A stretch of 64,000 nucleotides of DNA from IMG/VR virus record IMGVR_UViG_3300020595_000024. The stretch is one strand, 5' to 3'. Source of the stretch: an uncultured virus (IMG/VR IMGVR_UViG_3300020595_000024) (Duplodnaviria; Heunggongvirae; Uroviricota; Caudoviricetes; Crassvirales). Below, piece after piece: positions 1 to 64,000 of the stretch. How positions within the stretch are numbered: the stretch's first letter is position 1; the number at the start of each line of letters is the position of its first letter. Under the pieces are notes generated by a model. The model was not told the origin of the DNA and searched no databases. It worked only from the letters and a program-made list of their open reading frames with translations. Both the position numbers and the translations under genes were made by a program.

Positions 1-630
1 GAAGAAATTATCTCCATCATATCCAATGGCTGTATCATTTACTGGACTACCTCCTAATGGGATAGCCTGATAGTCTCCAAATACTCTCATTTTAGGAGTA
101 GATGTACCAGCACCAGCAACTTGATTCTCTGCTAATGATTGGTCAAATACCTCTCCCATTACTGGGTAAGAATTTCCCTTCGTTGCTAAATCTTCATAGT
201 ACAAGTTACTGTTACCTGAAGCCATTTTATATTTACCACCAATAAAGAAACCATGCTTCTTTACTTCAATGTTTTTATTTGCCTCAAGTCTATCCGTAAT
301 TGGATTATACTCAAAGTATTCTGTTACGATAGGTTTTGTAATTTGTACTTGAACATAAGCTATTACAGCATCACGATCCATTCCTAAAGTAGCTACAAGA
401 TCTTGCCCTGCTTCATTCTGAATACGATTGATATTTAATCTACGAAAAAATACTCTGTAATCAGTAGAGCTGTTTCTTTTAAATACTCGGTTTGATTTTA
501 TTTGTATTCTGTCTGTTAAGGTAGGGTGTGCGTTAACTGTCAATGAGCCGATTTCTTTGTTTCTAACTCTTGAACCTTCAAAACTAACCTTACCTGATTT
601 AAGTTCTGAAAATATTTTTATTTTTCCCAT
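1..630 (-). CDS. Hypothetical, probably virion-associated protein; 3' end runs off the window start (MGKIKIFSELKSGKVSFEGSRVRNK...)
   Basis: Read by hand: ATG at 630, frame open to position 1, 12 nt downstream of the 643..1410 stop; lies in the late gene block. Confidence 0.7.
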   Translation of the reverse strand, partial: MGKIKIFSELKSGKVSFEGSRVRNKEIGSLTVNAHPTLTDRIQIKSNRVFKRNSSTDYRVFFRRLNINRIQNEAGQDLVATLGMDRDAVIAYVQVQITKPIVTEYFEYNPITDRLEANKNIEVKKHGFFIGGKYKMASGNSNLYYEDLATKGNSYPVMGEVFDQSLAENQVAGAGTSTPKMRVFGDYQAIPLGGSPVNDTAIGYDGDNFF

Positions 631-642
631 TGTTATTTGTTT

Positions 643-1410
643 TTAGAATTGAATAAATAAGGCCATCTCATTCATTGATATTGTTCCAGCTACATCAGAT
701 TTTATTTGAAATCTAATCTTACCCGCATCACCTGCTGCGTTGGTGTTAATAGTGTCTCCTACAAAGAACTGAACACTTACAAGGTGTGGGTATGGTTCAT
801 CTGCTCCAGACTCCATTGCTAGACCTGCAGCATTAATTGGAAAGTCTTCAGCAGGCAATGCCGCTGAGTGTCTTTCTAAGAATATTCTTGAATCTAATCT
901 TCCTCCATCTTCATCTGGCTCAAAAGTTAATGAAGCTCTAAGGGTACAAGAAGAAGATTCTTGAAGTCCTTCTAGTAAAAATACTATTGGATCTCCTTCT
1001 GCTCCAGTACCCGAATGGCCTACAGAGTTAGCTTCTTTCATTGTCGTAACTCTTTCGTCAGCAATACCCCCTAAATGTACTCCACTAACTGGAGCTTGAA
1101 TTGTCATCACAACATCTTGCCATATATCTACCTGCTCTACAGGTATATCTATAGAAGTTCCTGTTGCATCTCCAAAGTATACTCCAGAAAGTAATCCGTA
1201 GTATCCTTGTGCATTTTGTTTAGAAAATTCAAGAACTTCTTGAAGCTCTAATTTAGTAGCGTCATCTATACCGCTAATTTCTACAGGTATTTGATCTCTA
1301 CCGGCAGCAAAGGTTTGGTTGGTATCAGTACATACGTATATTGATCCAACAGGAAGGATGTGGGGTATATCAGCCACTTTTCCGTAAAATTGATTTTGTA
1401 CTTGTTTCAT
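643..1410 (-). CDS. Hypothetical protein, probably structural/tail-associated (255 aa)
   Basis: Long ORF with an A-rich leader, downstream of the portal gene; no recognisable motif. Confidence 0.6.
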   Translation of the reverse strand: MKQVQNQFYGKVADIPHILPVGSIYVCTDTNQTFAAGRDQIPVEISGIDDATKLELQEVLEFSKQNAQGYYGLLSGVYFGDATGTSIDIPVEQVDIWQDVVMTIQAPVSGVHLGGIADERVTTMKEANSVGHSGTGAEGDPIVFLLEGLQESSSCTLRASLTFEPDEDGGRLDSRIFLERHSAALPAEDFPINAAGLAMESGADEPYPHLVSVQFFVGDTINTNAAGDAGKIRFQIKSDVAGTISMNEMALFIQF

Positions 1411-1435
1411 ATTATTGTTTTGGATTTTATATTAC

Positions 1436-1490
1436 AAAAAAAATGGGCTAAACAAGAGTCTTATAGTTAGTCTCCTTGTATTTTGCCCAC
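1436..1490 (-). terminator. Probable intrinsic terminator after the portal gene
   Basis: Minus-strand imperfect stem GTGGGC...GCCCAT followed by a T run. Confidence 0.55.
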
Positions 1491-1508
1491 CTCCTTCAAT
1501 GTTATTTA

Positions 1509-3905
1509 TTATTTATTTGTTTGTGTCTTAATTGTCTTTTTTATTTTTAAATCTTTCTCTTTGATAGCAATGTTGTCTCTATGCTTTTCCATGTCCTGAT
1601 CTAAACCTCTGTTCTTTATTCCCAGCTCAGCTTGAAACTTTATAAGATCTTCTTCAGTGGTATCTTGCTCAACACCCCTTTCTTTGCTTATGATGTTTAG
1701 CCTTTCTGTTTCAGCAGCTAGTTCCGCAATGTATCTTTTGGTTTCATCTTCTTGCTGGAAGTTAGCTTCTTCTCTTGCCATTTCAGCTTCTTGCATTTGT
1801 GCAGCTTGTTGTTGTTGTTGCTCAAATTGTTTTTGCTGTTGCTCACCTTGCTGTGCCTGAGCCTCTTTCATTTTCTTCTCATCTCTTTCTATCATTCGCT
1901 GAACCTCTCTTACGCTAGGAGAATTGTATATCTTCATTGCGGTAGAGAATGATAACATCTGATTCTGTAGCCCCATCTGAACCATAGAGTCAAGTCTTTG
2001 TTCCATTTGATTTATAGAGTTGTCGTTAGACATTTGTATTCCGTACTCTTCTTCAGCAAACTCATCTCCATCAATCTCCATTAACTGCTTTGTCATATCG
2101 TCAGCAATGTAAGCAAACTTCTTGCTATTACCTTTTAATGCAATTTTTGCAGTCTCTATAAGTATCTGGAAACATCTTTTCTTGCAAAAGTCATGCATGT
2201 TAAATAGTTCCTCTGTAATGTGGTTTGACTGACTAACAGCTCTTTCTATACCACCTACAGTCTCTCTGTTCTCAGTCTGACCAAGTCTCTGTCTAGATAC
2301 TCCTGTAATCTCATCCATCTGTGCCTTAGCAAACTCCATCATTTGTATGTGGGTCTGGATAAAGTCACCAACTCTTTGTTCAAGAACTTTACCAGTAGTG
2401 TTACCTACTGATCCCGCAAGCTTACCTTTTGCTTGACCTCTTTGTCCTTCTTTAAAACTATCTACTACAGATATACCAGACTTGCGTGCAAAGTATAACC
2501 ATTTTGTAATAGACCAGTCTTTAGGTATTTTTGCAACATCGAGCTCTATAATAGACCCCATGTACTTAGCCATTGCTTCATTCACTCTGAACCATGATAT
2601 GTCATACAGGTATTGGAATGGTTTAGCTCTGTCTACTAAAGATACAGCTTGTGCATCATTTGTATTATATACTTGACCAACTATACCACAAGAATTGAAG
2701 CTTGGTTGGTTAAACTTATTGTATTGTATTTCTCTAGGCTTGATCTGTACGTAGATGTCTTTACCTATCTTAACACCTTTCCACCATTGGTTTACCCAGA
2801 ATTTCTCCCAAGTCTCTCCCATGTTTTTGTCAAGGATGTAGTTTTCATCTCTGTACTTTACTTGCTCTTGGCCTTGCTCGTCAATGAATGTAACCTTGTA
2901 CACACACTTCTTAGATTTCCAGAACATTCGTAGAACTCTTATGTTACCACTCCCATCGGTGTAAGTACCTTTTCCTTGAGCTCCATTCCATACTCCAGAT
3001 GCATCTAAGAATGCATTTATGTTTTCTCTCTGTAGTATTTCGTAACCTGTCTTGTCATCAATTTGCCAGGACTCTCCGTCAGAGTCTTTTCCACTTGATC
3101 CTGTAAATCCTCCACTTTCTAGATCTAATACTTCTTTGTCTTTTAGATCTTGATAGAATGTATCTTGTATTTTACCAGGACTCCAGTAATCATCAATAAC
3201 TATAACATCAGCATCTTCCATTCTGTTAGAGTATCCTGATCTAAGCGTGTAAACCTTATGTGGGTTTAGCTTTTCAAATGTAACCTCTCCATTAACTATA
3301 TCAAAAGCATAAGCTTCTTCTCCGCCAATAAGTGCGTCTTTAAATCCTTGCTGGAACTTATTCTTCATGTCAAGTTCAGCTATGTAATGTCTTATCAGTA
3401 AGTTAGCTCTTTTTTCTCTAATGTCCTGGTAGTCCATGTTAATGTACTCAGCAAAATCTTCAAGTTCTTTAGCTATCTCTTCTTCTGATCCACCTTCTGC
3501 TTGTAGCATCATCTGAATCTTTTCGTCAATCATTGCCTTCTTGTCTGTCTTTATTTTAGACAATGTCTCTGGATTGGTAATAGTAGCAGACCAGTCGAAT
3601 TTTCTTCTAGACTCTTCTCCAACCAGTACATTTACTCTTGGCGTGATTATAGGGTAGTGCTGTATAGTGTCGGGAACATAGTATTGTTCCATCTCGCCTG
3701 GGTTAATAACAAGCTTTAAATCCTTCATGTCTATAATTCCGTTGTATAGATTCTGATTTATTACCTTGTCCTTTATCTTCTTTCTAGTAGTCTCGCTACC
3801 TAAGAAGCTATTATTGTCAGCCCAGTCTAAGTGCTCTTTTCTCCAAGCAGTATTTTTCTTTCTAAAAGAAAGCTTTTGTCTTGGAAATGTTTTAATTGAT
3901 GACAT
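1509..3905 (-). CDS. Portal protein (crAss-like type, 798 aa)
   Basis: Adjacent to the terminase; size and segments (HYPIITPRVNVLVGEE, SLVDRAKPFQYLYD, EITGVSRQRLG, ETVGG) fit crAss-like portals; Q/E-rich coiled-coil C-terminus. Confidence 0.9.
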   Translation of the reverse strand: MSSIKTFPRQKLSFRKKNTAWRKEHLDWADNNSFLGSETTRKKIKDKVINQNLYNGIIDMKDLKLVINPGEMEQYYVPDTIQHYPIITPRVNVLVGEESRRKFDWSATITNPETLSKIKTDKKAMIDEKIQMMLQAEGGSEEEIAKELEDFAEYINMDYQDIREKRANLLIRHYIAELDMKNKFQQGFKDALIGGEEAYAFDIVNGEVTFEKLNPHKVYTLRSGYSNRMEDADVIVIDDYWSPGKIQDTFYQDLKDKEVLDLESGGFTGSSGKDSDGESWQIDDKTGYEILQRENINAFLDASGVWNGAQGKGTYTDGSGNIRVLRMFWKSKKCVYKVTFIDEQGQEQVKYRDENYILDKNMGETWEKFWVNQWWKGVKIGKDIYVQIKPREIQYNKFNQPSFNSCGIVGQVYNTNDAQAVSLVDRAKPFQYLYDISWFRVNEAMAKYMGSIIELDVAKIPKDWSITKWLYFARKSGISVVDSFKEGQRGQAKGKLAGSVGNTTGKVLEQRVGDFIQTHIQMMEFAKAQMDEITGVSRQRLGQTENRETVGGIERAVSQSNHITEELFNMHDFCKKRCFQILIETAKIALKGNSKKFAYIADDMTKQLMEIDGDEFAEEEYGIQMSNDNSINQMEQRLDSMVQMGLQNQMLSFSTAMKIYNSPSVREVQRMIERDEKKMKEAQAQQGEQQQKQFEQQQQQAAQMQEAEMAREEANFQQEDETKRYIAELAAETERLNIISKERGVEQDTTEEDLIKFQAELGIKNRGLDQDMEKHRDNIAIKEKDLKIKKTIKTQTNK

Positions 3906-3970
3906 ATTTTATTTTTTACAAAATTACGTTATTATATATTTTTTTTACATTATTCTTTATAGCTCAAATG

Positions 3971-6307
3971 TTATCTTTCTCCTAAGACTCCAGAGTCTAT
4001 AACTCTTTGCCAATTCTTGTCAATAAAGTCATCTCCTGTAGCATTAAAGTGATTATCTCCATTGTCTCTTTCGTCATACTTATCTATCAGTTTAAGCCTG
4101 TCTTCTCTGAGTATCATAACCATATCCATAGCAGAACATCTATCAAAGTTACCATCAGGATTCCAAGCTATACATTCTTTGATGTACCCTATACTTCTAA
4201 TCCTTCTAAGGTTTGGCACACTAACTACTACAGCTTCACCTGTAACCTCGTCAATAGTGTCCTGCTCATACTGAGATAACATCCACTGTCTTTGCAGTGT
4301 TTTACCTAGCTTTATTACTTCCTTTGTTGTTCTAGTACCTTTAGCTCTGTTTCCATGAAGCACAGACTTAACGATGTCCATGTCTCTAAGTATTTCTGGC
4401 GTATCAGAAAGTAAGTACAATGCATTAGCATTAGAGAAGTAACTAAACATTCCTTTAAGGTTATTCTCGTAGTTTGTTCTAGCATTGTAGAACTTAGTTA
4501 ACCTAAGACATGTCTCGTAAAAGTCAGATGCTAGTACAGGTCTTCCTGTGTATTCGGCAACTATCTTATCAGTCCATAAGTCAAATATCATTATTGTAGC
4601 TAACGATCCATTTACTGTGTAATCATTATCTACAGGATCGACACCACCAATATACCTGTCGGCATACACTTGATTGTTTCTATCCTTGTGTGGCATTTCG
4701 AATATCTCTATAGCTCCGTCAGAGTCACCACCTTTCACTGTGAATGGGTAATCCCTGATAGGAGTTATGTCGCCAACACTGTTCCAGATTACTCCGCCCA
4801 TGTTGTCAGCAGATAATCTACCCACCCAGTGCTCGTCAGTGAATCCTTCTATTCTAGGCATTATTTCTTCTAGTAAATCTCTAAGATCTGCTACAGGGAA
4901 TGCTGACCCTTCTTTTCTCATTATTGCCTCTTGAGGCGTGATAGGGTGTTCTGCCTTTAGCTGTATAATAGCATTAGGATCAGAAGCACCGTACTTTGTT
5001 TTTATTCTGTTTTTTACTGTAAGTATAAGTGCACCAATAACATCACTGTTACCGTCTTTGTCATACTTGCCTTTAAAGTTCATGTATGTCCCAAAGAAAA
5101 ATGCACACCTACCCTTACCTCCGGTGTTCTTGTCAAACACGTTAGGAAGGTCTTGTATGTTGTAACCTCTTGAGTTATAGAAGATTTCTTCTAAACCCTC
5201 AAAGGCTGCACCTTCAGTACCACCTGTACCATAGGCATTCATTAATCCAAAGGCAAAACCATCCTCTTCTACTGATGGTCTAGCAATACCCCATGCGGTT
5301 AGGAAGTTATCAAACTTACCTGCTTCCTCCCATTCTATGAGAGACCCCCTTTTACCACGGGCTTTTTCTGCATCATTCTTTAATGTAACACCCATAACTT
5401 CGTTAAGAGTACCTACATCAGTTCCTGACTTATTATCTTTCCTACCCATCTTCCATTGCATGTCATTCATAGAATCCTTTAGGGATCTGTTCCCTGGGAA
5501 TCCAGTATGGACTGCACAAAAGTCTGCAATAGCAATAAACTTGTTTAGAACACCATCCTTAGTCAAGTATTCTTTTTCATTTGCTATAGCGTAGGACTTT
5601 ATTTTCTTTCTTGCGTGCTCGTATTCTCCTACAATAAAGTTTCTTCCTAGTTTTGATCCACCTTTAAATGAAAAACCAGAACCCCTTTTCTTTAGAGTAG
5701 CTGTGTGCTTACCTGCATTTCTTGCTTTTTCTAAGTAATGAAAGAATAAGTAATCTCCGTCATAAGGATTAGGGAAGTCTTCTACCCTACCTGCCATCTT
5801 AGTACCCTCTACGGCATCTACTTTTAGTATTGGCGAGTAGTTCCAATAGAAGTATAAGTATCCAGGGATCCATTCTCCATCGCTTTCTCTTACTAAACCT
5901 TCTCTACATCTTCTAGCCTCTTCTTTCCAAAACTTAAAATATTCACTATTTGGGTTTCTATTCTGGGTAAGCAAAGAATATGTGCCGTGCTTTTGAAAAT
6001 GCAATGCTGCACTCCTGAAGAAATCCATATCTTCTAGAATGTGCGGGTTGGTAATATCAACAATAATCCTTCCTTCAGGATCTAATTCTCTTTTCTTAGA
6101 CTTAGGGTCAATAGGCTCTAGCTCATAGAATGGATTGTTCCATCTATCTAGATCGCATGCTCTTTTTCTGTCTGTGCTAGATAGGTTTTGTATAAACTGT
6201 ATGCTATCTATAACATCTAACAAGTCTCTTCTTTCCTCTTGTTCAAGAGAATTCATTAGCTCATCGTCTAGCTGTGTCTGGTGCTTGTTGTATATTCTTG
6301 TTTCCAT
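3971..6307 (-). CDS. terL: Terminase large subunit (778 aa)
   Basis: Walker A-like KKRGSGFS, Walker B LIEWEEAGKF, coupling motif YGTGG, RNase H-like nuclease YIGGVDPVD, C-terminal NFDR. Confidence 0.93.
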   Translation of the reverse strand: METRIYNKHQTQLDDELMNSLEQEERRDLLDVIDSIQFIQNLSSTDRKRACDLDRWNNPFYELEPIDPKSKKRELDPEGRIIVDITNPHILEDMDFFRSAALHFQKHGTYSLLTQNRNPNSEYFKFWKEEARRCREGLVRESDGEWIPGYLYFYWNYSPILKVDAVEGTKMAGRVEDFPNPYDGDYLFFHYLEKARNAGKHTATLKKRGSGFSFKGGSKLGRNFIVGEYEHARKKIKSYAIANEKEYLTKDGVLNKFIAIADFCAVHTGFPGNRSLKDSMNDMQWKMGRKDNKSGTDVGTLNEVMGVTLKNDAEKARGKRGSLIEWEEAGKFDNFLTAWGIARPSVEEDGFAFGLMNAYGTGGTEGAAFEGLEEIFYNSRGYNIQDLPNVFDKNTGGKGRCAFFFGTYMNFKGKYDKDGNSDVIGALILTVKNRIKTKYGASDPNAIIQLKAEHPITPQEAIMRKEGSAFPVADLRDLLEEIMPRIEGFTDEHWVGRLSADNMGGVIWNSVGDITPIRDYPFTVKGGDSDGAIEIFEMPHKDRNNQVYADRYIGGVDPVDNDYTVNGSLATIMIFDLWTDKIVAEYTGRPVLASDFYETCLRLTKFYNARTNYENNLKGMFSYFSNANALYLLSDTPEILRDMDIVKSVLHGNRAKGTRTTKEVIKLGKTLQRQWMLSQYEQDTIDEVTGEAVVVSVPNLRRIRSIGYIKECIAWNPDGNFDRCSAMDMVMILREDRLKLIDKYDERDNGDNHFNATGDDFIDKNWQRVIDSGVLGER

Positions 6308-6861
6308 TATATACCCATATCATCAAACACACCGGTTTGTCTGTTACCAGACTGTGTCTTAAGTTCTTTTTCTTTTATAACTTCTTCTTCTATCTGGTTA
6401 AGTGCTTTTACCAGCTTAGGTATTTTCTCTACAGCACTAACAACCTTACCTATGTCAAAGATAGGCTTATTTGTTTTTAGATCTCTTTCATTAACATCAA
6501 CAACGTCAAGGAATGTAGATATCTTTTGCACAACACCTCTTGTACTTCTAAGCAACTTTGTTGAAGTTGTCTCAGATAGTTTCTTGTAGTATTCTATAGC
6601 GTCCTCTATGTAGTCAGGGCGTTCCCAGTCATTTGGTAATGCATCCATGTCGCGACATATAGCCTCGTGTCTTTCATTCTCGTCAAGAATGTACTGGAAG
6701 TCACTTCTGTCATCACAGATGTAATAAACATAAGACATCTCTGCTACAGCATTAACTTTTTCTTTATCTTTATCATTGTCCCATATCTTTTTAAATGGGG
6801 TCAACAGTAGTGCCTGCGGGCTAAATACTACCTGGTAATTCTTTATTTCAAAAATATTCAT
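6307..6861 (-). CDS. Hypothetical protein coupled to terL (possible small terminase); likely start MNIFEIK at 6861
   Basis: Stop overlaps the terL start; the longer ORF start at 6915 lies inside a promoter/terminator. Confidence 0.6.
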   Translation of the reverse strand: MNIFEIKNYQVVFSPQALLLTPFKKIWDNDKDKEKVNAVAEMSYVYYICDDRSDFQYILDENERHEAICRDMDALPNDWERPDYIEDAIEYYKKLSETTSTKLLRSTRGVVQKISTFLDVVDVNERDLKTNKPIFDIGKVVSAVEKIPKLVKALNQIEEEVIKEKELKTQSGNRQTGVFDDMGI

Positions 6862-6884
6862 ATCTCTCTCCTTTTGTTCTTTTG

Positions 6885-6921
6885 CGAATATACAAAAAAA
6901 AACCCACTCTGTCAAGTGGGC
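6885..6921 (-). promoter_or_regulatory. Bacteroidota-type promoter (CTTG-N20-TATATTCG) overlapping a terminator hairpin CCCACT/AGTGGG plus T run
   Basis: Near match to the Bacteroidota -33 TTTG / -7 TAnnTTTG consensus with 20-nt spacing. Confidence 0.5.
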
Positions 6922-6938
6922 CTATAATAATAATTGCA

Positions 6939-7220
6939 TTATTTTTTGCTTCTTGATCTTTTCTTTGTTATTGGTAAAGATTTTTCAAGCATATTGTACT
7001 TTACTGTAAGTGACCTGTACTCTTGTAGGCCTGTCTCAAAATTGCTTTTAAGTCTCCAGTTTTCTCTTTTAAGGCATTCTGCATATTCTTCTTCCTGAGC
7101 TAGTTTACCTCTAAGATAAACCACTACTAGCTGTTCTCTTCTTAGTTTCTTTACGTAAAAGTAAATAAGTCCTAGCAGTACGCTAAGGAATAAGATGAGG
7201 CCTGTAAATTGATAAATCAT
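6939..7220 (-). CDS. Small membrane-anchored coiled-coil protein (93 aa)
   Basis: N-terminal hydrophobic helix FTGLILFLSVLLGLIYFYV followed by a charged helical region. Confidence 0.6.
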   Translation of the reverse strand: MIYQFTGLILFLSVLLGLIYFYVKKLRREQLVVVYLRGKLAQEEEYAECLKRENWRLKSNFETGLQEYRSLTVKYNMLEKSLPITKKRSRSKK

Positions 7221-7251
7221 AATAGTTTTTTTTAATTATTGCTTAATCTGG

Positions 7252-7283
7252 TAAATATACGTATAATATATTTACCAGCCAAA
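7252..7283 (-). promoter_or_regulatory. Bacteroidota-type promoter (TTTG-N20-TATATTTA) overlapping a 12-bp inverted repeat
   Basis: Motif and spacing read directly from the sequence. Confidence 0.5.
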
Positions 7284-7322
7284 CATTAGAGGGCTTAATC
7301 GATTAAGTGCAAATATATTCGA

Positions 7323-8891
7323 TTAAAAGATAGCACACTCTGTTAGTAGTATCATTCCTGCTGCTGAATTAGCACTTTCTAAAGCTACTCTTGTAACTTT
7401 TAACGGATCAATAACTCCTTCATCTTTCATTATAGCATACCTGTCTAGTTTTGCATTATATCCCCAGCCTTCCTCAAGAGCTCCAACATCAGCAAGAGTA
7501 ACATCGCCACTCTTACCAGCATTTTCTGATATAATTTTAACAGGCCTTGCTATTGCCTCCTTAATAATTTGTGCACCTACATTCTCATCACCCATCAACA
7601 ATGTAATTGCTGATCTAGCTCTAAGAAGTGCAGATCCACCTCCATCTACTATTCCTTCCTCTATTGCTGCTCTTACTGCACAAAGTGCATCGTCAGCTCT
7701 GTCTTTCTTTTCTTTTGCTTCTGTAGGAGAAGATGCTCCAACATATACTACAGCTACACCACCAGATAGCTTTGCTATTCTTGATCTAAGTTGCTTAGCC
7801 TCATGCTCTGAAGATGCGTCTTCTACTTTTCTAGTAAGTTGTCCAACCCTGTCTAATATAACATTGTCGTCACCTCTACCATTTACAATCACTGTACTAG
7901 TTCTCTCTACAGTTATTCCTTCTGCTCCACCAAACATTTCTTCAGATATATTATCCTCTGTTAATGCTTCTAGAGTAAATCCTGTTGATTCAGAAAATAC
8001 AACGCTATTTGTTAGCACTGCAATGTCTGTTAAGTTCTCAAATCTACTTTCGCTAAATCCTGGTGCTTTTATAGCAACAGACAGCAAAGACTTATGTACC
8101 TTATTTACAACTAGTTGCGATAAAGCTTGTCCATCTATATCTTCTGCAATAACTACTAGAGGTCTTCCAGTCTTTTTTGCAAGAGTCATTACAGGGATAA
8201 TGTCATCCATGTTGTTTATCTTTTTGTCACACAACAAGAACATGGGGTTTTCTAGTTCTGACATTGTACCTTCCTGATTTGTAGGGAACAATGGAGACAC
8301 ATAGCCTCTGTCAAACTGCATGCCAGTCACAACATCTATGTATGTATTGTGATTAGGTGACAATTCGACAGATACAACTCCCTGTTTTCCTACCTTAGTA
8401 AAAGCTTCTGCCAACATGTCTCCTAGTTCAGGATCATTGTTTGCCGATATAGCTGCAACTTGTCTAACCTCTGGGCCATCTAGTTCAATCTGAGTGCTAT
8501 TATCTTTTAGATACTTTACAACTTCAACGACAGCTTTATCCATACCTCTTTTTAGGTCTATTGGATTAGCACCTGCTGCAATGTTCTTAAATCCTTCGGA
8601 TACTATTGCTTGTGCTAAAACTGTAGCAGTTGTAGTTCCATCTCCAGATATCTTTCCTGCTAGAGTGGCAACTTCTTTAATCATCTGTGCACCAATGTTT
8701 TCTAGAGTATCATCAAGATCCTCTATTGCCTCAGCTACAGTAACTCCATCCTTAGTAACTAATGGCTTCTGTCCATTCTTTACTATAACTACATTACGAC
8801 CCTTTGGGCCCATTGTAACTGACACAGCATCTCCAAGAGTATCTACTCCACGCTTTAATCCTGCTAATGTGTTGTTTAATATTACTTCCAT
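7323..8891 (-). CDS. groEL: Phage-encoded group I chaperonin GroEL (522 aa)
   Basis: VTMGPKGRNVV, TKDGVTVA, GDGTTTATVLAQA, GMQFDRGY, KAPGF, RIAKLSGGVAV, GVIDPLKVTR; lacks the GGM tail. Confidence 0.97.
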   Translation of the reverse strand: MEVILNNTLAGLKRGVDTLGDAVSVTMGPKGRNVVIVKNGQKPLVTKDGVTVAEAIEDLDDTLENIGAQMIKEVATLAGKISGDGTTTATVLAQAIVSEGFKNIAAGANPIDLKRGMDKAVVEVVKYLKDNSTQIELDGPEVRQVAAISANNDPELGDMLAEAFTKVGKQGVVSVELSPNHNTYIDVVTGMQFDRGYVSPLFPTNQEGTMSELENPMFLLCDKKINNMDDIIPVMTLAKKTGRPLVVIAEDIDGQALSQLVVNKVHKSLLSVAIKAPGFSESRFENLTDIAVLTNSVVFSESTGFTLEALTEDNISEEMFGGAEGITVERTSTVIVNGRGDDNVILDRVGQLTRKVEDASSEHEAKQLRSRIAKLSGGVAVVYVGASSPTEAKEKKDRADDALCAVRAAIEEGIVDGGGSALLRARSAITLLMGDENVGAQIIKEAIARPVKIISENAGKSGDVTLADVGALEEGWGYNAKLDRYAIMKDEGVIDPLKVTRVALESANSAAGMILLTECAIF

Positions 8892-9467
8892 CTATTGTGC
8901 TTTTTTTGATATGTATTTTAAATTTCTTTCTGACACATTTATGTAGTCGTTACCATCTATAGTTATAATAGGAATCTTTATCTCTGACTCCTTATTTACC
9001 TTCTGACCCATGTTCTCTCCAAGTTGAACTCTCATGCTCTCAAAGTTTAGAACAACCTCTGTTCCTTTGAATGCTTGTTGAACTTGTGGCCCATGTGCCA
9101 TTACCATTTGCTTCTCCTGGTAATCAACTTCTGCACCACCATCCATTAAGGCTGTGGCTAACAATAGTCCTGATGAAGTTCTAACCTTATTTCTCTTTGC
9201 AGATAAAAAGATTGAATTAAACATAGGCTCTACATCATCGCTTAGAGGTACTACATTCATAGAGTTGTTGTAAAGTAACTCTTTTACTTCAGCCTCAGCA
9301 CCAGACATCTTCTTAGCATCCTCTGCTTTGCCATCTGCTCCCTTAAGAGTCTTATCTCTTTCAGCAAAGTATCCTTTAATATCGTTAGTAAGCTCCTGCT
9401 TGTTCTTGTTTTTTAAGTTGTCATCTTGTGCTTGACTACTCTTTATTTCTTTTCCTTGCATTTTCAT
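8892..9467 (-). CDS. groES: GroES-like co-chaperonin with an N-terminal extension (191 aa)
   Basis: C-terminal part follows the GroES pattern: VEPMFNSIFL, mobile loop RTSSGLLL, VMAHGP, GTEVVL, IDGNDYINVSERNL; directly abuts groEL. Confidence 0.75.
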   Translation of the reverse strand: MKMQGKEIKSSQAQDDNLKNKNKQELTNDIKGYFAERDKTLKGADGKAEDAKKMSGAEAEVKELLYNNSMNVVPLSDDVEPMFNSIFLSAKRNKVRTSSGLLLATALMDGGAEVDYQEKQMVMAHGPQVQQAFKGTEVVLNFESMRVQLGENMGQKVNKESEIKIPIITIDGNDYINVSERNLKYISKKAQ

Positions 9468-9705
9468 TCATTTTTCTGTACATGTAAAAGCTAGCATATA
9501 GCTTACCTATGCACGGTATATTAAAATTTGTTTTCATTGCATCGAATTCTTCCCTTGTTAGGTTAGGATCAAAGTGCAATTCTTTTGTCTTTTTTCTGAT
9601 AAACTCGTACTGACTTTCTATTGCCTTGATTACCACCTCTTTAGGTATAGACATCTCTTCAGATATTTTCTCTATCTTTATTTTATCGTCACTACTTAGT
9701 TTCAT
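9436..9705 (-). CDS. IHF/HU-like small DNA-binding protein
   Basis: Helix-helix region KISEEMSIPKEVVIKAIE followed by FNIPCIGKLY, as in HU/IHF; crAss-like phages carry IHF-like genes near the terminase. Confidence 0.6.
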   Translation of the reverse strand: MKLSSDDKIKIEKISEEMSIPKEVVIKAIESQYEFIRKKTKELHFDPNLTREEFDAMKTNFNIPCIGKLYASFYMYRKMNENARKRNKE

Positions 9706-10081
9706 CTATCTCAAAATTAAATATTAGTTTGAATTCATTTGATCCAGAATCCATTTTTGGTACTAATGATTTGTGTATCTTGTTTTCTTTTGTTATTACA
9801 TCTTTTCTTCTTAGTGCAGTAAGCAAGTTATTAAATACTCCTGCTTTCATTCCACCAAGATCTTCTCTTACTTGTGCTCTTGTCTCCTTAGAAAATAGAA
9901 GCTTGTCCACTAAGACTTCATTGCTTATCTCTTTACTAAGTTCGGATCGGTAATAAAGAAGGGCACTTAGTGCTTCCATTTCTTTATTTGCTAGCTTATG
10001 ATATGGCTGAAGAAACTTTAACCAATACATAAACAGATTTCTCTTGTCTGTACGTATTGACTTTACACTAGTATTCTTCAT
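9692..10081 (-). CDS. Hypothetical protein, possibly winged-helix (129 aa)
   Basis: Overlaps its neighbours in the operon; VREDLGGMKAGVFNNLLTALRRKDVI resembles a wHTH. Confidence 0.55.
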   Translation of the reverse strand: MKNTSVKSIRTDKRNLFMYWLKFLQPYHKLANKEMEALSALLYYRSELSKEISNEVLVDKLLFSKETRAQVREDLGGMKAGVFNNLLTALRRKDVITKENKIHKSLVPKMDSGSNEFKLIFNFEIDETK

Positions 10082-10280
10082 CTCCTACATTAATTATCAT
10101 TATTATAACAACGTATTTGTCATCGCTCTTGTAGCTGTGAGTGTCTAGCTCAAAGTTTCCTGCAGAAGACTCCTGGTTGTATCTGTCCACGAAATGAGCC
10201 ATCTCATCTTCTTTGTCCATTACATCAGCCAACGTGTCAACTGTAAATTTTATTTCAAGTGAATCTGCTGTACTAATCAT
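10068..10280 (-). CDS. Hypothetical protein (70 aa)
   Basis: Overlaps both neighbours in the operon. Confidence 0.55.
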   Translation of the reverse strand: MISTADSLEIKFTVDTLADVMDKEDEMAHFVDRYNQESSAGNFELDTHSYKSDDKYVVIIMIINVGDEEY

Positions 10281-10626
10281 CTTTATCTCTGTTTAAAAAT
10301 TTCTCTCCGTACTCTTCTTCGTATAACTTTTCCCAATCTAGTATATGTGTTTCTTCTAGATCTGTATTACCACAATCTACACAGTAAGCTACAGCTGGGT
10401 TTTCTATATTCTTAACTTTTAGGCTTAAACATGTTTTGCAGTATGTTACTGGAACATTGTCGTAATCTTTCTTTTGACTAATCATTTTTGTTATAATTTT
10501 TAAGTCTCCTATGACTTCTCGGTTGTACTGAGGAAAAGGTCCCAACTTGTTTAGGTTTTCTCTTCTCTCTATTTCTTTTATTATGTATTTTAATTCTTTG
10601 CTCATGACAATTATATTTTTTCCCAT
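10273..10626 (-). CDS. Zn-ribbon protein (CxxC...CxxC)
   Basis: YCKTCLSL and YCVDCGNT. Confidence 0.65.
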   Translation of the reverse strand: MGKNIIVMSKELKYIIKEIERRENLNKLGPFPQYNREVIGDLKIITKMISQKKDYDNVPVTYCKTCLSLKVKNIENPAVAYCVDCGNTDLEETHILDWEKLYEEEYGEKFLNRDKDD

Positions 10627-10850
10627 TTACCTAAAGGGCAGTCTGATGTTTTAGATCTAGCCTTTGCTGATAGTATGCATCCACACTCTAAGCATCTGTT
10701 CTTGTCACTTCTACTTGGACAAGGTCCACATACTTTCATTCTTGCGTCAAACATAGCTTCTACATCGTCTTCGTATAAGCCTACCTTCTTTTTTGCTAGG
10801 TTTGTAAATCCTTCTGCAATCTCTCTGGGTTTAATTATAAATTTTGCCAT
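10611..10850 (-). CDS. Small Cys-rich putative metal-binding protein (79 aa)
   Basis: RMKVCGPCP, CLECGC, CPLGKW; promoter directly upstream. Confidence 0.7.
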   Translation of the reverse strand: MAKFIIKPREIAEGFTNLAKKKVGLYEDDVEAMFDARMKVCGPCPSRSDKNRCLECGCILSAKARSKTSDCPLGKWEKI

Positions 10851-10875
10851 TGTACTGTTCTTGTTTTGTTACAGG

Positions 10876-10907
10876 CAAATATAACTAAAAAAAAGATTGC
10901 CACCAAG
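10876..10907 (-). promoter_or_regulatory. Bacteroidota-type promoter (CTTG-N20-TATATTTG), overlapping a terminator-like hairpin
   Basis: Exact -7 TAnnTTTG match with 20-nt spacing. Confidence 0.6.
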
Positions 10908-10951
10908 GAATTTGGCAACAATCTTTTAAAAAAACTAAAAAAATGAGAATT

Positions 10952-11572
10952 TTATGAGTGTGTTATGATCCAGTCATCTGCATTCATGTCAGATACTGAT
11001 GCTGTCCATCCGAATATTTCGTTGTTAGGATGAACCATACACATCTGGTTAGTCATATCTACGCTAGAATGAGGATCAGCCCTTTCTGTTATAGTTTGCT
11101 TTACTAATGATGGAATAGACATTACCTGATGAAGATGTTTCATAGGAACACTAACTCCATTTGGCTGATATATAAAGTGACCTCCTTTAGATGCCCACTT
11201 AGCTCTGTATGCTGTACCGCCTCTTCTTAGTGCCCAGATAGCGTCTCCAAATGATAATCCATCTAGGACAACTCCTTTGATGTCAACTTCTTCTTCCTCT
11301 TCTTCCGGTTCAAGATTTAATAGTCTCTCTACCATAGAGTCAACTTCTTCTGCAAGCTCTTCAAGGGACTTATCTTGTAGTCCTTTCTTCTTAGGCTTCT
11401 TTGCTACGTCATCTTTGTTGAACTTAGGTTCCATTACATCAGGGTCACTAGGATCTACTAACTCTATAACTACAGGTACACCTGTCTTTAATGTTACGTA
11501 GTTTGCCCAGTAGGTTGCATTCTCAATCTCTTTATCAGTAGACTGGTTGCTAATTTTAATTGTTTTAAACAT
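10952..11572 (-). CDS. DUF2829 / Tad2-like domain protein with an N-terminal extension; likely start MFKTIK at 11572
   Basis: C-terminal LSFGDAIWALRRGGTAYRAKW ... GWTASVSDMNADDWII is the DUF2829 signature. Confidence 0.75.
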   Translation of the reverse strand: MFKTIKISNQSTDKEIENATYWANYVTLKTGVPVVIELVDPSDPDVMEPKFNKDDVAKKPKKKGLQDKSLEELAEEVDSMVERLLNLEPEEEEEEVDIKGVVLDGLSFGDAIWALRRGGTAYRAKWASKGGHFIYQPNGVSVPMKHLHQVMSIPSLVKQTITERADPHSSVDMTNQMCMVHPNNEIFGWTASVSDMNADDWIITHS

Positions 11573-11933
11573 GTTGTTTGTGTGCTTTAGATTATTATTA
11601 GGTGTAAATATAAGAATCTTATTTGGAATGGTAAAGGAAAGTAATGAGAAGTTATCCACATTCTCTCTTGTTCGGGTTTGGCTTTTTTCGGCCCGCACTC
11701 TTGTCGGTCATAGCGGTTCTCGCTCTTAATACTTCTATTCCACTCCGACAAAAGTACTATGTAGGCGAAGTTAGTCTTTTAATTTTTAGGAATCAAGTTT
11801 ATTTGTGGGAATTTATTAACAGGGGTGGGATAAAAAAGAAAAGCCTCGCTCCAGGACGGAACAAGACTTGTCTTATTGTGAAGATATCCGAGCACACGGA
11901 TACTTTAAATAACATGCAAAATATAAACAGGAG

Positions 11934-12083
11934 TTAATTCCAATCAAACTCCAGGGTAACGATAAATAAAAAAACACTTAATGTATTATATGGGTAACTA
12001 TCATCGGCTTTAATATACTCGGTTCCTACTGTGAACCTATCATGTGGCCAATGAAATAATATTTGTACTCTCCAATCATTCAT
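11934..12083 (-). CDS. Small hypothetical protein (49 aa, MNDWRVQILFHWPHDRF...)
   Basis: Read by hand (below the ORF-track cutoff); AT-rich leader. Confidence 0.55.
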   Translation of the reverse strand: MNDWRVQILFHWPHDRFTVGTEYIKADDSYPYNTLSVFLFIVTLEFDWN

Positions 12084-12109
12084 AATAATTATTTTATAGT
12101 AGTTAAAAG

Positions 12110-12375
12110 ATATAAGATTCCCTAAGAAGTTACTACACCTCTTAGATCTAAGTCACCTTAAACCTATTTTAACTCCAGTTATGTAAAGGGTCCGTACTAT
12201 TTAAACCTATCTGGGAGGATTCACCCGCCTTTATTCCCAGTACCCTTATGTTTTACTGAAGTCCTTTTCGAATTTACCGGGGACAACTCTAATCTTTATT
12301 TAAGATCTACAACCCGATGTCTAAGATCCTCCCATCTGGTTCGGATCTGTAATGAGACGGATATCTCATAATTCT
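12110..12375 (-). ncRNA. Candidate structured non-coding RNA or long 5' leader
   Basis: No substantial ORF; starts just after a consensus promoter; several long-range complementary segments. Confidence 0.45.
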
Positions 12376-12379
12376 TTTA

Positions 12380-12411
12380 CAAATATACTCTATTTAATTC
12401 TATACTCCAAA
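12380..12411 (-). promoter_or_regulatory. Consensus Bacteroidota promoter TTTG-N20-TATATTTG
   Basis: Exact match to both consensus elements. Confidence 0.7.
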
Positions 12412-12428
12412 CTTTGCTCTAATACAAA

Positions 12429-12560
12429 CTACGTGTTGAACTTAATCGGTATTCTTTTCACTTTATCGACTGTTCTGTCATCTATGTGAAATAATTGACT
12501 ATAATAGTCTTCTGTTGGGTCAACCTCCGCTTCATATATAATATCTTTCCAGTCTTTCAT
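12429..12560 (-). CDS. Small hypothetical protein (43 aa, MKDWKDIIYEAEVDP...)
   Basis: ATGA overlap with the stop of 12557..12763. Confidence 0.5.
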   Translation of the reverse strand: MKDWKDIIYEAEVDPTEDYYSQLFHIDDRTVDKVKRIPIKFNT

Positions 12561-12763
12561 ATCGCTTCTAGTACATCCTTGAATTCCTCAAGGCTTTCTA
12601 TAAATCCATTGTGTATAACTCCTTGTGGTGTTATAATAACAAATAGTCCTCTCATTAAGTGATCCACTGTTGTGTTAAGTCCAAATCCTGCACTCTTCTT
12701 CCAGATTTCATTCTCTGGATCATATATGAATCCTTTTTCTGCTAATATATCTTTATAACTCAT
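12557..12763 (-). CDS. Hypothetical protein (68 aa)
   Basis: ORF with an A-rich leader. Confidence 0.65.
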   Translation of the reverse strand: MSYKDILAEKGFIYDPENEIWKKSAGFGLNTTVDHLMRGLFVIITPQGVIHNGFIESLEEFKDVLEAI

Positions 12764-12783
12764 TTTTTTCTATATATTAATAG

Positions 12784-13023
12784 CTAAATTGGACATATCC
12801 TATCTATTATGTTGTTTGTTAAACTAAGTGCGACTCCTAATAAGAATGCTTGTCCAAATTTAATTAGTGCACTTCTTCTAGCTTCTCCTCTTCTTTGATC
12901 TATTAGCCACCACAAACCCAGTAACCTCTTTTCTGTCAAGTAGTCTTGCGAAGTAAGGTATCTTCTTTTTACTTTATCTGAGTACCAATAATTATTCCAT
13001 TTTACTTTAAACCATTTCTTCAT
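12784..13023 (-). CDS. Small membrane protein (79 aa), first gene of the leftward block
   Basis: Hydrophobic C-terminal segment; promoter-like CTTG-N20-TATATTGC at 13028-13059. Confidence 0.55.
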   Translation of the reverse strand: MKKWFKVKWNNYWYSDKVKRRYLTSQDYLTEKRLLGLWWLIDQRRGEARRSALIKFGQAFLLGVALSLTNNIIDRICPI

Positions 13024-13513
13024 GGGTGCAATATAAGTAATTAATAAATACCAGGCAAGCTTTTGGGCAATTTTTTTTGAACAAAATTTTTTTTAAAAAA
13101 AAAGTTTTACGCGTACTAAACCGGAATTCAGCCCCACCCGATTTAAAAATTGGGGAGATAGGGTATGGCTTTACGGCATATCAACCTCTTCTCAACGTGT
13201 GTAAGCTTCTTTACGGAGCCTCTACTAGGCAGTGCACGGGCTCAAGTTATGTTAGCTTGATTACTTACTGAGTTTGCGTCTTCTCATCAAAGAAAAAGAC
13301 GCCATTTTCCCTTTGGGGATATATAGTATCTAGGTGTGGTCTAACAATCACCTTACAGCAAGGGAAACATAGCTGTACACACCGTAAGATATATACAATA
13401 ACACAGTGAATCATACTCACTGTGTTGTTGTTTACTTTGTAAACAATTAATAATTAATAGGGTATAAAAATTTAGTATTGTCGCCCTGATTAAAGACAAT
13501 ACGCCATAAGATT

Positions 13514-13972
13514 ATGAATAAATATAATGCACCACATTTCGTAAGTAATCCTAAAACAGGAGAAGTTGTAACTACTTTCGAAGGTAAAGATTCTAAGACA
13601 TACGGTAGAGTACGTCTTGACCAAGTTACAACACAGATTCGCAACAATATGGAGAGTGATGTTCGTAGAACAGCTTTCATTACGCTACAAGAATCTGTAT
13701 TAGAGCGTAGAATGAAGGATGGTTCTCTTGTAGAGTTTGGGCCTTATATCGTTGCAGGTAAAGAGGGTAAGCTTCTTGTTCAAGAGTCTACGACTCCATT
13801 TTATGAGGGTCAAGAGCCTAAAACTGCAGGTAAAGACGGAGACATCATTACACACGGTGGTCAGCCAGTGTATCGTAATACTATCTTTAGTATTGACGAC
13901 AATGCTTCTGATGAGTTATTAGTATCTGATAGCGTTAATGCTACAGTGTCTGCATCAGCAGGTGTAGAGTAA
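13514..13972 (+). CDS. First early gene; hypothetical beta-rich protein (possibly OB-fold/ssDNA-binding)
   Basis: Clear ORF opening the + strand block; the function is a guess from its beta-rich pattern and acidic tail. Confidence 0.7.
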   Translation: MNKYNAPHFVSNPKTGEVVTTFEGKDSKTYGRVRLDQVTTQIRNNMESDVRRTAFITLQESVLERRMKDGSLVEFGPYIVAGKEGKLLVQESTTPFYEGQEPKTAGKDGDIITHGGQPVYRNTIFSIDDNASDELLVSDSVNATVSASAGVE

Positions 13973-14097
13973 TCTACAATTTAGGTTGTGAGTGTTGTTT
14001 GTTGCGTTGATTCGTGTAAGACAATACTCACACCGCCTAAATCAAGCTTAAATGCTTTAAACAAAATTAGGTAGTATTATTACTATCGCTAAATCAG

Positions 14098-14231
14098 TAT
14101 TTAGAGAATGCTCAAGGCTACTTTGATAGACCTTGTGTAAAGACACTTTATGCTAAATAAAATCCCTTTGGGTGCACATAAACAATGCTCACACTTACTT
14201 TGATAAGTCGTGATGTAAATAAATTATGTGC
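14098..14231 (+). ncRNA. Two tandem copies of a structured motif AATGCTCA-stem-ACTTTGAT-stem-TGTAAA
   Basis: Loop sequences are conserved while the stems differ between copies yet remain complementary. Confidence 0.5.
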
Positions 14232-14319
14232 TGTATAATGTCAGCGTTGCTTGGTCACAAATCCAAGATGAGAAAGACAGAGTGTACAAAATTAATACTA
14301 ATCCTTTAAACTCAAAACA

Positions 14320-14553
14320 ATGGATAATGTAACAATTAAATTGGAGAATTACCGCAGTGCTATAAATATCAGCGGTACTTTGTCTGTAGACCAAAGTGTT
14401 GATGTAATTGATATGCTCGTAAGAGATATGTTCAAGAACATTCAATCAGATACTACAAAAAACTATGTTCGTCAACAGCTAATCAGCGGTATAAATCAAG
14501 CCTTTGATTACAGCATATTGACGAATGATTCAAAGCCTTTAGTTAGGCTATAA
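14320..14553 (+). CDS. Hypothetical early protein (77 aa)
   Basis: ORF with A-rich leader TTAAACTCAAAACAATG. Confidence 0.65.
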   Translation: MDNVTIKLENYRSAINISGTLSVDQSVDVIDMLVRDMFKNIQSDTTKNYVRQQLISGINQAFDYSILTNDSKPLVRL

Positions 14554-14666
14554 CTTAATTCTAACCATTAAACTCAACTCAAGATTATGAAAACTTTCTT
14601 AATTAAAGGTAGGCTTTTCTCAGCACTTACATTATCAGATGCATTAATGCAATCAATAGCGTAGTT

Positions 14667-14849
14667 ATGAGAAAGCACTTAAAGCAGTACATATTATTTA
14701 GTATTTGCCTGTTGTTTGTAACAGCAGGCTTAATACTGATACTATCAGTACAACAAGCAGATTGGAAATTCAGTACATTTATCTTCAGTAAACTCATAGG
14801 CCTTGCCTCTTTGTTTATTGGTAAATTCGTATGGAATTTCATTGACTAA
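14667..14849 (+). CDS. Small two-TM membrane protein (60 aa)
   Basis: Two hydrophobic segments. Confidence 0.55.
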   Translation: MRKHLKQYILFSICLLFVTAGLILILSVQQADWKFSTFIFSKLIGLASLFIGKFVWNFID

Positions 14850-15146
14850 CAATACAGGGCTAACGCCCTGTTTATTGTATATAAAAGGATATAAATCTAA
14901 AAAGATTTATTCATCCTATTTGCTTTCAGCAAACCATTAGTGTAGAGACTATGTAGAGCTATATACGGCAGTGCGTAGTAGTACGGCTGTGTGTGGAGCT
15001 TAACGCCAGATCTAATAAGTCTGAAACATTGCGGGGACGTGCAGATAGCATAATTTCCCTTCTTTTTTATTCTTAAATACTCAGTACCAATAAGTACGAA
15101 ACCCATCAGGGAACGTGCAAGTAATAATCATTTAAAACAAAATATA

Positions 15147-15233
15147 ATGGCAAAAGTAAAATCATTTTTATCAAAAGCATACAAATTACTGCAAGAACTA
15201 GGTTCAGGTGCAGGACATGCAATGCGTAACTAA
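15147..15233 (+). CDS. 28-aa peptide MAKVKSFLSKAYKLLQELGSGAGHAMRN
   Basis: Read by hand; A-rich leader, amphipathic pattern, tight spacing to the next gene. Confidence 0.55.
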   Translation: MAKVKSFLSKAYKLLQELGSGAGHAMRN

Positions 15234-15259
15234 TTTATTAATCAATTAAAACTAAACCA

Positions 15260-15982
15260 ATGAAAAAACTAATCATTTTATCAGTAATGGCAGCTTTATC
15301 TTTCTCTCCATGTGAGGGACAGACAGAAGACCAATCAGTAAACTCACAACAAATCAAATCATTTTACGTAACAGCACCAGGTGGTCTATCTCTTAGAGAA
15401 TACAACAACCTTAATAGCACTAAACTAGCTATCATGCCTTACGGAACTAAGATTGACGTTGTTGCGTTAGAATTAAATAACACCATGAACATTAAAGGTG
15501 TTAAAGGTGGTATGCACAAAGTACTATACAATAACAAAGTAGGTTTCGCATTTAGCGGATACTTATCAGAGTTATTCCCACCAGAGAACGGGTCAAGTGC
15601 GAAAGTGTACATCGAAGACCTAAAGTTTAGTCACCCTAATGCAAGTTTTCTATCATGTACCGGTGGTACAGCTAGTCAGCCTACATTAACAGAGACTATA
15701 CTTATTCCTACTAAACAATGGAATGAGGCTTTCCTTATTGCACAGAAGTTATACAACATACCTTCTGAGTTTGGAATGCCGAACCCGAGAGGAAGAAACG
15801 CTCAAACAATACAGAGTAAGTATGCTAGTGATAGTGTAATGAACAGCTTAAGAGTTATGAGACATCAAGACTCTCTTGTTGAGATAGTATACTTCTATGC
15901 AAATGCAACATTTGGGAAGTGTATAATAATAAAAGAACATGGAACTATGATGCAAATCGAATTCTATGAAGTAATTAAGTAA
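15260..15982 (+). CDS. Secreted bacterial SH3 (SH3b)-domain protein (240 aa)
   Basis: Signal peptide MKKLIILSVMAALSF; SH3b-like YVTAPGGLSLRE...MPYGTKIDV...GFAFSGYLS. Confidence 0.75.
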   Translation: MKKLIILSVMAALSFSPCEGQTEDQSVNSQQIKSFYVTAPGGLSLREYNNLNSTKLAIMPYGTKIDVVALELNNTMNIKGVKGGMHKVLYNNKVGFAFSGYLSELFPPENGSSAKVYIEDLKFSHPNASFLSCTGGTASQPTLTETILIPTKQWNEAFLIAQKLYNIPSEFGMPNPRGRNAQTIQSKYASDSVMNSLRVMRHQDSLVEIVYFYANATFGKCIIIKEHGTMMQIEFYEVIK

Positions 15983-16050
15983 TACCAATAGGCACATTCG
16001 TAGGGATATGAGTGTGCCAACTAATTTATTAACTAACTAAAACTAAAATC

Positions 16051-16311
16051 ATGAATACATCAAAATCAGTACTAGTATTTGTATCATTGTATATATTACA
16101 GTGGGCAATGCTAACAGGAATTGTAACATTTGCATCAGGAATAGCATTTAAACAAGCTATGGTTCTGAACCCAGTAGGAGTTTATATGATTCTATTAGGG
16201 TGGGTTGTACCTGTAATAGTAGCATTAGATTACAAGGAGTGGGCCGATAAGAAAGCCTACCAAGCACGAGTAGACCGAGAGTGGGCAAGAACCCTAGAAT
16301 CTTGGAAGTAA
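16051..16311 (+). CDS. Small membrane protein (86 aa)
   Basis: Two hydrophobic segments; typical leader. Confidence 0.65.
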   Translation: MNTSKSVLVFVSLYILQWAMLTGIVTFASGIAFKQAMVLNPVGVYMILLGWVVPVIVALDYKEWADKKAYQARVDREWARTLESWK

Positions 16312-16331
16312 TAACCTTTAATAAATAAACC

Positions 16332-16562
16332 ATGAGTTACAAGACAGAAATGACTAAGACCGAACTGACTATGCACATCAAAACTCTTATGGATAGACTA
16401 GAGGGTGCTAACAGTGTAATATTATTGTTACACAAACAAGTGTCTAGGCTAAAAGCTAATGGAGACGCAAAGCAGATAGAGATTAACAAGATGAGACAAG
16501 CTAAGTGGGAAACCAGAAGGCTTGCTGAAGACTTGCCACCTCAAGACTGCAGTACATTATAA
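16332..16562 (+). CDS. Hypothetical coiled-coil protein (76 aa)
   Basis: ORF with an A-rich leader. Confidence 0.6.
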   Translation: MSYKTEMTKTELTMHIKTLMDRLEGANSVILLLHKQVSRLKANGDAKQIEINKMRQAKWETRRLAEDLPPQDCSTL

Positions 16563-16571
16563 TAATACCAA

Positions 16572-17664
16572 GTTCCTAGCCCTTTGTGGTACACTGTAAA
16601 TAGGACCGACAGCCGATGAGTGTGAGGGCTGTCAAAATATTCAATACACTCGTTAACCTTTTAGGCTACGGGCGATAACCCATGATAACGCGGGTGTATT
16701 GAAAATCTTAAGTTATTTCCTCACATACGAACCCATTGGTTCTAGAGGGAGTAACTACAAGGCTTATCATACCAGGGCGGATTAGCTGATGCTTTAGTGG
16801 AATGATAAGTCATAAATTACTAGTCAATAAAAGCAGTAGTGGCTACCTGCGGATAAATAATGATAAATTGAAGGTGGAATAGTTAGACTATTCGTAAGCC
16901 CGAGTGTATGTAAATGCATACAATAGATTTATAATCGTAGCCTTGACTAGTACCTTATTATTATTATACTTGCATGGAATGAACATGACGATGCTCAGAC
17001 TTGGTGTTTAGTTAACAGCCACAAAACACGCATATCCTACAAGGTAGGAAGTGCAGACTTTTAAGGTCGGTGCAAGTATAATATATTATAACAGCATTAC
17101 GAGTGACAGAGTAATTAACTGTCGGCACGGTGGAAGTCCGATCCTGTAATTATGGTAGATGCATGCTTTAATGCAGGAAAATAGCTGTTTATTATACTCC
17201 CCATTCGATGAACAATAATGTTCTAGGGGAGAATTGTACTTTTGTGAATTAACAGAATGCCTGGAACCCATCGTGGTGTAAAGGTCGTAAGGTTGGGATA
17301 CCCTACAAAAGTATATTATTAACGAATGGGAATATGATTAAGCTTGTTGCCCATCCAAGCGTATGAAAATATAATATAGGTACCTCTAGCACCTACGGGT
17401 AGTGAGGAGGGCGGTTGAACTGATAAACTAGACACCGATGAGTCTAACTATCTTACCTTAAGCAGGGAATAAGCTGATTTGTGAGACAGAATTGACCCAC
17501 TGTACGCAGAGTGCAATATGAAAGTTTGGTCGACCATGTTGTGAATGATTTGCTAGTTTAATATAAACTAGGCCCGTCAACCGGGGAAACGGTAATGTAA
17601 GTGGCACGATTACTTACAAGGCAGGATTAATTGCGGGGCTCATTAGTGGGCTCCCTTCCTGTTT
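16572..17664 (+). ncRNA. Candidate array of structured non-coding RNA modules (or one large ncRNA)
   Basis: About 1.1 kb without a credible ORF; ten or more consecutive stem-closed domains with G-U pairs on the + strand. Confidence 0.6.
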
Positions 17665-17698
17665 TATAAAATTAATATTAACCAATTAAACTTAAAGA

Positions 17699-17923
17699 AT
17701 GGAATTTACAATAACAAGATTTACAGAAGGAGAAGAAGTAGAAAGCTTAAGAATGGAAGATCTAACACTAGTTGACGCTGTAGATGAGCTACTATTCTAT
17801 CAAGTAATATCAAACAAATTTACAGAGAACAAGTTGTTCACTTACCTAAGAGGAATCAAGGTAGGATCAACAGTTAAACAGGGTAAGTCCTATCAACAAA
17901 TAAGAATCACTAAAACTAAATAA
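17699..17923 (+). CDS. Hypothetical protein (74 aa)
   Basis: ORF with the recurrent ATTAACCAATTAAAC leader. Confidence 0.65.
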   Translation: MEFTITRFTEGEEVESLRMEDLTLVDAVDELLFYQVISNKFTENKLFTYLRGIKVGSTVKQGKSYQQIRITKTK

Positions 17924-17924
17924 G

Positions 17925-18140
17925 ATGACAAAAGCAGAAAGAAAAGAGCTATTTAAGTTTAGCGAATTAGAATCATCAATAATAGAAGACGCAGTATATC
18001 TTCACGTACATGATTTACAAGAAAGCTTAAAAAAGAAGGAGACCGAAGGAGGAGGAAGACGACTGCTTATGACACCAGAGTACCTTAAACAAGTTGAAGA
18101 CAATATAATTCTGAAACTACGAAACTTTTCAAGAGAATAG
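17925..18140 (+). CDS. Hypothetical protein (71 aa)
   Basis: 1-nt spacing in the operon. Confidence 0.65.
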   Translation: MTKAERKELFKFSELESSIIEDAVYLHVHDLQESLKKKETEGGGRRLLMTPEYLKQVEDNIILKLRNFSRE

Positions 18141-18141
18141 T

Positions 18142-18294
18142 ATGGAGCAAGAAGTATTTGATTACTTAGACTTTTTAAGAGAGTCAGGAGTAATAAACAT
18201 GATGGGTGCAACACCATACATCATGGATGAATTCGATACGGACAAATTAGAGGCCCGTAGATTGTTAACCAAGTGGATGAAATCTAAAAGATAA
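18142..18294 (+). CDS. Small phage protein (50 aa, MEQEVFDYLDFLRESGVINMMGA...)
   Basis: Read by hand; fills the gap exactly and its stop overlaps the next ATG; LRESGxxNM resembles a common small phage protein family. Confidence 0.7.
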   Translation: MEQEVFDYLDFLRESGVINMMGATPYIMDEFDTDKLEARRLLTKWMKSKR

Positions 18295-18836
18295 TGTTAG
18301 ATACGATAAGAGAGGTAGTTGAAACTGTGACCATGCTTGATATAAGTAAGGTCACAAGGAAAAGAGAATACATACTCGCAAGAGCGTTGTATTTCTACCA
18401 TGCCAGAAGGGTAACAGGAAGAAGTCTAGAGGCTATAGGCCGAACAATGCACGGGAAAGGACATGATACAGTAATACATGCGTTAGCTAAATTTGACGAG
18501 TATTACCAAGGTTATAAGTTCTTTAGAGATAGTCACTATCAAGTGTGCAAGATACTAGAAGACATAGATAAGACTGTTGTTTTAGAAGAAGACGAATCAT
18601 TAGTTGGTGTAATAAAAGACCAGAACAGGATTCTTCTTATGAAGAACGCAGAACTTAAAGAACAGGTAGCAGAGCTATCTGAAATAAAACAACATGAAAG
18701 AGAAAATGACATAATGACAATGCTTGAAGGTGTACCTGAAGAGCGTGTTCAGTCATTTATTGATAACCAATTGCGAACATTTATACTGTTAGAGAAATCT
18801 AGAGTAGTTCAGCAGTACAAGAAAGACCAGTTATGA
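18294..18836 (+). CDS. DnaA C-terminal (domain IV)-like HTH protein with a coiled coil
   Basis: RKREYILARALYFYHARRVTGRSLEAIGRTMHGKGHDTVIHAL parallels the DnaA domain IV pattern R..Q.AMYL..ELT..SL.EIG..FGGRDHTTV.HA. Confidence 0.7.
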   Translation: MLDTIREVVETVTMLDISKVTRKREYILARALYFYHARRVTGRSLEAIGRTMHGKGHDTVIHALAKFDEYYQGYKFFRDSHYQVCKILEDIDKTVVLEEDESLVGVIKDQNRILLMKNAELKEQVAELSEIKQHERENDIMTMLEGVPEERVQSFIDNQLRTFILLEKSRVVQQYKKDQL

Positions 18837-19060
18837 ACATAAGAAAAGCGAGTGAAGTCTTAGAAGAGCAAATGTATTCTGATACACGTCTAGCAATAGA
18901 GATACAGGATGCAGCTAATGATAAAAGATGCAAAGCGTACGTAAACATAGAGCTAGTTACACCAGAACAAGTAATTAAGCTAAAAGAACTTGGCTATAGT
19001 TTATATAATACAGGTAGTAGGTTAGAGATATCCTGGGAATACGCACAAGATGTCGATTAA
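18833..19060 (+). CDS. Hypothetical protein (75 aa)
   Basis: Overlaps both neighbours. Confidence 0.65.
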   Translation: MNIRKASEVLEEQMYSDTRLAIEIQDAANDKRCKAYVNIELVTPEQVIKLKELGYSLYNTGSRLEISWEYAQDVD

Positions 19061-19886
19061 GAGACAAGAAACTAAGACATTGATTACGAAACCCAACAAT
19101 AATAGTGCTAATGCAATTGCACCTAACATTATTTATGGTTGCTTCGGAGGATGTGTCGGGACGTACTGTTATATGTCTAGATTTAATGGTAAAAGAGTAT
19201 TTGTTAACACAAATGTTGATGATATAGTATCATCAGTATTTAAGTGGGCTGATACTTATAAGAAAGAACCGGATCAACAGGATCCAGTTTACAAAATGGT
19301 AGATGTAGCTTGTAATACAGATTTAGTTCTGATGCAAAAGCATTTACCAATGCCGTTAGAACAGTACCTAAAGATGTATGATGACCACAGTGAGGTCAAT
19401 ACAACTATGGCTACTAAATATCCAGGTCTTCTAAAGTTAGATGTTAATCATTTTGACAAGAAACCAAGGGTACGAGTTAGCTTGATGCCGCAATCTTATT
19501 CTGATATACTAGAGCCAAAAATGCAAAGCATAGAGTCTAGGATCAGAGATATAGACAGACTTAAAAAATTAGGATGGGAAGTACATATAAACTACTCACC
19601 TGTGATTATTTACAAGAACTTTAGACAAGAATATTATGATTTGTTTGAACAAGTAAAGAATGTAGCAGGAGTTAACAAATGTGAAGTTATATTTTTAACT
19701 AATCATCCCATGCAAATGAAAAGAGTAAATGGATTAGCCTCAGAAATGATGGGCAAATCAAATCAAGTAAAGAATGCTGGTGGAGTAATGAGATATCCAC
19801 TAGATTATAAAAGAAAAGCAATTAATATATTCAAAGAAGAGTATGCTAAGTTCTTTAATCTCGAAACAATTAGATATATATTTTAA
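19050..19886 (+). CDS. Spore photoproduct lyase (SplB)-like radical SAM protein
   Basis: GCFGGCVGTYCYM Cys cluster; ACNTD, ATKY, RVRVSLMP, LEP...SIESRI, GWEVHINYSPVI and RY segments follow the SplB family pattern. Confidence 0.75.
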   Translation: MSIKRQETKTLITKPNNNSANAIAPNIIYGCFGGCVGTYCYMSRFNGKRVFVNTNVDDIVSSVFKWADTYKKEPDQQDPVYKMVDVACNTDLVLMQKHLPMPLEQYLKMYDDHSEVNTTMATKYPGLLKLDVNHFDKKPRVRVSLMPQSYSDILEPKMQSIESRIRDIDRLKKLGWEVHINYSPVIIYKNFRQEYYDLFEQVKNVAGVNKCEVIFLTNHPMQMKRVNGLASEMMGKSNQVKNAGGVMRYPLDYKRKAINIFKEEYAKFFNLETIRYIF

Positions 19887-19905
19887 CATAAAAACATAAG
19901 AAAGA

Positions 19906-20688
19906 ATGACAGGAGAAATGATAAAACCAGTAATACAGAAAATAAAGAAAGCAGAGCTTAAGAAACTATTAGAAGAAAAGAATTTACTAGAATTTAACAG
20001 AGATATACAGCCAAGACACGTAGAAAAGATGAGAAACAGTGTAATGGATTGTGGAATACTTAGACTTCCTGTTATAGGAGACGTAAGTGCTTTTGATTCT
20101 AGAGGTAAAGTAATTGTAGATGGTCAGCATCTATGTAAAGCATTAGTTACCGGACCAAAAGGAGTTAACAGTGTTGTTGACGTTATAGTTAAGACATACG
20201 AATCAAAGAAACAACTTATTGATGACATATCTAAACTAAACAATACACAAAAGTCTTGGAATGATGAGAATTATTTAGAAGCTTGGTTTAAGTATGGTAA
20301 GACAAACTATAGTCATTTTACACAATATTACAAATTATATGATTTGTATAACAATAAGTACGATGGTTTACCATGTGGTTTACTTATTGACTTGTATGCT
20401 AGGTCTAAATCAGGATTTAGAGAAGGTACTCTTGAATTTAGAGACGAACAATTTAGTGACAAGCTAACTGATTTGTGTTTTGAACTACAGACTAACCACA
20501 ATAAAGCATCATTTGCATTACACGGATTAAGAGTGTGGGCTTTTGACAGATTAAACTCTAAAAAGACTATTGATTGGACAAAGCTTAAGTCAAGATTGAC
20601 TAAAGCTCTAAGAAATGGAGAAGATAAAAATATACAAGGCAGAGAAGACTTTAGAGACTTTGTTGCCGAAATATACAACTTAATATAA
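19906..20688 (+). CDS. ParB/Srx-like (DGQH) domain protein
   Basis: NRDIQPRHVEKM...LPVI...VIVDGQH...LNNTQKSW. Confidence 0.65.
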   Translation: MTGEMIKPVIQKIKKAELKKLLEEKNLLEFNRDIQPRHVEKMRNSVMDCGILRLPVIGDVSAFDSRGKVIVDGQHLCKALVTGPKGVNSVVDVIVKTYESKKQLIDDISKLNNTQKSWNDENYLEAWFKYGKTNYSHFTQYYKLYDLYNNKYDGLPCGLLIDLYARSKSGFREGTLEFRDEQFSDKLTDLCFELQTNHNKASFALHGLRVWAFDRLNSKKTIDWTKLKSRLTKALRNGEDKNIQGREDFRDFVAEIYNLI

Positions 20689-20744
20689 TAACAATAGACA
20701 CATCAGGAGGGATCTTGGTGTGTCAACTAAAACAAGAAAAAAGA

Positions 20745-20936
20745 ATGATGAAAAGTGATTGCTGTGGAGCTGAACCAAGTAACTTAAGCGAAATGAAATG
20801 TGCAGAATGTTTGGAAAACACCTGCTTTACAGAAGAGTTTGCTGATGGAGATGTAATAAGACACATCCCTGCAGAAGATTTCTCTGAGTGGTTAGAAAAA
20901 GTAGACACAGTAGATATTAAAATAGAAAAACTATGA
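20745..20936 (+). CDS. Small Cys-containing hypothetical protein
   Basis: SDCCGA...CAECLENT; ATG start chosen at MMKSDCC. Confidence 0.6.
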   Translation: MMKSDCCGAEPSNLSEMKCAECLENTCFTEEFADGDVIRHIPAEDFSEWLEKVDTVDIKIEKL

Positions 20937-21139
20937 AAGAAGAAAAAATTACAAGACAAGAGGCCCTTAAGAAAATGGGGAAGTATGCAGCTTTTACAGC
21001 GTTAGGAACTATGATAATGCTAAGCCCTAAACAGGCTCAAGCTCATTCCGTAAATGGTGGAGGCCATGGAATCCACGGTACAGGACCTCACGGAAACAGT
21101 GGTGGAAATAAAGGATACTTTAGAAAAAGAAGAAAATAA
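20933..21139 (+). CDS. Small peptide with a Tat-like/leader N-terminus and a Gly/His-rich core
   Basis: KITRQEALKKMGKYAAFTALGTMIMLSPKQAQA then HSVNGGGHGIHGTGPHG. Confidence 0.7.
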   Translation: MKEEKITRQEALKKMGKYAAFTALGTMIMLSPKQAQAHSVNGGGHGIHGTGPHGNSGGNKGYFRKRRK

Positions 21140-21165
21140 TAATTAATCAACTAAAACTTAAAATT

Positions 21166-21687
21166 ATGAAAATGAATAAACCAAGTAAAAAAGAAAAAGC
21201 ATTAGAAAAGATTGTACAGCTAATATGCGTAGCAATAACAGTGTTTGGAGTACTGTTGTTTGGCTCATGTGAGCCAGCAGGATGTTTAGTGTGTGAATAC
21301 CCATACGTAGACGGAGTTCAGACAGAAATATGTTACGAATACGATTGTAATGACGTATATTATAACTTAGAATCTAACAAATCAAGTACATTAACAGGAC
21401 AGTACTTAAACTACGAGACTCTTGTAGATGGAGTACCTACCGAGCGTGATTTTGTTGCTTATTGGGAGTTTACTCCTAATGCAATTAGATTTCAAGAGGA
21501 TTTTGAACAAGGTAGTGGAATAGTAACTTACAATCAAGTTGCAATTAGTAGATACGAAGGCAACACTTTGTATACACTAGCAGGTACAACTGAAATTCCT
21601 TACGAATTTACAATAGAAGACAATGGAGATATTATTATAACTCACATGTCAGGAGATTACGTAATTACATACAAACTGTCAAATTAA
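21166..21687 (+). CDS. Putative lipoprotein (173 aa)
   Basis: Hydrophobic stretch ending in lipobox-like LFGSC; beta-rich C-terminus. Confidence 0.6.
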   Translation: MKMNKPSKKEKALEKIVQLICVAITVFGVLLFGSCEPAGCLVCEYPYVDGVQTEICYEYDCNDVYYNLESNKSSTLTGQYLNYETLVDGVPTERDFVAYWEFTPNAIRFQEDFEQGSGIVTYNQVAISRYEGNTLYTLAGTTEIPYEFTIEDNGDIIITHMSGDYVITYKLSN

Positions 21688-21935
21688 TGGCAAACCCAAT
21701 AGGACATTTAAGTCACAAGAAATTTAGTGGCTTAACACAAGCAGACAGAATAGATGTATGTGCAGCCTATAATGATTTTAATAAATACCCGGACATGAGA
21801 AGTGATCCGGGTACTTTTAAATTAGAAAGATTTTGGGACTCATGGAATTACGAAGGAGACGGTAAATATGATGCCGATATAGATTATATTAACAATCAGA
21901 GAGATCTGGGCTTGTTAATAACTAAAGACAAGTAA
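21687..21935 (+). CDS. Hypothetical protein (82 aa)
   Basis: TAATG coupling with the previous gene. Confidence 0.65.
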   Translation: MANPIGHLSHKKFSGLTQADRIDVCAAYNDFNKYPDMRSDPGTFKLERFWDSWNYEGDGKYDADIDYINNQRDLGLLITKDK

Positions 21936-21936
21936 T

Positions 21937-22092
21937 ATGAAAAAGAAGATAAAAGCAGCACTAATTTGGCTATCTTTGCTTCCCTATAAAACTATAGAAA
22001 TGGATAACGGAATAATCGCCAAAATATATAGGAACGGAAGGATATTAGCTAACGAAAGGAACAAGAATTATGACAAGCACAAAAATACTTAG
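21937..22092 (+). CDS. Small hypothetical protein (51 aa)
   Basis: Read by hand; starts 1 nt after the previous stop. Confidence 0.45.
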   Translation: MKKKIKAALIWLSLLPYKTIEMDNGIIAKIYRNGRILANERNKNYDKHKNT

Positions 22093-22146
22093 ATTGATTA
22101 TAGCTGCACTTACTATTATTTGGATGTGTAGTTAAAGTAAATTAAT

Positions 22147-22251
22147 ATGGTAACAAAGACAGAAAGTAGACACGAGAAGACTAAAGAGAGAATCTCTAAA
22201 GTAATTAACAGAAGTAAAGCGTGGAGAAGACGCAGAGCTACAAAAAACTAA
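22147..22251 (+). CDS. Small basic peptide (34 aa)
   Basis: Read by hand; tight operon spacing. Confidence 0.4.
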   Translation: MVTKTESRHEKTKERISKVINRSKAWRRRRATKN

Positions 22252-22254
22252 AGA

Positions 22255-22425
22255 ATGAAAACATCAAAAACATCAAAAACAAGTCCAGAAAAAGAGCCTG
22301 CAGCAGCATTAGCTCAAATACCAGTAGATGTGCTTAACCAAGTGTTAGGATATCTTTCAGACAAGCCATTCAAAGAAGTGCAAGGCTTGATAGTAGCTAT
22401 TCAAGAAAACTCTAAGCTAATATAA
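22255..22425 (+). CDS. Small hypothetical protein (56 aa)
   Basis: Read by hand; tight operon spacing. Confidence 0.55.
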   Translation: MKTSKTSKTSPEKEPAAALAQIPVDVLNQVLGYLSDKPFKEVQGLIVAIQENSKLI

Positions 22426-22427
22426 TT

Positions 22428-22598
22428 ATGTTAGGAGAAGCAGAAAGAAAAATGGAATCAGATGACCCTACGCTAAGAGCAATAGGGTTTGGTCAAATGC
22501 ACGTCATAAAAGCTATAAATAAGCTTATACAGATTGACGGGGAAAAAATGACTGACGGAGAGTTAGTCGATGAAATTTATCAATTAATTAACGAATAA
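22428..22598 (+). CDS. Small hypothetical protein (56 aa)
   Basis: Read by hand; tight operon spacing. Confidence 0.55.
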   Translation: MLGEAERKMESDDPTLRAIGFGQMHVIKAINKLIQIDGEKMTDGELVDEIYQLINE

Positions 22599-22603
22599 AT
22601 AAT

Positions 22604-22894
22604 ATGAATTTAGAAATGTTTAAAAATTTAATGGAAGCGATAATCATCTTAGTAGGTGGTTATCTTTTAGTAAGTACTGTTATCTATCTATTGAAAGAAA
22701 GAGAACTTACTTGCAACCCAGCAGAAGCTGAGGTAGATTGTGATTGTAGAGTATACTTCAATAAGAAGAGAAACTACTATTACGCAAAGGCAAGAGATGC
22801 CGCAGGAGACTTACAATACGTCAAGGGTTCGTATGCTAAGTCTGAAGAAGAATGCTTATCTCTTTGCAAAAGAAATTGTAGCTGTTCAGCTTAA
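22604..22894 (+). CDS. Membrane-anchored hypothetical protein (96 aa)
   Basis: N-terminal TM helix, Cys-rich C-terminus. Confidence 0.6.
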   Translation: MNLEMFKNLMEAIIILVGGYLLVSTVIYLLKERELTCNPAEAEVDCDCRVYFNKKRNYYYAKARDAAGDLQYVKGSYAKSEEECLSLCKRNCSCSA

Positions 22895-22904
22895 TTTCTA
22901 AAAT

Positions 22905-22976
22905 TATGTGTTGGTGTAAAAAGTAAGCACATCCTGTCAAAGCAGGAAGGAAATGGTTCACAACCATTACACATAT
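22905..22976 (+). tRNA. tRNA-like cloverleaf with a non-canonical 6-nt anticodon loop (pseudo-tRNA or tRNA mimic)
   Basis: Acceptor TATGTGT/ACACATA, D arm GTGT/GCAC, anticodon arm TCCTG-TCAAAG-CAGGA, T arm AATGG-TTCACAA-CCATT. Confidence 0.6.
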
Positions 22977-23019
22977 CATTGTCCGGCATAGATCGGACAG
23001 TTTAGTTGGTTAGTTTATG

Positions 23020-23048
23020 GGGGAGTTGGAGAACTTCCCCATTTTTTA
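23020..23048 (+). terminator. Intrinsic terminator GGGGAGTT/AACTTCCC followed by a T run
   Basis: GC-rich stem followed by ATTTTTT. Confidence 0.55.
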
Positions 23049-23094
23049 TACGCCAGACTTAACAAAAAACAATTATTAACTAACAACTAAACTT

Positions 23095-23331
23095 ATGAAA
23101 AAAACAGTAAGGAATCTTAAAAAAGGATTCACAGTAGAAATCAAATCAGCTCATGGCACATGCCGTGGAGTTGTACAAGGAACATCAGAGTCATTAGTAA
23201 TATTGACACTGTTAAAGCCAATGACAAGTGAGAAGTCTCACAGTTATCATTGGAGTACAGGAGAATTAAAGTCATTCTTGTACAAGGATATGATAAGTCT
23301 GAAGAGACTAGACTTTAACCAAGTAAACTAA
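23095..23331 (+). CDS. Hypothetical protein (78 aa)
   Basis: ORF with the recurrent leader. Confidence 0.65.
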   Translation: MKKTVRNLKKGFTVEIKSAHGTCRGVVQGTSESLVILTLLKPMTSEKSHSYHWSTGELKSFLYKDMISLKRLDFNQVN

Positions 23332-23524
23332 CAATGTCTACACGTAGTAGATAGGCCGTATGGGTCGAAATATCATTCGCTGAGATGTGGATGGGCAGCA
23401 TGTAGATGCCTTTATGCAAGAAACTGTATAAAGTAGTCGGATAGATAAGACAATGTACAGGGGATCCATAGGGGTCCCCCATTAAATTAAAAAAGTGAAT
23501 TATTAATCAATTAAATATATAAAA

Positions 23525-23848
23525 ATGAGTAAAATCGAAGAAAAGTACGACAAGATTGCAAGCAAAGTAATCAAATTTGCAAAAAAAGCAGACAACATGC
23601 CAGGAGGAAGGTCTCTTGTATTTGTTAGCGGGAACGCTAAAGGAACAGACACTTCAATCGTTGCAGGAGACTTAGAAGTTATTATTACAGCACTAACAGA
23701 GGCTGGATTAAAGGACGAAAAGAATCTTGGAAAAGTTTTAGTTACAGTTGGATTATTATTAGGAGAAAACTCTGAATTTTTAAGAGACTTTAGCTTTAAT
23801 ATGATACAGGAACGTCTTGCAGAGATAAGAAGTGAGCAAAAAAACTAA
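23525..23848 (+). CDS. Hypothetical protein (107 aa)
   Basis: ORF with the recurrent leader. Confidence 0.7.
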   Translation: MSKIEEKYDKIASKVIKFAKKADNMPGGRSLVFVSGNAKGTDTSIVAGDLEVIITALTEAGLKDEKNLGKVLVTVGLLLGENSEFLRDFSFNMIQERLAEIRSEQKN

Positions 23849-25070
23849 GCAGGATTTACAGAGAGATTTAATACAGAGCAGAGCAGTAATTTCATCAACC
23901 AAGCATAAGCATTTGGTTTTGGAATGGAGCACTGGTTGTGGAAAGAGTTTAGCTTCTATTAAAATAATAGAGGCTATTCTCAAAGACAACCCGTCAGCTA
24001 CAGGCTACATAGTATGTAAGGAGAGCACACACAAAAAGAATTGGATAGATGATGTTAAGAAGCATGGTTATGGCCATATATTAAATAACATAACTTTGTT
24101 ATTGTATGCATCAGCCAAGAAGATGAGTAAGTGTGATTTTATAATACTAGATGAATGCCACGGATTAACTCCTAAAAGGATGGCAGTAATAAAAAACTTT
24201 GTTGACAAGAATACCGCTGTAATATACCTATCCGCTACAATTGAGAAGCAGAAAAAGTATTTAATTTCTGAAATCGCAAGATATACAGAAAAGTATTACA
24301 AGATATCTTTGTTAAAAGCAATAGAGTTAGAATTACTGCCTGAACCTGAAATTGTTATTCACAGGGTTAAACTTGAGAACAACAGTACAAGGAACAATGT
24401 ATTCTTAATGAAGAAAGGTACAGCCACGAAAGCACACAAAGCAGAATGTGATTACCATCAGCGATGGGACGTGTTTGGCAGGTACCAGAATATACATTTA
24501 AGCGTACGTTGTAACGAGCAGGAGTATTATGATTTAATTACAGACCAGATGAACTATAATCTAGAAATGTCTAGATCTGGCCCAACAGCTATGAGGACGC
24601 CATGCAAAAATAAGTTTCTAAACCTTGGTTCAAAAAGGAAGAAGTTTATTGCAAAGGCTAAGTCAGCAAAAGCTAGGAGGCTTGTCGAAGAGTTTAGGTC
24701 TGAATCATATAGATTCGTATGCTTTACAGGTTCTATAGAACAATCTGTAATGCTTGGATCAGAGAGCTCTGTAAATTCGAAGAACAGCAAAGAGTACAAC
24801 CAGGAATTGATTGACTGTTTCAACAGGCAAGATTGTTCTGAGTTGTTTGCTGTTAAGATGTTAAGGGAGTCTGTAAATCTTACAGACATACAGAAAGGAA
24901 TTGTAGTTCAGCTAGATAGCACTATAGGTTCTTTCTACCAAATGCTAGGTAGGTGTTTGAGGCATGAGTTTCCTCAAATGCATTTATTAATATTGGAAGA
25001 CACTCAGGATGAAGTATATTTTGCTTCAGCAATGAAAGATTTCGATCTAAAATTTATTAAAGATGAATAA
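23832..25070 (+). CDS. Superfamily 2 helicase
   Basis: Walker A STGCGKS, DECH, SAT, motif VI QMLGRCLR. Confidence 0.88.
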   Translation: MSKKTKQDLQRDLIQSRAVISSTKHKHLVLEWSTGCGKSLASIKIIEAILKDNPSATGYIVCKESTHKKNWIDDVKKHGYGHILNNITLLLYASAKKMSKCDFIILDECHGLTPKRMAVIKNFVDKNTAVIYLSATIEKQKKYLISEIARYTEKYYKISLLKAIELELLPEPEIVIHRVKLENNSTRNNVFLMKKGTATKAHKAECDYHQRWDVFGRYQNIHLSVRCNEQEYYDLITDQMNYNLEMSRSGPTAMRTPCKNKFLNLGSKRKKFIAKAKSAKARRLVEEFRSESYRFVCFTGSIEQSVMLGSESSVNSKNSKEYNQELIDCFNRQDCSELFAVKMLRESVNLTDIQKGIVVQLDSTIGSFYQMLGRCLRHEFPQMHLLILEDTQDEVYFASAMKDFDLKFIKDE

Positions 25071-25626
25071 AGTAGAGATTGACTTTGATACGTTGAGAGA
25101 AAACAATCTGTCCATAAATGAGTATTTAGCTTTGTATAATGTAGTGTGTGGTAATTGTGTAGCAGAATTTTTTGTTGCAGAACAATCACACCTAGATTCG
25201 TTAGAAAAGAAAGGTTTTATAAAGATAATAGGCAACAAGACTGCTCTCAGAGAGTCTGCTAAAGATCTATTTAAGATAAAAGAAGACTATTTCCTTAAGT
25301 GGTTAAATTCTTACCCGATAAGAGTAAGAAAGACCACAGGAGGCTCAAGAGTTCTTAGTCCAGCATCTGACGAGACTATAGAAGGCAAGAGACTTAGAAA
25401 GAAATGGAAAACTATGTTTAAAGGGAATCCTAAAGCTGAAGAGAAAGCTATAAGAGTCCTTGAGGCAGAAGTTCTAATGAGAAAGAAAGCTAATGACTTA
25501 GAATATATGGTCGAGGCTGCTAGATGGCTAAATGGAGGCTATCACGAGAAGTACGAATACTTGCTCGAAGAGAAGACTGACGTTACTAATGGTATCGTAG
25601 ACAGTTATGAAGAAGATTGGAACTAA
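25063..25626 (+). CDS. Putative replication initiator/helicase-loader-like protein
   Basis: Directly upstream of dnaB; FLKWLNSYP and ARWLN segments resemble phage replisome-organiser C-termini. Confidence 0.5.
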   Translation: MNKVEIDFDTLRENNLSINEYLALYNVVCGNCVAEFFVAEQSHLDSLEKKGFIKIIGNKTALRESAKDLFKIKEDYFLKWLNSYPIRVRKTTGGSRVLSPASDETIEGKRLRKKWKTMFKGNPKAEEKAIRVLEAEVLMRKKANDLEYMVEAARWLNGGYHEKYEYLLEEKTDVTNGIVDSYEEDWN

Positions 25627-25641
25627 CTTAATGTAGAGAAG

Positions 25642-26811
25642 ATGGAAGAAGAGAAGAATATAGGTAAAGTACAGCAAAGGGTTGATCAGTTAGTTGGAAT
25701 AAAAACAGATAAAGACAGCGGTAAGTTGTTTTGTGTGCCATTCCAGAACTATCCTAAGCTTGCTACATCTATACCAGGAATTGTTCCTGGCATGATTACA
25801 ATGATAACTGCAGGTTCAGGGGTCGGTAAAACACAAGTAACTAAGGCACTTGCTGTTCGAGAACCTTTAGAGTACGCAGTTAAGCACGGACTTAAGATCA
25901 AGATATTTTATTTTGCTCTGGAAGAAAGTAAGCAAGAATTTATTGACACAATGATATGTAACTATGTATCTCAGAAGACAAACACAAGAATTGATATACT
26001 TACGTTGCAGGGTTATAGAGAGAAATCTATAGATTCTAAGACTTTGTTATTGATTCAGACTTATGTTGAAGAGATAGAAGAGTTGCTTGAAAGTGTGGAA
26101 GTAATAGATTCTGTTTATAATCCAACAGGTATTTACAAATATTGCCGTGATTACGCAGATAAGAATGGTACACATACATTTGAAGACAGAGAATTTATCA
26201 AGAAGAAGAAGGATGGCACAACAGAGACAGTTAAACACAAAGTTTACTCTAACTATACGCCAAATGATCCTAATCAGATAAATATTGTTATTGTAGACCA
26301 CATGAGTTTGCTTACGCCAGAAAAGAATAAAGATTCTGGCTATATGATGAATCAACATCAGACTATGGCACATTGGAGTACTAATTATGCGTTAAAGCAG
26401 ATTACGAAACATTGGAACTGGGCTGTTGTTAATGTTATACAGCAAGAACAATCAGGGGAACGAGAACAATTTACTTTGAAAGGTGATAGTATACAGAAGA
26501 AAACAGAACCATCATTAGCAGGATTCGCCAATAACAAGGAAATTCAGCGTGATGCAAAAGTAGTCTTAGGTGTATATGCTCCAGACAGGTATGGATTCGA
26601 AGAGTATCATGGTTATGATATAAGAAAGATGCGAGATACATTCAGGGCCGTTAAGGTTTTGAAGAATCGTTTTGGTCCGCCAAATGCGTATCATCATTTC
26701 TTATTTGACGGTGCAACAAATAGATTTAAAGAACTGCCAAAGGCAAGTGAGGGTCACTTAATGACGAAGTTTTATCAAGCTTCTGATATTTTGCTAGGCA
26801 GAACTAATTAA
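25642..26811 (+). CDS. dnaB: DnaB-like replicative helicase
   Basis: TAGSGVGKT, YFALEE, VIVDHMSLL, IQRDAKVVLG, LKNRFG. Confidence 0.88.
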   Translation: MEEEKNIGKVQQRVDQLVGIKTDKDSGKLFCVPFQNYPKLATSIPGIVPGMITMITAGSGVGKTQVTKALAVREPLEYAVKHGLKIKIFYFALEESKQEFIDTMICNYVSQKTNTRIDILTLQGYREKSIDSKTLLLIQTYVEEIEELLESVEVIDSVYNPTGIYKYCRDYADKNGTHTFEDREFIKKKKDGTTETVKHKVYSNYTPNDPNQINIVIVDHMSLLTPEKNKDSGYMMNQHQTMAHWSTNYALKQITKHWNWAVVNVIQQEQSGEREQFTLKGDSIQKKTEPSLAGFANNKEIQRDAKVVLGVYAPDRYGFEEYHGYDIRKMRDTFRAVKVLKNRFGPPNAYHHFLFDGATNRFKELPKASEGHLMTKFYQASDILLGRTN

Positions 26812-26828
26812 TTAAAAAACAAAAACAA

Positions 26829-27194
26829 ATGGGATTAGATATGTATGCGTACAGACGCAAAAAAGGAGCATCTAAGAAAGATCCTGAGCAAATTATGTAT
26901 TGGCGTAAGCACAATAGATTGCACGGGTGGATGGAGCAGTTATGGAGAGAAAAAGGAAAAAATGTAGAAGGAGATTTTAATTGCGTAAGACTTAGACTTA
27001 AGATGAAAGATCTCAATAGGTTAGCTAAAGACATTGCTAATCAGAATTTTCCTGAAACTAAAGGATTTTTCTTTGGTAGTGATTCTTATGAAGACTATGT
27101 TGAGTATTATATGGAAGATGATGTAGAATTCCTTTGGGCAGCTTATTCAGCTATCGAACAAGGAGATAGAGTGTACTATGATAGCTGGTGGTAA
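26829..27194 (+). CDS. Conserved phage hypothetical protein (MGLDMY...YWRKHN...GFFFG family)
   Basis: Recognisable motif pattern; function unknown. Confidence 0.75.
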   Translation: MGLDMYAYRRKKGASKKDPEQIMYWRKHNRLHGWMEQLWREKGKNVEGDFNCVRLRLKMKDLNRLAKDIANQNFPETKGFFFGSDSYEDYVEYYMEDDVEFLWAAYSAIEQGDRVYYDSWW

Positions 27195-27864
27195 ACCTAA
27201 CCTGATTGGGATATCAGGAAAGATGGGATCAGGAAAAGACACATTGTCTATTGTGATAAACTATCTTGCAGACAAATTTGCACCAGAATCTATTGCTGAT
27301 TGGGAACAACCTGTTAGTGAGTTTACTTATGCAAATAAGAAATATTCTGAAAAGCTAAAGTATATGGTTTGTTTTCTTCTTGGTTGTAGTAGATCTGATT
27401 TAGAAGACAGAGAGTTTAAAGAGAAAGAGCTTGGAGAAGAGTGGGACGGATTAACGCCTCGTAAGCTTCTACAACTTTTGGGCACTGAAGCAGGTAGACA
27501 TATCATTCACCCTAATATTTGGGTAAATGCTTTGTTTGCTGATTATGTATGTGATGACTGTGGACAACAAGAATGTCCAACAGATGAAGAGGATACAGGT
27601 CAAATGATACATCGTTCTTTTCCAGATTGGATAATAACAGATGTTAGATTTCCTAATGAAGCTCAAGCAATTAAAGATAGAGGTGGTATTCTTATAAGAA
27701 TAAACAGACCTCAATATCTAGACAATGGATTAGTTATTAGGAAAGATGAACACCTTTCTGAAACAGCTTTAGATGATTACGATGAGTTTGACTATGTGAT
27801 AAACAACGACACAAATAGTGTTCAAGATCTTGTAGACAAAGTTAAACAATTAAAAATAGTGTAA
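27178..27864 (+). CDS. Deoxynucleoside monophosphate kinase
   Basis: GISGKMGSGKDT, TPRKLLQLLGTE, IITDVRFPNE, HLSE. Confidence 0.88.
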   Translation: MIAGGKPNLIGISGKMGSGKDTLSIVINYLADKFAPESIADWEQPVSEFTYANKKYSEKLKYMVCFLLGCSRSDLEDREFKEKELGEEWDGLTPRKLLQLLGTEAGRHIIHPNIWVNALFADYVCDDCGQQECPTDEEDTGQMIHRSFPDWIITDVRFPNEAQAIKDRGGILIRINRPQYLDNGLVIRKDEHLSETALDDYDEFDYVINNDTNSVQDLVDKVKQLKIV

Positions 27865-27865
27865 T

Positions 27866-28093
27866 ATGCATATAGAGAAGGTAGGTTACGTAGGTATTAA
27901 TAGATCTGACAGAGAAGAAATAGAAGAGTGGATTGACCAAAGTGGTTTAGCTTTTTATGATTCTCATGAAGACGAGATAATTACAGATGTGGACGCCAAG
28001 TCCTTGTTAGAGGTGGGAGGAACTTTTATATCAGTAGATGATGTATATGACCTAATTCTTAATGAGTGTGACGTGGTTAAATTTTATTATTAA
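27866..28093 (+). CDS. Hypothetical acidic protein (75 aa)
   Basis: 1-nt spacing in the operon. Confidence 0.6.
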   Translation: MHIEKVGYVGINRSDREEIEEWIDQSGLAFYDSHEDEIITDVDAKSLLEVGGTFISVDDVYDLILNECDVVKFYY

Positions 28094-28109
28094 CAATTAA
28101 AATAAAAGA

Positions 28110-28406
28110 ATGAAAAAAGTAGAAGATGAAGTTTTAGAAGACAACTTTACAGAAGGAGTTTACAATCATGATGCATTTACATCAGATGGTGACGCTTGTG
28201 GATTTAGTCAGACAGGATTCAACGAGAAGAATGGAACAATGAATGGTATTGTCTCAAGTATTGATGGCAATAGAAATTTTGTTTCCCAGCTCGCTGAGCA
28301 ACTAGAAGCAAACTTTACACCAAGAGAGATAGTATTCATGGCAGCAAAGCTATCTTATGTAAACATGGTAAATGAATTTGCAGCCAAGCAAAAAGAACAA
28401 GAGTAA
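28110..28406 (+). CDS. Hypothetical protein (98 aa)
   Basis: Coupled to the next gene. Confidence 0.65.
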   Translation: MKKVEDEVLEDNFTEGVYNHDAFTSDGDACGFSQTGFNEKNGTMNGIVSSIDGNRNFVSQLAEQLEANFTPREIVFMAAKLSYVNMVNEFAAKQKEQE

Positions 28407-29179
28407 TGGAATTACCTTTAGTAAGAAGAAAAGCCAAAAGATTAGATTCTAAGAGGTTATTATTATTCGGTGCACCAAAGTGTGGTAAAACTACAATTGT
28501 GTCTCAACTAGAAGACTGCCTTATCGTTGATATGGAGCAGGGTTCTAATTACGTTGAGGGTATGATCGTAGAAATCAAGACTATGGCGGACTATTCTGCA
28601 TTAATCAAGGCTCTTAAAAAAGCTAAAGATGAAGCAGGAGGAAAAGTACCTTATAAGTACATCTGTTTAGACACTTTAACAGCTTTAGAGGAGTTATCTC
28701 TATCTCTAGCAGTTAAGTTATATCAGAAGACCTCAATGGGTGTAAACTTCACAGGAACTGACGTAAGGACGCTTCCCAATGGTGCTGGTTATTTGTATAC
28801 TAGACAAGCATTTTTCAAGATGCTTAAGCCACTAGAAGAGTTTTGCGATACCTTAGTTATGGTAGGTCACGTAAAAGAAAAAGATGTCGTAAAAGAGTCT
28901 GGTTCATTTACAGAAAAGTCAATAAACTTGACTGGTAGAACAAAAGATATTCTTTGTTCATGGTGTGACGCTATTGGGTTGGTATATAGAGATGAGAACA
29001 AAACTATAATAAACTTTGCTCCATCGGAGTCGTTGGTTGCAGGTTCAAGACAGAAGCATCTTATAGGACAGCAAATTGAAGTTGCAGTAAGTGATGAGAA
29101 TTATGACATCACTGTTGATTGGAGTCGTATCTTCATAGAAGAGAAGACTAAAGTAATTCCTGCTTCAAAGGAAAAGTAA
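28406..29179 (+). CDS. Sak4-like / AAA_24 P-loop ATPase (recombination)
   Basis: LLFGAPKCGKTT, VDMEQG, ICLDTLT, LPNGAGY, MVGH. Confidence 0.8.
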   Translation: MELPLVRRKAKRLDSKRLLLFGAPKCGKTTIVSQLEDCLIVDMEQGSNYVEGMIVEIKTMADYSALIKALKKAKDEAGGKVPYKYICLDTLTALEELSLSLAVKLYQKTSMGVNFTGTDVRTLPNGAGYLYTRQAFFKMLKPLEEFCDTLVMVGHVKEKDVVKESGSFTEKSINLTGRTKDILCSWCDAIGLVYRDENKTIINFAPSESLVAGSRQKHLIGQQIEVAVSDENYDITVDWSRIFIEEKTKVIPASKEK

Positions 29180-29208
29180 ATTAGTATAAATTTTAAATTT
29201 AAGAACAA

Positions 29209-29925
29209 ATGTTAAACATTGTATTCGGTTCAATCAAGAAGATTGCACCAGCTGCTATTCAGCAGTTTGATTTCCCCTCAATGAAAGTTGAGAAGAACAG
29301 AGGAAAAGGCACCACCCGAAGAGTATTATTCAATAAGTCTGCTTGCAGATTGCTTGAACTAGATGCTGGTGGAGTGCAAGAACTTTTGTTTGGTTTTGCC
29401 CAGCCACAACAAGAAAATGAGGCAAGATTATTTGTAGTTAACACTGCAGAATTCATAAAAGAAGTAGAAGACAAGACATACAAGGTGTCTAAAAACTACG
29501 CTTCTTATGATGATAGCAAAGAGAAAGGTAAAACTATCTCGTCAACACAATTGTGTAATGAAATTAGACAATTTGTAGCAATAGGAGACGCTACTGACAC
29601 AGACTACGAAATAGTACTTCATGACGAAAGCGGTGAGGCTCCAATTTACGAACTAGTAAAAGTCGTAGATGCTCCTGCTCTTGAAGTGGATTGTGATGAT
29701 TGTGAAGATGAGTGTGAAAGTGCATGCCCTGTAGAAGATGAGCCTAACGAAGAGTTAAGTAATCTTATTACAGCTACTGAAAACTTTGACCAGGAAGAAG
29801 AAGAAGACGAAGATGATGATGAAGATGATGTGACTCCAGATGAAGAAGGAGATTCAGATTCAGAAGAACAAGAGGTTTCAGATAATTCAGGAGAAAGCAG
29901 TACTTTCACGCCATTTAACATTTAA
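29209..29925 (+). CDS. Hypothetical protein with a very acidic C-terminal tail
   Basis: D/E-rich low-complexity C-terminus. Confidence 0.7.
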   Translation: MLNIVFGSIKKIAPAAIQQFDFPSMKVEKNRGKGTTRRVLFNKSACRLLELDAGGVQELLFGFAQPQQENEARLFVVNTAEFIKEVEDKTYKVSKNYASYDDSKEKGKTISSTQLCNEIRQFVAIGDATDTDYEIVLHDESGEAPIYELVKVVDAPALEVDCDDCEDECESACPVEDEPNEELSNLITATENFDQEEEEDEDDDEDDVTPDEEGDSDSEEQEVSDNSGESSTFTPFNI

Positions 29926-29930
29926 TAAGT

Positions 29931-29954
29931 AATAATAATAATAATAATAATAAT
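29931..29954. repeat. (AAT)8 microsatellite in an intergenic leader
   Basis: Read directly. Confidence 0.8.
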
Positions 29955-29974
29955 TAAATTAAAAAAAGTAAATT

Positions 29975-30886
29975 ATGGGATTTGGATCAGCAAATGAAAT
30001 CAAAGAAGGTGGAGCAAGAAAATTCTTCACAGGTGTTGAGAACTTTAAAGTTGTCGCAGTAAACCCTTCCAAAGCAGAGCTTGAAGCTCTTTACGGAAGA
30101 GAAATAACTTATGAGCCTGAGTACCTTGGTACGCAGACAGTAAGTGATTCTGATGGCGAAAGAGAAGTGCCTCAACTAAGAGTAGATTTCTACTTGAACA
30201 ATGACGATGTAGACAACCCTATCTCTACTAAAGCTTCATTTTATATAATTAATACTCACCACAAGTCACAGACAGGTAAGTATAAAGTTATTAATGACTT
30301 TGGTAAAGCTACGTGGTTGGAAGAAGATGCGATTAAGAGCAAGACTGTTCCTCAAAACATGCAATGGTACAATACTTCAGGAATGAAGATTGCTAAGCGT
30401 GGCGAGGAAGAGATGATTGACTTTATTGCTAATCTTCTTAATTTACCTTTCGACTTAACTAAGCTTACAGATGTGTCTGCAGCTCACGCTAAGTTTGAGA
30501 AGGCTACATGGGAAGAAATGTTTAAGGGAGATTTTTCTTACATTAAGACAGTGATTGACAGTACTAACAATAAAGTTGGTGTTGCTCTTGGTGTTAAGAT
30601 TGCGGATGACCAGAGTATGCGTCAGACAATTTTTAACAAGAAGACTTTACGTCAGTACACTCTTACAAGTAAGAGAGACAATAAGTTTCAGTGGCTAAGT
30701 AAAGCTATTGAGGAGTCTAAAGCTAATGGTGCATTTGGTACTACTAACTTCGGACCAGCAGATTACACTCTTCGTGAGTATAGTTTGACTCCGGATGTAT
30801 TGACCACAGCGTCTTTACCTCCTGAAGAAGATGTGTTTGGAACAGCTGATGCTGCAAAAGACACAACAGACAACTGGTTAGACTAA
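29975..30886 (+). CDS. Putative single-stranded DNA-binding protein (crAss-like type)
   Basis: Lies between the Sak4-like ATPase and the primase; N-terminal FTGVENFKVVAVNP; acidic/aromatic C-terminus. Confidence 0.6.
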   Translation: MGFGSANEIKEGGARKFFTGVENFKVVAVNPSKAELEALYGREITYEPEYLGTQTVSDSDGEREVPQLRVDFYLNNDDVDNPISTKASFYIINTHHKSQTGKYKVINDFGKATWLEEDAIKSKTVPQNMQWYNTSGMKIAKRGEEEMIDFIANLLNLPFDLTKLTDVSAAHAKFEKATWEEMFKGDFSYIKTVIDSTNNKVGVALGVKIADDQSMRQTIFNKKTLRQYTLTSKRDNKFQWLSKAIEESKANGAFGTTNFGPADYTLREYSLTPDVLTTASLPPEEDVFGTADAAKDTTDNWLD

Positions 30887-30950
30887 TCAGTTAATTAATT
30901 ATATGGGGTCGGATAGTCCGGCCCCTATATTAACCAACAAAACTAAAAAT

Positions 30951-31076
30951 ATGAAAGTAGAATTTGAAGGAAAAGAATATGTTTTTGAGAATGTAAAAAC
31001 ATGCAGTATTACCAAAGAAGGAATTTATATCAATGGAGCACTAATTGTCCGTTCATCTTCTACCAACTCAAAATAA
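30951..31076 (+). CDS. Small hypothetical protein (41 aa)
   Basis: Read by hand; recurrent leader, ends 2 nt before the primase ATG. Confidence 0.5.
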   Translation: MKVEFEGKEYVFENVKTCSITKEGIYINGALIVRSSSTNSK

Positions 31077-31078
31077 AT

Positions 31079-32149
31079 ATGGGATTTGGAAAAAGTGTAG
31101 ATATAAAAAAGTTGCCAAACAGAGCTGATATACTTAGTTGTATAACAGATGTCGAGATATTTTCTCACTTTCTAGGAGGCATACCAAGAAAACCAATATC
31201 AAGTCCTATAAGGAAAGACAGCATACCATCATTTAGTTTATTCTATAGTGATAAGTATGAGAAAATGATGTACAAGGATTTTGCCACAGGAGAAAGAGGC
31301 GATGTGTTTGTATTTGTAATGAATCTTTTTGGACTAAGTAAGATAACTGATGCTTTTTGCTTTATAGCAAATGAGTTTCAGCTTACACAGTTTCAAACAG
31401 AAGCTGTAAACAATGTGGCTAGAGTTAGCTATGTGTCTAAAGATAATATTGGAAAAGTAAAGAAAGATAGAATTGATCTAAGAGTAAAGACCAGGGCTTG
31501 GAAAAAACAAGACCAAGAATTTTGGCAAACCAAGTATGGTTTTACAAAAGACCAATTAACTTATTGTGGGATATATCCAATCTCACATTATTTTATGAAT
31601 GATTATAGTAAGGTAGCAGATGAACTTGCCTACGCTTTTGTCGAAGAAAAAGACGGGAACGTAACGTATAAAATATACCAACCTAAGTCAGATAACAAGT
31701 GGATAAACAATAATGATTTTTCTGTATGGGAAATGTGGCGACAAATGCCACCCAAAGGTAAAAATCTAATAATAACTAGTAGCAGGAAAGACGCAATGTC
31801 TATTCTGTTCACATTTGGAAACCCTGCACAAGTAGCTTCTTGTTCTTTACAGAGCGAGAATACTAATCCGAAGCCTCAAATTATAGAGGAATTGAAGAGT
31901 AGGTTTGAAAACATATACGTATTGTACGATAATGATTTCACAAATGAAAGAAATCCAGGTAGAGCTGCGGGAGCAAAGTTTTGCCAAGAATACGATCTAA
32001 ATCAGTTGGAGATACCAGAAGAATACGGTGTTAAAGATCCATCTGACTTTTTAGAGAAGTATGGTAAGGAACAATTTAAAATAACAATCAAAAAATTAGT
32101 AAAAGATGTCACAATTCAAAATAAAAACAAATTTAACGAAGAAAACTGA
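31079..32149 (+). CDS. dnaG: DNA primase (TOPRIM); likely start MGFGKS at 31079
   Basis: SPIRKDSIPSF...YKDFATGERGD N-terminal domain; IITSSRKD, VLYDND, KDPSD. Confidence 0.85.
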   Translation: MGFGKSVDIKKLPNRADILSCITDVEIFSHFLGGIPRKPISSPIRKDSIPSFSLFYSDKYEKMMYKDFATGERGDVFVFVMNLFGLSKITDAFCFIANEFQLTQFQTEAVNNVARVSYVSKDNIGKVKKDRIDLRVKTRAWKKQDQEFWQTKYGFTKDQLTYCGIYPISHYFMNDYSKVADELAYAFVEEKDGNVTYKIYQPKSDNKWINNNDFSVWEMWRQMPPKGKNLIITSSRKDAMSILFTFGNPAQVASCSLQSENTNPKPQIIEELKSRFENIYVLYDNDFTNERNPGRAAGAKFCQEYDLNQLEIPEEYGVKDPSDFLEKYGKEQFKITIKKLVKDVTIQNKNKFNEEN

Positions 32150-33161
32150 ACTATTTAACGTACTAGCACTAGCTAAGTCAATTGAGTTACCAATCCTACT
32201 TATAGGAGATCCAGGTGTTGCTAAGACAGCAGCTGTAATGGATTTTGCTAAAGCAGTGAATGGAGGAGACTTAGAAGATGAGCAGGTGTTCATGCTGGAA
32301 ACAGATGAAGGTACTAGAAGTTCAGCTATAAAGGGTAACGTAGATATCGAAGCCTTAACAACAAGTAACAAATATCAAATCAACTCACCAATAGCTGATG
32401 CAGATTTTGTAATCATTAACGAGGTTGACAAAGCGTCAGCATCATTAAGAAACAGTTTGCTAGGTGTAATGAATGAGAAGAAGATATTTAACGGTACAGA
32501 AAAGAAAGACTGTGCATGGGAAACTTTTGTTGCAACATGTAATAGTATTCCTGAAGACGAGAAAGATTCTCCATTCTGGGATAGATTTGCTATCACATTT
32601 CACGTAGACAGATTACGCGAGACTGATATATTGGACTACTTCTCTAAAGGAGGTCGCTCTAGTATGCAGACTTACAACGTAAACTTACCTACAGATGAGC
32701 AGGTAGAAGAGAACATGGCAAAATTAGATGTAGCTAAGATTAAGAAAGTATTAGATGTAGTTTACGGATCATTGTCTGACCGTACTATTTCTTATATTCC
32801 TACATTAGTTGCACACATAATGGGTGTTTACAGTACTAGTCAAGATAGAGCTTATGTAAAAGCTGTTGAATTACTAGTAGGTAAGACAGATGCTGATGTA
32901 TTGGCAAGAAGCATTATGAGTAAGCAGCTAAGAGGTCTTTACGACAAAGTAGACATGATTTCTGCTTGTACTAACGAAAGCATGTACAAGAAATTAATGT
33001 CTGAAATCAATACTTTAGGAGAACAACTTGCAAAAGATGGATTCCTAGCTAAAGAAGATGAGAGTGATATCGTAGCAAGAGCTACAGAAGCACAGAATTC
33101 TCTTTCTTTCTTAAGTACAGAAGATGATTTAGCGGACGTTAACGAAGCAATGGAATCATAA
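32106..33161 (+). CDS. MoxR-family AAA+ ATPase
   Basis: ILLIGDPGVAKT, VIINEVDKA, RNSLLGVMNE, FWDRF. Confidence 0.82.
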   Translation: MSQFKIKTNLTKKTELFNVLALAKSIELPILLIGDPGVAKTAAVMDFAKAVNGGDLEDEQVFMLETDEGTRSSAIKGNVDIEALTTSNKYQINSPIADADFVIINEVDKASASLRNSLLGVMNEKKIFNGTEKKDCAWETFVATCNSIPEDEKDSPFWDRFAITFHVDRLRETDILDYFSKGGRSSMQTYNVNLPTDEQVEENMAKLDVAKIKKVLDVVYGSLSDRTISYIPTLVAHIMGVYSTSQDRAYVKAVELLVGKTDADVLARSIMSKQLRGLYDKVDMISACTNESMYKKLMSEINTLGEQLAKDGFLAKEDESDIVARATEAQNSLSFLSTEDDLADVNEAMES

Positions 33162-34630
33162 TGGGATTCTTATCACAAAGAGAAGGTAATGGGGGGAGCT
33201 GGTCGGCTCCTTCCAATGACCTCTATGATATATACGGAGGCAGACAAACAGGTCTGTTCGGAAGTATAGAAAAGAGCCCTAAGCAAGTTATTTTTCCTGG
33301 AGTTACTCCAAGAGAAGAGACAAGCTTACAGAAGATCCAGAACTACATACATAATGAGAGTCGTAATGAAGGTGGTCCTGGTGGAACTAATGTTCCTCAG
33401 CACCTTATTAATGACATTTACAGTATGTTTGTTAACGATGGCTTTAAGAGAAAAGAAACAAGCACAGGAAATGTTATTAAGCAGAAAATATTAGACAGAG
33501 TTTACAATACCTTTACAAAAGATATTACCAGAAACTCTCCTTTATTTTCTAACATAGTGACAAAAGAGATTGCTTTGTATCTTCAGAAAGTTTACGAAGA
33601 CGAAGATATGCCAGAAGATGAAGAAGATGACAACAATGGTGATGGACAGGGTGATCCTGGAGATGGCCAAGGTCAAGCTGGACAAGGAGAAGGTGAAGGC
33701 GATGACACTCAGGACTCTGATGTTGCTGCAGGAGGTAGACAAGCAGGAAAGGATGGTAGCGGATCTACCGGTACTGGAGACTTAGATCCTAATCAGCAAG
33801 CACAAGAGAAAGCAGCTGAAGATATTCTTGACAAGCATGAGGAGCGTTTGCAAAATGCTATGAAGAAAGCAATGGATGACATAAAGAATCTTGAAAAAGC
33901 TATAGGTAAAGAAAACATTGCCGACTTAGCTAACAAAGAACCTGATTTTATGGACAACATGGATAATATGAAAGAAGCCTTGAAAAAGGTTGCATTTAAC
34001 CGTGAAAGCATAAAGACAGTTCTTACAAAGATTCTTAACAAGTCTGAGAATTATTTCTCTAAAAACTTCTATACCAAAGAAGAGAGTATTTTTGAGTCAG
34101 AAGATTTTGATAATCTTTTTGGCTTAGAATTCCTTAATCCAATCTTTAGAAATGCAGAGATAATGAACATAGGAAATGAATCTAGAGTTTACACGGGTAA
34201 AATAGATTTGTATTTAGATTGTTCAGGATCTATGTCTGATACAGAAAACTTTGAAGGACAAAACATTAGAATGTCAGACCTTGTAAAAGGTATAGCAATG
34301 GTTTTGTTTAGAATGGGTATGATTGATAAACTTTATTTCTTTGATAACGATATCTATGAGATAAAGAACATAAATGAGTACACTATTCTGGCCTTTAATG
34401 AAGTTGGAGGAACAGACTTTAACAAAGTTGTTAGACAATGTTCTACTAATGGAAGAAATTCTGTTGTAATTACTGACGGTGAAGATTACTGTCAAGATTA
34501 CATAAAGAATGTTTTCTGGTGCGGTATCGGAGGAACTACATTTCGTAATGGAGCAGGATTTGATGCATACAAAAAAGAGAAGCAGTGCGTAACATACGAT
34601 AGTAAGACAGGAATGTTTGTATACGTATAG
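33161..34630 (+). CDS. VWA-domain protein (MoxR partner)
   Basis: MIDAS motif YLDCSGSM, GGTDF, VITDGE; G/D/Q-rich linker. Confidence 0.85.
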   Translation: MGFLSQREGNGGSWSAPSNDLYDIYGGRQTGLFGSIEKSPKQVIFPGVTPREETSLQKIQNYIHNESRNEGGPGGTNVPQHLINDIYSMFVNDGFKRKETSTGNVIKQKILDRVYNTFTKDITRNSPLFSNIVTKEIALYLQKVYEDEDMPEDEEDDNNGDGQGDPGDGQGQAGQGEGEGDDTQDSDVAAGGRQAGKDGSGSTGTGDLDPNQQAQEKAAEDILDKHEERLQNAMKKAMDDIKNLEKAIGKENIADLANKEPDFMDNMDNMKEALKKVAFNRESIKTVLTKILNKSENYFSKNFYTKEESIFESEDFDNLFGLEFLNPIFRNAEIMNIGNESRVYTGKIDLYLDCSGSMSDTENFEGQNIRMSDLVKGIAMVLFRMGMIDKLYFFDNDIYEIKNINEYTILAFNEVGGTDFNKVVRQCSTNGRNSVVITDGEDYCQDYIKNVFWCGIGGTTFRNGAGFDAYKKEKQCVTYDSKTGMFVYV

Positions 34631-34701
34631 TATTAATTAGTAAGAAGAGTTCAGCAATGGTGGTGCTGCGTTGGACTCTTACTTACATTAAATAATAAAC
34701 T

Positions 34702-35169
34702 ATGATTTTTATACCAGGTAACATACCGAGTCTTAAAAATTCTAAAGTAAAGACGGCTAGAGGGATCTTTAGTTCCCCTACCGTTAACAAGTTTCTTAGA
34801 TCTATTGGCATACAGAAGTTTAACTCTCGTAAAAAAGAAGTTAAAGGATATGTAGACGCAACTAGACCTAATCAGTTTGAGGCTTTACGAGAAGAGTTTA
34901 TGAAGATGAAAGTAGGGAAAGATGACCCTATTGTTATAGGATATCATCAAGTCAGAAATAGTAAAAGGTTATTTGACTTTAGTAATAGTGTAGAAATTGT
35001 ACAAGATTTAATGACTGCACATGACTTTATAGAAGATGACAATGTAAAACACGTATTCCCTGTACCCATGAGTATTGATGGTCAATTGATTGATCAGAAC
35101 GACCCACGGGCTTTTCCACTATATAGTGTGGACAAAGAAAATCCAGGAGTATACATAAAATTATTTTAA
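34702..35169 (+). CDS. RusA-like Holliday junction resolvase
   Basis: IPSLKNSK, RLFDFSN...QDLM, IEDDN, DKENPGV. Confidence 0.7.
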   Translation: MIFIPGNIPSLKNSKVKTARGIFSSPTVNKFLRSIGIQKFNSRKKEVKGYVDATRPNQFEALREEFMKMKVGKDDPIVIGYHQVRNSKRLFDFSNSVEIVQDLMTAHDFIEDDNVKHVFPVPMSIDGQLIDQNDPRAFPLYSVDKENPGVYIKLF

Positions 35170-35170
35170 A

Positions 35171-35422
35171 ATGGAAGATAATCTAAGAGCACTTGCTATG
35201 CAGGTGTTAGTAAAAGAAGATTACCAATTATTTGCAGCAGCATGTTATGATGAAAATCTATTTTTAGCTACAAGTATATGCGAATCTGCAAGAAAACTTG
35301 CTGTAGAAGAACTGTTGTTGACAGTTTATAATGACGAATGTGATTTTGTTTTAATGGATCATTACAAAAAGGCACAATGTCTTCTGGATCTTATGAAAGA
35401 GAGAGGGGTAAGCCATGATTAA
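35171..35422 (+). CDS. Hypothetical protein (83 aa)
   Basis: Tight operon spacing. Confidence 0.6.
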   Translation: MEDNLRALAMQVLVKEDYQLFAAACYDENLFLATSICESARKLAVEELLLTVYNDECDFVLMDHYKKAQCLLDLMKERGVSHD

Positions 35423-36458
35423 TGATCATAATTTAGAAATAACAGAACAAGAGTACAGAGATTTAGAGATTCCCAGTTATTCTTTGCTTGCTAGTATAGC
35501 AAAACAAGGCATAGACATACTTGGAGGAGCTAAGACTCAAATGTTTCAGTTAAAGTTCGGATCTCTTGTAGATGACATTTGTTTTGAGCCAAGTGTAGTG
35601 GCCAACAAATATTACAGAGGATCTCCTGTTACAATAAACTCAGGTAATCCTAAGAAGATTATAGACTTAGTTCTTGAGAATTGTAACCAAGGAAGTGAAA
35701 CTGAGCTTAATTACTACGATATCGAGATTATTGCAGCAGCAAGAAAGCTTGGAGTTTATGACAAGTACGATGATGCAAAAATCTTAAAGACTATACTAGT
35801 TGATAAGAATGAAAACTATTTTGAAGATAAAATAAAATCTATTAATAAAATTCATGTGAAAGATGAGATGTATGAGATGGCTGTTGCAGCTGCCGACACT
35901 CTTAAGACAAATGACTTTACTAATATTTATTTTCAAGATGACGATGCGGAGTTAGAAACTTTTTATCAATTTAAGACTGTCCAAACAATCAATGGACACC
36001 AGGTAAAAGTTATGCTAGATTGCATGGTTGTGGATCATAAGAACAAAGTAATTTATCCTGTTGACTTAAAGACTGGAGAAAGCCCTGCTGATATGTTTGA
36101 TGAAGTATTTTTGCTTCACAAGTATTATTTGCAAGGAGGACTTTACAGAAGTGCAATTAAAGCTATAGTTGACAAAGATCCAGATTTAGAAGGATATAAA
36201 GTCGCATCATTTGACTTTGTATACCTATCCAAGATGAATGTTTACAAACCATTAGTGTTTAACATGCCTCTTCTTTTGCATAGAGCAGCATGGACGGGAT
36301 TTACTGACAGGTTTGGATTCGTACACAAAGGACTTACCGAGCTACTTGGTCTTTATAGTGACTGGAAAGAAGGTTTTTCCATGTACACAAAAGAGCAAAA
36401 CAGCAACAGAGGTAGAGTAATAATGAATAACTTAATAAAAGAAGAAGATGAAGGATAG
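35415..36458 (+). CDS. PD-(D/E)XK exonuclease (RecE/DUF3799-like)
   Basis: SYSLL, FGSLVD, KVMLD...VDLKT, YYLQGGLY. Confidence 0.78.
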   Translation: MINDHNLEITEQEYRDLEIPSYSLLASIAKQGIDILGGAKTQMFQLKFGSLVDDICFEPSVVANKYYRGSPVTINSGNPKKIIDLVLENCNQGSETELNYYDIEIIAAARKLGVYDKYDDAKILKTILVDKNENYFEDKIKSINKIHVKDEMYEMAVAAADTLKTNDFTNIYFQDDDAELETFYQFKTVQTINGHQVKVMLDCMVVDHKNKVIYPVDLKTGESPADMFDEVFLLHKYYLQGGLYRSAIKAIVDKDPDLEGYKVASFDFVYLSKMNVYKPLVFNMPLLLHRAAWTGFTDRFGFVHKGLTELLGLYSDWKEGFSMYTKEQNSNRGRVIMNNLIKEEDEG

Positions 36459-37035
36459 GTATGTTATTGACACACAACCAGTTAAGAGTTCAACATACAT
36501 GTTGCCAATACTTGACGAACAAATTAACTTTGAATTCCTGCCATTAATGGTGGGATCCTATTTATACAACAACAGAGATGAGAAAGAATTTTCTGTGTTG
36601 TATAAGTTTAAGGGTACAGAAAAGTTTACAGAGTTTGAAAAGAGAATGATGGATCATGTGATATTTATAGGTCACGAAGATTATGGAGAATATGTTCTCT
36701 ATAAATTTAGACTAACTACAGATATGCAGAAAGCACTAGATCTGTTATTAGAAGGCAAGTATAGTATGTTAACTTTAGAACAGAAAAATTGTATAGAATC
36801 TATGTGTAAGAGGAGAGGTTTCTCAAACTACAGAAGGATAAGAATGATATTAGATAAACATGAAAGCATTAGACTTGAACTAGAGTTCAGGTTAAAGTGC
36901 AAGATATCATGGGATGCTGAGTTATCTTCTCCTATAGATCCAGATACAGAATATTTTTCGGATAAAGTTCAAAAAATAGATTTTAATTTAAAACAAGGAG
37001 CAGAGATTTATGAAAGTAACGAAGAGGAACGGTAG
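36448..37035 (+). CDS. Conserved hypothetical protein (195 aa)
   Basis: Overlaps both neighbours. Confidence 0.7.
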   Translation: MKDRYVIDTQPVKSSTYMLPILDEQINFEFLPLMVGSYLYNNRDEKEFSVLYKFKGTEKFTEFEKRMMDHVIFIGHEDYGEYVLYKFRLTTDMQKALDLLLEGKYSMLTLEQKNCIESMCKRRGFSNYRRIRMILDKHESIRLELEFRLKCKISWDAELSSPIDPDTEYFSDKVQKIDFNLKQGAEIYESNEEER

Positions 37036-39385
37036 ATCAGTGAATTTTAACCCTAGTAAGATTACATCTAGGTTAAGAAATTTATCTGACGGACTAAAAG
37101 TGGATGCCGATAAAATGGCAGTGAAAGTAATTTCACAAATGGCTGACGGGATTACCACTGTAGAACTTGATACGCTATGTATTGAGATAGCTGCTAGTAT
37201 GGTTTCTTATCACCCAGATTACAGTAAATTTGCTGCACGTATATTTGTAACACAATTGTGGAAAAGTACACCAGATAGCTTCTCTGAGGCTATGAATAAG
37301 GTACAAGAAACAACAAATGTTTTAGCAGATGAGTTTATGGCTTTTGTGGAGCAAAACAAAGAAGAGCTTGACAATATGGTGATTCGTGCTAGAGATTATG
37401 ACCACGATATATTCGGGTTAAGAACTCTAGAAAAGTCTTATTTGTTAAAAGATCAAGACGAAAATATCATAGAGCGTCCACAATATATGTGGATGAGATG
37501 TGCTATTGAAACTAGTGCTTATGATATGAAGCAAATAGTAGGTGCATATAATTTAATGAGCCAAGGATTCTATACTCATGCTACTCCAACCTTATTTAAT
37601 TCAGGAACAAGATTGTCTCAATTGAGCAGCTGTTTCTTGATAGCAAATAAAGGAGACAGCATAGATGGATTGTTTGACACAATGAAAGATGTTGCTAAGA
37701 TATCTAAATTAGCCGGTGGAATAGGATTACATGTGCATAATGTTAGAGCTAAAGGTAGTCACATTGCAGGAACTAACGGTACAGCTGATGGGTTATTACC
37801 CATGATGAAGACGTACAATGAAGTTGCAAGATGGATTAACCAGGGTGGTAAGCGTAAAGGTAGCTTTGCTATTTATTACGAACCATGGCATGCTGACATT
37901 TATACAATGTTAGACTTAAAGAAGAATACAGGTAAAGAAGAGATGAGAGCTAGAGATTTATTCTATGCTGTCTGGATGAATGATGAGTTTATGGAAAGAG
38001 TAGAGGCTAATCAAGATTGGCATTTATTCTGTCCTAATGTTCTTAAGAAGAATAACATTGTGTTACAAAAGTGTGTTGGAGATAAGTTTAAAGCTGCTTA
38101 CAATGAAGCTGTTGAGAAAGAGCTTTATAGTGAGGTTGTATCTGCAAGGGGGTTATGGGAAAAGATTTTAGAATCTCAAATAGAAACCGGTACTCCATAT
38201 ATAGGATACAAAGACAGAGTAAACAAGTCTTCTAACCAACAGAATCTAGGCGTAATACAATCTAGTAATTTATGTATAGAAATCAATGAGTATTCAGATG
38301 AAAATGAGCAAGCAGTATGTAATTTAGCATCTGTTGCCTTAAACAAGTTTGTGTTTGAGGGTAGAAAAGGAATGAATTTTGATTTTAGATTGTTTAGGAC
38401 TGTAGTGCAACAAGTGATTAGAAACCTTGACAATGTCATTGATGCTAATTACTACCCAACCACAGAGACTGAGACTTCTAACATGAAGCATCGTCCAATT
38501 GGATTAGGTGTACAAGGTCTGGCAGATGTTTTTGCCATGATGAAAATGCCTTTTGACAGCGAAGAAGCTAGAGCTTTGAATAAGCAAATATTTGAACACA
38601 TGTATTACTATGCTTTAGAGGAATCTAACAGACTAGCACTTACTCGTGGTCAGTATAGCACATTCGAAGGTTCACCTTTAAGTCAAGGTCAATTCCAATT
38701 TGATTTGTATGACGAAGAAGTTGAGTTATGCGGAGATTTGGATTGGGAGGATTTACAGAAGAAAGTTGTATATGGTGGAGTAAGAAACAGTCTTATGATT
38801 GCTCTTATGCCAACAGCATCTACTTCTCAAATTCTTGGTAACAACGAATGCTTTGAGCCATTCACTAGTAATTTATACACTAGAGGAACTCTTAGCGGGA
38901 CGTACATTATAAGTAATAAACACTTGGTAAAAGATCTGGAAGAGATTGGAATGTGGACTGAAGAAACTAGAAATGCATTAATGCGTGACAATGGATCTGT
39001 AGTTAACTTACCAATACCTTCAGAGATTAAGCAAAGGTATAAGACTGCTTACGAGATGTCTATGAAAGCTGTAATTAATATGGCAGCTGATAGACAAAGA
39101 TTTGTATGCCAGGCACAGTCAATGAATTTATTCATGCCAGAGGCCAGTATACAAAAACTTACATCTATGCATTTTTATGGATGGAAGCTAGGTCTTAAGA
39201 CAGGTATTTATTACTTACGAACTAAAGCGGCAGTTGATGCTGTTAAGTTTACAGTACAAAAAGAAGAAGTTAAGGTTGAACCTGAAGTACAGGCGGTAGA
39301 CCCTAATGACTTTAGAGCAATGATTGAGCAAGGTAAGAAAGCTCAAGAGGAAGATGATGAGGACTGCATTATGTGCAGCGGATAA
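37010..39385 (+). CDS. nrdA: Class I ribonucleotide reductase alpha subunit with an ATP cone
   Basis: VTKRNG ATP cone, HATPTLFNSG, QLSSCF, SNLCIEI, AVCNLAS, LMPTASTS, YYLR, C-terminal CIMCSG. Confidence 0.96.
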   Translation: MKVTKRNGRSVNFNPSKITSRLRNLSDGLKVDADKMAVKVISQMADGITTVELDTLCIEIAASMVSYHPDYSKFAARIFVTQLWKSTPDSFSEAMNKVQETTNVLADEFMAFVEQNKEELDNMVIRARDYDHDIFGLRTLEKSYLLKDQDENIIERPQYMWMRCAIETSAYDMKQIVGAYNLMSQGFYTHATPTLFNSGTRLSQLSSCFLIANKGDSIDGLFDTMKDVAKISKLAGGIGLHVHNVRAKGSHIAGTNGTADGLLPMMKTYNEVARWINQGGKRKGSFAIYYEPWHADIYTMLDLKKNTGKEEMRARDLFYAVWMNDEFMERVEANQDWHLFCPNVLKKNNIVLQKCVGDKFKAAYNEAVEKELYSEVVSARGLWEKILESQIETGTPYIGYKDRVNKSSNQQNLGVIQSSNLCIEINEYSDENEQAVCNLASVALNKFVFEGRKGMNFDFRLFRTVVQQVIRNLDNVIDANYYPTTETETSNMKHRPIGLGVQGLADVFAMMKMPFDSEEARALNKQIFEHMYYYALEESNRLALTRGQYSTFEGSPLSQGQFQFDLYDEEVELCGDLDWEDLQKKVVYGGVRNSLMIALMPTASTSQILGNNECFEPFTSNLYTRGTLSGTYIISNKHLVKDLEEIGMWTEETRNALMRDNGSVVNLPIPSEIKQRYKTAYEMSMKAVINMAADRQRFVCQAQSMNLFMPEASIQKLTSMHFYGWKLGLKTGIYYLRTKAAVDAVKFTVQKEEVKVEPEVQAVDPNDFRAMIEQGKKAQEEDDEDCIMCSG

Positions 39386-39427
39386 TTAATTAATAACTGT
39401 GCGTTGAGCACAAATAAAAAAACAAAG

Positions 39428-39844
39428 ATGTTTAATATACCAATAAAAAGATTAAAAGGAGTTGAGAAAGGCAGTTTTGTTGTGCTCAACAAAGAGTTAA
39501 AAGGAGATACACATTTTCAAGAACATATTGATTTGATGTATGTTATAAATGGTGATGTACTTAGAAATGGAAAACTTGTAAGAGTTGTTCCTGTTCTTTT
39601 TAATATAGAAGACAATGGATACCAGCACGCATGTATAGATATGATTAGATCTAAAGAAAGTTTTGTATTTGAAAAAGATTCTTTATTACCATATCATGAT
39701 GAGTTGATTAATTTTTCTGATGAAGGAAGTAATCCAAGCATGCATTCTGATGTTACAGTATGGAGAGTAAGGAATATGCTTGAGTACGTTAACAGAGAGT
39801 ATGAACTTGACATAAAGACTTGTCCAAGCTTATTAAATGACTAA
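39428..39844 (+). CDS. Hypothetical protein; ATG start chosen at MFNIPIK
   Basis: ORF after nrdA; no ferritin-like ExxH pairs. Confidence 0.65.
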   Translation: MFNIPIKRLKGVEKGSFVVLNKELKGDTHFQEHIDLMYVINGDVLRNGKLVRVVPVLFNIEDNGYQHACIDMIRSKESFVFEKDSLLPYHDELINFSDEGSNPSMHSDVTVWRVRNMLEYVNREYELDIKTCPSLLND

Positions 39845-39883
39845 TGGGCAGGCAAATCACATTAACAGAAATGATATCCGAGT

Positions 39884-40213
39884 GTGAGAAAGAAGAAAGA
39901 AGTAGAGGAGAGGATAGCCCAGAGAGAGAAAGAGAAGGAGATAGAGAAGAGGTACACGGAGCCAAATATTGTTGCTAGAACATTTTGTTTTAGTCACAAG
40001 TTGACCGTGTATCCTTCAATGCAGGTTGGAACCGGTATGATGAAAGTATTTATACAGCATCATGACAAGTTTAAACCTGTGAAGGAGAGATTGTATGACT
40101 CGATGGACAAGAAAGAAATGATGGAAATGTATGCTCTTATAGATTACAAGTATGAAGAATTCTATGAAAAGCACAAAGAAAAAGGAATGGGTAATTTTAC
40201 CCCTAATTATTAA
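39884..40213 (+). CDS. Hypothetical protein (109 aa)
   Basis: ORF in the operon. Confidence 0.6.
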   Translation: MRKKKEVEERIAQREKEKEIEKRYTEPNIVARTFCFSHKLTVYPSMQVGTGMMKVFIQHHDKFKPVKERLYDSMDKKEMMEMYALIDYKYEEFYEKHKEKGMGNFTPNY

Positions 40214-40231
40214 TTTTAAAAACTAAGAAAG

Positions 40232-40411
40232 ATGGCAAGAAAAGCAATCGCAAAAGGAATTGTACAATTAGGTAACGGGACATTTGAGGCTCGAGTTAAG
40301 TATCAAGGTACAAGCAAAAGAAGTACATTACACAGCATGTATGTAGGAGTGTTTAGCACAGTAGACAAAGCAATAGCCGCAAGGTACAAGTTTATCGCAA
40401 ACATGTTTTAA
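40232..40411 (+). CDS. Small AP2-like DNA-binding domain protein (59 aa)
   Basis: Read by hand: GIVQLGNGTFEARVKYQG...MYVGVFSTVDKAIAAR follows the AP2 three-strand-plus-helix pattern. Confidence 0.6.
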   Translation: MARKAIAKGIVQLGNGTFEARVKYQGTSKRSTLHSMYVGVFSTVDKAIAARYKFIANMF

Positions 40412-40412
40412 T

Positions 40413-40459
40413 AAAAAAAAGGGAGTTTAACTTAATGTTAGCTCCCTTTATTTTTTTTT
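40413..40459. terminator. Bidirectional intrinsic terminator between the convergent blocks
   Basis: A run, GGGAG...CTCCC stem, T run. Confidence 0.75.
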
Positions 40460-40489
40460 AGACTTTCCTGTAATTTTTTTTAGACTTTC

Positions 40490-43400
40490 CTAATCCATTA
40501 CCTGTAGGAATCTAAGCGATGCTTTGAAATCTTTTTCAGATTGAGAACCTATTGGCAGTGCCTTTAAGAACTTAACCCAAAGTTTATTTCTACCTTTGTT
40601 GACACCAACCTTGTAATCCTCTGTAGGAGAAAAAGACTGACCCATTAGCTTAGTTATTTTGTCTGTAAAATTTATAGCTGCTGAAGGACTCTTTATAATC
40701 TTAAGTGCTTCTGCAGGGTTAGAGTAGAATGAAAGCTCGGCTAGTTCTCTTCTTAAGTAGAATCTGGCCAAAAGAGTATCATCATCCGGATCATCATCCA
40801 TTCCTCCCATTGCTGCGTAAGCAAGAAGTATAGTCACCATCATTCCCATTTCAGCTAAGAATCTTTTAGCATTAGCCTTTTCGTGAGTAGTCATATTTTT
40901 AAAGTCTGACTTAACTAACTCTATGTTGAATGATTTCATTGCAGGCATTATAGAATTCTTTATGAATCTTACAGCTGTTACGTAGTAACCTTCTTGATAA
41001 GACTTAAGGTCTTCTGAGTAAAATCTATCAGCTTCTGTTAATTCTTCTGAAGACTTTAATGCACTTTGTAATCCTCTGTATCTTCTTAACGTAGTAGATT
41101 CCATCCATTTCTTAAGAAAGAAAAGTAATTTACCCCACCACTCACGTTGAGCAGCTGATTGTATTTCCGGATCGTAGTTACCATGCAAGTCAATTATCTT
41201 TTTCTTTACAAGGTTTCTTGTCTCAAGTAATATGTCCCCGTGAGATGCACTAGGAGAGAATGTTGTTCCTCCGACCCAGTCAGGCATCTTGGCACGTATG
41301 TCACTAGAACCTTCTTTGTGAAACTCAATAACTTCATCTAAAGAAACAGCGTCTTTTCTATCTTTTACTATCTTACCTTCAGCATTTAAGAAGTTACCAT
41401 CTTTGTCAAGTACTTTTATGTTGTTCATTACTGCATACATAACTTTTGACTGCATCATGTGCTCTCCACCTTGTGCGATTGGTCTAAGTGAGTGCATACT
41501 AAACAAAGCCTTCACCCTGTTGTTGTCTTCGAACCCATGGTCTAAAGCTTGTGAAGAACCTAACGTAGAAAACAAATTGTTAAATAAGTTAGTTCTAGAT
41601 GTAGCTACATTTGACCCCATGTCGTCCATAAGACCTTTAGTGTCTGACCAGTATTTAACACCTGCTTTTTTCCAATCTTTCATTGTGTAAGTTTCTCCAC
41701 CAAAAGCTTCTATCAAGTTGTTTACCGTACCTGTAGTAGCATTGACAATAGAGTTCATAAAGTTACCAATCAAAGAAACTGAACCAGCATACTTAAGAAC
41801 TGTTGACGTAGCCTTCTGTACATTTACTCCGGCTACTTCTCCCGCATCTTTAGATTTGATTCCGTATAATCTGTTCTCTGCCATGTCAAGTAGCTTAGCT
41901 ACATCATTAGGTAGTTCTGACTTAGACTTAAACAATCTAATGTCTTTTATATCAGAGAAAGAGTGTATTGCAGACTTACCAGACTTTGTTTGTGGATTAA
42001 GTCTGTTTGTCATAACATCAGCCATAACAAGTATCTGCATTTCTAATTGCTTCTTTTCTTTATGGTTTTTTGCAGCCTCTAAATTAAGTAGCAATATAGT
42101 GTGTATGTCAAGACTTTGTTCACCTTGAGGCAGTTTGGATCTGTATCTCAAAGGAATCTTGTGCATTTCCTTGTTATTGATATCTGCAAGAACCTTTATG
42201 GTTTCATTTCTATCTGCAGCTGCTGTTCCCCCAAGGTCATACTCATCTTCTTTCTTCTGAAATGCATCTCTAACTTTATCTATAGCAGCATTTTTCATGT
42301 CTCCGGCAATAACTCTAGACATTGTTGTTCTAGTTACACCAGGAAGTCTTAACCATTCTTGGGACGCACCTCTTTCAATAAGAGATTCTTCTCCCTGAGA
42401 TAGCTCGTCTGCCTCTTTTATGTATCCTTTAAATATTTCTAACTGCTTAAACTCTTCTTCAGTAAGTTTGTCGTACTCTTTGTTAAGCCATTTATCAGCA
42501 GGTACAGTTCTTGTTCCTTTAGTAGTTTGTATTACTTTCTGGTTAACTTTCTTCCAGTCTTTCATTTGTTGTCTAGCGATAAGGGTGGCAACAGGAAGTT
42601 GGTATGGTGCATTACCTACCATGTAAGTTGCAAACATTCCTTTAACTTTTACTTTTTCTCCGTTAGGACCTTTAAGTAATTGAGGTGCCTCATTACCTTC
42701 AACAAAATATATATTGTTTGCTGCAACTTCTACCTTACCATACTTTTCTTCAGATAAATCTCTGTCGTTAGCATCTCTTTCTAAGGCCTGTAATTCTTTA
42801 AGATATTCTACTTGGTACTTTGTTATAAAATAAGACCCATCTTCAGTTTGTTCTACAAACTTTTTATACATGTCTTCTCTATTTATTTCACCACCATGGT
42901 ACTCTACGAATTTATCGTAGTGAGCTTTCATTTGGTTAGCACGATTCTTTGAGTAGTCTGCTGTTTCCATGTCAGCTCTGTCAAACATTTTAGATGCAAC
43001 CTGAATTTCTCCTGAAGATAAATTCTTTTCTGTAACAAGTGACGCCATAAAATTACCTATGTCACCTGGAGATTCTTCTGCTTGTTTAAGGTATGTGTCG
43101 TACGCTTGCTTTTTTATTGCTTCAGCATTCTCTCTCATTTTCTTTTCTACCCAAGGAATCTTTGCTTCATTTGGCTTTATGGTATCATACTGTCTGCCAA
43201 ACTTATTTCTCCACTCAACAAGATGTTGGTTAGAACCTTCTACCATAATCTCTGCAAACATAGCTCTTTCTACATTAAGAATCTTTGCATCAATCTTAGT
43301 CTTAAGTCCATTCATATCAGCTATTCCACTGTCAACAAGTTCTTTGTGTACTAAAAGATAGTCTTCGCTAAATCCGTCCTTACTTACATCTTCAGCAATA

Positions 43401-44509
43401 GTCTGAACTTCTTTAAGAGTTTCAAAGATATCATTTCTATTCTTGTATGCTCTAATTAATTCAGGAGTAATATTTGTTGTAGGGTCGTCCAATGCATTTT
43501 GTAGACTAGCATCTAATGCAGCAAGTCTTTGCTCTCCCCACTGAACAAACTTTAGTATTGTAATAAGTTTGTCTGTGTCATTAAGTTTTTCTAAATCTTT
43601 TGGATCAACTTCAGTTTCTTTCATCAATGTGTGTAATCCTGTAGAGTAATTAATTACACCGGATCTAATCTCATTGTTTCTTTTTTGTCTGTCTCTGAAG
43701 TTTTTAGGCTCGTCAAGTTTGTGTGCGTTAAAAATCCTTGTAGTAATTTGTTCATACAAAGAGTCCAAAGAAGATATTTCTTTTTCCAGCTCATTCATTT
43801 CTTCGCTTTTATTTGCAAATCTTTCTTCTTGCTGGTAGTCTGATATAGTTCTGTCGCTAATGTCTTTAGATACCTGATCAGATATAAGTTCTTTTGTAAG
43901 TGCAAGTACTTCATCTCTGTTTAGACCAAAGGTTCTGTTCATGAAATCTAAGAACCACTCTTTAAATGCATTCCATTTACTTTTGTCCATTTCAGATTCA
44001 AATATTTCAGCACCGGTGTTTCCTATAGCAGTAGTTACAACCTCCTTAATAAACTGTTCACTGTCTTCTTTGTACTCAGGATAGTTTTCTTTAACCTGAT
44101 TAAAGACTGCAGTTCCTCTTAGTTGATCGTAAGCTCTTTGCACTCTAGCATTTTTGTGTCCACCAGGAAGAGAGTCAACGAATATATGGCCAAACTCATG
44201 AATGGCTGTAGACTTGAATATCCTGTCAGGATTAATCAATATCACAGGCTTTCCAGCTTTAATTGTCTTTGGGTCGGAAGCAGCTAGTACTCTCGAAGAT
44301 TCTACTTCATAATCAAGCACAACTTCTACATCCATCTTCTTCTGAAGATGCTTTACCTTCTGTTGAAAATTATACAGAGCTTCTCTTTTATTAGTTCCTC
44401 TTTGTTCTTGTGCAACATATTTATTTGCAATTGCCTTATCAGCAGCAAGAGTGTTAATTAACTCTTGCTCGCTAAGGTCTTTTCCTTTATAATTATAAGT
44501 ACAACTCAT
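40490..44509 (-). CDS. Large virion ejection protein with an N-terminal zincin-like motif (1339 aa)
   Basis: AIHEFGH (HExxH); follows the virion RNAP, as in the crAss-like large-gene triad. Confidence 0.75.
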   Translation of the reverse strand: MSCTYNYKGKDLSEQELINTLAADKAIANKYVAQEQRGTNKREALYNFQQKVKHLQKKMDVEVVLDYEVESSRVLAASDPKTIKAGKPVILINPDRIFKSTAIHEFGHIFVDSLPGGHKNARVQRAYDQLRGTAVFNQVKENYPEYKEDSEQFIKEVVTTAIGNTGAEIFESEMDKSKWNAFKEWFLDFMNRTFGLNRDEVLALTKELISDQVSKDISDRTISDYQQEERFANKSEEMNELEKEISSLDSLYEQITTRIFNAHKLDEPKNFRDRQKRNNEIRSGVINYSTGLHTLMKETEVDPKDLEKLNDTDKLITILKFVQWGEQRLAALDASLQNALDDPTTNITPELIRAYKNRNDIFETLKEVQTIAEDVSKDGFSEDYLLVHKELVDSGIADMNGLKTKIDAKILNVERAMFAEIMVEGSNQHLVEWRNKFGRQYDTIKPNEAKIPWVEKKMRENAEAIKKQAYDTYLKQAEESPGDIGNFMASLVTEKNLSSGEIQVASKMFDRADMETADYSKNRANQMKAHYDKFVEYHGGEINREDMYKKFVEQTEDGSYFITKYQVEYLKELQALERDANDRDLSEEKYGKVEVAANNIYFVEGNEAPQLLKGPNGEKVKVKGMFATYMVGNAPYQLPVATLIARQQMKDWKKVNQKVIQTTKGTRTVPADKWLNKEYDKLTEEEFKQLEIFKGYIKEADELSQGEESLIERGASQEWLRLPGVTRTTMSRVIAGDMKNAAIDKVRDAFQKKEDEYDLGGTAAADRNETIKVLADINNKEMHKIPLRYRSKLPQGEQSLDIHTILLLNLEAAKNHKEKKQLEMQILVMADVMTNRLNPQTKSGKSAIHSFSDIKDIRLFKSKSELPNDVAKLLDMAENRLYGIKSKDAGEVAGVNVQKATSTVLKYAGSVSLIGNFMNSIVNATTGTVNNLIEAFGGETYTMKDWKKAGVKYWSDTKGLMDDMGSNVATSRTNLFNNLFSTLGSSQALDHGFEDNNRVKALFSMHSLRPIAQGGEHMMQSKVMYAVMNNIKVLDKDGNFLNAEGKIVKDRKDAVSLDEVIEFHKEGSSDIRAKMPDWVGGTTFSPSASHGDILLETRNLVKKKIIDLHGNYDPEIQSAAQREWWGKLLFFLKKWMESTTLRRYRGLQSALKSSEELTEADRFYSEDLKSYQEGYYVTAVRFIKNSIMPAMKSFNIELVKSDFKNMTTHEKANAKRFLAEMGMMVTILLAYAAMGGMDDDPDDDTLLARFYLRRELAELSFYSNPAEALKIIKSPSAAINFTDKITKLMGQSFSPTEDYKVGVNKGRNKLWVKFLKALPIGSQSEKDFKASLRFLQVMD

Positions 44510-47500
44510 TATCCGTTACATGTTATGTCGTTATCATTTGCTATTTCATCTATGTTATTTGAAATGGCATCTATATTTCCTTTTGGAATATACTGAATTC
44601 CTGTGTTTAAATCTACGCTTTCTATAAATACTTCTCCACTTTCATTGTTAATAGCGTCATAAAGATTATTTACATTGTTTATGTTCCAAGCTACAGACTG
44701 TGGCATACCTTCTCTTTTTCCTGTATCGTTGTTATAGAATGCACTAAACTTTGTAGAACCAGTAAAGAATGTTGATGGTATTTCTCCAGTTCTTTTTAAG
44801 TAGTCTCTATAAGCTTTAACATCTTCTTTGTTTATGATTGTTTCTCCTTTTGATAGCTCTACCTCTCTACCACTAGACGTATTGTCCATTGTAAGGGCAG
44901 CAGGTATAAGTTGAGGATTAGCCATTGCTTTTTCAAGAATACCATTAATCATTTTATTCATGTTAGCTGGTACGTTGTTGCTAGGTATCTGAGAATTCTC
45001 AGTCTTAGTTCCGTAATTCCACTCCACTACGTTACCTTTTCTTGATCTTTTACCTAGCTTATGTGTTCTAACATATAAAGGTCTGTAGACTGCAGTGTCT
45101 TTATTATTTTTGTCCTTAACAGTAACTAGTTCGTTACCTACGTATTTGTAGAATGCTTCATTCATCAATGGTTCACTAGTCTCTTCGTCAAATACAGGGA
45201 ATCCTTGGTCATCTTTTACTTCATCTATTATAGTAACAAATTCAGGGTAGGTTTTAAGCCCATCAATGTTTTGTCCTGTAGACAAAGCATCGTTAGTCAT
45301 GTCAGTCTTATAATGAAATGCTGTTGTTTTAGGAATTCCACCAGGTAACGCTTCAGCTACTCCAAAGCTAACTCTAGGAACAACCTTTGCATTTTCCCAG
45401 TTGTGTCTAAAGTATTGTTCTCTAAAGTTAGAGTCCATATCAGCATCTCTTGTCTGAAAAGCTATTTTCTTAAAGTCTTTACCAACACCTTCTGCTTTTA
45501 ATATTTCATGAGGTATGTGTGCAAAGAACTGACCAAGACCACTTTTAAATCCTGTACCAGAGTACGCGTATCTAACTAGGTTTCTTGCTAATGTTTTTGT
45601 TTCAGGATTTCTATATAGTTCATTCCATGATCTGTAGATTTTATTTTTATACACAGCAGGTTTGTTAGCTGAATCTATTGTCATAAAATTATATTGACCA
45701 TCTTTGTTTACGATAATTTCTTTTATTAAGAAGTTTTTGCTGTAAGGCTCTCCCTTCTTTTTCATATTCATAATCTGATTGCCTAGATCCGTAAACAATC
45801 CAGGAATATTTGTAGTGTTTACAGAAAGCAATTCTGTTCCAGACATTGCATAAGAGTAATAAGAACTATCTAAATCTTTTGCTAAGTCTATACTTGTAAT
45901 TCTTTCTCCTCTACCCATCCTGTTAGAGATTGAGTTAAATGTATTCTCAAGAGCCCTAGTTGCAGATATAGACAAAGCACTGTTGTTTAGAACTTCTCCA
46001 ACAAAGTCAACAGCATTATCATGGTAAGTACCATTCATTGTGCCATCAAACTTTGCCTCGTATCCTTGTATTTTTCCACTAGCTAGTACTTGTTCTTTTC
46101 TGTTTTGGATAATCAATCTTTCTGCGAATGATGTTCCACCTCCTTTTGTGTCAGACTTAGCTGCAATAACAGATGCTGAAAAAGCTTTTGAATAAGACAT
46201 AAGCCCTTCGAAAACATTTAACACCATATCTTGAGCTGCGGCATTTTGTCCTGTTCTTTTTGCAGTAATTTGACGCTCTAAGAAATCTTTACTTTTTAAG
46301 TCTGAGGCTTTAGAATCATTTAAACTTGCTTCAAATTTCTTAGCACCGTACTTCTGCCTAACTACTTCAAAGGCATCTAAAGTTTTACCACTCTTGTCTC
46401 TAACTCTTTCGGAAGTAATACCTTCCATTTTTTCCATTTCTTTTACTAAGTCTATAAGAATTGGTTGTCCCATAAATCTATTAACCCACTCAACACTAAC
46501 ACCTGCTCTTAAAAGCATAAATGTCATGTTAGCTGTAACAGAATTATGATTACCTCTAGATACATAAGGGTCTTTTGCGATATCAACGTACGCGTTAAGG
46601 AACGCAGACAATGAATCTGCAATAGATCTAGTGCCGTCCTTATCCATTATTTCATCAAACTTAGTAACTCCTTCTTCGCTTATGTGTCCAATACCTATAT
46701 AAGTATCTAATGTTATGTTTAGACTCTGGTTTAATACGTGGTCAACTAACATGTTTGCTGTTTGTCCCACACCAGCTTTACCTGATACATAATCAAATTT
46801 GATATCTATCTGTGATGTAGGAGAAAAGATCTGTAAATCATCATAAGTTGGAGGAGGAAACAATCCGTTAATGTCATCCTTAAGATAGTCTGAATCAATA
46901 GATCGCATCATGTCGTCATAAGTAGCAGGGCTAGTAAGAACTGACCAGTATAATTCTACAAGTCTATTCTGTATAGCAGCCTTAGAAGATTGATTAGGAC
47001 TAATTTTTTGCACCACTCCATTTCTTAATTCAAGATTGTGCATCATTACAAACATCTTATCAATATCAAAGTCACTACCAGTTTTTCCTGGTATAGCATC
47101 GTATCCTATAATAGCATCTCCCATTGAATCAGGAAGTATTCCTACAATTTCAACAGCATCATTAGATGACATCCCTTGGTTTGGTATACGATAAGTAATC
47201 ATCTCTAAAGCAGAAGGGTCTATCATGGCCATTAATTCTTCAGAAGTCATCTTGTCGAAATTAATTTTGCCATCTAAGCCTTTTAGCATTGTCTTCAAAG
47301 CACTGTAAGGTATGAACACTTGTCCAGGCTTAACAACACCATTCTCTTTTCTTGGTGGTTTAAGTCCTCTAATAGGATCATAATTTTTAGAAACTATTTT
47401 TATACCAGACTTATCGGTAACATCTCTATCTAATCCAAAGTTACTAACCTGAATAAAAGATGCACCGTTAGTTTTTATTTTAGTCATTTCTTTGTTCATC

Positions 47501-50500
47501 ATAGACATGAACATAGATTGTACTTGTTGTCTTACTTGAGGTATGTGGTCAAGAGGAGTTTCTTTTTCAAGTGCAGAAATAATATTCTCTCCACCCTCTT
47601 TTCCTCTGAACTCCTCTATAAGAGCTGAATATATTCTTTCTGGATTTGTTATTTTTCCATTAACAATTCCAAACTCTTTTTCTAAATTTGCTCTACCTAT
47701 ATCAGATAGTTTAGAAACAGTATCGTGAATTTCTTGAAGAACCTGCCCACCAGTCATCTTTTCCTTACCATTAAAAGTATAAACCTCTTCGTTAAGAGCT
47801 AGATTAGATAATATGTTCTTTTGTATTTGAGATCCTACTGCAGCATCTTTAGTTAGCTTTGTAGGTAAGTCTTGTTGTAGTTTCCAACCACGGTTTGTAA
47901 GTATTGTTGGGTTAAGCTCAAACTCTCCAAGCATTTCAGTTGTTCCTTCTTTGTTTATTGTAGTAGGAGCCATTGCTCCAACCTTTACACCATCAGCAGT
48001 TACAACTTCACCAATTTCATCTTTAGGTTCTAGTGTTTTCCCATCCTTGTCCTTAGTCATCTTATCAAGAAGCTTTTCCATAGGTAGCCCTTTTACCATA
48101 CTAGGTATGATGACAGCCTGAGAGTACTTAAGATATACGGGACGTCCATCGTTGATTTCAAAATACACACCTTTAAGTGGTTGTGCAGCAAGTTTAAGTT
48201 CTCTTTTAGTTAAAGTCTTTCCTGCGATCATGTTAGCGTACGCTTTGTCATGAAGAGGAGTCCATTTACCTAACTTCTCTTGTAAGAACTTCCACCTGTT
48301 AGGGGTAATCCACCCCTGTGCATCTGTAGTGTTAACACTTTTGTATGCCTCAGCAATCTTTGGGTCATCTACAGAGTCAATAATTTCTTGCAAATATTCT
48401 GAAGCAACTTCAACATTAGATATTGTAGCTTGCTTAAAATATAAGTTGTCTGAATTTTTTAATCTTAATTGAAGTCCATCACTATATGTAGCAGGAATTC
48501 TTTTTATCATGTCTGGCATGGTCTTGTAGTATGCTGGATCTCCAGAAAACATCTTACCATATTCTATAGTAGATATCAATCCATTTACAGCGTGATCACC
48601 AGCCATTGCTGTTAAAGGTTCGCTGCTTTGAGATTCATATCTTGCAAGAATATCTTTATCCAAATTACTTACAGACTCTATTGCTTTGCGAGAATCCAAC
48701 ATTCTTTGATAGAGAACTATTTTTATATACTCACGTAAAGCCTTTTTTTGTTCAGCAGTTAATCCTCCAACACTTGTAGATAATGGTCTACCATCTTCTT
48801 TGTACAATGCATTCCTTAAACCAAATACGTCTCCAGCTTCTGTTAACATTTTACTGTCATGAGATAGGTTAGGAAACAATTGTGACCTAGTTCCATTCAT
48901 ATTACCAGTATGATAGTGTTGAATTTTTTTGCTGTCGTCAAGTGTATCTATTTCATTCCAAACCTCAATCATTCTGTTGTACTCGTCTTCAAAGTAGTCA
49001 ACAAATACATCTAATGTTTTGTTAGGTATTCTTAATCCTTTTTCAGTCTGAATTATTCCAGCATCAAAGAAAGGTAGTCCACCTATTTCAGTCCTTCTAG
49101 ACTTATCTGCAGGTACAATTGTAGGCATGTATGATTCATTACCTATTTTTCCTCCAAGCATCTTAACAATGCTCTCATTGATAGCGTCAGGCTTTGTTTG
49201 CTTCTTGTTGTCAACACCGTCAGACTTGCCTTTACTTTTAAAAGATGCGGCAAGAACTAAGCTTAACTTGTCTAGTCTCTCTGCAGAAACTCTTTCTCTA
49301 TCTTTTTTCTTTACGTCCTTACCAGTGGCAAGAAGATAAGATATCCATTGAGAGTTTTTGTTGTATGTTTGTGTAGAAAGTTTTTCTAATTCTGAAGGGT
49401 CATTCTTCCATTGGTTAACTTTATTGGAAAGGTAAGAAGGTGAAGAGAATCCCCATCCCATTTTACCTCCGTTAAGAACTACTGTGTTCTCAGCAAAGTT
49501 TACCATCCCAAGTGCCATAGACTTACTAAGTGCTCTTAAAGTCTTTTGGTCACTAAATGGATTTCTTTTTTCAGTACTAGTGCCAAAACCACCTGGAACT
49601 AACAAGTCATCTATTGCAAAACCAATTGCCTGAGATAGCTCATTAAGTACATCGTAAGGTTCTTTGTTTTTTGCTGTGTTTAAGTTTACGTAATCAGTAA
49701 TGTCTTGTGGAGTAACAGTAGTCCCAAGTCTTTTTAATATTTCTGCAATAGCATCTTCTCTATCGTCTAATACATTGTCTCTTTCTGATCCAGGTTCTGC
49801 ATTCTTGTATGCCTCACCAAACAATCTGTTAGCCTGAGTAATCTCATCTTTAAGTTCATTTAATCCTATAGCAGCTTGCTTATTAGCGTTTCCACCAACA
49901 GACCTCCATCTTTTTCCAAACTCCCATGACCAATCATTTCTTAGTTTATAGTCTCTACTACCAACTACAGAAGCATTAATAACTTTGTATTTCTTTCCGT
50001 TAACTTCTGTAATTAAAAAGTTTAGTTTTGTTTTAGAAAATGCTTGAACAAATTCAGTCTTCTTAGATTCACTTGCATCTTTAAGTTTTTCAATCACATC
50101 TACAACCCATGGCTTGAGATCTTCTAGCTCTTCCATCTTTTTTATCATCTGAGAAAAAACATCGGATACGTTGTCACCATGGCCAATACTAACTATGTCA
50201 GATAGTGCTGGCTCAAGTGTGCTCCATACATCTTCGTAATCAGCAAACATCTCCATCTTAAGAAAGTTTCCTGTTTTCTTAGTGAGCTTGCCATCTACGT
50301 ATTCAAGAGCTAGTATTTGCGATAAGAATAGTTTTGTGTTTGTTGTCGCTGCATCTTTTGAGTTAGATTCAAAAGAGTCTTTACTAAAGTTTGGATCTTT
50401 GCCATCTGGCGTGTTGTCTACATCCTCTTCATTTGCAGCTAAGCTTTTGTTAGCCCTTAGTTTAAATCCATAAGATTGGATTTTGTCAGACATCTCAGAA

Positions 50501-51069
50501 CCAAATTCTTCTTTGTATGCCTGAACTAGTTCTGCTTTGCCTACCATCTCATCTCTTTCAGCTAAAGATATTGATCCTTCAGCGTACGCAGTGTCAATAG
50601 TAAATATGTATCTATCCATAGATTCATCTATAGACTTAAAAATCATTCCCATTGTTGGAAGGGTGTCTTCATCTATATGATTGAAGCTTAGATTTTTTCC
50701 TTTACCAGAAAGTAGGTTAGACATTAACTGTGCAGTAACTTCTTCTACAGTTTCTTCTGTAAATTCAGCAAACTTAACCTTGTTTAAGAATATCCTTTCT
50801 GATTTTCCTTCAAAGTACCATTGGTCTGTACCTTCTTTTCTAAATAGTTTTGGCTCTCCATTGTCATCTTGACGCATTGCCATTGTTGAATCAAAGAAAG
50901 CATATTCGTAGTTGTCAACCCAGCTACCAAAATCTTCTTGGAACCCTTCAGACATAACAGAGGCGTAAGCCTGTTCTGCTAATTGATCTGTTCCAAGAAC
51001 TTCGTATAACTTATTGTACAATCCGGACTCTTTCCCATTTGTCTTATTAAGTATTTTACAACTTCCCAT
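44509..51069 (-). CDS. Virion-packaged DNA-dependent RNA polymerase (phi14:2 gp66-like, 2186 aa)
   Basis: Catalytic GSDFDIDK, YRIPNQ, TDAQGW, FSGDPAYYK, VDIAKDP. Confidence 0.92.
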   Translation of the reverse strand: MGSCKILNKTNGKESGLYNKLYEVLGTDQLAEQAYASVMSEGFQEDFGSWVDNYEYAFFDSTMAMRQDDNGEPKLFRKEGTDQWYFEGKSERIFLNKVKFAEFTEETVEEVTAQLMSNLLSGKGKNLSFNHIDEDTLPTMGMIFKSIDESMDRYIFTIDTAYAEGSISLAERDEMVGKAELVQAYKEEFGSEMSDKIQSYGFKLRANKSLAANEEDVDNTPDGKDPNFSKDSFESNSKDAATTNTKLFLSQILALEYVDGKLTKKTGNFLKMEMFADYEDVWSTLEPALSDIVSIGHGDNVSDVFSQMIKKMEELEDLKPWVVDVIEKLKDASESKKTEFVQAFSKTKLNFLITEVNGKKYKVINASVVGSRDYKLRNDWSWEFGKRWRSVGGNANKQAAIGLNELKDEITQANRLFGEAYKNAEPGSERDNVLDDREDAIAEILKRLGTTVTPQDITDYVNLNTAKNKEPYDVLNELSQAIGFAIDDLLVPGGFGTSTEKRNPFSDQKTLRALSKSMALGMVNFAENTVVLNGGKMGWGFSSPSYLSNKVNQWKNDPSELEKLSTQTYNKNSQWISYLLATGKDVKKKDRERVSAERLDKLSLVLAASFKSKGKSDGVDNKKQTKPDAINESIVKMLGGKIGNESYMPTIVPADKSRRTEIGGLPFFDAGIIQTEKGLRIPNKTLDVFVDYFEDEYNRMIEVWNEIDTLDDSKKIQHYHTGNMNGTRSQLFPNLSHDSKMLTEAGDVFGLRNALYKEDGRPLSTSVGGLTAEQKKALREYIKIVLYQRMLDSRKAIESVSNLDKDILARYESQSSEPLTAMAGDHAVNGLISTIEYGKMFSGDPAYYKTMPDMIKRIPATYSDGLQLRLKNSDNLYFKQATISNVEVASEYLQEIIDSVDDPKIAEAYKSVNTTDAQGWITPNRWKFLQEKLGKWTPLHDKAYANMIAGKTLTKRELKLAAQPLKGVYFEINDGRPVYLKYSQAVIIPSMVKGLPMEKLLDKMTKDKDGKTLEPKDEIGEVVTADGVKVGAMAPTTINKEGTTEMLGEFELNPTILTNRGWKLQQDLPTKLTKDAAVGSQIQKNILSNLALNEEVYTFNGKEKMTGGQVLQEIHDTVSKLSDIGRANLEKEFGIVNGKITNPERIYSALIEEFRGKEGGENIISALEKETPLDHIPQVRQQVQSMFMSMMNKEMTKIKTNGASFIQVSNFGLDRDVTDKSGIKIVSKNYDPIRGLKPPRKENGVVKPGQVFIPYSALKTMLKGLDGKINFDKMTSEELMAMIDPSALEMITYRIPNQGMSSNDAVEIVGILPDSMGDAIIGYDAIPGKTGSDFDIDKMFVMMHNLELRNGVVQKISPNQSSKAAIQNRLVELYWSVLTSPATYDDMMRSIDSDYLKDDINGLFPPPTYDDLQIFSPTSQIDIKFDYVSGKAGVGQTANMLVDHVLNQSLNITLDTYIGIGHISEEGVTKFDEIMDKDGTRSIADSLSAFLNAYVDIAKDPYVSRGNHNSVTANMTFMLLRAGVSVEWVNRFMGQPILIDLVKEMEKMEGITSERVRDKSGKTLDAFEVVRQKYGAKKFEASLNDSKASDLKSKDFLERQITAKRTGQNAAAQDMVLNVFEGLMSYSKAFSASVIAAKSDTKGGGTSFAERLIIQNRKEQVLASGKIQGYEAKFDGTMNGTYHDNAVDFVGEVLNNSALSISATRALENTFNSISNRMGRGERITSIDLAKDLDSSYYSYAMSGTELLSVNTTNIPGLFTDLGNQIMNMKKKGEPYSKNFLIKEIIVNKDGQYNFMTIDSANKPAVYKNKIYRSWNELYRNPETKTLARNLVRYAYSGTGFKSGLGQFFAHIPHEILKAEGVGKDFKKIAFQTRDADMDSNFREQYFRHNWENAKVVPRVSFGVAEALPGGIPKTTAFHYKTDMTNDALSTGQNIDGLKTYPEFVTIIDEVKDDQGFPVFDEETSEPLMNEAFYKYVGNELVTVKDKNNKDTAVYRPLYVRTHKLGKRSRKGNVVEWNYGTKTENSQIPSNNVPANMNKMINGILEKAMANPQLIPAALTMDNTSSGREVELSKGETIINKEDVKAYRDYLKRTGEIPSTFFTGSTKFSAFYNNDTGKREGMPQSVAWNINNVNNLYDAINNESGEVFIESVDLNTGIQYIPKGNIDAISNNIDEIANDNDITCNG

Positions 51070-51081
51070 ATTTTATTTTAT

Positions 51082-54000
51082 TTAGTCACATTTTTTCCTT
51101 ATAGTACCAGTATCTTTTCCTGGCTTAGGATCATTTATTGTTTTTTGTGAATTGTTTAATTTTGATGATAAATCATCTGCTTCAAATATACGACTATTAT
51201 TGTTAGCCTCCAAATTTTCCTGACTGTTTTTATCATTAGATCTTCTTCTTCTTCTAGCAGACCTTGTGTCCTTGTTCTCTATTCTCTCTACTTCTTTGTC
51301 AACTCTAGCAGACAGCTTGTCTCTGCTCTCATCAGTAGCGTTAAGAATGTTCATTAATCCATCACCAGGTTTAGGTGTATCTCTTTTGTCAGAGAACATA
51401 CCATCTAGTTTTTCCTGTAAAGTGTCATCGAATTGTAGTTGTATTATACTATCAGAAAGAGAACTAGTATTCATAGGGGTTGTGCCTATAAGATCATTAG
51501 TAAGTTCAAACTTATCCATAGATATAGTTCCATCCTTCTCTTCGTAAGTTGCACTTATAGGAAGTATGTTAATATCGCTTACATTTAATCCGTACTTGTT
51601 ATAAGAAGCATCTGCATAAACTGTTTGTTGAGCAGACCACTTTTCATTTTTAGTAGCAAATTTACTTGGACCATATATGTTAGAGGCAAGGAAAGTAGCA
51701 TTCTTCTCACTGTACTTTATGTTCTTGAAGTCAATGATGTGCATTTTACCTTGTCTGTCAACAGCTACTAAATCTAAAGTACCACCCATTCCATCAAATC
51801 CTGATGCATCTTTTTGTTCTTGATTGTATTCTCTGTAAACAAATACTTCTTCAGAAACAAATGTCATTCCTTTATTAGTAAGGTCTGTCTTAACTTTGTT
51901 TATCTTTCTTACCAGCCCGTCAAACTCTTGCTCAGTAACTTCTAGAAGGTAGGCGTTGTTTCCTTTGTTCATTTCTTTAGCCTCAGCTAAATACTCTGCT
52001 AAAGACTTTACGCTAGTGTCTCCAAAGATATCTCTTGCAAGTATGTCAACAAAGTTTCCTACAGCAGCACCTTTCTTCATGGCGTCATTACTTTCTGACT
52101 GCTCTCCTTTTAGCCTGGTGACCATGTTAGATTGTCTTTCTAGAGTTTTACCTTGACCAACATATACACTGTGTACTACACCGTCAATTGTAACCTCCTC
52201 TAATCCAAACCGCTTAGACTCTTCTTGTATTTCACTTATAACTCTTACAGTTTGAAGCTGATCAGGACTAAGCTTGCTTTCAGTAGCCATAGTAATAGCT
52301 TTTTTAGAGGCCTCAATCTTTCTTAATGCATTAAGTGTAGCTCTAGTCTCAATCTTTATCTTGTCAGAAGTCATGAGATCTTTACCATTTGCCCAGTAAA
52401 CAGCTTTATCATTGTTGTCTATGTGATCTTGCTCATGTAATATTAAGAAAGTATTCATGTCTTTCTTTGAAGAAAGAATTGATCTTATTTTTGCAGGAGA
52501 GTATCCTTGATCCGCAAGCTCTTTCATTACAGCAACTTTTTGCTGAGACGTAGCATTGCCTACGTAATCTCCTTTTCCTTCTATGTAGTCATAGAAATCT
52601 TGTTGATCAGTAACAGGGTTTATTTGTATATCTTTACCATTAGTACTTGCGTAAACTTTTGTTCCTTGTTGATTTTTAAGATTCTTGTTTACTTTGTACT
52701 TAGGTATATCTATCCTTCCCGGAATCTTAGGTTTAGAATAAGTAAGTTCTGTTAAATTTTCACCGTCTCCGTATTGAGTATATCCTGTTTCCACAAGCTC
52801 CTTGTACTGTTCATCAGTTAAAACATCTATGTCTTTATTAGACACACCTTCTAATGGAACTCTACCAGAAAGTGTTTGAGTAGGAGGCATATTTTCAGAC
52901 AAGTATGATTTTGTTGTTGGAGTTTCTTTAGGTAAATCTGTTTTATTTAAGAAATAATCTAAAGCTGTTGCATGAGAAGGTCTTCCTAAATCTTTATAAT
53001 AAAAAATAGGCTTTCCTTTTAGCTCAGATGTTTTGTTTAATATAGCTTTCCTGTAATCCTGCATTACATTTGTATCTCCTTTACCTTCTAACCAATTTAA
53101 AAATCTAGTAACAGACACAGCAGTTTCTTCTTTAATAGCTCCGTAAGGGCCAAAAGGGTTTCCAACAGCATTGTCTTTAAGAGCATCAATCATACTCTGC
53201 TCTGTTTTACCTTTAGTTCTAAATGCTACTACTGCTCCAGGTTGAGGCTTTCTACCTTTAACTCCATCAACAATTACATTACCACCAGCAGGAGCTGTTT
53301 CAGTACCTAAATCAACCTTACTAGTTTGTTGTGTTGGAGTTGTCTTAGGTAGATCTTTCTTTTGAGCTGGCATAGGATTAGTCTTTGGCTCTGCCTTAAA
53401 CTTATTATCTATCCATTCATTTACAGCTCCCTTTGTAGATAAATTAACAGTCAAAGTTCTTCCGTCAATTCCGTAGTATACTCCTTCGAAACCAGGAAGA
53501 CCCATTGTAGATTTTTCTACACTAGCTTTAGATCTATTAATTCTTTCCTGTTTCTTAGCATCTGTTTCTGGTTCAGACTTTGTAGAAGTAGGCTTTACTG
53601 TTATGTTCTCAGAATTATACTTAGCTTCTATTCTTTTTTGAACAGCCTCTTTGGTGCTATCATTAATAGCAGTAACACCACCTATTTGGTTGTAGTAGTA
53701 TCCTGTAAATCCAGGAATTCCATTCTCACCTTTAACTATACCAGCCTTTTCAGTCTTTGCTTTTCTTTCTGATTGCTCACTAGTATTAGCAGGAGTCTTT
53801 TCCGCTACCTCTACTTTAGGAGCAGGAGCAGGAGCATTTATTGGTGCAACAAAAACTTTTGTTTTCCAGTTTTTACTTGTCGCAAACATAGGGCCTTTTG
53901 TTGTTGCATTGGTAGAAATTGCACCAGATCCAACAACCCACTCTCTATACTCAGGGCTTGTCTTCCAAAGCTCACTGTTAAAGTTTATGTTCTTTGTAGT

Positions 54001-57000
54001 CTGTAAGAATTCCTGTAGTTCTATTTTTGCTTGAGCAAGATTTGTTTTACTTAGAACCTTTCCGTCCCCAAACAATACAGATTTGTAATCTTTAGAAAAC
54101 ATTAGTTGAGACTTCTTTCCTTTAGTCTGTTCAGATGTATACCCTAATAAGTTTATAAGATCTTTTATGTTGCCGTCTTCAACAATCTTAAGTTCTTCAA
54201 CTAGGTTTACTTCTAGTATGTCAAGAACTTCTTTAGGTAAGTCTGTTATAGCTTGCTCAAGTTTAACTTGACCTAACGCAACAGCGGCAAGTACTTCAGT
54301 TAATGCTTCAGCTTGAAGATTAGAATGCTTAGACAAGTTAAGTCTTAGCGGGAATGGTGATCCATCAGCCTTCTTTACCATAAGGAATAATCCACCTTTA
54401 TAAGGTATCTGATTTCCTTTCTCATCAGTAACACCTGTTACCATATATTTCTTACCCTTGAATCCTGCAACACCATCTCTTGTGTCACTGTCAACTAAAT
54501 CACCATCTTTGTTTGTGATAGCTAGCTGTACGTCATCTAGGTCTTCAACCTGTTCTAAATCAGTAAGTATGTTTTTAGCAGGGCTTCCGTCTTCATTCTT
54601 ATCCATTACAAGTCCACCACCAGTAGTTAGAGATATTTTACTCTTCGCTGGCTTGCCATCTTTTAATAAGTCTATTATTACTTTTCTTTGAGGAAGGTCT
54701 ACTTTATTCCATGCGTCAAAAGCAGTTTCACTTTTAGCTATGTTATTAGTAAGGGTCGGTAGAAAAGTAAATACATCCGGGTTGTTTCCAACTAATGCTT
54801 TAATAGGAAGGTATTCGTATACGAAATCATTCACAACACCTTTATTGAAAAGCTCAATTGCTTTTAGTATGTTTTTGTTCTGGCCATTGTAATCAGATAC
54901 AACAAAACCTACCTCTTCATCTATCTTACTTTTGCCATTAGCTACCCATTCCTTGTATCCATCAGAAGCTACAGTATCAAGAAGCTTAACAGCTCTATCT
55001 ACTCCCGCAGATTCTTCAACAGTCTTTTCAGATTTTTCTAGTTCAGAATTTACGTGGTCACTCTCTTCTTCAGAGAATTCATCTTCAATGTTTTCTTCTA
55101 TAGGTGCAACATTTGTGTCTACAAGATCACCAGGATTTGCTTCCTGTTTTGCAGCCGCTTCTTCTGCTAACTTCTTGTCGTGAAGCACTTGAGCAGCTTT
55201 AAGATCTTCAGCTTTTTTCTTAGCAATTATAGCTTTCTTTCTTGCATCAACTTTTTCTAACAAATCTTTTTTCTCTTTGTCAGTATACTCGTTGTTGTCT
55301 CTTATGTTTTTACGAACTTGATCAGCTCCTTTTTCATCTTGTATTAGAGCAACCTTAAGTTCATCTTGCTTAATCTGACGTTCTTTTTTGTAAGCATCAC
55401 TACCTAAGTGTACGTTGTCAGACTGTCTAAAAGATATACCATCTTCAAGAAGTATTTTTTCTATTTCTTTATCTTGCTTTTCTTCAAGCATTGTTTGATG
55501 ACCAGCTGCATATCTTTTGTTATGCATTCTAGTCTCAGGATGTATATCTTCTTTTTCTTTATAATCATTTGCAATAGAGTTTTCTAAAGACTCAATGTAT
55601 TTCTCATTGTTCTTTATTACGTCTCCAACTAATTTTTTCTTACGGTCACTAGCCTTGTCGCTTAGGTTAGCTCTGTGTATTTCATTAGCTCTTTGGTACG
55701 CTTTTATAAGAGCTTTCTTTTGAGGAATCTCTTTTGCGTAGGTAGACATTTTAGATGACCCAACAAACCCTTCAGACATGTCAGACTTCTCTTGTTCTAG
55801 TGCCTCAATTCTTTCTTGGAACTGAGCTATGTGTATATCGTTGCTTGCCATCATACCAGCAACTCCAGCATCATTCTTATCTAAATGCTTTAAATATCTT
55901 TGTTTAGTTTCGTTAGCAATTCTTATAGCATCAGGTACGTACTCTTTAAACAACTCTATGTCTAACTCAATACCGTGTGCTTCTTTATATGCAGCTTGCT
56001 CTTCTGCAGTCATCTCTGCTAAGTTAGCAAGAGACTCTATGTGTTGGTCAAACTGGTCAACAGTAAGTGCTTCAAGACTCATGCCTATCATCATCTCGTT
56101 GATAATTTGTTTTCTTCTTACCGGGTCATTGTTTTGATCAGCAACAGCAAGTTCTTTCTGCATCATCTCGTAACTCTTACCTCTCTTCTCTAAGAATTCA
56201 GCTTGCATCTTTGCCCAGTTAGCTTCTGATTGTCTTGTTGCTTTATTCTTAAACAATGTTTGAGTCTTAGGACCAACTGCTTGGAAGATATTACCACCAA
56301 GTCCACCCCAGAAAGCTGAAGTCATCATTTCAGTATCTCCAATTGTAGCAGACAATTCTTCTTTGTATTCTTCTTCATTAATAAGGCCAGCATCAAGCTT
56401 AGCTTTTAAAGATCCTCTTTCTGCAATATAGTATTGGTAAGACTCCTCTGCTCCCTCTGACAAGAAAGTAACACCTGCAGCTTTAGAGCCTTTTATTGCT
56501 TTACTTTGCCAAGGCTTTAATTTAGAAACTTTTCCTTTACCAGCAGCCTTGCTCAAAGCAGACTCCATTTTCATTGTTCTAGGATTAAATATTTTTCCTA
56601 TTGCAAGGTATTGAGGTATGTCTTGCATGATCATAGCCCATCCCATTTTGTAGTTAGATGCAGCAGCTTCAGAAGCATACTTGTTAGCCTCTTCTTCAGT
56701 AAACTTAACACCTGTCTTAGGATCTATTGTTTGCAAGAATTCATCTCTAGTTGATTCAAATGTACCACTAGCTTCCATGTGATTTTCAATGTGTCTAGAA
56801 ACAACGGCTTGACTAATACCATTAGCCATCCACTTTGCTTTCTTTCCCATTCCAGCAGCAATGTCAGCAGATTTGTTTATTGCACCAAGAGCTTTAGATA
56901 TGTTTTTTCCTAGAAAAGACAAAGCCTTAACTGTACCAGTTGCAGGTATTAGCATAGATAAAGATGACGCAACAGAAACAGCATTACTAAACCACCATCC

Positions 57001-57627
57001 ACTATCACCCATGTCAAACTCACCTTCGTTAACCTGGTATATAGGCATGGATTCTTGTCCAAATTCTCTTAGAGATTTACCGTAATCACTTAACCAGTTA
57101 CCCCATTCTCCTTCTTCACCTTTAGCTATGTCAGCCCATCCAGCCATGTCAAGAACATATCCTATACCTTCAACAGTACCACCGACTATTTCGCCAACAA
57201 CAGCTTGTCCAAGCATATTACCAGCTTGAGCATACCATGATTGATTGGTTGCTCTAGATTTGTTTAATGCATCTATTCCTCCTACAGGATTATATATGTC
57301 GTTACCTAAATAACTAGTATAATCTTCAAGGTCAATCTCAAGTTCTTTATCTCTAATGATTGTTGGGTCGGCATAACTAGAATCATCGCCTCCTATACCA
57401 GCCCATTTACTTATAGGTGCTGCGTCAGTTCCAGCTTGACTGTTTTCTTTGGCAACTGTATTAGGTAAGTCAGGGTCAGTACTTTGCTCAACATTAGAAA
57501 TGCCTGCCCACTTAGAAGTAGGTTCTGTAGCGGCAGGTTCTGTAGCAGCTGAAGCATTAGTAACTCCAGCAACTTGTGCTACTGGAGTTTCTGATTGTAC
57601 TATATTTTCTTGTGTTTCCTCTATCAT
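51082..57627 (-). CDS. Giant polyvalent virion ejection protein (2181 aa)
   Basis: Hydrophobic/Gly-Ala-rich N-terminal region with EGAEE, coiled coils, a GNPF-containing domain, HEQDH, C-terminal PD-(D/E)XK motif GTLDLVAVD...IIDFK. Confidence 0.8.
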   Translation of the reverse strand: MIEETQENIVQSETPVAQVAGVTNASAATEPAATEPTSKWAGISNVEQSTDPDLPNTVAKENSQAGTDAAPISKWAGIGGDDSSYADPTIIRDKELEIDLEDYTSYLGNDIYNPVGGIDALNKSRATNQSWYAQAGNMLGQAVVGEIVGGTVEGIGYVLDMAGWADIAKGEEGEWGNWLSDYGKSLREFGQESMPIYQVNEGEFDMGDSGWWFSNAVSVASSLSMLIPATGTVKALSFLGKNISKALGAINKSADIAAGMGKKAKWMANGISQAVVSRHIENHMEASGTFESTRDEFLQTIDPKTGVKFTEEEANKYASEAAASNYKMGWAMIMQDIPQYLAIGKIFNPRTMKMESALSKAAGKGKVSKLKPWQSKAIKGSKAAGVTFLSEGAEESYQYYIAERGSLKAKLDAGLINEEEYKEELSATIGDTEMMTSAFWGGLGGNIFQAVGPKTQTLFKNKATRQSEANWAKMQAEFLEKRGKSYEMMQKELAVADQNNDPVRRKQIINEMMIGMSLEALTVDQFDQHIESLANLAEMTAEEQAAYKEAHGIELDIELFKEYVPDAIRIANETKQRYLKHLDKNDAGVAGMMASNDIHIAQFQERIEALEQEKSDMSEGFVGSSKMSTYAKEIPQKKALIKAYQRANEIHRANLSDKASDRKKKLVGDVIKNNEKYIESLENSIANDYKEKEDIHPETRMHNKRYAAGHQTMLEEKQDKEIEKILLEDGISFRQSDNVHLGSDAYKKERQIKQDELKVALIQDEKGADQVRKNIRDNNEYTDKEKKDLLEKVDARKKAIIAKKKAEDLKAAQVLHDKKLAEEAAAKQEANPGDLVDTNVAPIEENIEDEFSEEESDHVNSELEKSEKTVEESAGVDRAVKLLDTVASDGYKEWVANGKSKIDEEVGFVVSDYNGQNKNILKAIELFNKGVVNDFVYEYLPIKALVGNNPDVFTFLPTLTNNIAKSETAFDAWNKVDLPQRKVIIDLLKDGKPAKSKISLTTGGGLVMDKNEDGSPAKNILTDLEQVEDLDDVQLAITNKDGDLVDSDTRDGVAGFKGKKYMVTGVTDEKGNQIPYKGGLFLMVKKADGSPFPLRLNLSKHSNLQAEALTEVLAAVALGQVKLEQAITDLPKEVLDILEVNLVEELKIVEDGNIKDLINLLGYTSEQTKGKKSQLMFSKDYKSVLFGDGKVLSKTNLAQAKIELQEFLQTTKNINFNSELWKTSPEYREWVVGSGAISTNATTKGPMFATSKNWKTKVFVAPINAPAPAPKVEVAEKTPANTSEQSERKAKTEKAGIVKGENGIPGFTGYYYNQIGGVTAINDSTKEAVQKRIEAKYNSENITVKPTSTKSEPETDAKKQERINRSKASVEKSTMGLPGFEGVYYGIDGRTLTVNLSTKGAVNEWIDNKFKAEPKTNPMPAQKKDLPKTTPTQQTSKVDLGTETAPAGGNVIVDGVKGRKPQPGAVVAFRTKGKTEQSMIDALKDNAVGNPFGPYGAIKEETAVSVTRFLNWLEGKGDTNVMQDYRKAILNKTSELKGKPIFYYKDLGRPSHATALDYFLNKTDLPKETPTTKSYLSENMPPTQTLSGRVPLEGVSNKDIDVLTDEQYKELVETGYTQYGDGENLTELTYSKPKIPGRIDIPKYKVNKNLKNQQGTKVYASTNGKDIQINPVTDQQDFYDYIEGKGDYVGNATSQQKVAVMKELADQGYSPAKIRSILSSKKDMNTFLILHEQDHIDNNDKAVYWANGKDLMTSDKIKIETRATLNALRKIEASKKAITMATESKLSPDQLQTVRVISEIQEESKRFGLEEVTIDGVVHSVYVGQGKTLERQSNMVTRLKGEQSESNDAMKKGAAVGNFVDILARDIFGDTSVKSLAEYLAEAKEMNKGNNAYLLEVTEQEFDGLVRKINKVKTDLTNKGMTFVSEEVFVYREYNQEQKDASGFDGMGGTLDLVAVDRQGKMHIIDFKNIKYSEKNATFLASNIYGPSKFATKNEKWSAQQTVYADASYNKYGLNVSDINILPISATYEEKDGTISMDKFELTNDLIGTTPMNTSSLSDSIIQLQFDDTLQEKLDGMFSDKRDTPKPGDGLMNILNATDESRDKLSARVDKEVERIENKDTRSARRRRRSNDKNSQENLEANNNSRIFEADDLSSKLNNSQKTINDPKPGKDTGTIRKKCD

Positions 57628-57633
57628 TATATA

Positions 57634-60600
57634 CTAGTTTGAACTTGTTTTTATTTTTCTAAGCATTTCTAAAACTTCTTGAAGATCTACTAAAGAACTG
57701 TTTAGACCATCTCCATCATAATAAGACTTGTTTGTAGCCGGATTAGGCATAGACGCAAACTCTTGAGACAATGCTAATGCAAACTTTTCAGCACTATGTT
57801 CTCCTGATAAGAATTTATCAAATCCTCTCATCCCTTTTAGTCTACCTAAAATTATAGAGTCTTGAACTTCAGCAGTAAAGATTGTGTTTCCAGGAATACC
57901 TTGATTCTTAACCTCTTCTTTTAATGTATCTTTTATAAATTGATGAGACCCTACAGCACTAGAAGCTTTCTTATTTGGATTAGCTGCTCTTTGCTCTCTT
58001 ACCATTTTATCTTGCAAAGCAAACACTTCGTCTATTGTCATTGTAGTAATAGGCTTATCAGGTGTGCCACTCCATCCTGAGTACACTATGTTAGGATCAC
58101 CACCTTTAGATTCAAACTGACCTATAAATTCAAGTAAACCTTTTTCTTGAGAAGTTACTTGGCTAGAAGGAGTTATTGCCGCGATTTTATTTGCCTCATT
58201 AGTTAATACAGGAGCTTCAGGATCTGCAATAGGATCTGCATCTGGATCATTGTACATCTTCATGTCATCTGGAGTAGATACTTCAGGTGCTGCTTGTGAC
58301 ATATCAGCCGCAATCTCTGCTTGAACAGCAGCATTTGGATCTTCATTTGCTACAATTTGAGTTCCGCCATATCCTTCTACAAAAGAAACTCCATTCTGAG
58401 AAGTCATTAAGAAATTAACATCTTCCATTGAAACAAAAGAATTCTCTTCTGTTTCTTCTACAGTAGTTTTTCCATTTAAAATAGCTGATACACTAGGACT
58501 AACTTCACTTGTAACAACTTCAGTGTCAGCTGATGCATCGTAATTAGGATCAGCTTCTTTTGTTATTTGAGCTTGAATCTCTGTAGCTGCTTTTGCCATT
58601 TTTAAAGATAGGTCAGCTCTAGAATATATAGGCTGATCAGATATACTTATAGGGCCATTTGGTCCCGGAATGCTAACAGCATAAAAATTTCCTGTATCAT
58701 CTTGCTTGTATGTAGCTTCGAAATTTGTATCTCCAACTTTCATTGTTATTACTCCGTCAGGTTGTTTACCAAACCCAGATTGCTTTATATTAGCCATGTG
58801 GTCTAAGTTAGCAAGTCCTTGCATACCAATAGCTCTTTGATCACTATTTCCTCCGTTAACAAATGATTCAAATAAATCTATTCTTGCTCCGTTGTTAGAA
58901 GGGTCTAGTATTTGAAAAGAACCAGTACCATTACTTGTTGTAACTATAAGATTATTAAAGAATGTTCCGTCATCACTTTGTCCATCAGTTAAAGAAACTC
59001 TTATTTCAGGAACTTCGCCATCAGGAAGATTCTTAAGAAGAGCTTGATACTCTTCATCATCTTGAAGCATTCCTCTGTTGTAAGCTTGTTCAGCAGAAAC
59101 AGGATTAAAATTTTCTGTTATTATTTCATTTCTACCACCAAGAGCACTATAATTTTTACCTGCACCTGATCCGTCAAATACATTAAAGTATTCAGCTGTA
59201 GGATTAGCTGTCAAGTATTCATTTCTAAGCTCTGTTCTTGTGTCTTTTAATTTAGATTGCTGATAATTAAATCCATGATTACTATTATGCATAAGATCTC
59301 CTTTATACACAGTATTTTCTAAACCAGCTTTTTGTTCTAAAATCTTTAAGGCCATTTTTTGTCTTGAGCCTTGAGACTTCCAACCAGTAGATGAAACTTC
59401 TTTAGGATCATGATCCCCTGGTATTACATTCTCTGGATCAGAATAATCAATTATAGTTTCTCCGTACTCTTCAAAAAGTATACGCTCAAAATCTATAGTA
59501 TTGTTTCCATCTATGTCAACTTGATTTGTTAAATGTCCAGAATATTTTTCATTAATTAATTTTTGAAAATCAAGTCTAGATCTTTGGTCAGAAGTTAATT
59601 TTGTATCTGCTTGTTTAGAAACATAATCTAATCTTTTTTCTGCATTAGAATAATTTGCGTAAGACTTTTTGTAGTTACTGTTTAGTCTTTGCCATTCTTT
59701 ATCTGCTTTAATTTGTTCTGGAGTAGCACCACCTGCTTCTAATTTTTTGTATAATTGGTCAGCTTGACTTTTAAATATCTCTGCTTGTTGCTTACCTGTA
59801 GCAACTAATTCCATGTCGTTATCAAATGTTTCTGCTGTAACAGAGTTAAGTTCTCCATTAGATATGTTTACCATTCCGGCAGAACTTGCTGCATCTAATC
59901 CTGCATCGTAAGCAGCTGTTGCAGCAGGATCTTCACTTATTGTTATTGAATCTTTAGGGCTTACATATTGTGCTGCTCTACCAAAGCCAGCCATTTTTTG
60001 TCCAAATCTAGATTTACCTGGAGTAAATTCTCTTTCAGGTCTAGTAACTTGTTTACCACCTTTCATTACAGGATTTCCAGCACTGTCAAAAACAGGAACA
60101 TTGTTCACGCTAAAACTACCAAAGTCTAAAGGATTATCTATCCCATACATTTCAGCTTCTTGGTTTAAAGATCTTACTAAGTCTGGATTGGTAGCTGCTG
60201 ATGTGAGCATAGAGTCCATTAAAGTATTGTAGTCTTTTCTAGATATAGTTCTTTCTCTAAAAGCTCTTTCTAAAGAAGATATTCCGCCAACTTTTATTTG
60301 TGCTATTGTAGCGGGGTCTACTGTTTCAGCAACTCTTTCTATAGCATCGTCAAGCAACTCATCTTCTCCTTCAAACTTAGTTACAAGTTCTCTTCCTTGA
60401 AAAGAGTTGTAAGTACCGTCATCATTTCTTGTTGGACCAAATTCACTTACTTGTCTTTGTGCCCATTGCTTTGCTTCTTGTGGGCTCCATCCAGCCTGTC
60501 TTACTTTATCAGTAGCTAAGTCATTAACAAACTTGCTTTGTGCAACTGCGTTTGCCTGTACTTTTCCTAAGTAACCATTCTTTCCATACTCTAATTCAGT

Positions 60601-60882
60601 TTCTTTTTTTAAAGCAGTAAAGTCACGCAAAAGGCTTCTGTCAAAACCCTTGTCTCCTAAGCTAGAAGATATGTTATTAGCTTTTGACCTAAGCTCTGAT
60701 ACTCTTGCCTCTGCACCTTCTTTGTCAGCAGAGCTATATTGTGCTTCAAGCAAAGAAGCCTTGTCAGCTTCAGCCTGTAGAGCATCATGCTGCTGTTGCA
60801 TTGCCATAGGTACTGCCATTATTTCCTGCATTGTAAGAGGATTAAATGTACTAGTACTAAGTTTGCTATATCTATTTGCCAT
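57634..60882 (-). CDS. Virion cargo protein with a C-terminal lysozyme-like (muramidase) domain (1082 aa)
   Basis: LLEFIGQFES, SSAVGSHQF, FTAEVQD, LSQEFASMP. Confidence 0.78.
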   Translation of the reverse strand: MANRYSKLSTSTFNPLTMQEIMAVPMAMQQQHDALQAEADKASLLEAQYSSADKEGAEARVSELRSKANNISSSLGDKGFDRSLLRDFTALKKETELEYGKNGYLGKVQANAVAQSKFVNDLATDKVRQAGWSPQEAKQWAQRQVSEFGPTRNDDGTYNSFQGRELVTKFEGEDELLDDAIERVAETVDPATIAQIKVGGISSLERAFRERTISRKDYNTLMDSMLTSAATNPDLVRSLNQEAEMYGIDNPLDFGSFSVNNVPVFDSAGNPVMKGGKQVTRPEREFTPGKSRFGQKMAGFGRAAQYVSPKDSITISEDPAATAAYDAGLDAASSAGMVNISNGELNSVTAETFDNDMELVATGKQQAEIFKSQADQLYKKLEAGGATPEQIKADKEWQRLNSNYKKSYANYSNAEKRLDYVSKQADTKLTSDQRSRLDFQKLINEKYSGHLTNQVDIDGNNTIDFERILFEEYGETIIDYSDPENVIPGDHDPKEVSSTGWKSQGSRQKMALKILEQKAGLENTVYKGDLMHNSNHGFNYQQSKLKDTRTELRNEYLTANPTAEYFNVFDGSGAGKNYSALGGRNEIITENFNPVSAEQAYNRGMLQDDEEYQALLKNLPDGEVPEIRVSLTDGQSDDGTFFNNLIVTTSNGTGSFQILDPSNNGARIDLFESFVNGGNSDQRAIGMQGLANLDHMANIKQSGFGKQPDGVITMKVGDTNFEATYKQDDTGNFYAVSIPGPNGPISISDQPIYSRADLSLKMAKAATEIQAQITKEADPNYDASADTEVVTSEVSPSVSAILNGKTTVEETEENSFVSMEDVNFLMTSQNGVSFVEGYGGTQIVANEDPNAAVQAEIAADMSQAAPEVSTPDDMKMYNDPDADPIADPEAPVLTNEANKIAAITPSSQVTSQEKGLLEFIGQFESKGGDPNIVYSGWSGTPDKPITTMTIDEVFALQDKMVREQRAANPNKKASSAVGSHQFIKDTLKEEVKNQGIPGNTIFTAEVQDSIILGRLKGMRGFDKFLSGEHSAEKFALALSQEFASMPNPATNKSYYDGDGLNSSLVDLQEVLEMLRKIKTSSN

Positions 60883-60901
60883 TTTTATTTTTTTATCTTT
60901 T

Positions 60902-60933
60902 CAAATATAGTTGTTATTTGCATAACATCCAAA
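60902..60933 (-). promoter_or_regulatory. Consensus Bacteroidota promoter TTTG-N20-TATATTTG upstream of the ejection-protein genes
   Basis: Exact match, about 20 nt upstream of the ATG at 60882. Confidence 0.7.
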
Positions 60934-60952
60934 TTTTACAAGGGTTTTTTTA

Positions 60953-62590
60953 TTACTTTTTTTTCTTTTTAGTATATCCTCCGTAAGCTGCAGTCTTGAA
61001 CCTTCCTTTCCAGTTGTAGTCCATTCCCATAAGCTCAGGAAACTTCTTCAGCATTTCTTCTTTACCAATTGCACCAGCACTATCACCTAAGCTAGCCATA
61101 AGCTGACTCATCTGACTGTCGTAAGCACCTTTGTTACGTGCGTTAATATCTTTTTCAGAATTGTCTTGAGTAAGATTGGTTCTGTCAACACCCATGTTAA
61201 AGTTTTGACCTCTTACATTGTCTTGTGCGTTGGCTTGGTTAGCAGCTAACTGTGCAGAAGATAAAGCCTTAGTTCCTTGTAGGTTGTTTGCTAAAAGGTT
61301 TGCTCTAGTTGCAGCAGCTGATCCGCTACCAGAATTAGTTATTGCTGATCTATTTGCAGACGTCTGTCCTGCAATAGCATTTTGCATTGCTTTCTCATCT
61401 ACTTGCTGAGGATCGTATCTAGTATTAAGTCTACCTAAAGTTTCTGTATCAAATCCATCTTTTTTAAGTTTAGCTAATTGAGCTAAGTTCATTAAAGAAG
61501 GTGCGTACCTTAGAGCTTCTAATGGGCTACCTTTCTTTTTGCTTCCTTCTTTTTCTCCTTCAGAATCATTCATTTTTCCAGAAGAAAGCTCTGCACTTTG
61601 TTTAGAACCTAGATCTCCATAAGTACTAGTTCTTCCGTCAGCACCTTTAAACTGAGTAGGGTTTGACAAGCCTGCTGAATAATCTGTTCCTGTTCCTTTG
61701 AATCCTGCCTCTGTTCCTGCAGCTGCAGCTTCTTTTGCTTCTCTAAGCATTTTTTGAAGTGGAGTTTCTGTTTCTCCGAAACCACCTTCTTCCATTTTTC
61801 TTTGTCCCATATTTTTACTTGTATAACCGCCATGAGCGAATATTGAATCTTTTTGTGTGTGCTTTGCAGCAACCTGTTCCATGTGTGCCTCTGAGGCTGC
61901 TTCGTCAGCTAGGTTTTTTGCTACTATACCTCCAACTCCAGGAATAACAGACAATGCTTTTTGCCCTGTACTTGCATCTTTATTTTGAAGTGTAGCAGCA
62001 ATTGCTTTGTGTGGTGCAGCAATACCAGCAACATAAGCACCAGCATCTCCACCAATTCTATCTCCAACACCTTCTACTAATTTAGATGCACCATCAACAG
62101 CCATTCCCACAGGTCCAAATGCTGTAGCAACTGTGCTTTGAAGTTGATCCATTTGTGCATTTTGTTCTGGGTCACCAGCTATTACACTATCTGCAGGATC
62201 TTTTTGTTTAAGTAATCCACCTAGCAATGAGCCACCAGCTGATATACCTGCACCAGCTCCAGCACTCAAACCTTCTGCACCTCCAGGAACACCTCCACCA
62301 CCAAACATTTGGTTTAGCTTAAGCTGTTCTACTCCGCCACCATAAGCATAAGCAGATTGTGAGGTCTCTTCTGGTATCATACCATTCCCTTCTGGGTTGG
62401 CAGATTGTTGCTCCATAGACTTAGTATACTCTTGTGCATCTTTAAGTCTTTCCATTAACTCCCTTTTAGTTTCTACCGACTCAGGATCAGTTCTGTCTCC
62501 AGACTTTTTGTTTATTAACATACTTGCTTCAGCAAAAGACTTTCCTTTTATGTATGAAGGTAAGTTAAATTTTGAAATTATATCTTCCAT
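60953..62590 (-). CDS. Gly/Ala-rich virion cargo protein (545 aa)
   Basis: Composition typical of ejected proteins; recurring xxxGG motifs. Confidence 0.7.
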   Translation of the reverse strand: MEDIISKFNLPSYIKGKSFAEASMLINKKSGDRTDPESVETKRELMERLKDAQEYTKSMEQQSANPEGNGMIPEETSQSAYAYGGGVEQLKLNQMFGGGGVPGGAEGLSAGAGAGISAGGSLLGGLLKQKDPADSVIAGDPEQNAQMDQLQSTVATAFGPVGMAVDGASKLVEGVGDRIGGDAGAYVAGIAAPHKAIAATLQNKDASTGQKALSVIPGVGGIVAKNLADEAASEAHMEQVAAKHTQKDSIFAHGGYTSKNMGQRKMEEGGFGETETPLQKMLREAKEAAAAGTEAGFKGTGTDYSAGLSNPTQFKGADGRTSTYGDLGSKQSAELSSGKMNDSEGEKEGSKKKGSPLEALRYAPSLMNLAQLAKLKKDGFDTETLGRLNTRYDPQQVDEKAMQNAIAGQTSANRSAITNSGSGSAAATRANLLANNLQGTKALSSAQLAANQANAQDNVRGQNFNMGVDRTNLTQDNSEKDINARNKGAYDSQMSQLMASLGDSAGAIGKEEMLKKFPELMGMDYNWKGRFKTAAYGGYTKKKKK

Positions 62591-62600
62591 TTTTTATTTT

Positions 62601-63998
62601 TTATAATTTGATTCTATCAGAGAACACATAGTCTCCATCTTTAAAAGAGTACTTGCTTTCGCCAGCCTCTACACTATTCATTTGTCCTTGATTGTTCATG
62701 CCTATAGGAATTCCTCCTAGTGGATTCTGCTCGTGAGTGCCGCCACCCTTAAACTCTATAAGGTCATTTTTTCCGCCTCTAGTAACCAAATCATTTACTG
62801 ATCCGCCTAGTGCCATTTGAAATTGTTTAAAGTTCATGTATCCTCCTTTAGCCGCAGTGTTTAAGTATCTGTTACTTCCACCGATATCTGCCACAGTTTT
62901 TAATGCAGTAGATAAGTTTTCGTCATTATATGTTTTATAAAATCCTGATTGATCAAGACCTTTCTTTTTTACTAACATTTTTAATTCTTCTGGAGATATA
63001 TCTGTTCCAGGCTCTAGACCTAATCCTTCTCTAAACTGTACAAAATTTCCATATTGTTCATGAGGTTGATCTATGTAGCTGGTGTATGATGCTCCTTTTT
63101 TGTTGTCTTTGCCTTGCTTGTAAGCACTACCAAGTGCCTTCTTAATATTTGCCTGCTGTATAACATCAAACTGAGATGCATGTGATCTCTCGTGTGCCTC
63201 CATAGCTGCATCATTTTCATTTCCTACACCCATGTATACAGTTCCATTCTTGTACTGTGCAGCAGATCCAGGTTCATTTCCTCCAACTACAGTTTTAGGT
63301 TCCATTCCTTGAACAACCATGTTGTCGTACTGTTCGCTAGTAAGGTCAGTTTGTGCCAACATCATAGCTTTGGTTTTAGGATTGTTGTATGTATTTGAAA
63401 AAGCAGTAGCACCAGGGCTATTCTCTAAAGAACTAAGATCCATTTGATTACTTGGATTGGTAGATAATATAGAGTTGTTTTTGTAGCTGCTACTGTTTCC
63501 AGTAATAGGCTTCATACTCTGCCAGTTAGCTTTCTTTACGACAGATAAAGGATTACGTAAACTAGTCTCTCCTGAGTCAGGTCTAACATATCCAAATTTA
63601 GTTTTGTCGTTAACACCAGATCTCTGAACAGGACCTATTAAAGGATCTGTTGGTGGATCTACTTCACCACCTTCTGCCATTTCCATTGACAGCTCATTAA
63701 GAGACTGTTGAACAGCAGGACTAACTCCTTGTGTAAAGTTCATTGCTTGACTAAATCTGCTTGGAGCAGAACTAGTTGATGCTTCATTAGATAAGTTGTT
63801 AGCAACCATATTAGGAACACCTCTACCAGAATCATTACTAGCCATCATTTGTTGTTTCTGCTCAGGGTTCAACATTGTGCTATTAGCTATAACTTCAGGA
63901 TTAACTGAAGAATTATTTTCTAAATTAGAGTAGTTAAGTAAAACATCTTTTTTGTGCTCAGGAAGTTTATCATATTTTTCGTAAGGATTTACTGATTG
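62601..63998 (-). CDS. Virion cargo protein, 5'-truncated by the window end
   Basis: Frame stays open upstream of 63875 to the window edge; HERSH motif; C-terminal GGTHEQNPLGGI...VEAGE...YVFSDR. Confidence 0.7.
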   Translation of the reverse strand, partial: QSVNPYEKYDKLPEHKKDVLLNYSNLENNSSVNPEVIANSTMLNPEQKQQMMASNDSGRGVPNMVANNLSNEASTSSAPSRFSQAMNFTQGVSPAVQQSLNELSMEMAEGGEVDPPTDPLIGPVQRSGVNDKTKFGYVRPDSGETSLRNPLSVVKKANWQSMKPITGNSSSYKNNSILSTNPSNQMDLSSLENSPGATAFSNTYNNPKTKAMMLAQTDLTSEQYDNMVVQGMEPKTVVGGNEPGSAAQYKNGTVYMGVGNENDAAMEAHERSHASQFDVIQQANIKKALGSAYKQGKDNKKGASYTSYIDQPHEQYGNFVQFREGLGLEPGTDISPEELKMLVKKKGLDQSGFYKTYNDENLSTALKTVADIGGSNRYLNTAAKGGYMNFKQFQMALGGSVNDLVTRGGKNDLIEFKGGGTHEQNPLGGIPIGMNNQGQMNSVEAGESKYSFKDGDYVFSDRIKL

Positions 63999-64000
63999 CT

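Follow-up and report, generated by a model that had tools for sequence, protein, structure and literature searches.

What does a crAss-like phage keep in a run of 1136 nt of its early region that holds no recognizable gene? In the window, by which we mean the whole stretch of DNA that was analysed (64,000 nt), positions 16563-17698 form the longest run, counting both strands, without an ORF of at least 70 aa, the runner-up being 846 nt; the original prediction, which called it the largest ORF-free stretch, was right. It contains no + strand ORF of at least 45 aa; at 30 aa or more there are just two GTG frames (35 and 32 aa), and the three + frames hold 96 stop codons and a maximal open run of 43 codons. 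An antisense frame of 61 aa (17086-17271) splits the stretch if the cut-off is set at 50 aa. Could a recoded gene be hidden here? With TAG read as Q, TGA as W or TAA as Q, the longest + frames reach 83, 56 and 125 codons, respectively; these require 2, 1 and 5 read-through codons and span the borders of the modules described below, and were accordingly rejected. Neither the standard nor a recoded genetic code thus yields a credible ORF in the stretch, and none of the hidden small ORFs that the prediction had allowed for was convincing. Among the neighbouring ORFs scanned, none hints at an RNA-related function.

If the stretch (hereafter the array) is non-coding, does it belong to a known class of RNA? 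ARAGORN found no tRNA or tmRNA gene in the 64 kb, and Rfam gave no match to the window at gathering scores and chance-level matches only (E 0.6-5.9) in a permissive scan; in the region 16300-17900, Rfam at E up to 10 showed no tRNA, GOLLD, ROOL, self-cleaving ribozyme or riboswitch. There is no tandem repeat within the array, where direct repeats reach no more than 15-20 nt (75-87% identity). The modules therefore match no Rfam family, and the earlier reading that canonical tRNA, tmRNA, CRISPR and intron hallmarks are lacking stands. The array has no blastn match among GenBank phages, and literature searches on crAss-like phages and on phage structured or tRNA-like RNAs turned up no account of such an array.

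Folding recovered all of the closing stems that had been listed from inspection, from 16608-16633 through 17235-17315, and together with the comparisons below it gives the following features.

16568-16605, + strand: M0, part of a leader; stem of 16574-16578 with 16601-16605.
16608-16633, + strand: M1, a hairpin (7 bp) seen by folding; its 12-nt loop, GATGAGYGTGAG, is conserved.
16640-16703, + strand: M2, an optional cassette; a 13-14-bp closing stem enclosing two mini-hairpins, folding z -3.87.
16711-16756, + strand: M3, a member of the small family S, folding z -5.22.
16761-16811, + strand: M4, an optional cassette with a 10-bp closing stem, seen by folding.
16818-16952, + strand: M5, a 135-nt multibranch module.
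16953-16967, and also 17084, 17190 and 17314, + strand: TATTAT linker motif between modules.
16962-17083, + strand: M6, 122 nt; a perfect 13-bp closing stem and four inner hairpins.
17090-17189, + strand: M7, a conserved RNA of 75-115 nt across relatives.
17197-17231, + strand: M8, the second family S member; inner hairpin GAACA-ATAA-TGTTC.
17235-17315, + strand: M9, 81 nt; a 12-bp closing stem.
17320-17479, + strand: T1/T2, the less well defined 5' part of the terminal domain; folding z weak.
17480-17625, + strand: T3, a widespread phage RNA family; core GTCAACCGGGNANACGGTA between a 5' hairpin and a 3' hairpin that covaries.
17620-17668, + strand: T4, a closing hairpin and T-rich tail; inner stem 17635-17654 with G-U pairs, terminator-like.

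The modules are 26-147 nt long and none has a cloverleaf architecture; the linkers between them are A/T-rich. Folding energy, which had been proposed as a check, fails to separate the array from its coding flanks: the first half (16572-17086) has a z of -4.69 and the second (17087-17664) of -1.54, with 8 of 100 shuffles equally stable, against -2.79 and -3.27 for two coding controls, and sliding 120-nt windows average -1.09 inside the array (n=12) versus -1.38 outside (n=43; p=0.82). Per-module values run from -1.0 to -5.2, with similar values on the minus strand, the modules having been chosen by their stems in the first place. Because the coding controls fold about as well, the evidence for RNA modules is comparative and not energetic.

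This comparative evidence comes from related loci, most of them in metagenomes, and M7 illustrates it. Its 5' part consists of P1, the junction ATTACGAG and P2, which is capped by the invariant loop TAATTAA; a hairpin of 3 bp follows, its TGGAAGT loop resembling a T-loop, then P3, which varies in length and in its short forms is capped by GCAA or GTAA, and finally GAAAATAG and the second strand of P1. In an alignment of 12 distinct sequences (A2), pairing extends to 96% of cells, and compensatory changes are found at 9 of 19 pairs; none of 500 shuffles attains the score, and slid controls are 21-53% paired. A model built on M7 (R1) scores 90-112 bits at 13 array loci, and a search with the M7 core found the module at 14 of 16 loci within arrays that differ in cassette content and order. 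A scan of genome contigs with the same core gave nine loci. Two are weak matches within long ORFs and just one is real: L109, a contig of 1.2 kb from a Bacteroidetes MAG bin, which is too short for a host to be named. We also considered a pseudoknot between ATTAC of the junction and a GTAAT loop, but three of its pairs are invariant and the other two vary by breaking only, leaving it unsupported.

T3 behaves similarly. The T3 model (R2) matches 17530-17625 with 76.2 bits, and a scan of viral contigs returned 23 loci, every one with extended conservation; in an alignment of 22 sequences (A8), the 3' hairpin shows compensatory changes at 7 of its 8 pairs. T3 is present in at least 20 more viral contigs; of these, at least one is probably not crAss-like. 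Two T3 relatives had no blastn match among GenBank phages, and in 151 sampled Bacteroidetes genomes the T3 model found one weak match only (29.9 bits). The preceding T1/T2 segment is 82-87% conserved in L094, L095, L097, L102 and L103 and partly replaced in L038, and a 17-mer of the terminal domain, searched in viral contigs, found three array-bearing contigs and otherwise chance matches only. The original prediction had the terminal domain tied by a long-range GGTTGA/TCAACC pair. This pairing is unsupported: TCAACC sits in a locally folded conserved core that is kept in arrays without the GGTTGA segment. T4 is predicted to be the transcription terminator of the unit, and probably is; the sister arrays L088 and L100 likewise terminate in a strong hairpin on the + strand with T8 after it.

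Among the other large modules, compensatory changes were seen at 5 pairs in M5 (A5, 5 sequences), at 3 pairs in M6 (A4, 6 sequences) and at 1 pair in M9 (A6, 4 sequences), most of the module alignments being shallow (4-12 sequences) and assembled through conserved cores, which makes conservation look higher than it is. For M0, M1 and family S, covariation was read straight from the sequences. M0 is the 3' remnant of a conserved leader of roughly 150 nt that starts nearly every related array (it is conserved in the metagenome loci L088, L089, L092, L094, L095, L098, L100 and L103), and its stem changes from TCCTA/TAGGA to TGACA/TGTCA in L098. The M1 stem changes from GACAGCC/GGCTGTC to GACAACC/GGTTGTC; a scan with a 16-mer of the M1 loop gave 34 loci, of which L142 is the sole new real array, the others being GC-rich chance matches. 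Family S modules share a layout of closing stem, 6-7-nt 5' bulge, inner hairpin (GAACC-CATT-GGTTC in M3) and then TA, and M3 shows a compensatory change from T-A to C-G when compared with L038. The prediction that non-Watson-Crick positions would be G-U on the + strand (A-C on the minus strand) was borne out, the helix cells of four module alignments containing 64 G-U and 2 A-C, although this count is biased since the structures were derived on the + strand. The helices of the array are under RNA-level selection on the + strand, and M5, M6, M7 and T3 make up at least four new covariation-supported RNA families, all absent from Rfam.

Are these modules parts of one structure or units in their own right? 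Across 14 related metagenome arrays, insertions, deletions and rearrangements fall at exact module borders, and the order of modules varies. Compared with L038 the indels are module-exact: M2 and M4 are each missing as whole units there and in L089, as they are in L094, and M8 is missing from L038 as well. Further variants come from the assembled contigs of four RNA libraries, which cover the array and flanking genes alike and may include DNA. In one of these contigs M8 is swapped for 84 other letters; elsewhere 164 nt are inserted at 17194/17195, 17318 is joined to 16818, and loose ends occur at 16637, 16641 and 16815. In X18 the contig depth was 480-897 over the array and 214-360 over the flanks, and in X17 it was 111 and 23-93, contig depth being a quantity that cannot rank genes.

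Conservation of the RNA also exceeds that of the neighbouring proteins. In an RNA-library variant M6 and M7 together have 2 differences in 237 nt versus 4-8% in the flanking genes, and in general modules retain 84-99% identity at loci where the flanking ORFs share 27-50% identity or are not detectable at all. The same cassettes occur between unrelated genes in other phages. Between the same two phages, divergence varies from cassette to cassette, and this points to mosaic exchange. The cassettes are autonomous units that are lost, gained, replaced and reordered at exact borders. The array is accessory and not core in this phage clade, T3 being present in 2 of 30 relatives' whole records and M7 being absent from the 12-kb loci of the other relatives.

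The original prediction had left open whether the region gives many small RNAs or a single large multidomain one. The first half of this alternative is favored, in that covariation, whole-module gain and loss and changes of order all speak for separate + strand RNA units. A large RNA in the manner of GOLLD or ROOL, with the modules as sub-domains and a variable periphery, would account for the constant leader and 3' domain that frame the array, for the single terminator per array and for the total size of about 1.1 kb, which is near that of large ornate phage RNAs and of the roughly 800-nt ICP1 RNA as described in PMC7567579. It could also draw on a 24-nt stretch of M5 (16871-16894) that is 79% complementary to the terminal domain (17436-17459), and on the self-complementary TTAA-type cores in several loops. 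We nevertheless regard it as unlikely. Module order is not kept: M9, 98.8% identical in L103, precedes M5 there, M5 likewise comes after M9 in one RNA-library contig, and M9 adjoins M7 in L093. Family S and the module N2 lie after T3 in L100, L095 and L098, the arrays range from a 213-nt gap (L101) to the 1136 nt of the window and longer still in L103, and in L101 and L109 M7 stands alone beside a mini tRNA-like RNA. Moreover, no long-range helix is conserved across the related arrays, and the GOLLD and ROOL models of Rfam are unmatched.

Precise exchange could also be a property of DNA. The linkers are not only A/T-rich but repeat a motif: TATTAT occurs 6 times in the array versus 1.0 expected, none of 2000 dinucleotide shuffles attaining 6, and the L038 deletion junction falls within one such motif. 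(TTAAC and TGGAA, with 5 occurrences each versus about 1.7 expected, are not significant, their p of about 0.03 being uncorrected over all 5-mers; neither GTGGAAT nor the sequence of the M1 loop shows enrichment within the window.) Inverted repeats bounding each module, A/T-rich linkers, precise insertion and deletion, the similar folding z of the minus strand and a gene for a DnaA-type HTH protein 600 nt downstream might suggest MITEs, attC-type recombination hairpins or a hairpin-built replication origin. Such DNA-level elements are highly improbable. No module has a second copy in the remaining 63 kb of the window (best chance match 15 nt, E 0.057), no target-site duplication was seen at the empty sites of L038, and the neighbouring ORFs scanned include no integrase or transposase. 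Integron attC sites have GTTRRRY and RYYYAAC boxes at the ends of the folded site, whereas in the array GTTRRRY occurs just at 16882, 17414 and 17442 and never at a module end. Finally, it is not the termini alone that are conserved or covary but also internal hairpins, GNRA-type caps and junctions, and the stem mismatches are G-T and not A-C, with the bias noted above.

A third possibility is that the array acts in cis, as an untranslated platform whose hairpins serve RNase cleavage, stability or attenuation and so tune the neighbouring early mRNAs. The model here is phage T7, in which RNase III sites lie between the early genes. The array is on the same strand as the flanking early genes and directly adjoins both; no promoter of its own stands out, whether of the sigma-70 type or another kind; its closing stems of 10-14 bp would be suitable; and other short gaps in the same operon are also strongly folded (13970-14322, z -3.93; 14845-15262, z -3.33). 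A cis role is nonetheless quite unlikely, given that the same cassettes lie between unrelated genes in other phages, that a terminator precedes the next gene, that the sequences and conserved loops far exceed the needs of a cleavage site, and that sister arrays include tRNA and tRNA-like cassettes.

These last cassettes deserve closer attention. Rfam scans of 12 sister loci, of positions 1600-2350 of L103 and of 12 T3 loci returned tRNAs, one partial group I intron match (L123) and chance matches, and at E up to 0.1 no known ribozyme or riboswitch family was found in the 12 sister loci. In the L095 array ARAGORN calls a tRNA (1245-1339; 36.7 bits) whose anticodon-arm region contains a 29-nt insert, and L103 holds a near-tRNA (2245-2323) that scores 28.2 bits against a cut-off of 29 and has a CAU loop but lacks a D arm. 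Modules with a canonical T arm occur in L088, L103, L101 and L109; apart from the L095 and L103 examples, the T-arm modules of sister arrays give no tRNA score. Related phages have tRNA genes in the same early region at 7 of 40 loci, and T3 relatives have them within 2 kb at 11 of 21 loci according to ARAGORN, to which Rfam adds L119 and L125. Since sister arrays carry both tRNA and tRNA look-alikes, the idea that array RNAs are tRNA mimics gains indirect support. The window's own array contains neither, so the analogy with a tRNA operon rests on the relatives. Might the array then be a row of decaying tRNA genes, that is, pseudogenes without present function? The tRNA genes of related phages in this region and the mixture of tRNA and degenerate tRNA-like modules in sister arrays would fit, but conservation is higher in the modules than in the flanking genes, the module helices covary, and no module in the window scores as a tRNA at E up to 10. 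We find this explanation scarcely credible.

Taking these observations together, we consider it probable that the array is a tRNA-less form of the stable-RNA islands of phages, a + strand unit of exchangeable small-RNA cassettes. It would form a + strand transcription unit in which a conserved leader is followed by separately folded cassettes and then by a conserved, terminator-bearing 3' domain, and a single precursor may be transcribed jointly with the upstream early genes. Host RNases would cleave this RNA either at the closing stems or within the TATTAT-type linkers, which are A/U-rich, freeing stable stem-closed RNAs that would each act individually in trans. The linkers could in addition supply microhomology for cassette exchange. 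As to what the freed RNAs do, the most plausible role, and one we propose by inference alone, would be that of mimics or decoys that engage host proteins with an affinity for structured RNA, tRNA-like or otherwise. Such a role would account for the rapid turnover of cassettes in a hypervariable early region.

A more specific proposal, which we put forward as doubtful but worth stating, is that the array is the RNA counterpart of an anti-defence island: a shuffled library of small RNAs whose cassettes are swapped through TATTAT-type linkers as host defences change. Each RNA would then mimic or trap a different host factor, for instance tRNA-targeting defence nucleases, RNA-modifying enzymes or RNA-sensing immune proteins. 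In a bolder variant, the cassettes with self-complementary loop cores (TAATTA in M7, GTTAAC in M2 and M6) might form RNA-only multimers.

That phage tRNA clusters include extra, unexplained stable RNAs is an old observation, and the array presents the non-tRNA part of such clusters standing alone, in a relative of crAssphage that is abundant in the sea. The combination of cassette exchange with conservation above that of the flanking proteins is a pattern typical of host-phage conflict loci. What could previously be called only "structured RNA near tRNAs" becomes a set of defined units suited to single synthesis, probing and expression. If the cassettes prove to be RNA decoys they would add a new layer to phage counter-defence; if they are merely processing or stability elements, they are a modest addition to the catalogues of phage RNAs.

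How does the array of exchangeable cassettes compare with known systems? CRISPR arrays and ToxI-type repeats consist of repeated units of one sequence, which the array does not contain. The viral structured-RNA catalogue (PMC10690425) holds thousands of unnamed covarying motifs in IMG/VR contigs, tRNA-like ones included. Three array-bearing IMG/VR contigs are absent from those of its supplementary files that were searched, and single modules may have been listed there earlier. The GOLLD and ROOL large ornate RNAs, as presented in PMC7567579 (citing Harris and Breaker 2018) and in a cryo-EM preprint (10.1101/2024.12.08.627333), resemble the array in being large gene-free structured RNA loci of phages or prophages, often near tRNAs. 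They differ in that their Rfam models are unmatched and that the array modules permute and occur singly, which makes a single fixed fold unlikely. The lytic phage ICP1 has an abundant noncoding RNA of about 800 nt, encoded where gp139 and gp140 are separated by roughly 1 kb without an ORF (PMC7567579); like the window, ICP1 has no tRNA genes by that account, but the abundance and transcript length of its RNA were measured, and the likeness concerns gap and size.

Closer parallels are found among RNAs associated with tRNA clusters. Species I and II RNAs of phage T4 are processed from tRNA precursors. They lie within the tRNA regions of T4, T2L, RB1 and RB3 (PMC2330249). Like the array modules, they are non-tRNA structured RNAs in clusters whose content varies between related phages; they stand in a one-strand row with tRNA genes, and here tRNAs accompany sister arrays and many T3 relatives. 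In contrast to the T4 case, the window's array is without tRNA, has about ten modules and not two, and belongs to a crAss-like phage; the comparison concerns gene organization and kind of RNA. Phage tRNA arrays themselves differ in kind of RNA, the modules described here failing both ARAGORN and the Rfam tRNA model and being non-cloverleaf. In organization, however, the two are alike: back-to-back stem-closed RNA genes on one strand with short A/T-rich spacers between them, exact gain and loss of whole units, and one terminator.

The window, from marine samples, is a piece of a crAss-like phage genome. The large terminase it encodes shares 44-46% identity with its counterparts in uncultured crAss-like phages and Bacteroides crAss phages, and PHROGs names were assigned for portal, terminase, a GroEL-type chaperonin, helicases, primase and ribonucleotide reductase. 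Genes lie on the plus strand between about 13000 and about 40500, and on the minus strand to either side. The array sits within the plus-strand block, amid small hypervariable ORFs. Its parts, and two genes downstream, are:

16563-17698, + strand: the whole array
16568-17315, + strand: successive stem-closed modules (cassettes), M0 (part of the leader) to M9
17320-17479, + strand: T1/T2, start of the terminal 3' domain (T)
17480-17625, + strand: T3
17620-17668, + strand: T4, closing hairpin and probable terminator
18294-18836: DnaA C-terminal helix-turn-helix protein, 180 aa, 600 nt downstream of the array (Pfam E 5.6e-11)
19050-19886: SPL-like radical-SAM protein, 278 aa, downstream of the array, well conserved

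The SPL-like protein shows unusually high identity (63-100%) across 76 viral loci, and the small ORFs around it are all replaced in relatives. Two more short ORF-free gaps of this plus-strand operon have unusually strong folds, matched by none of 100 shuffles: 13970-14322 (z -3.93), with a hairpin of about 22 bp near 13979-14042, and 14845-15262 (z -3.33), with a two-way terminator-like hairpin at 14854-14871. The second-longest stretch of the window without an ORF of at least 70 aa, 11938-12783 (846 nt), is at the minus-to-plus gene switch and may be a site of divergent promoters or an origin. The minus-strand block holds adjacent ORFs of 2186 aa (44509-51069) and 2181 aa (51082-57627) and others of 1339 and 1082 aa; the sole PHROG match among these very large ORFs is one weak match to a virion structural protein.

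The original prediction described the array as the largest ORF-free stretch, tiled by stem-closed domains, and this anatomy is real. At an ORF cut-off of at least 70 aa on either strand, 16563-17698 is the longest such stretch in the window; it has no + strand ORF of at least 45 aa, its only + strand frames of at least 30 aa being GTG frames of 35 and 32 aa, and 96 stop codons fall in the three + frames. A hidden recoded gene was also sought by reading TAG, TGA or TAA as sense, and no convincing gene emerged. Folding recovered each of the predicted closing stems at the same coordinates. The predicted absence of canonical tRNA or tmRNA held up, with no ARAGORN match over 64 kb; against Rfam 15 nothing reached gathering scores, and a permissive scan of 16300-17900 gave chance matches only.

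Are these structures under selection as RNA? Helices covary, and they do so in M0, M1, the small family S, M5, M6, M7, M9 and T3. In an alignment of 12 distinct M7 sequences (A2), helix cells are 96% paired and 9 of 19 pairs show changes on both sides; the covariation score was reached by 0 of 500 shuffles, and slid controls were 21-53% paired. Helix P3 of M7 varies in length: the shortest form is 3 bp with a GCAA or GTAA cap, the longest an arm of about 45 nt. Invariant features are the junctions, the TAATTAA loop of P2 and a 3-bp hairpin whose loop is T-loop-like; this is partly ascertainment, part of the core having been the search pattern. Compensatory pairs number five in M5 (5 sequences), three in M6 (6 sequences) and one in M9 (4 sequences). 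M3 and M8 both belong to family S, in which the closing stem and the inner hairpin covary; in M0 and M1 it is the stems that covary. The predicted + strand wobble signature is also there: helix cells of four alignments, with structures derived on the + strand, hold 64 G-U versus 2 A-C. At its 3' end the window's array has a + strand hairpin that resembles a terminator and runs into a T-rich tail; in the arrays at loci L088 and L100 the last element is a strong + strand hairpin followed by T8. Comparative evidence of this kind, with the locus comparisons below, settles in our judgment the reality of the array. The alternative that the modules are DNA-level elements is contradicted by the wobble asymmetry and the internal covariation, and also by a search of the rest of the window, which found no second copy of any module.

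Judged by folding against shuffles, the yardstick of the original prediction, the thermodynamic evidence is equivocal: the first half of the array folds well (z -4.69) and the second half does not (z -1.54), while two coding controls of the same size gave -2.79 and -3.27. Nor is the array set apart from its surroundings by folding energy (sliding 120-nt windows: array mean z -1.09, n=12, versus flanks -1.38, n=43; p=0.82). Per-module z values run from -1.0 to -5.2, on units picked by their stems, and are similar on the minus strand.

Related loci were retrieved via the SPL-like protein. The array is present in only 4 of these 76 viral loci, three of which trace to two contigs that match the window exactly; in the fourth, L038, the protein is only 72% identical. 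Shared parts of the two arrays are 87-100% identical, and the indels between them take out exactly M2, M4 and M8+M9. The few substitutions that fall in stems are either compensatory, as in M3 where a C-G pair replaces T-A, or, read on the + strand, U-G/U-A switches. The array locus was also found in 20 marine sequencing runs, including 6 RNA libraries of three studies. Contig variants there have an additional 164 nt at 17194/17195, M8 swapped for 84 nt, 17318 fused to 16818, or loose ends at 16637, 16641 and 16815, and every one of these breakpoints is at a module border. A metagenome scan with an M7 20-mer gave 16 loci, 14 real and two GC-rich chance matches. Cassette content and order vary among the 14, as in these examples (N2, N3 and N6 are modules of sister arrays):

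L094: the window's array without M2 and M4
L092: leader, short M7, new module, T
L103: leader, tRNA-like, N2, N3, M9, M5, N6, near-tRNA, M6, M7, T
L093: M5 ... M9, M7
L100: leader, M7, T3, S, N2, terminator
L101 and L109: M7 and a 57-nt mini tRNA-like RNA, in a gap of about 210 nt
L099, oriented 2089-2238 (stored strand -, about 44-197): two M7-family RNAs in direct tandem

The second M7 copy of L099 has its T-loop-like loop altered to TGCAAGT and a different P3. Because cassette content and order differ among loci, a fixed multidomain fold is ruled out and the modules are shown, at the level of sequence comparison, to be autonomous units; the permutations likewise contradict the alternative of one large RNA. 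Identity between the window and L103 is unequal (M9 98.8%, M5 94%, leader 92%, M6+M7 84%), which points to cassettes with separate histories. The linker motif TATTAT occurs six times versus 1.0 expected (0 of 2000 shuffles reach six) and marks the L038 deletion junction; it may act in recombination, in RNA cleavage, or in both.

In an RNA-library variant, M6+M7 differs at 2 of 237 positions and the flanking genes at 4-8%. Small flanking ORFs in L088, L102 and L103 are just 27-50% identical to the window's, and no protein common to the window was detectable within the few kb of L091, L095, L098-L101 and L109. The modules are 84-99% identical in loci with such dissimilar or undetectable flanking proteins. 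This conservation above the flanking genes contradicts a decaying tRNA array, and the presence of the same cassettes beside unrelated genes contradicts a cis-acting processing platform. M7 is absent from the 12-kb loci of other relatives, and T3 from within 6 kb of the anchor gene in 82 sources scanned, relatives' loci included; among the relatives' whole records, 2 of 30 carry T3, and 151 sampled genomes of the phylum Bacteroidota have essentially none (a single 29.9-bit match). The array unit is thus accessory.

Several sister loci carry tRNAs or tRNA look-alikes. L095 1245-1340 is a 96-nt tRNA (36.7 bits, also called by ARAGORN) read as Phe (AAA); it has a 29-nt insert in place of the expected 17-nt anticodon arm and may be intron-bearing or non-canonical. 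L103 2245-2323 scores 28.2 bits versus a tRNA cut-off of 29; its anticodon loop reads CAU, and the D arm is missing. L088, L103, L101 and L109 have modules whose T arms are of textbook form and whose terminal stems are 7 bp long. The 57-nt mini tRNA-like RNA (L101, oriented 2604-2660; L109, 961-1017) follows M7; its terminal stem is 7 bp long and its T arm canonical (GGGAG-TTCGACT-CTCCC), and it lacks an anticodon arm.

The strongest link of the array to tRNA clusters is T3. Its 19-nt core was found in 23 viral-contig loci, all with the flanking hairpins; across 22 sequences, 7 of the 8 pairs in the 3' hairpin show compensatory change, and the family was not found in Rfam. ARAGORN placed tRNA genes within 2 kb of T3 in 11 of 21 loci, several of them near-duplicates of each other; beyond that count, Rfam tRNAs start a few bases past the T3 hairpin in L119 and L125. 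A crAss-like terminase is present in 4 of 18 T3-bearing records and in 3 of 3 near-complete ones; an 88%-complete 219-kb T3-bearing record has none. On another T3-bearing phage contig, L123, a partial group I intron match (721-909; 42 bits, cut-off 50) is just 5' of a tRNA-Arg. In L113, L119, L125 and L135 an upstream hairpin loop of the GATCTTTCTGGTA type, about 110 nt 5' of the T3 core, is complementary to CAGAAAGATC, which adjoins the core on its 5' side and covaries with the loop (CGTTTG/CAAACG in L135). In these longer T3 relatives CTGGT could instead pair with ACCAG of the terminator loop. The covariation together with this alternative pairing suggests a pseudoknot or switch in these relatives.

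The search for a promoter belonging to the array itself found none, and we infer from this that the array is co-transcribed with upstream early genes. Host RNases would cut in the A/U-rich linkers or closing stems, and the stem-closed, stable products would act in trans, probably imitating host RNAs that are tRNA-like or otherwise structured, or serving as decoys for them. The proposed decoy role fits the turnover of cassettes, the presence of tRNA look-alikes and the setting among hypervariable early genes.

In the papers searched, no account turned up of an RNA array with shuffled cassettes in crAss-like phages. More than 10,000 viral RNA motifs have been catalogued (PMC10690425); a search of part of its supplements did not turn up the contigs of the array. 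The nearest published likeness is to RNA species I and II of the T4-type tRNA region (PMC2330249), followed by the GOLLD and ROOL RNAs and the ICP1 RNA, an abundant transcript of about 800 nt from a 1-kb ORF-less gap (PMC7567579). The array is a real feature that adds several new covariation-supported RNA families and shows clear cassette behaviour. Sequence evidence shows it as an accessory set of + strand-encoded, autonomous structured-RNA cassettes, framed by a leader and T3/terminator and exchanged between phages, similar in kind to the RNAs that phage tRNA clusters encode besides tRNAs.
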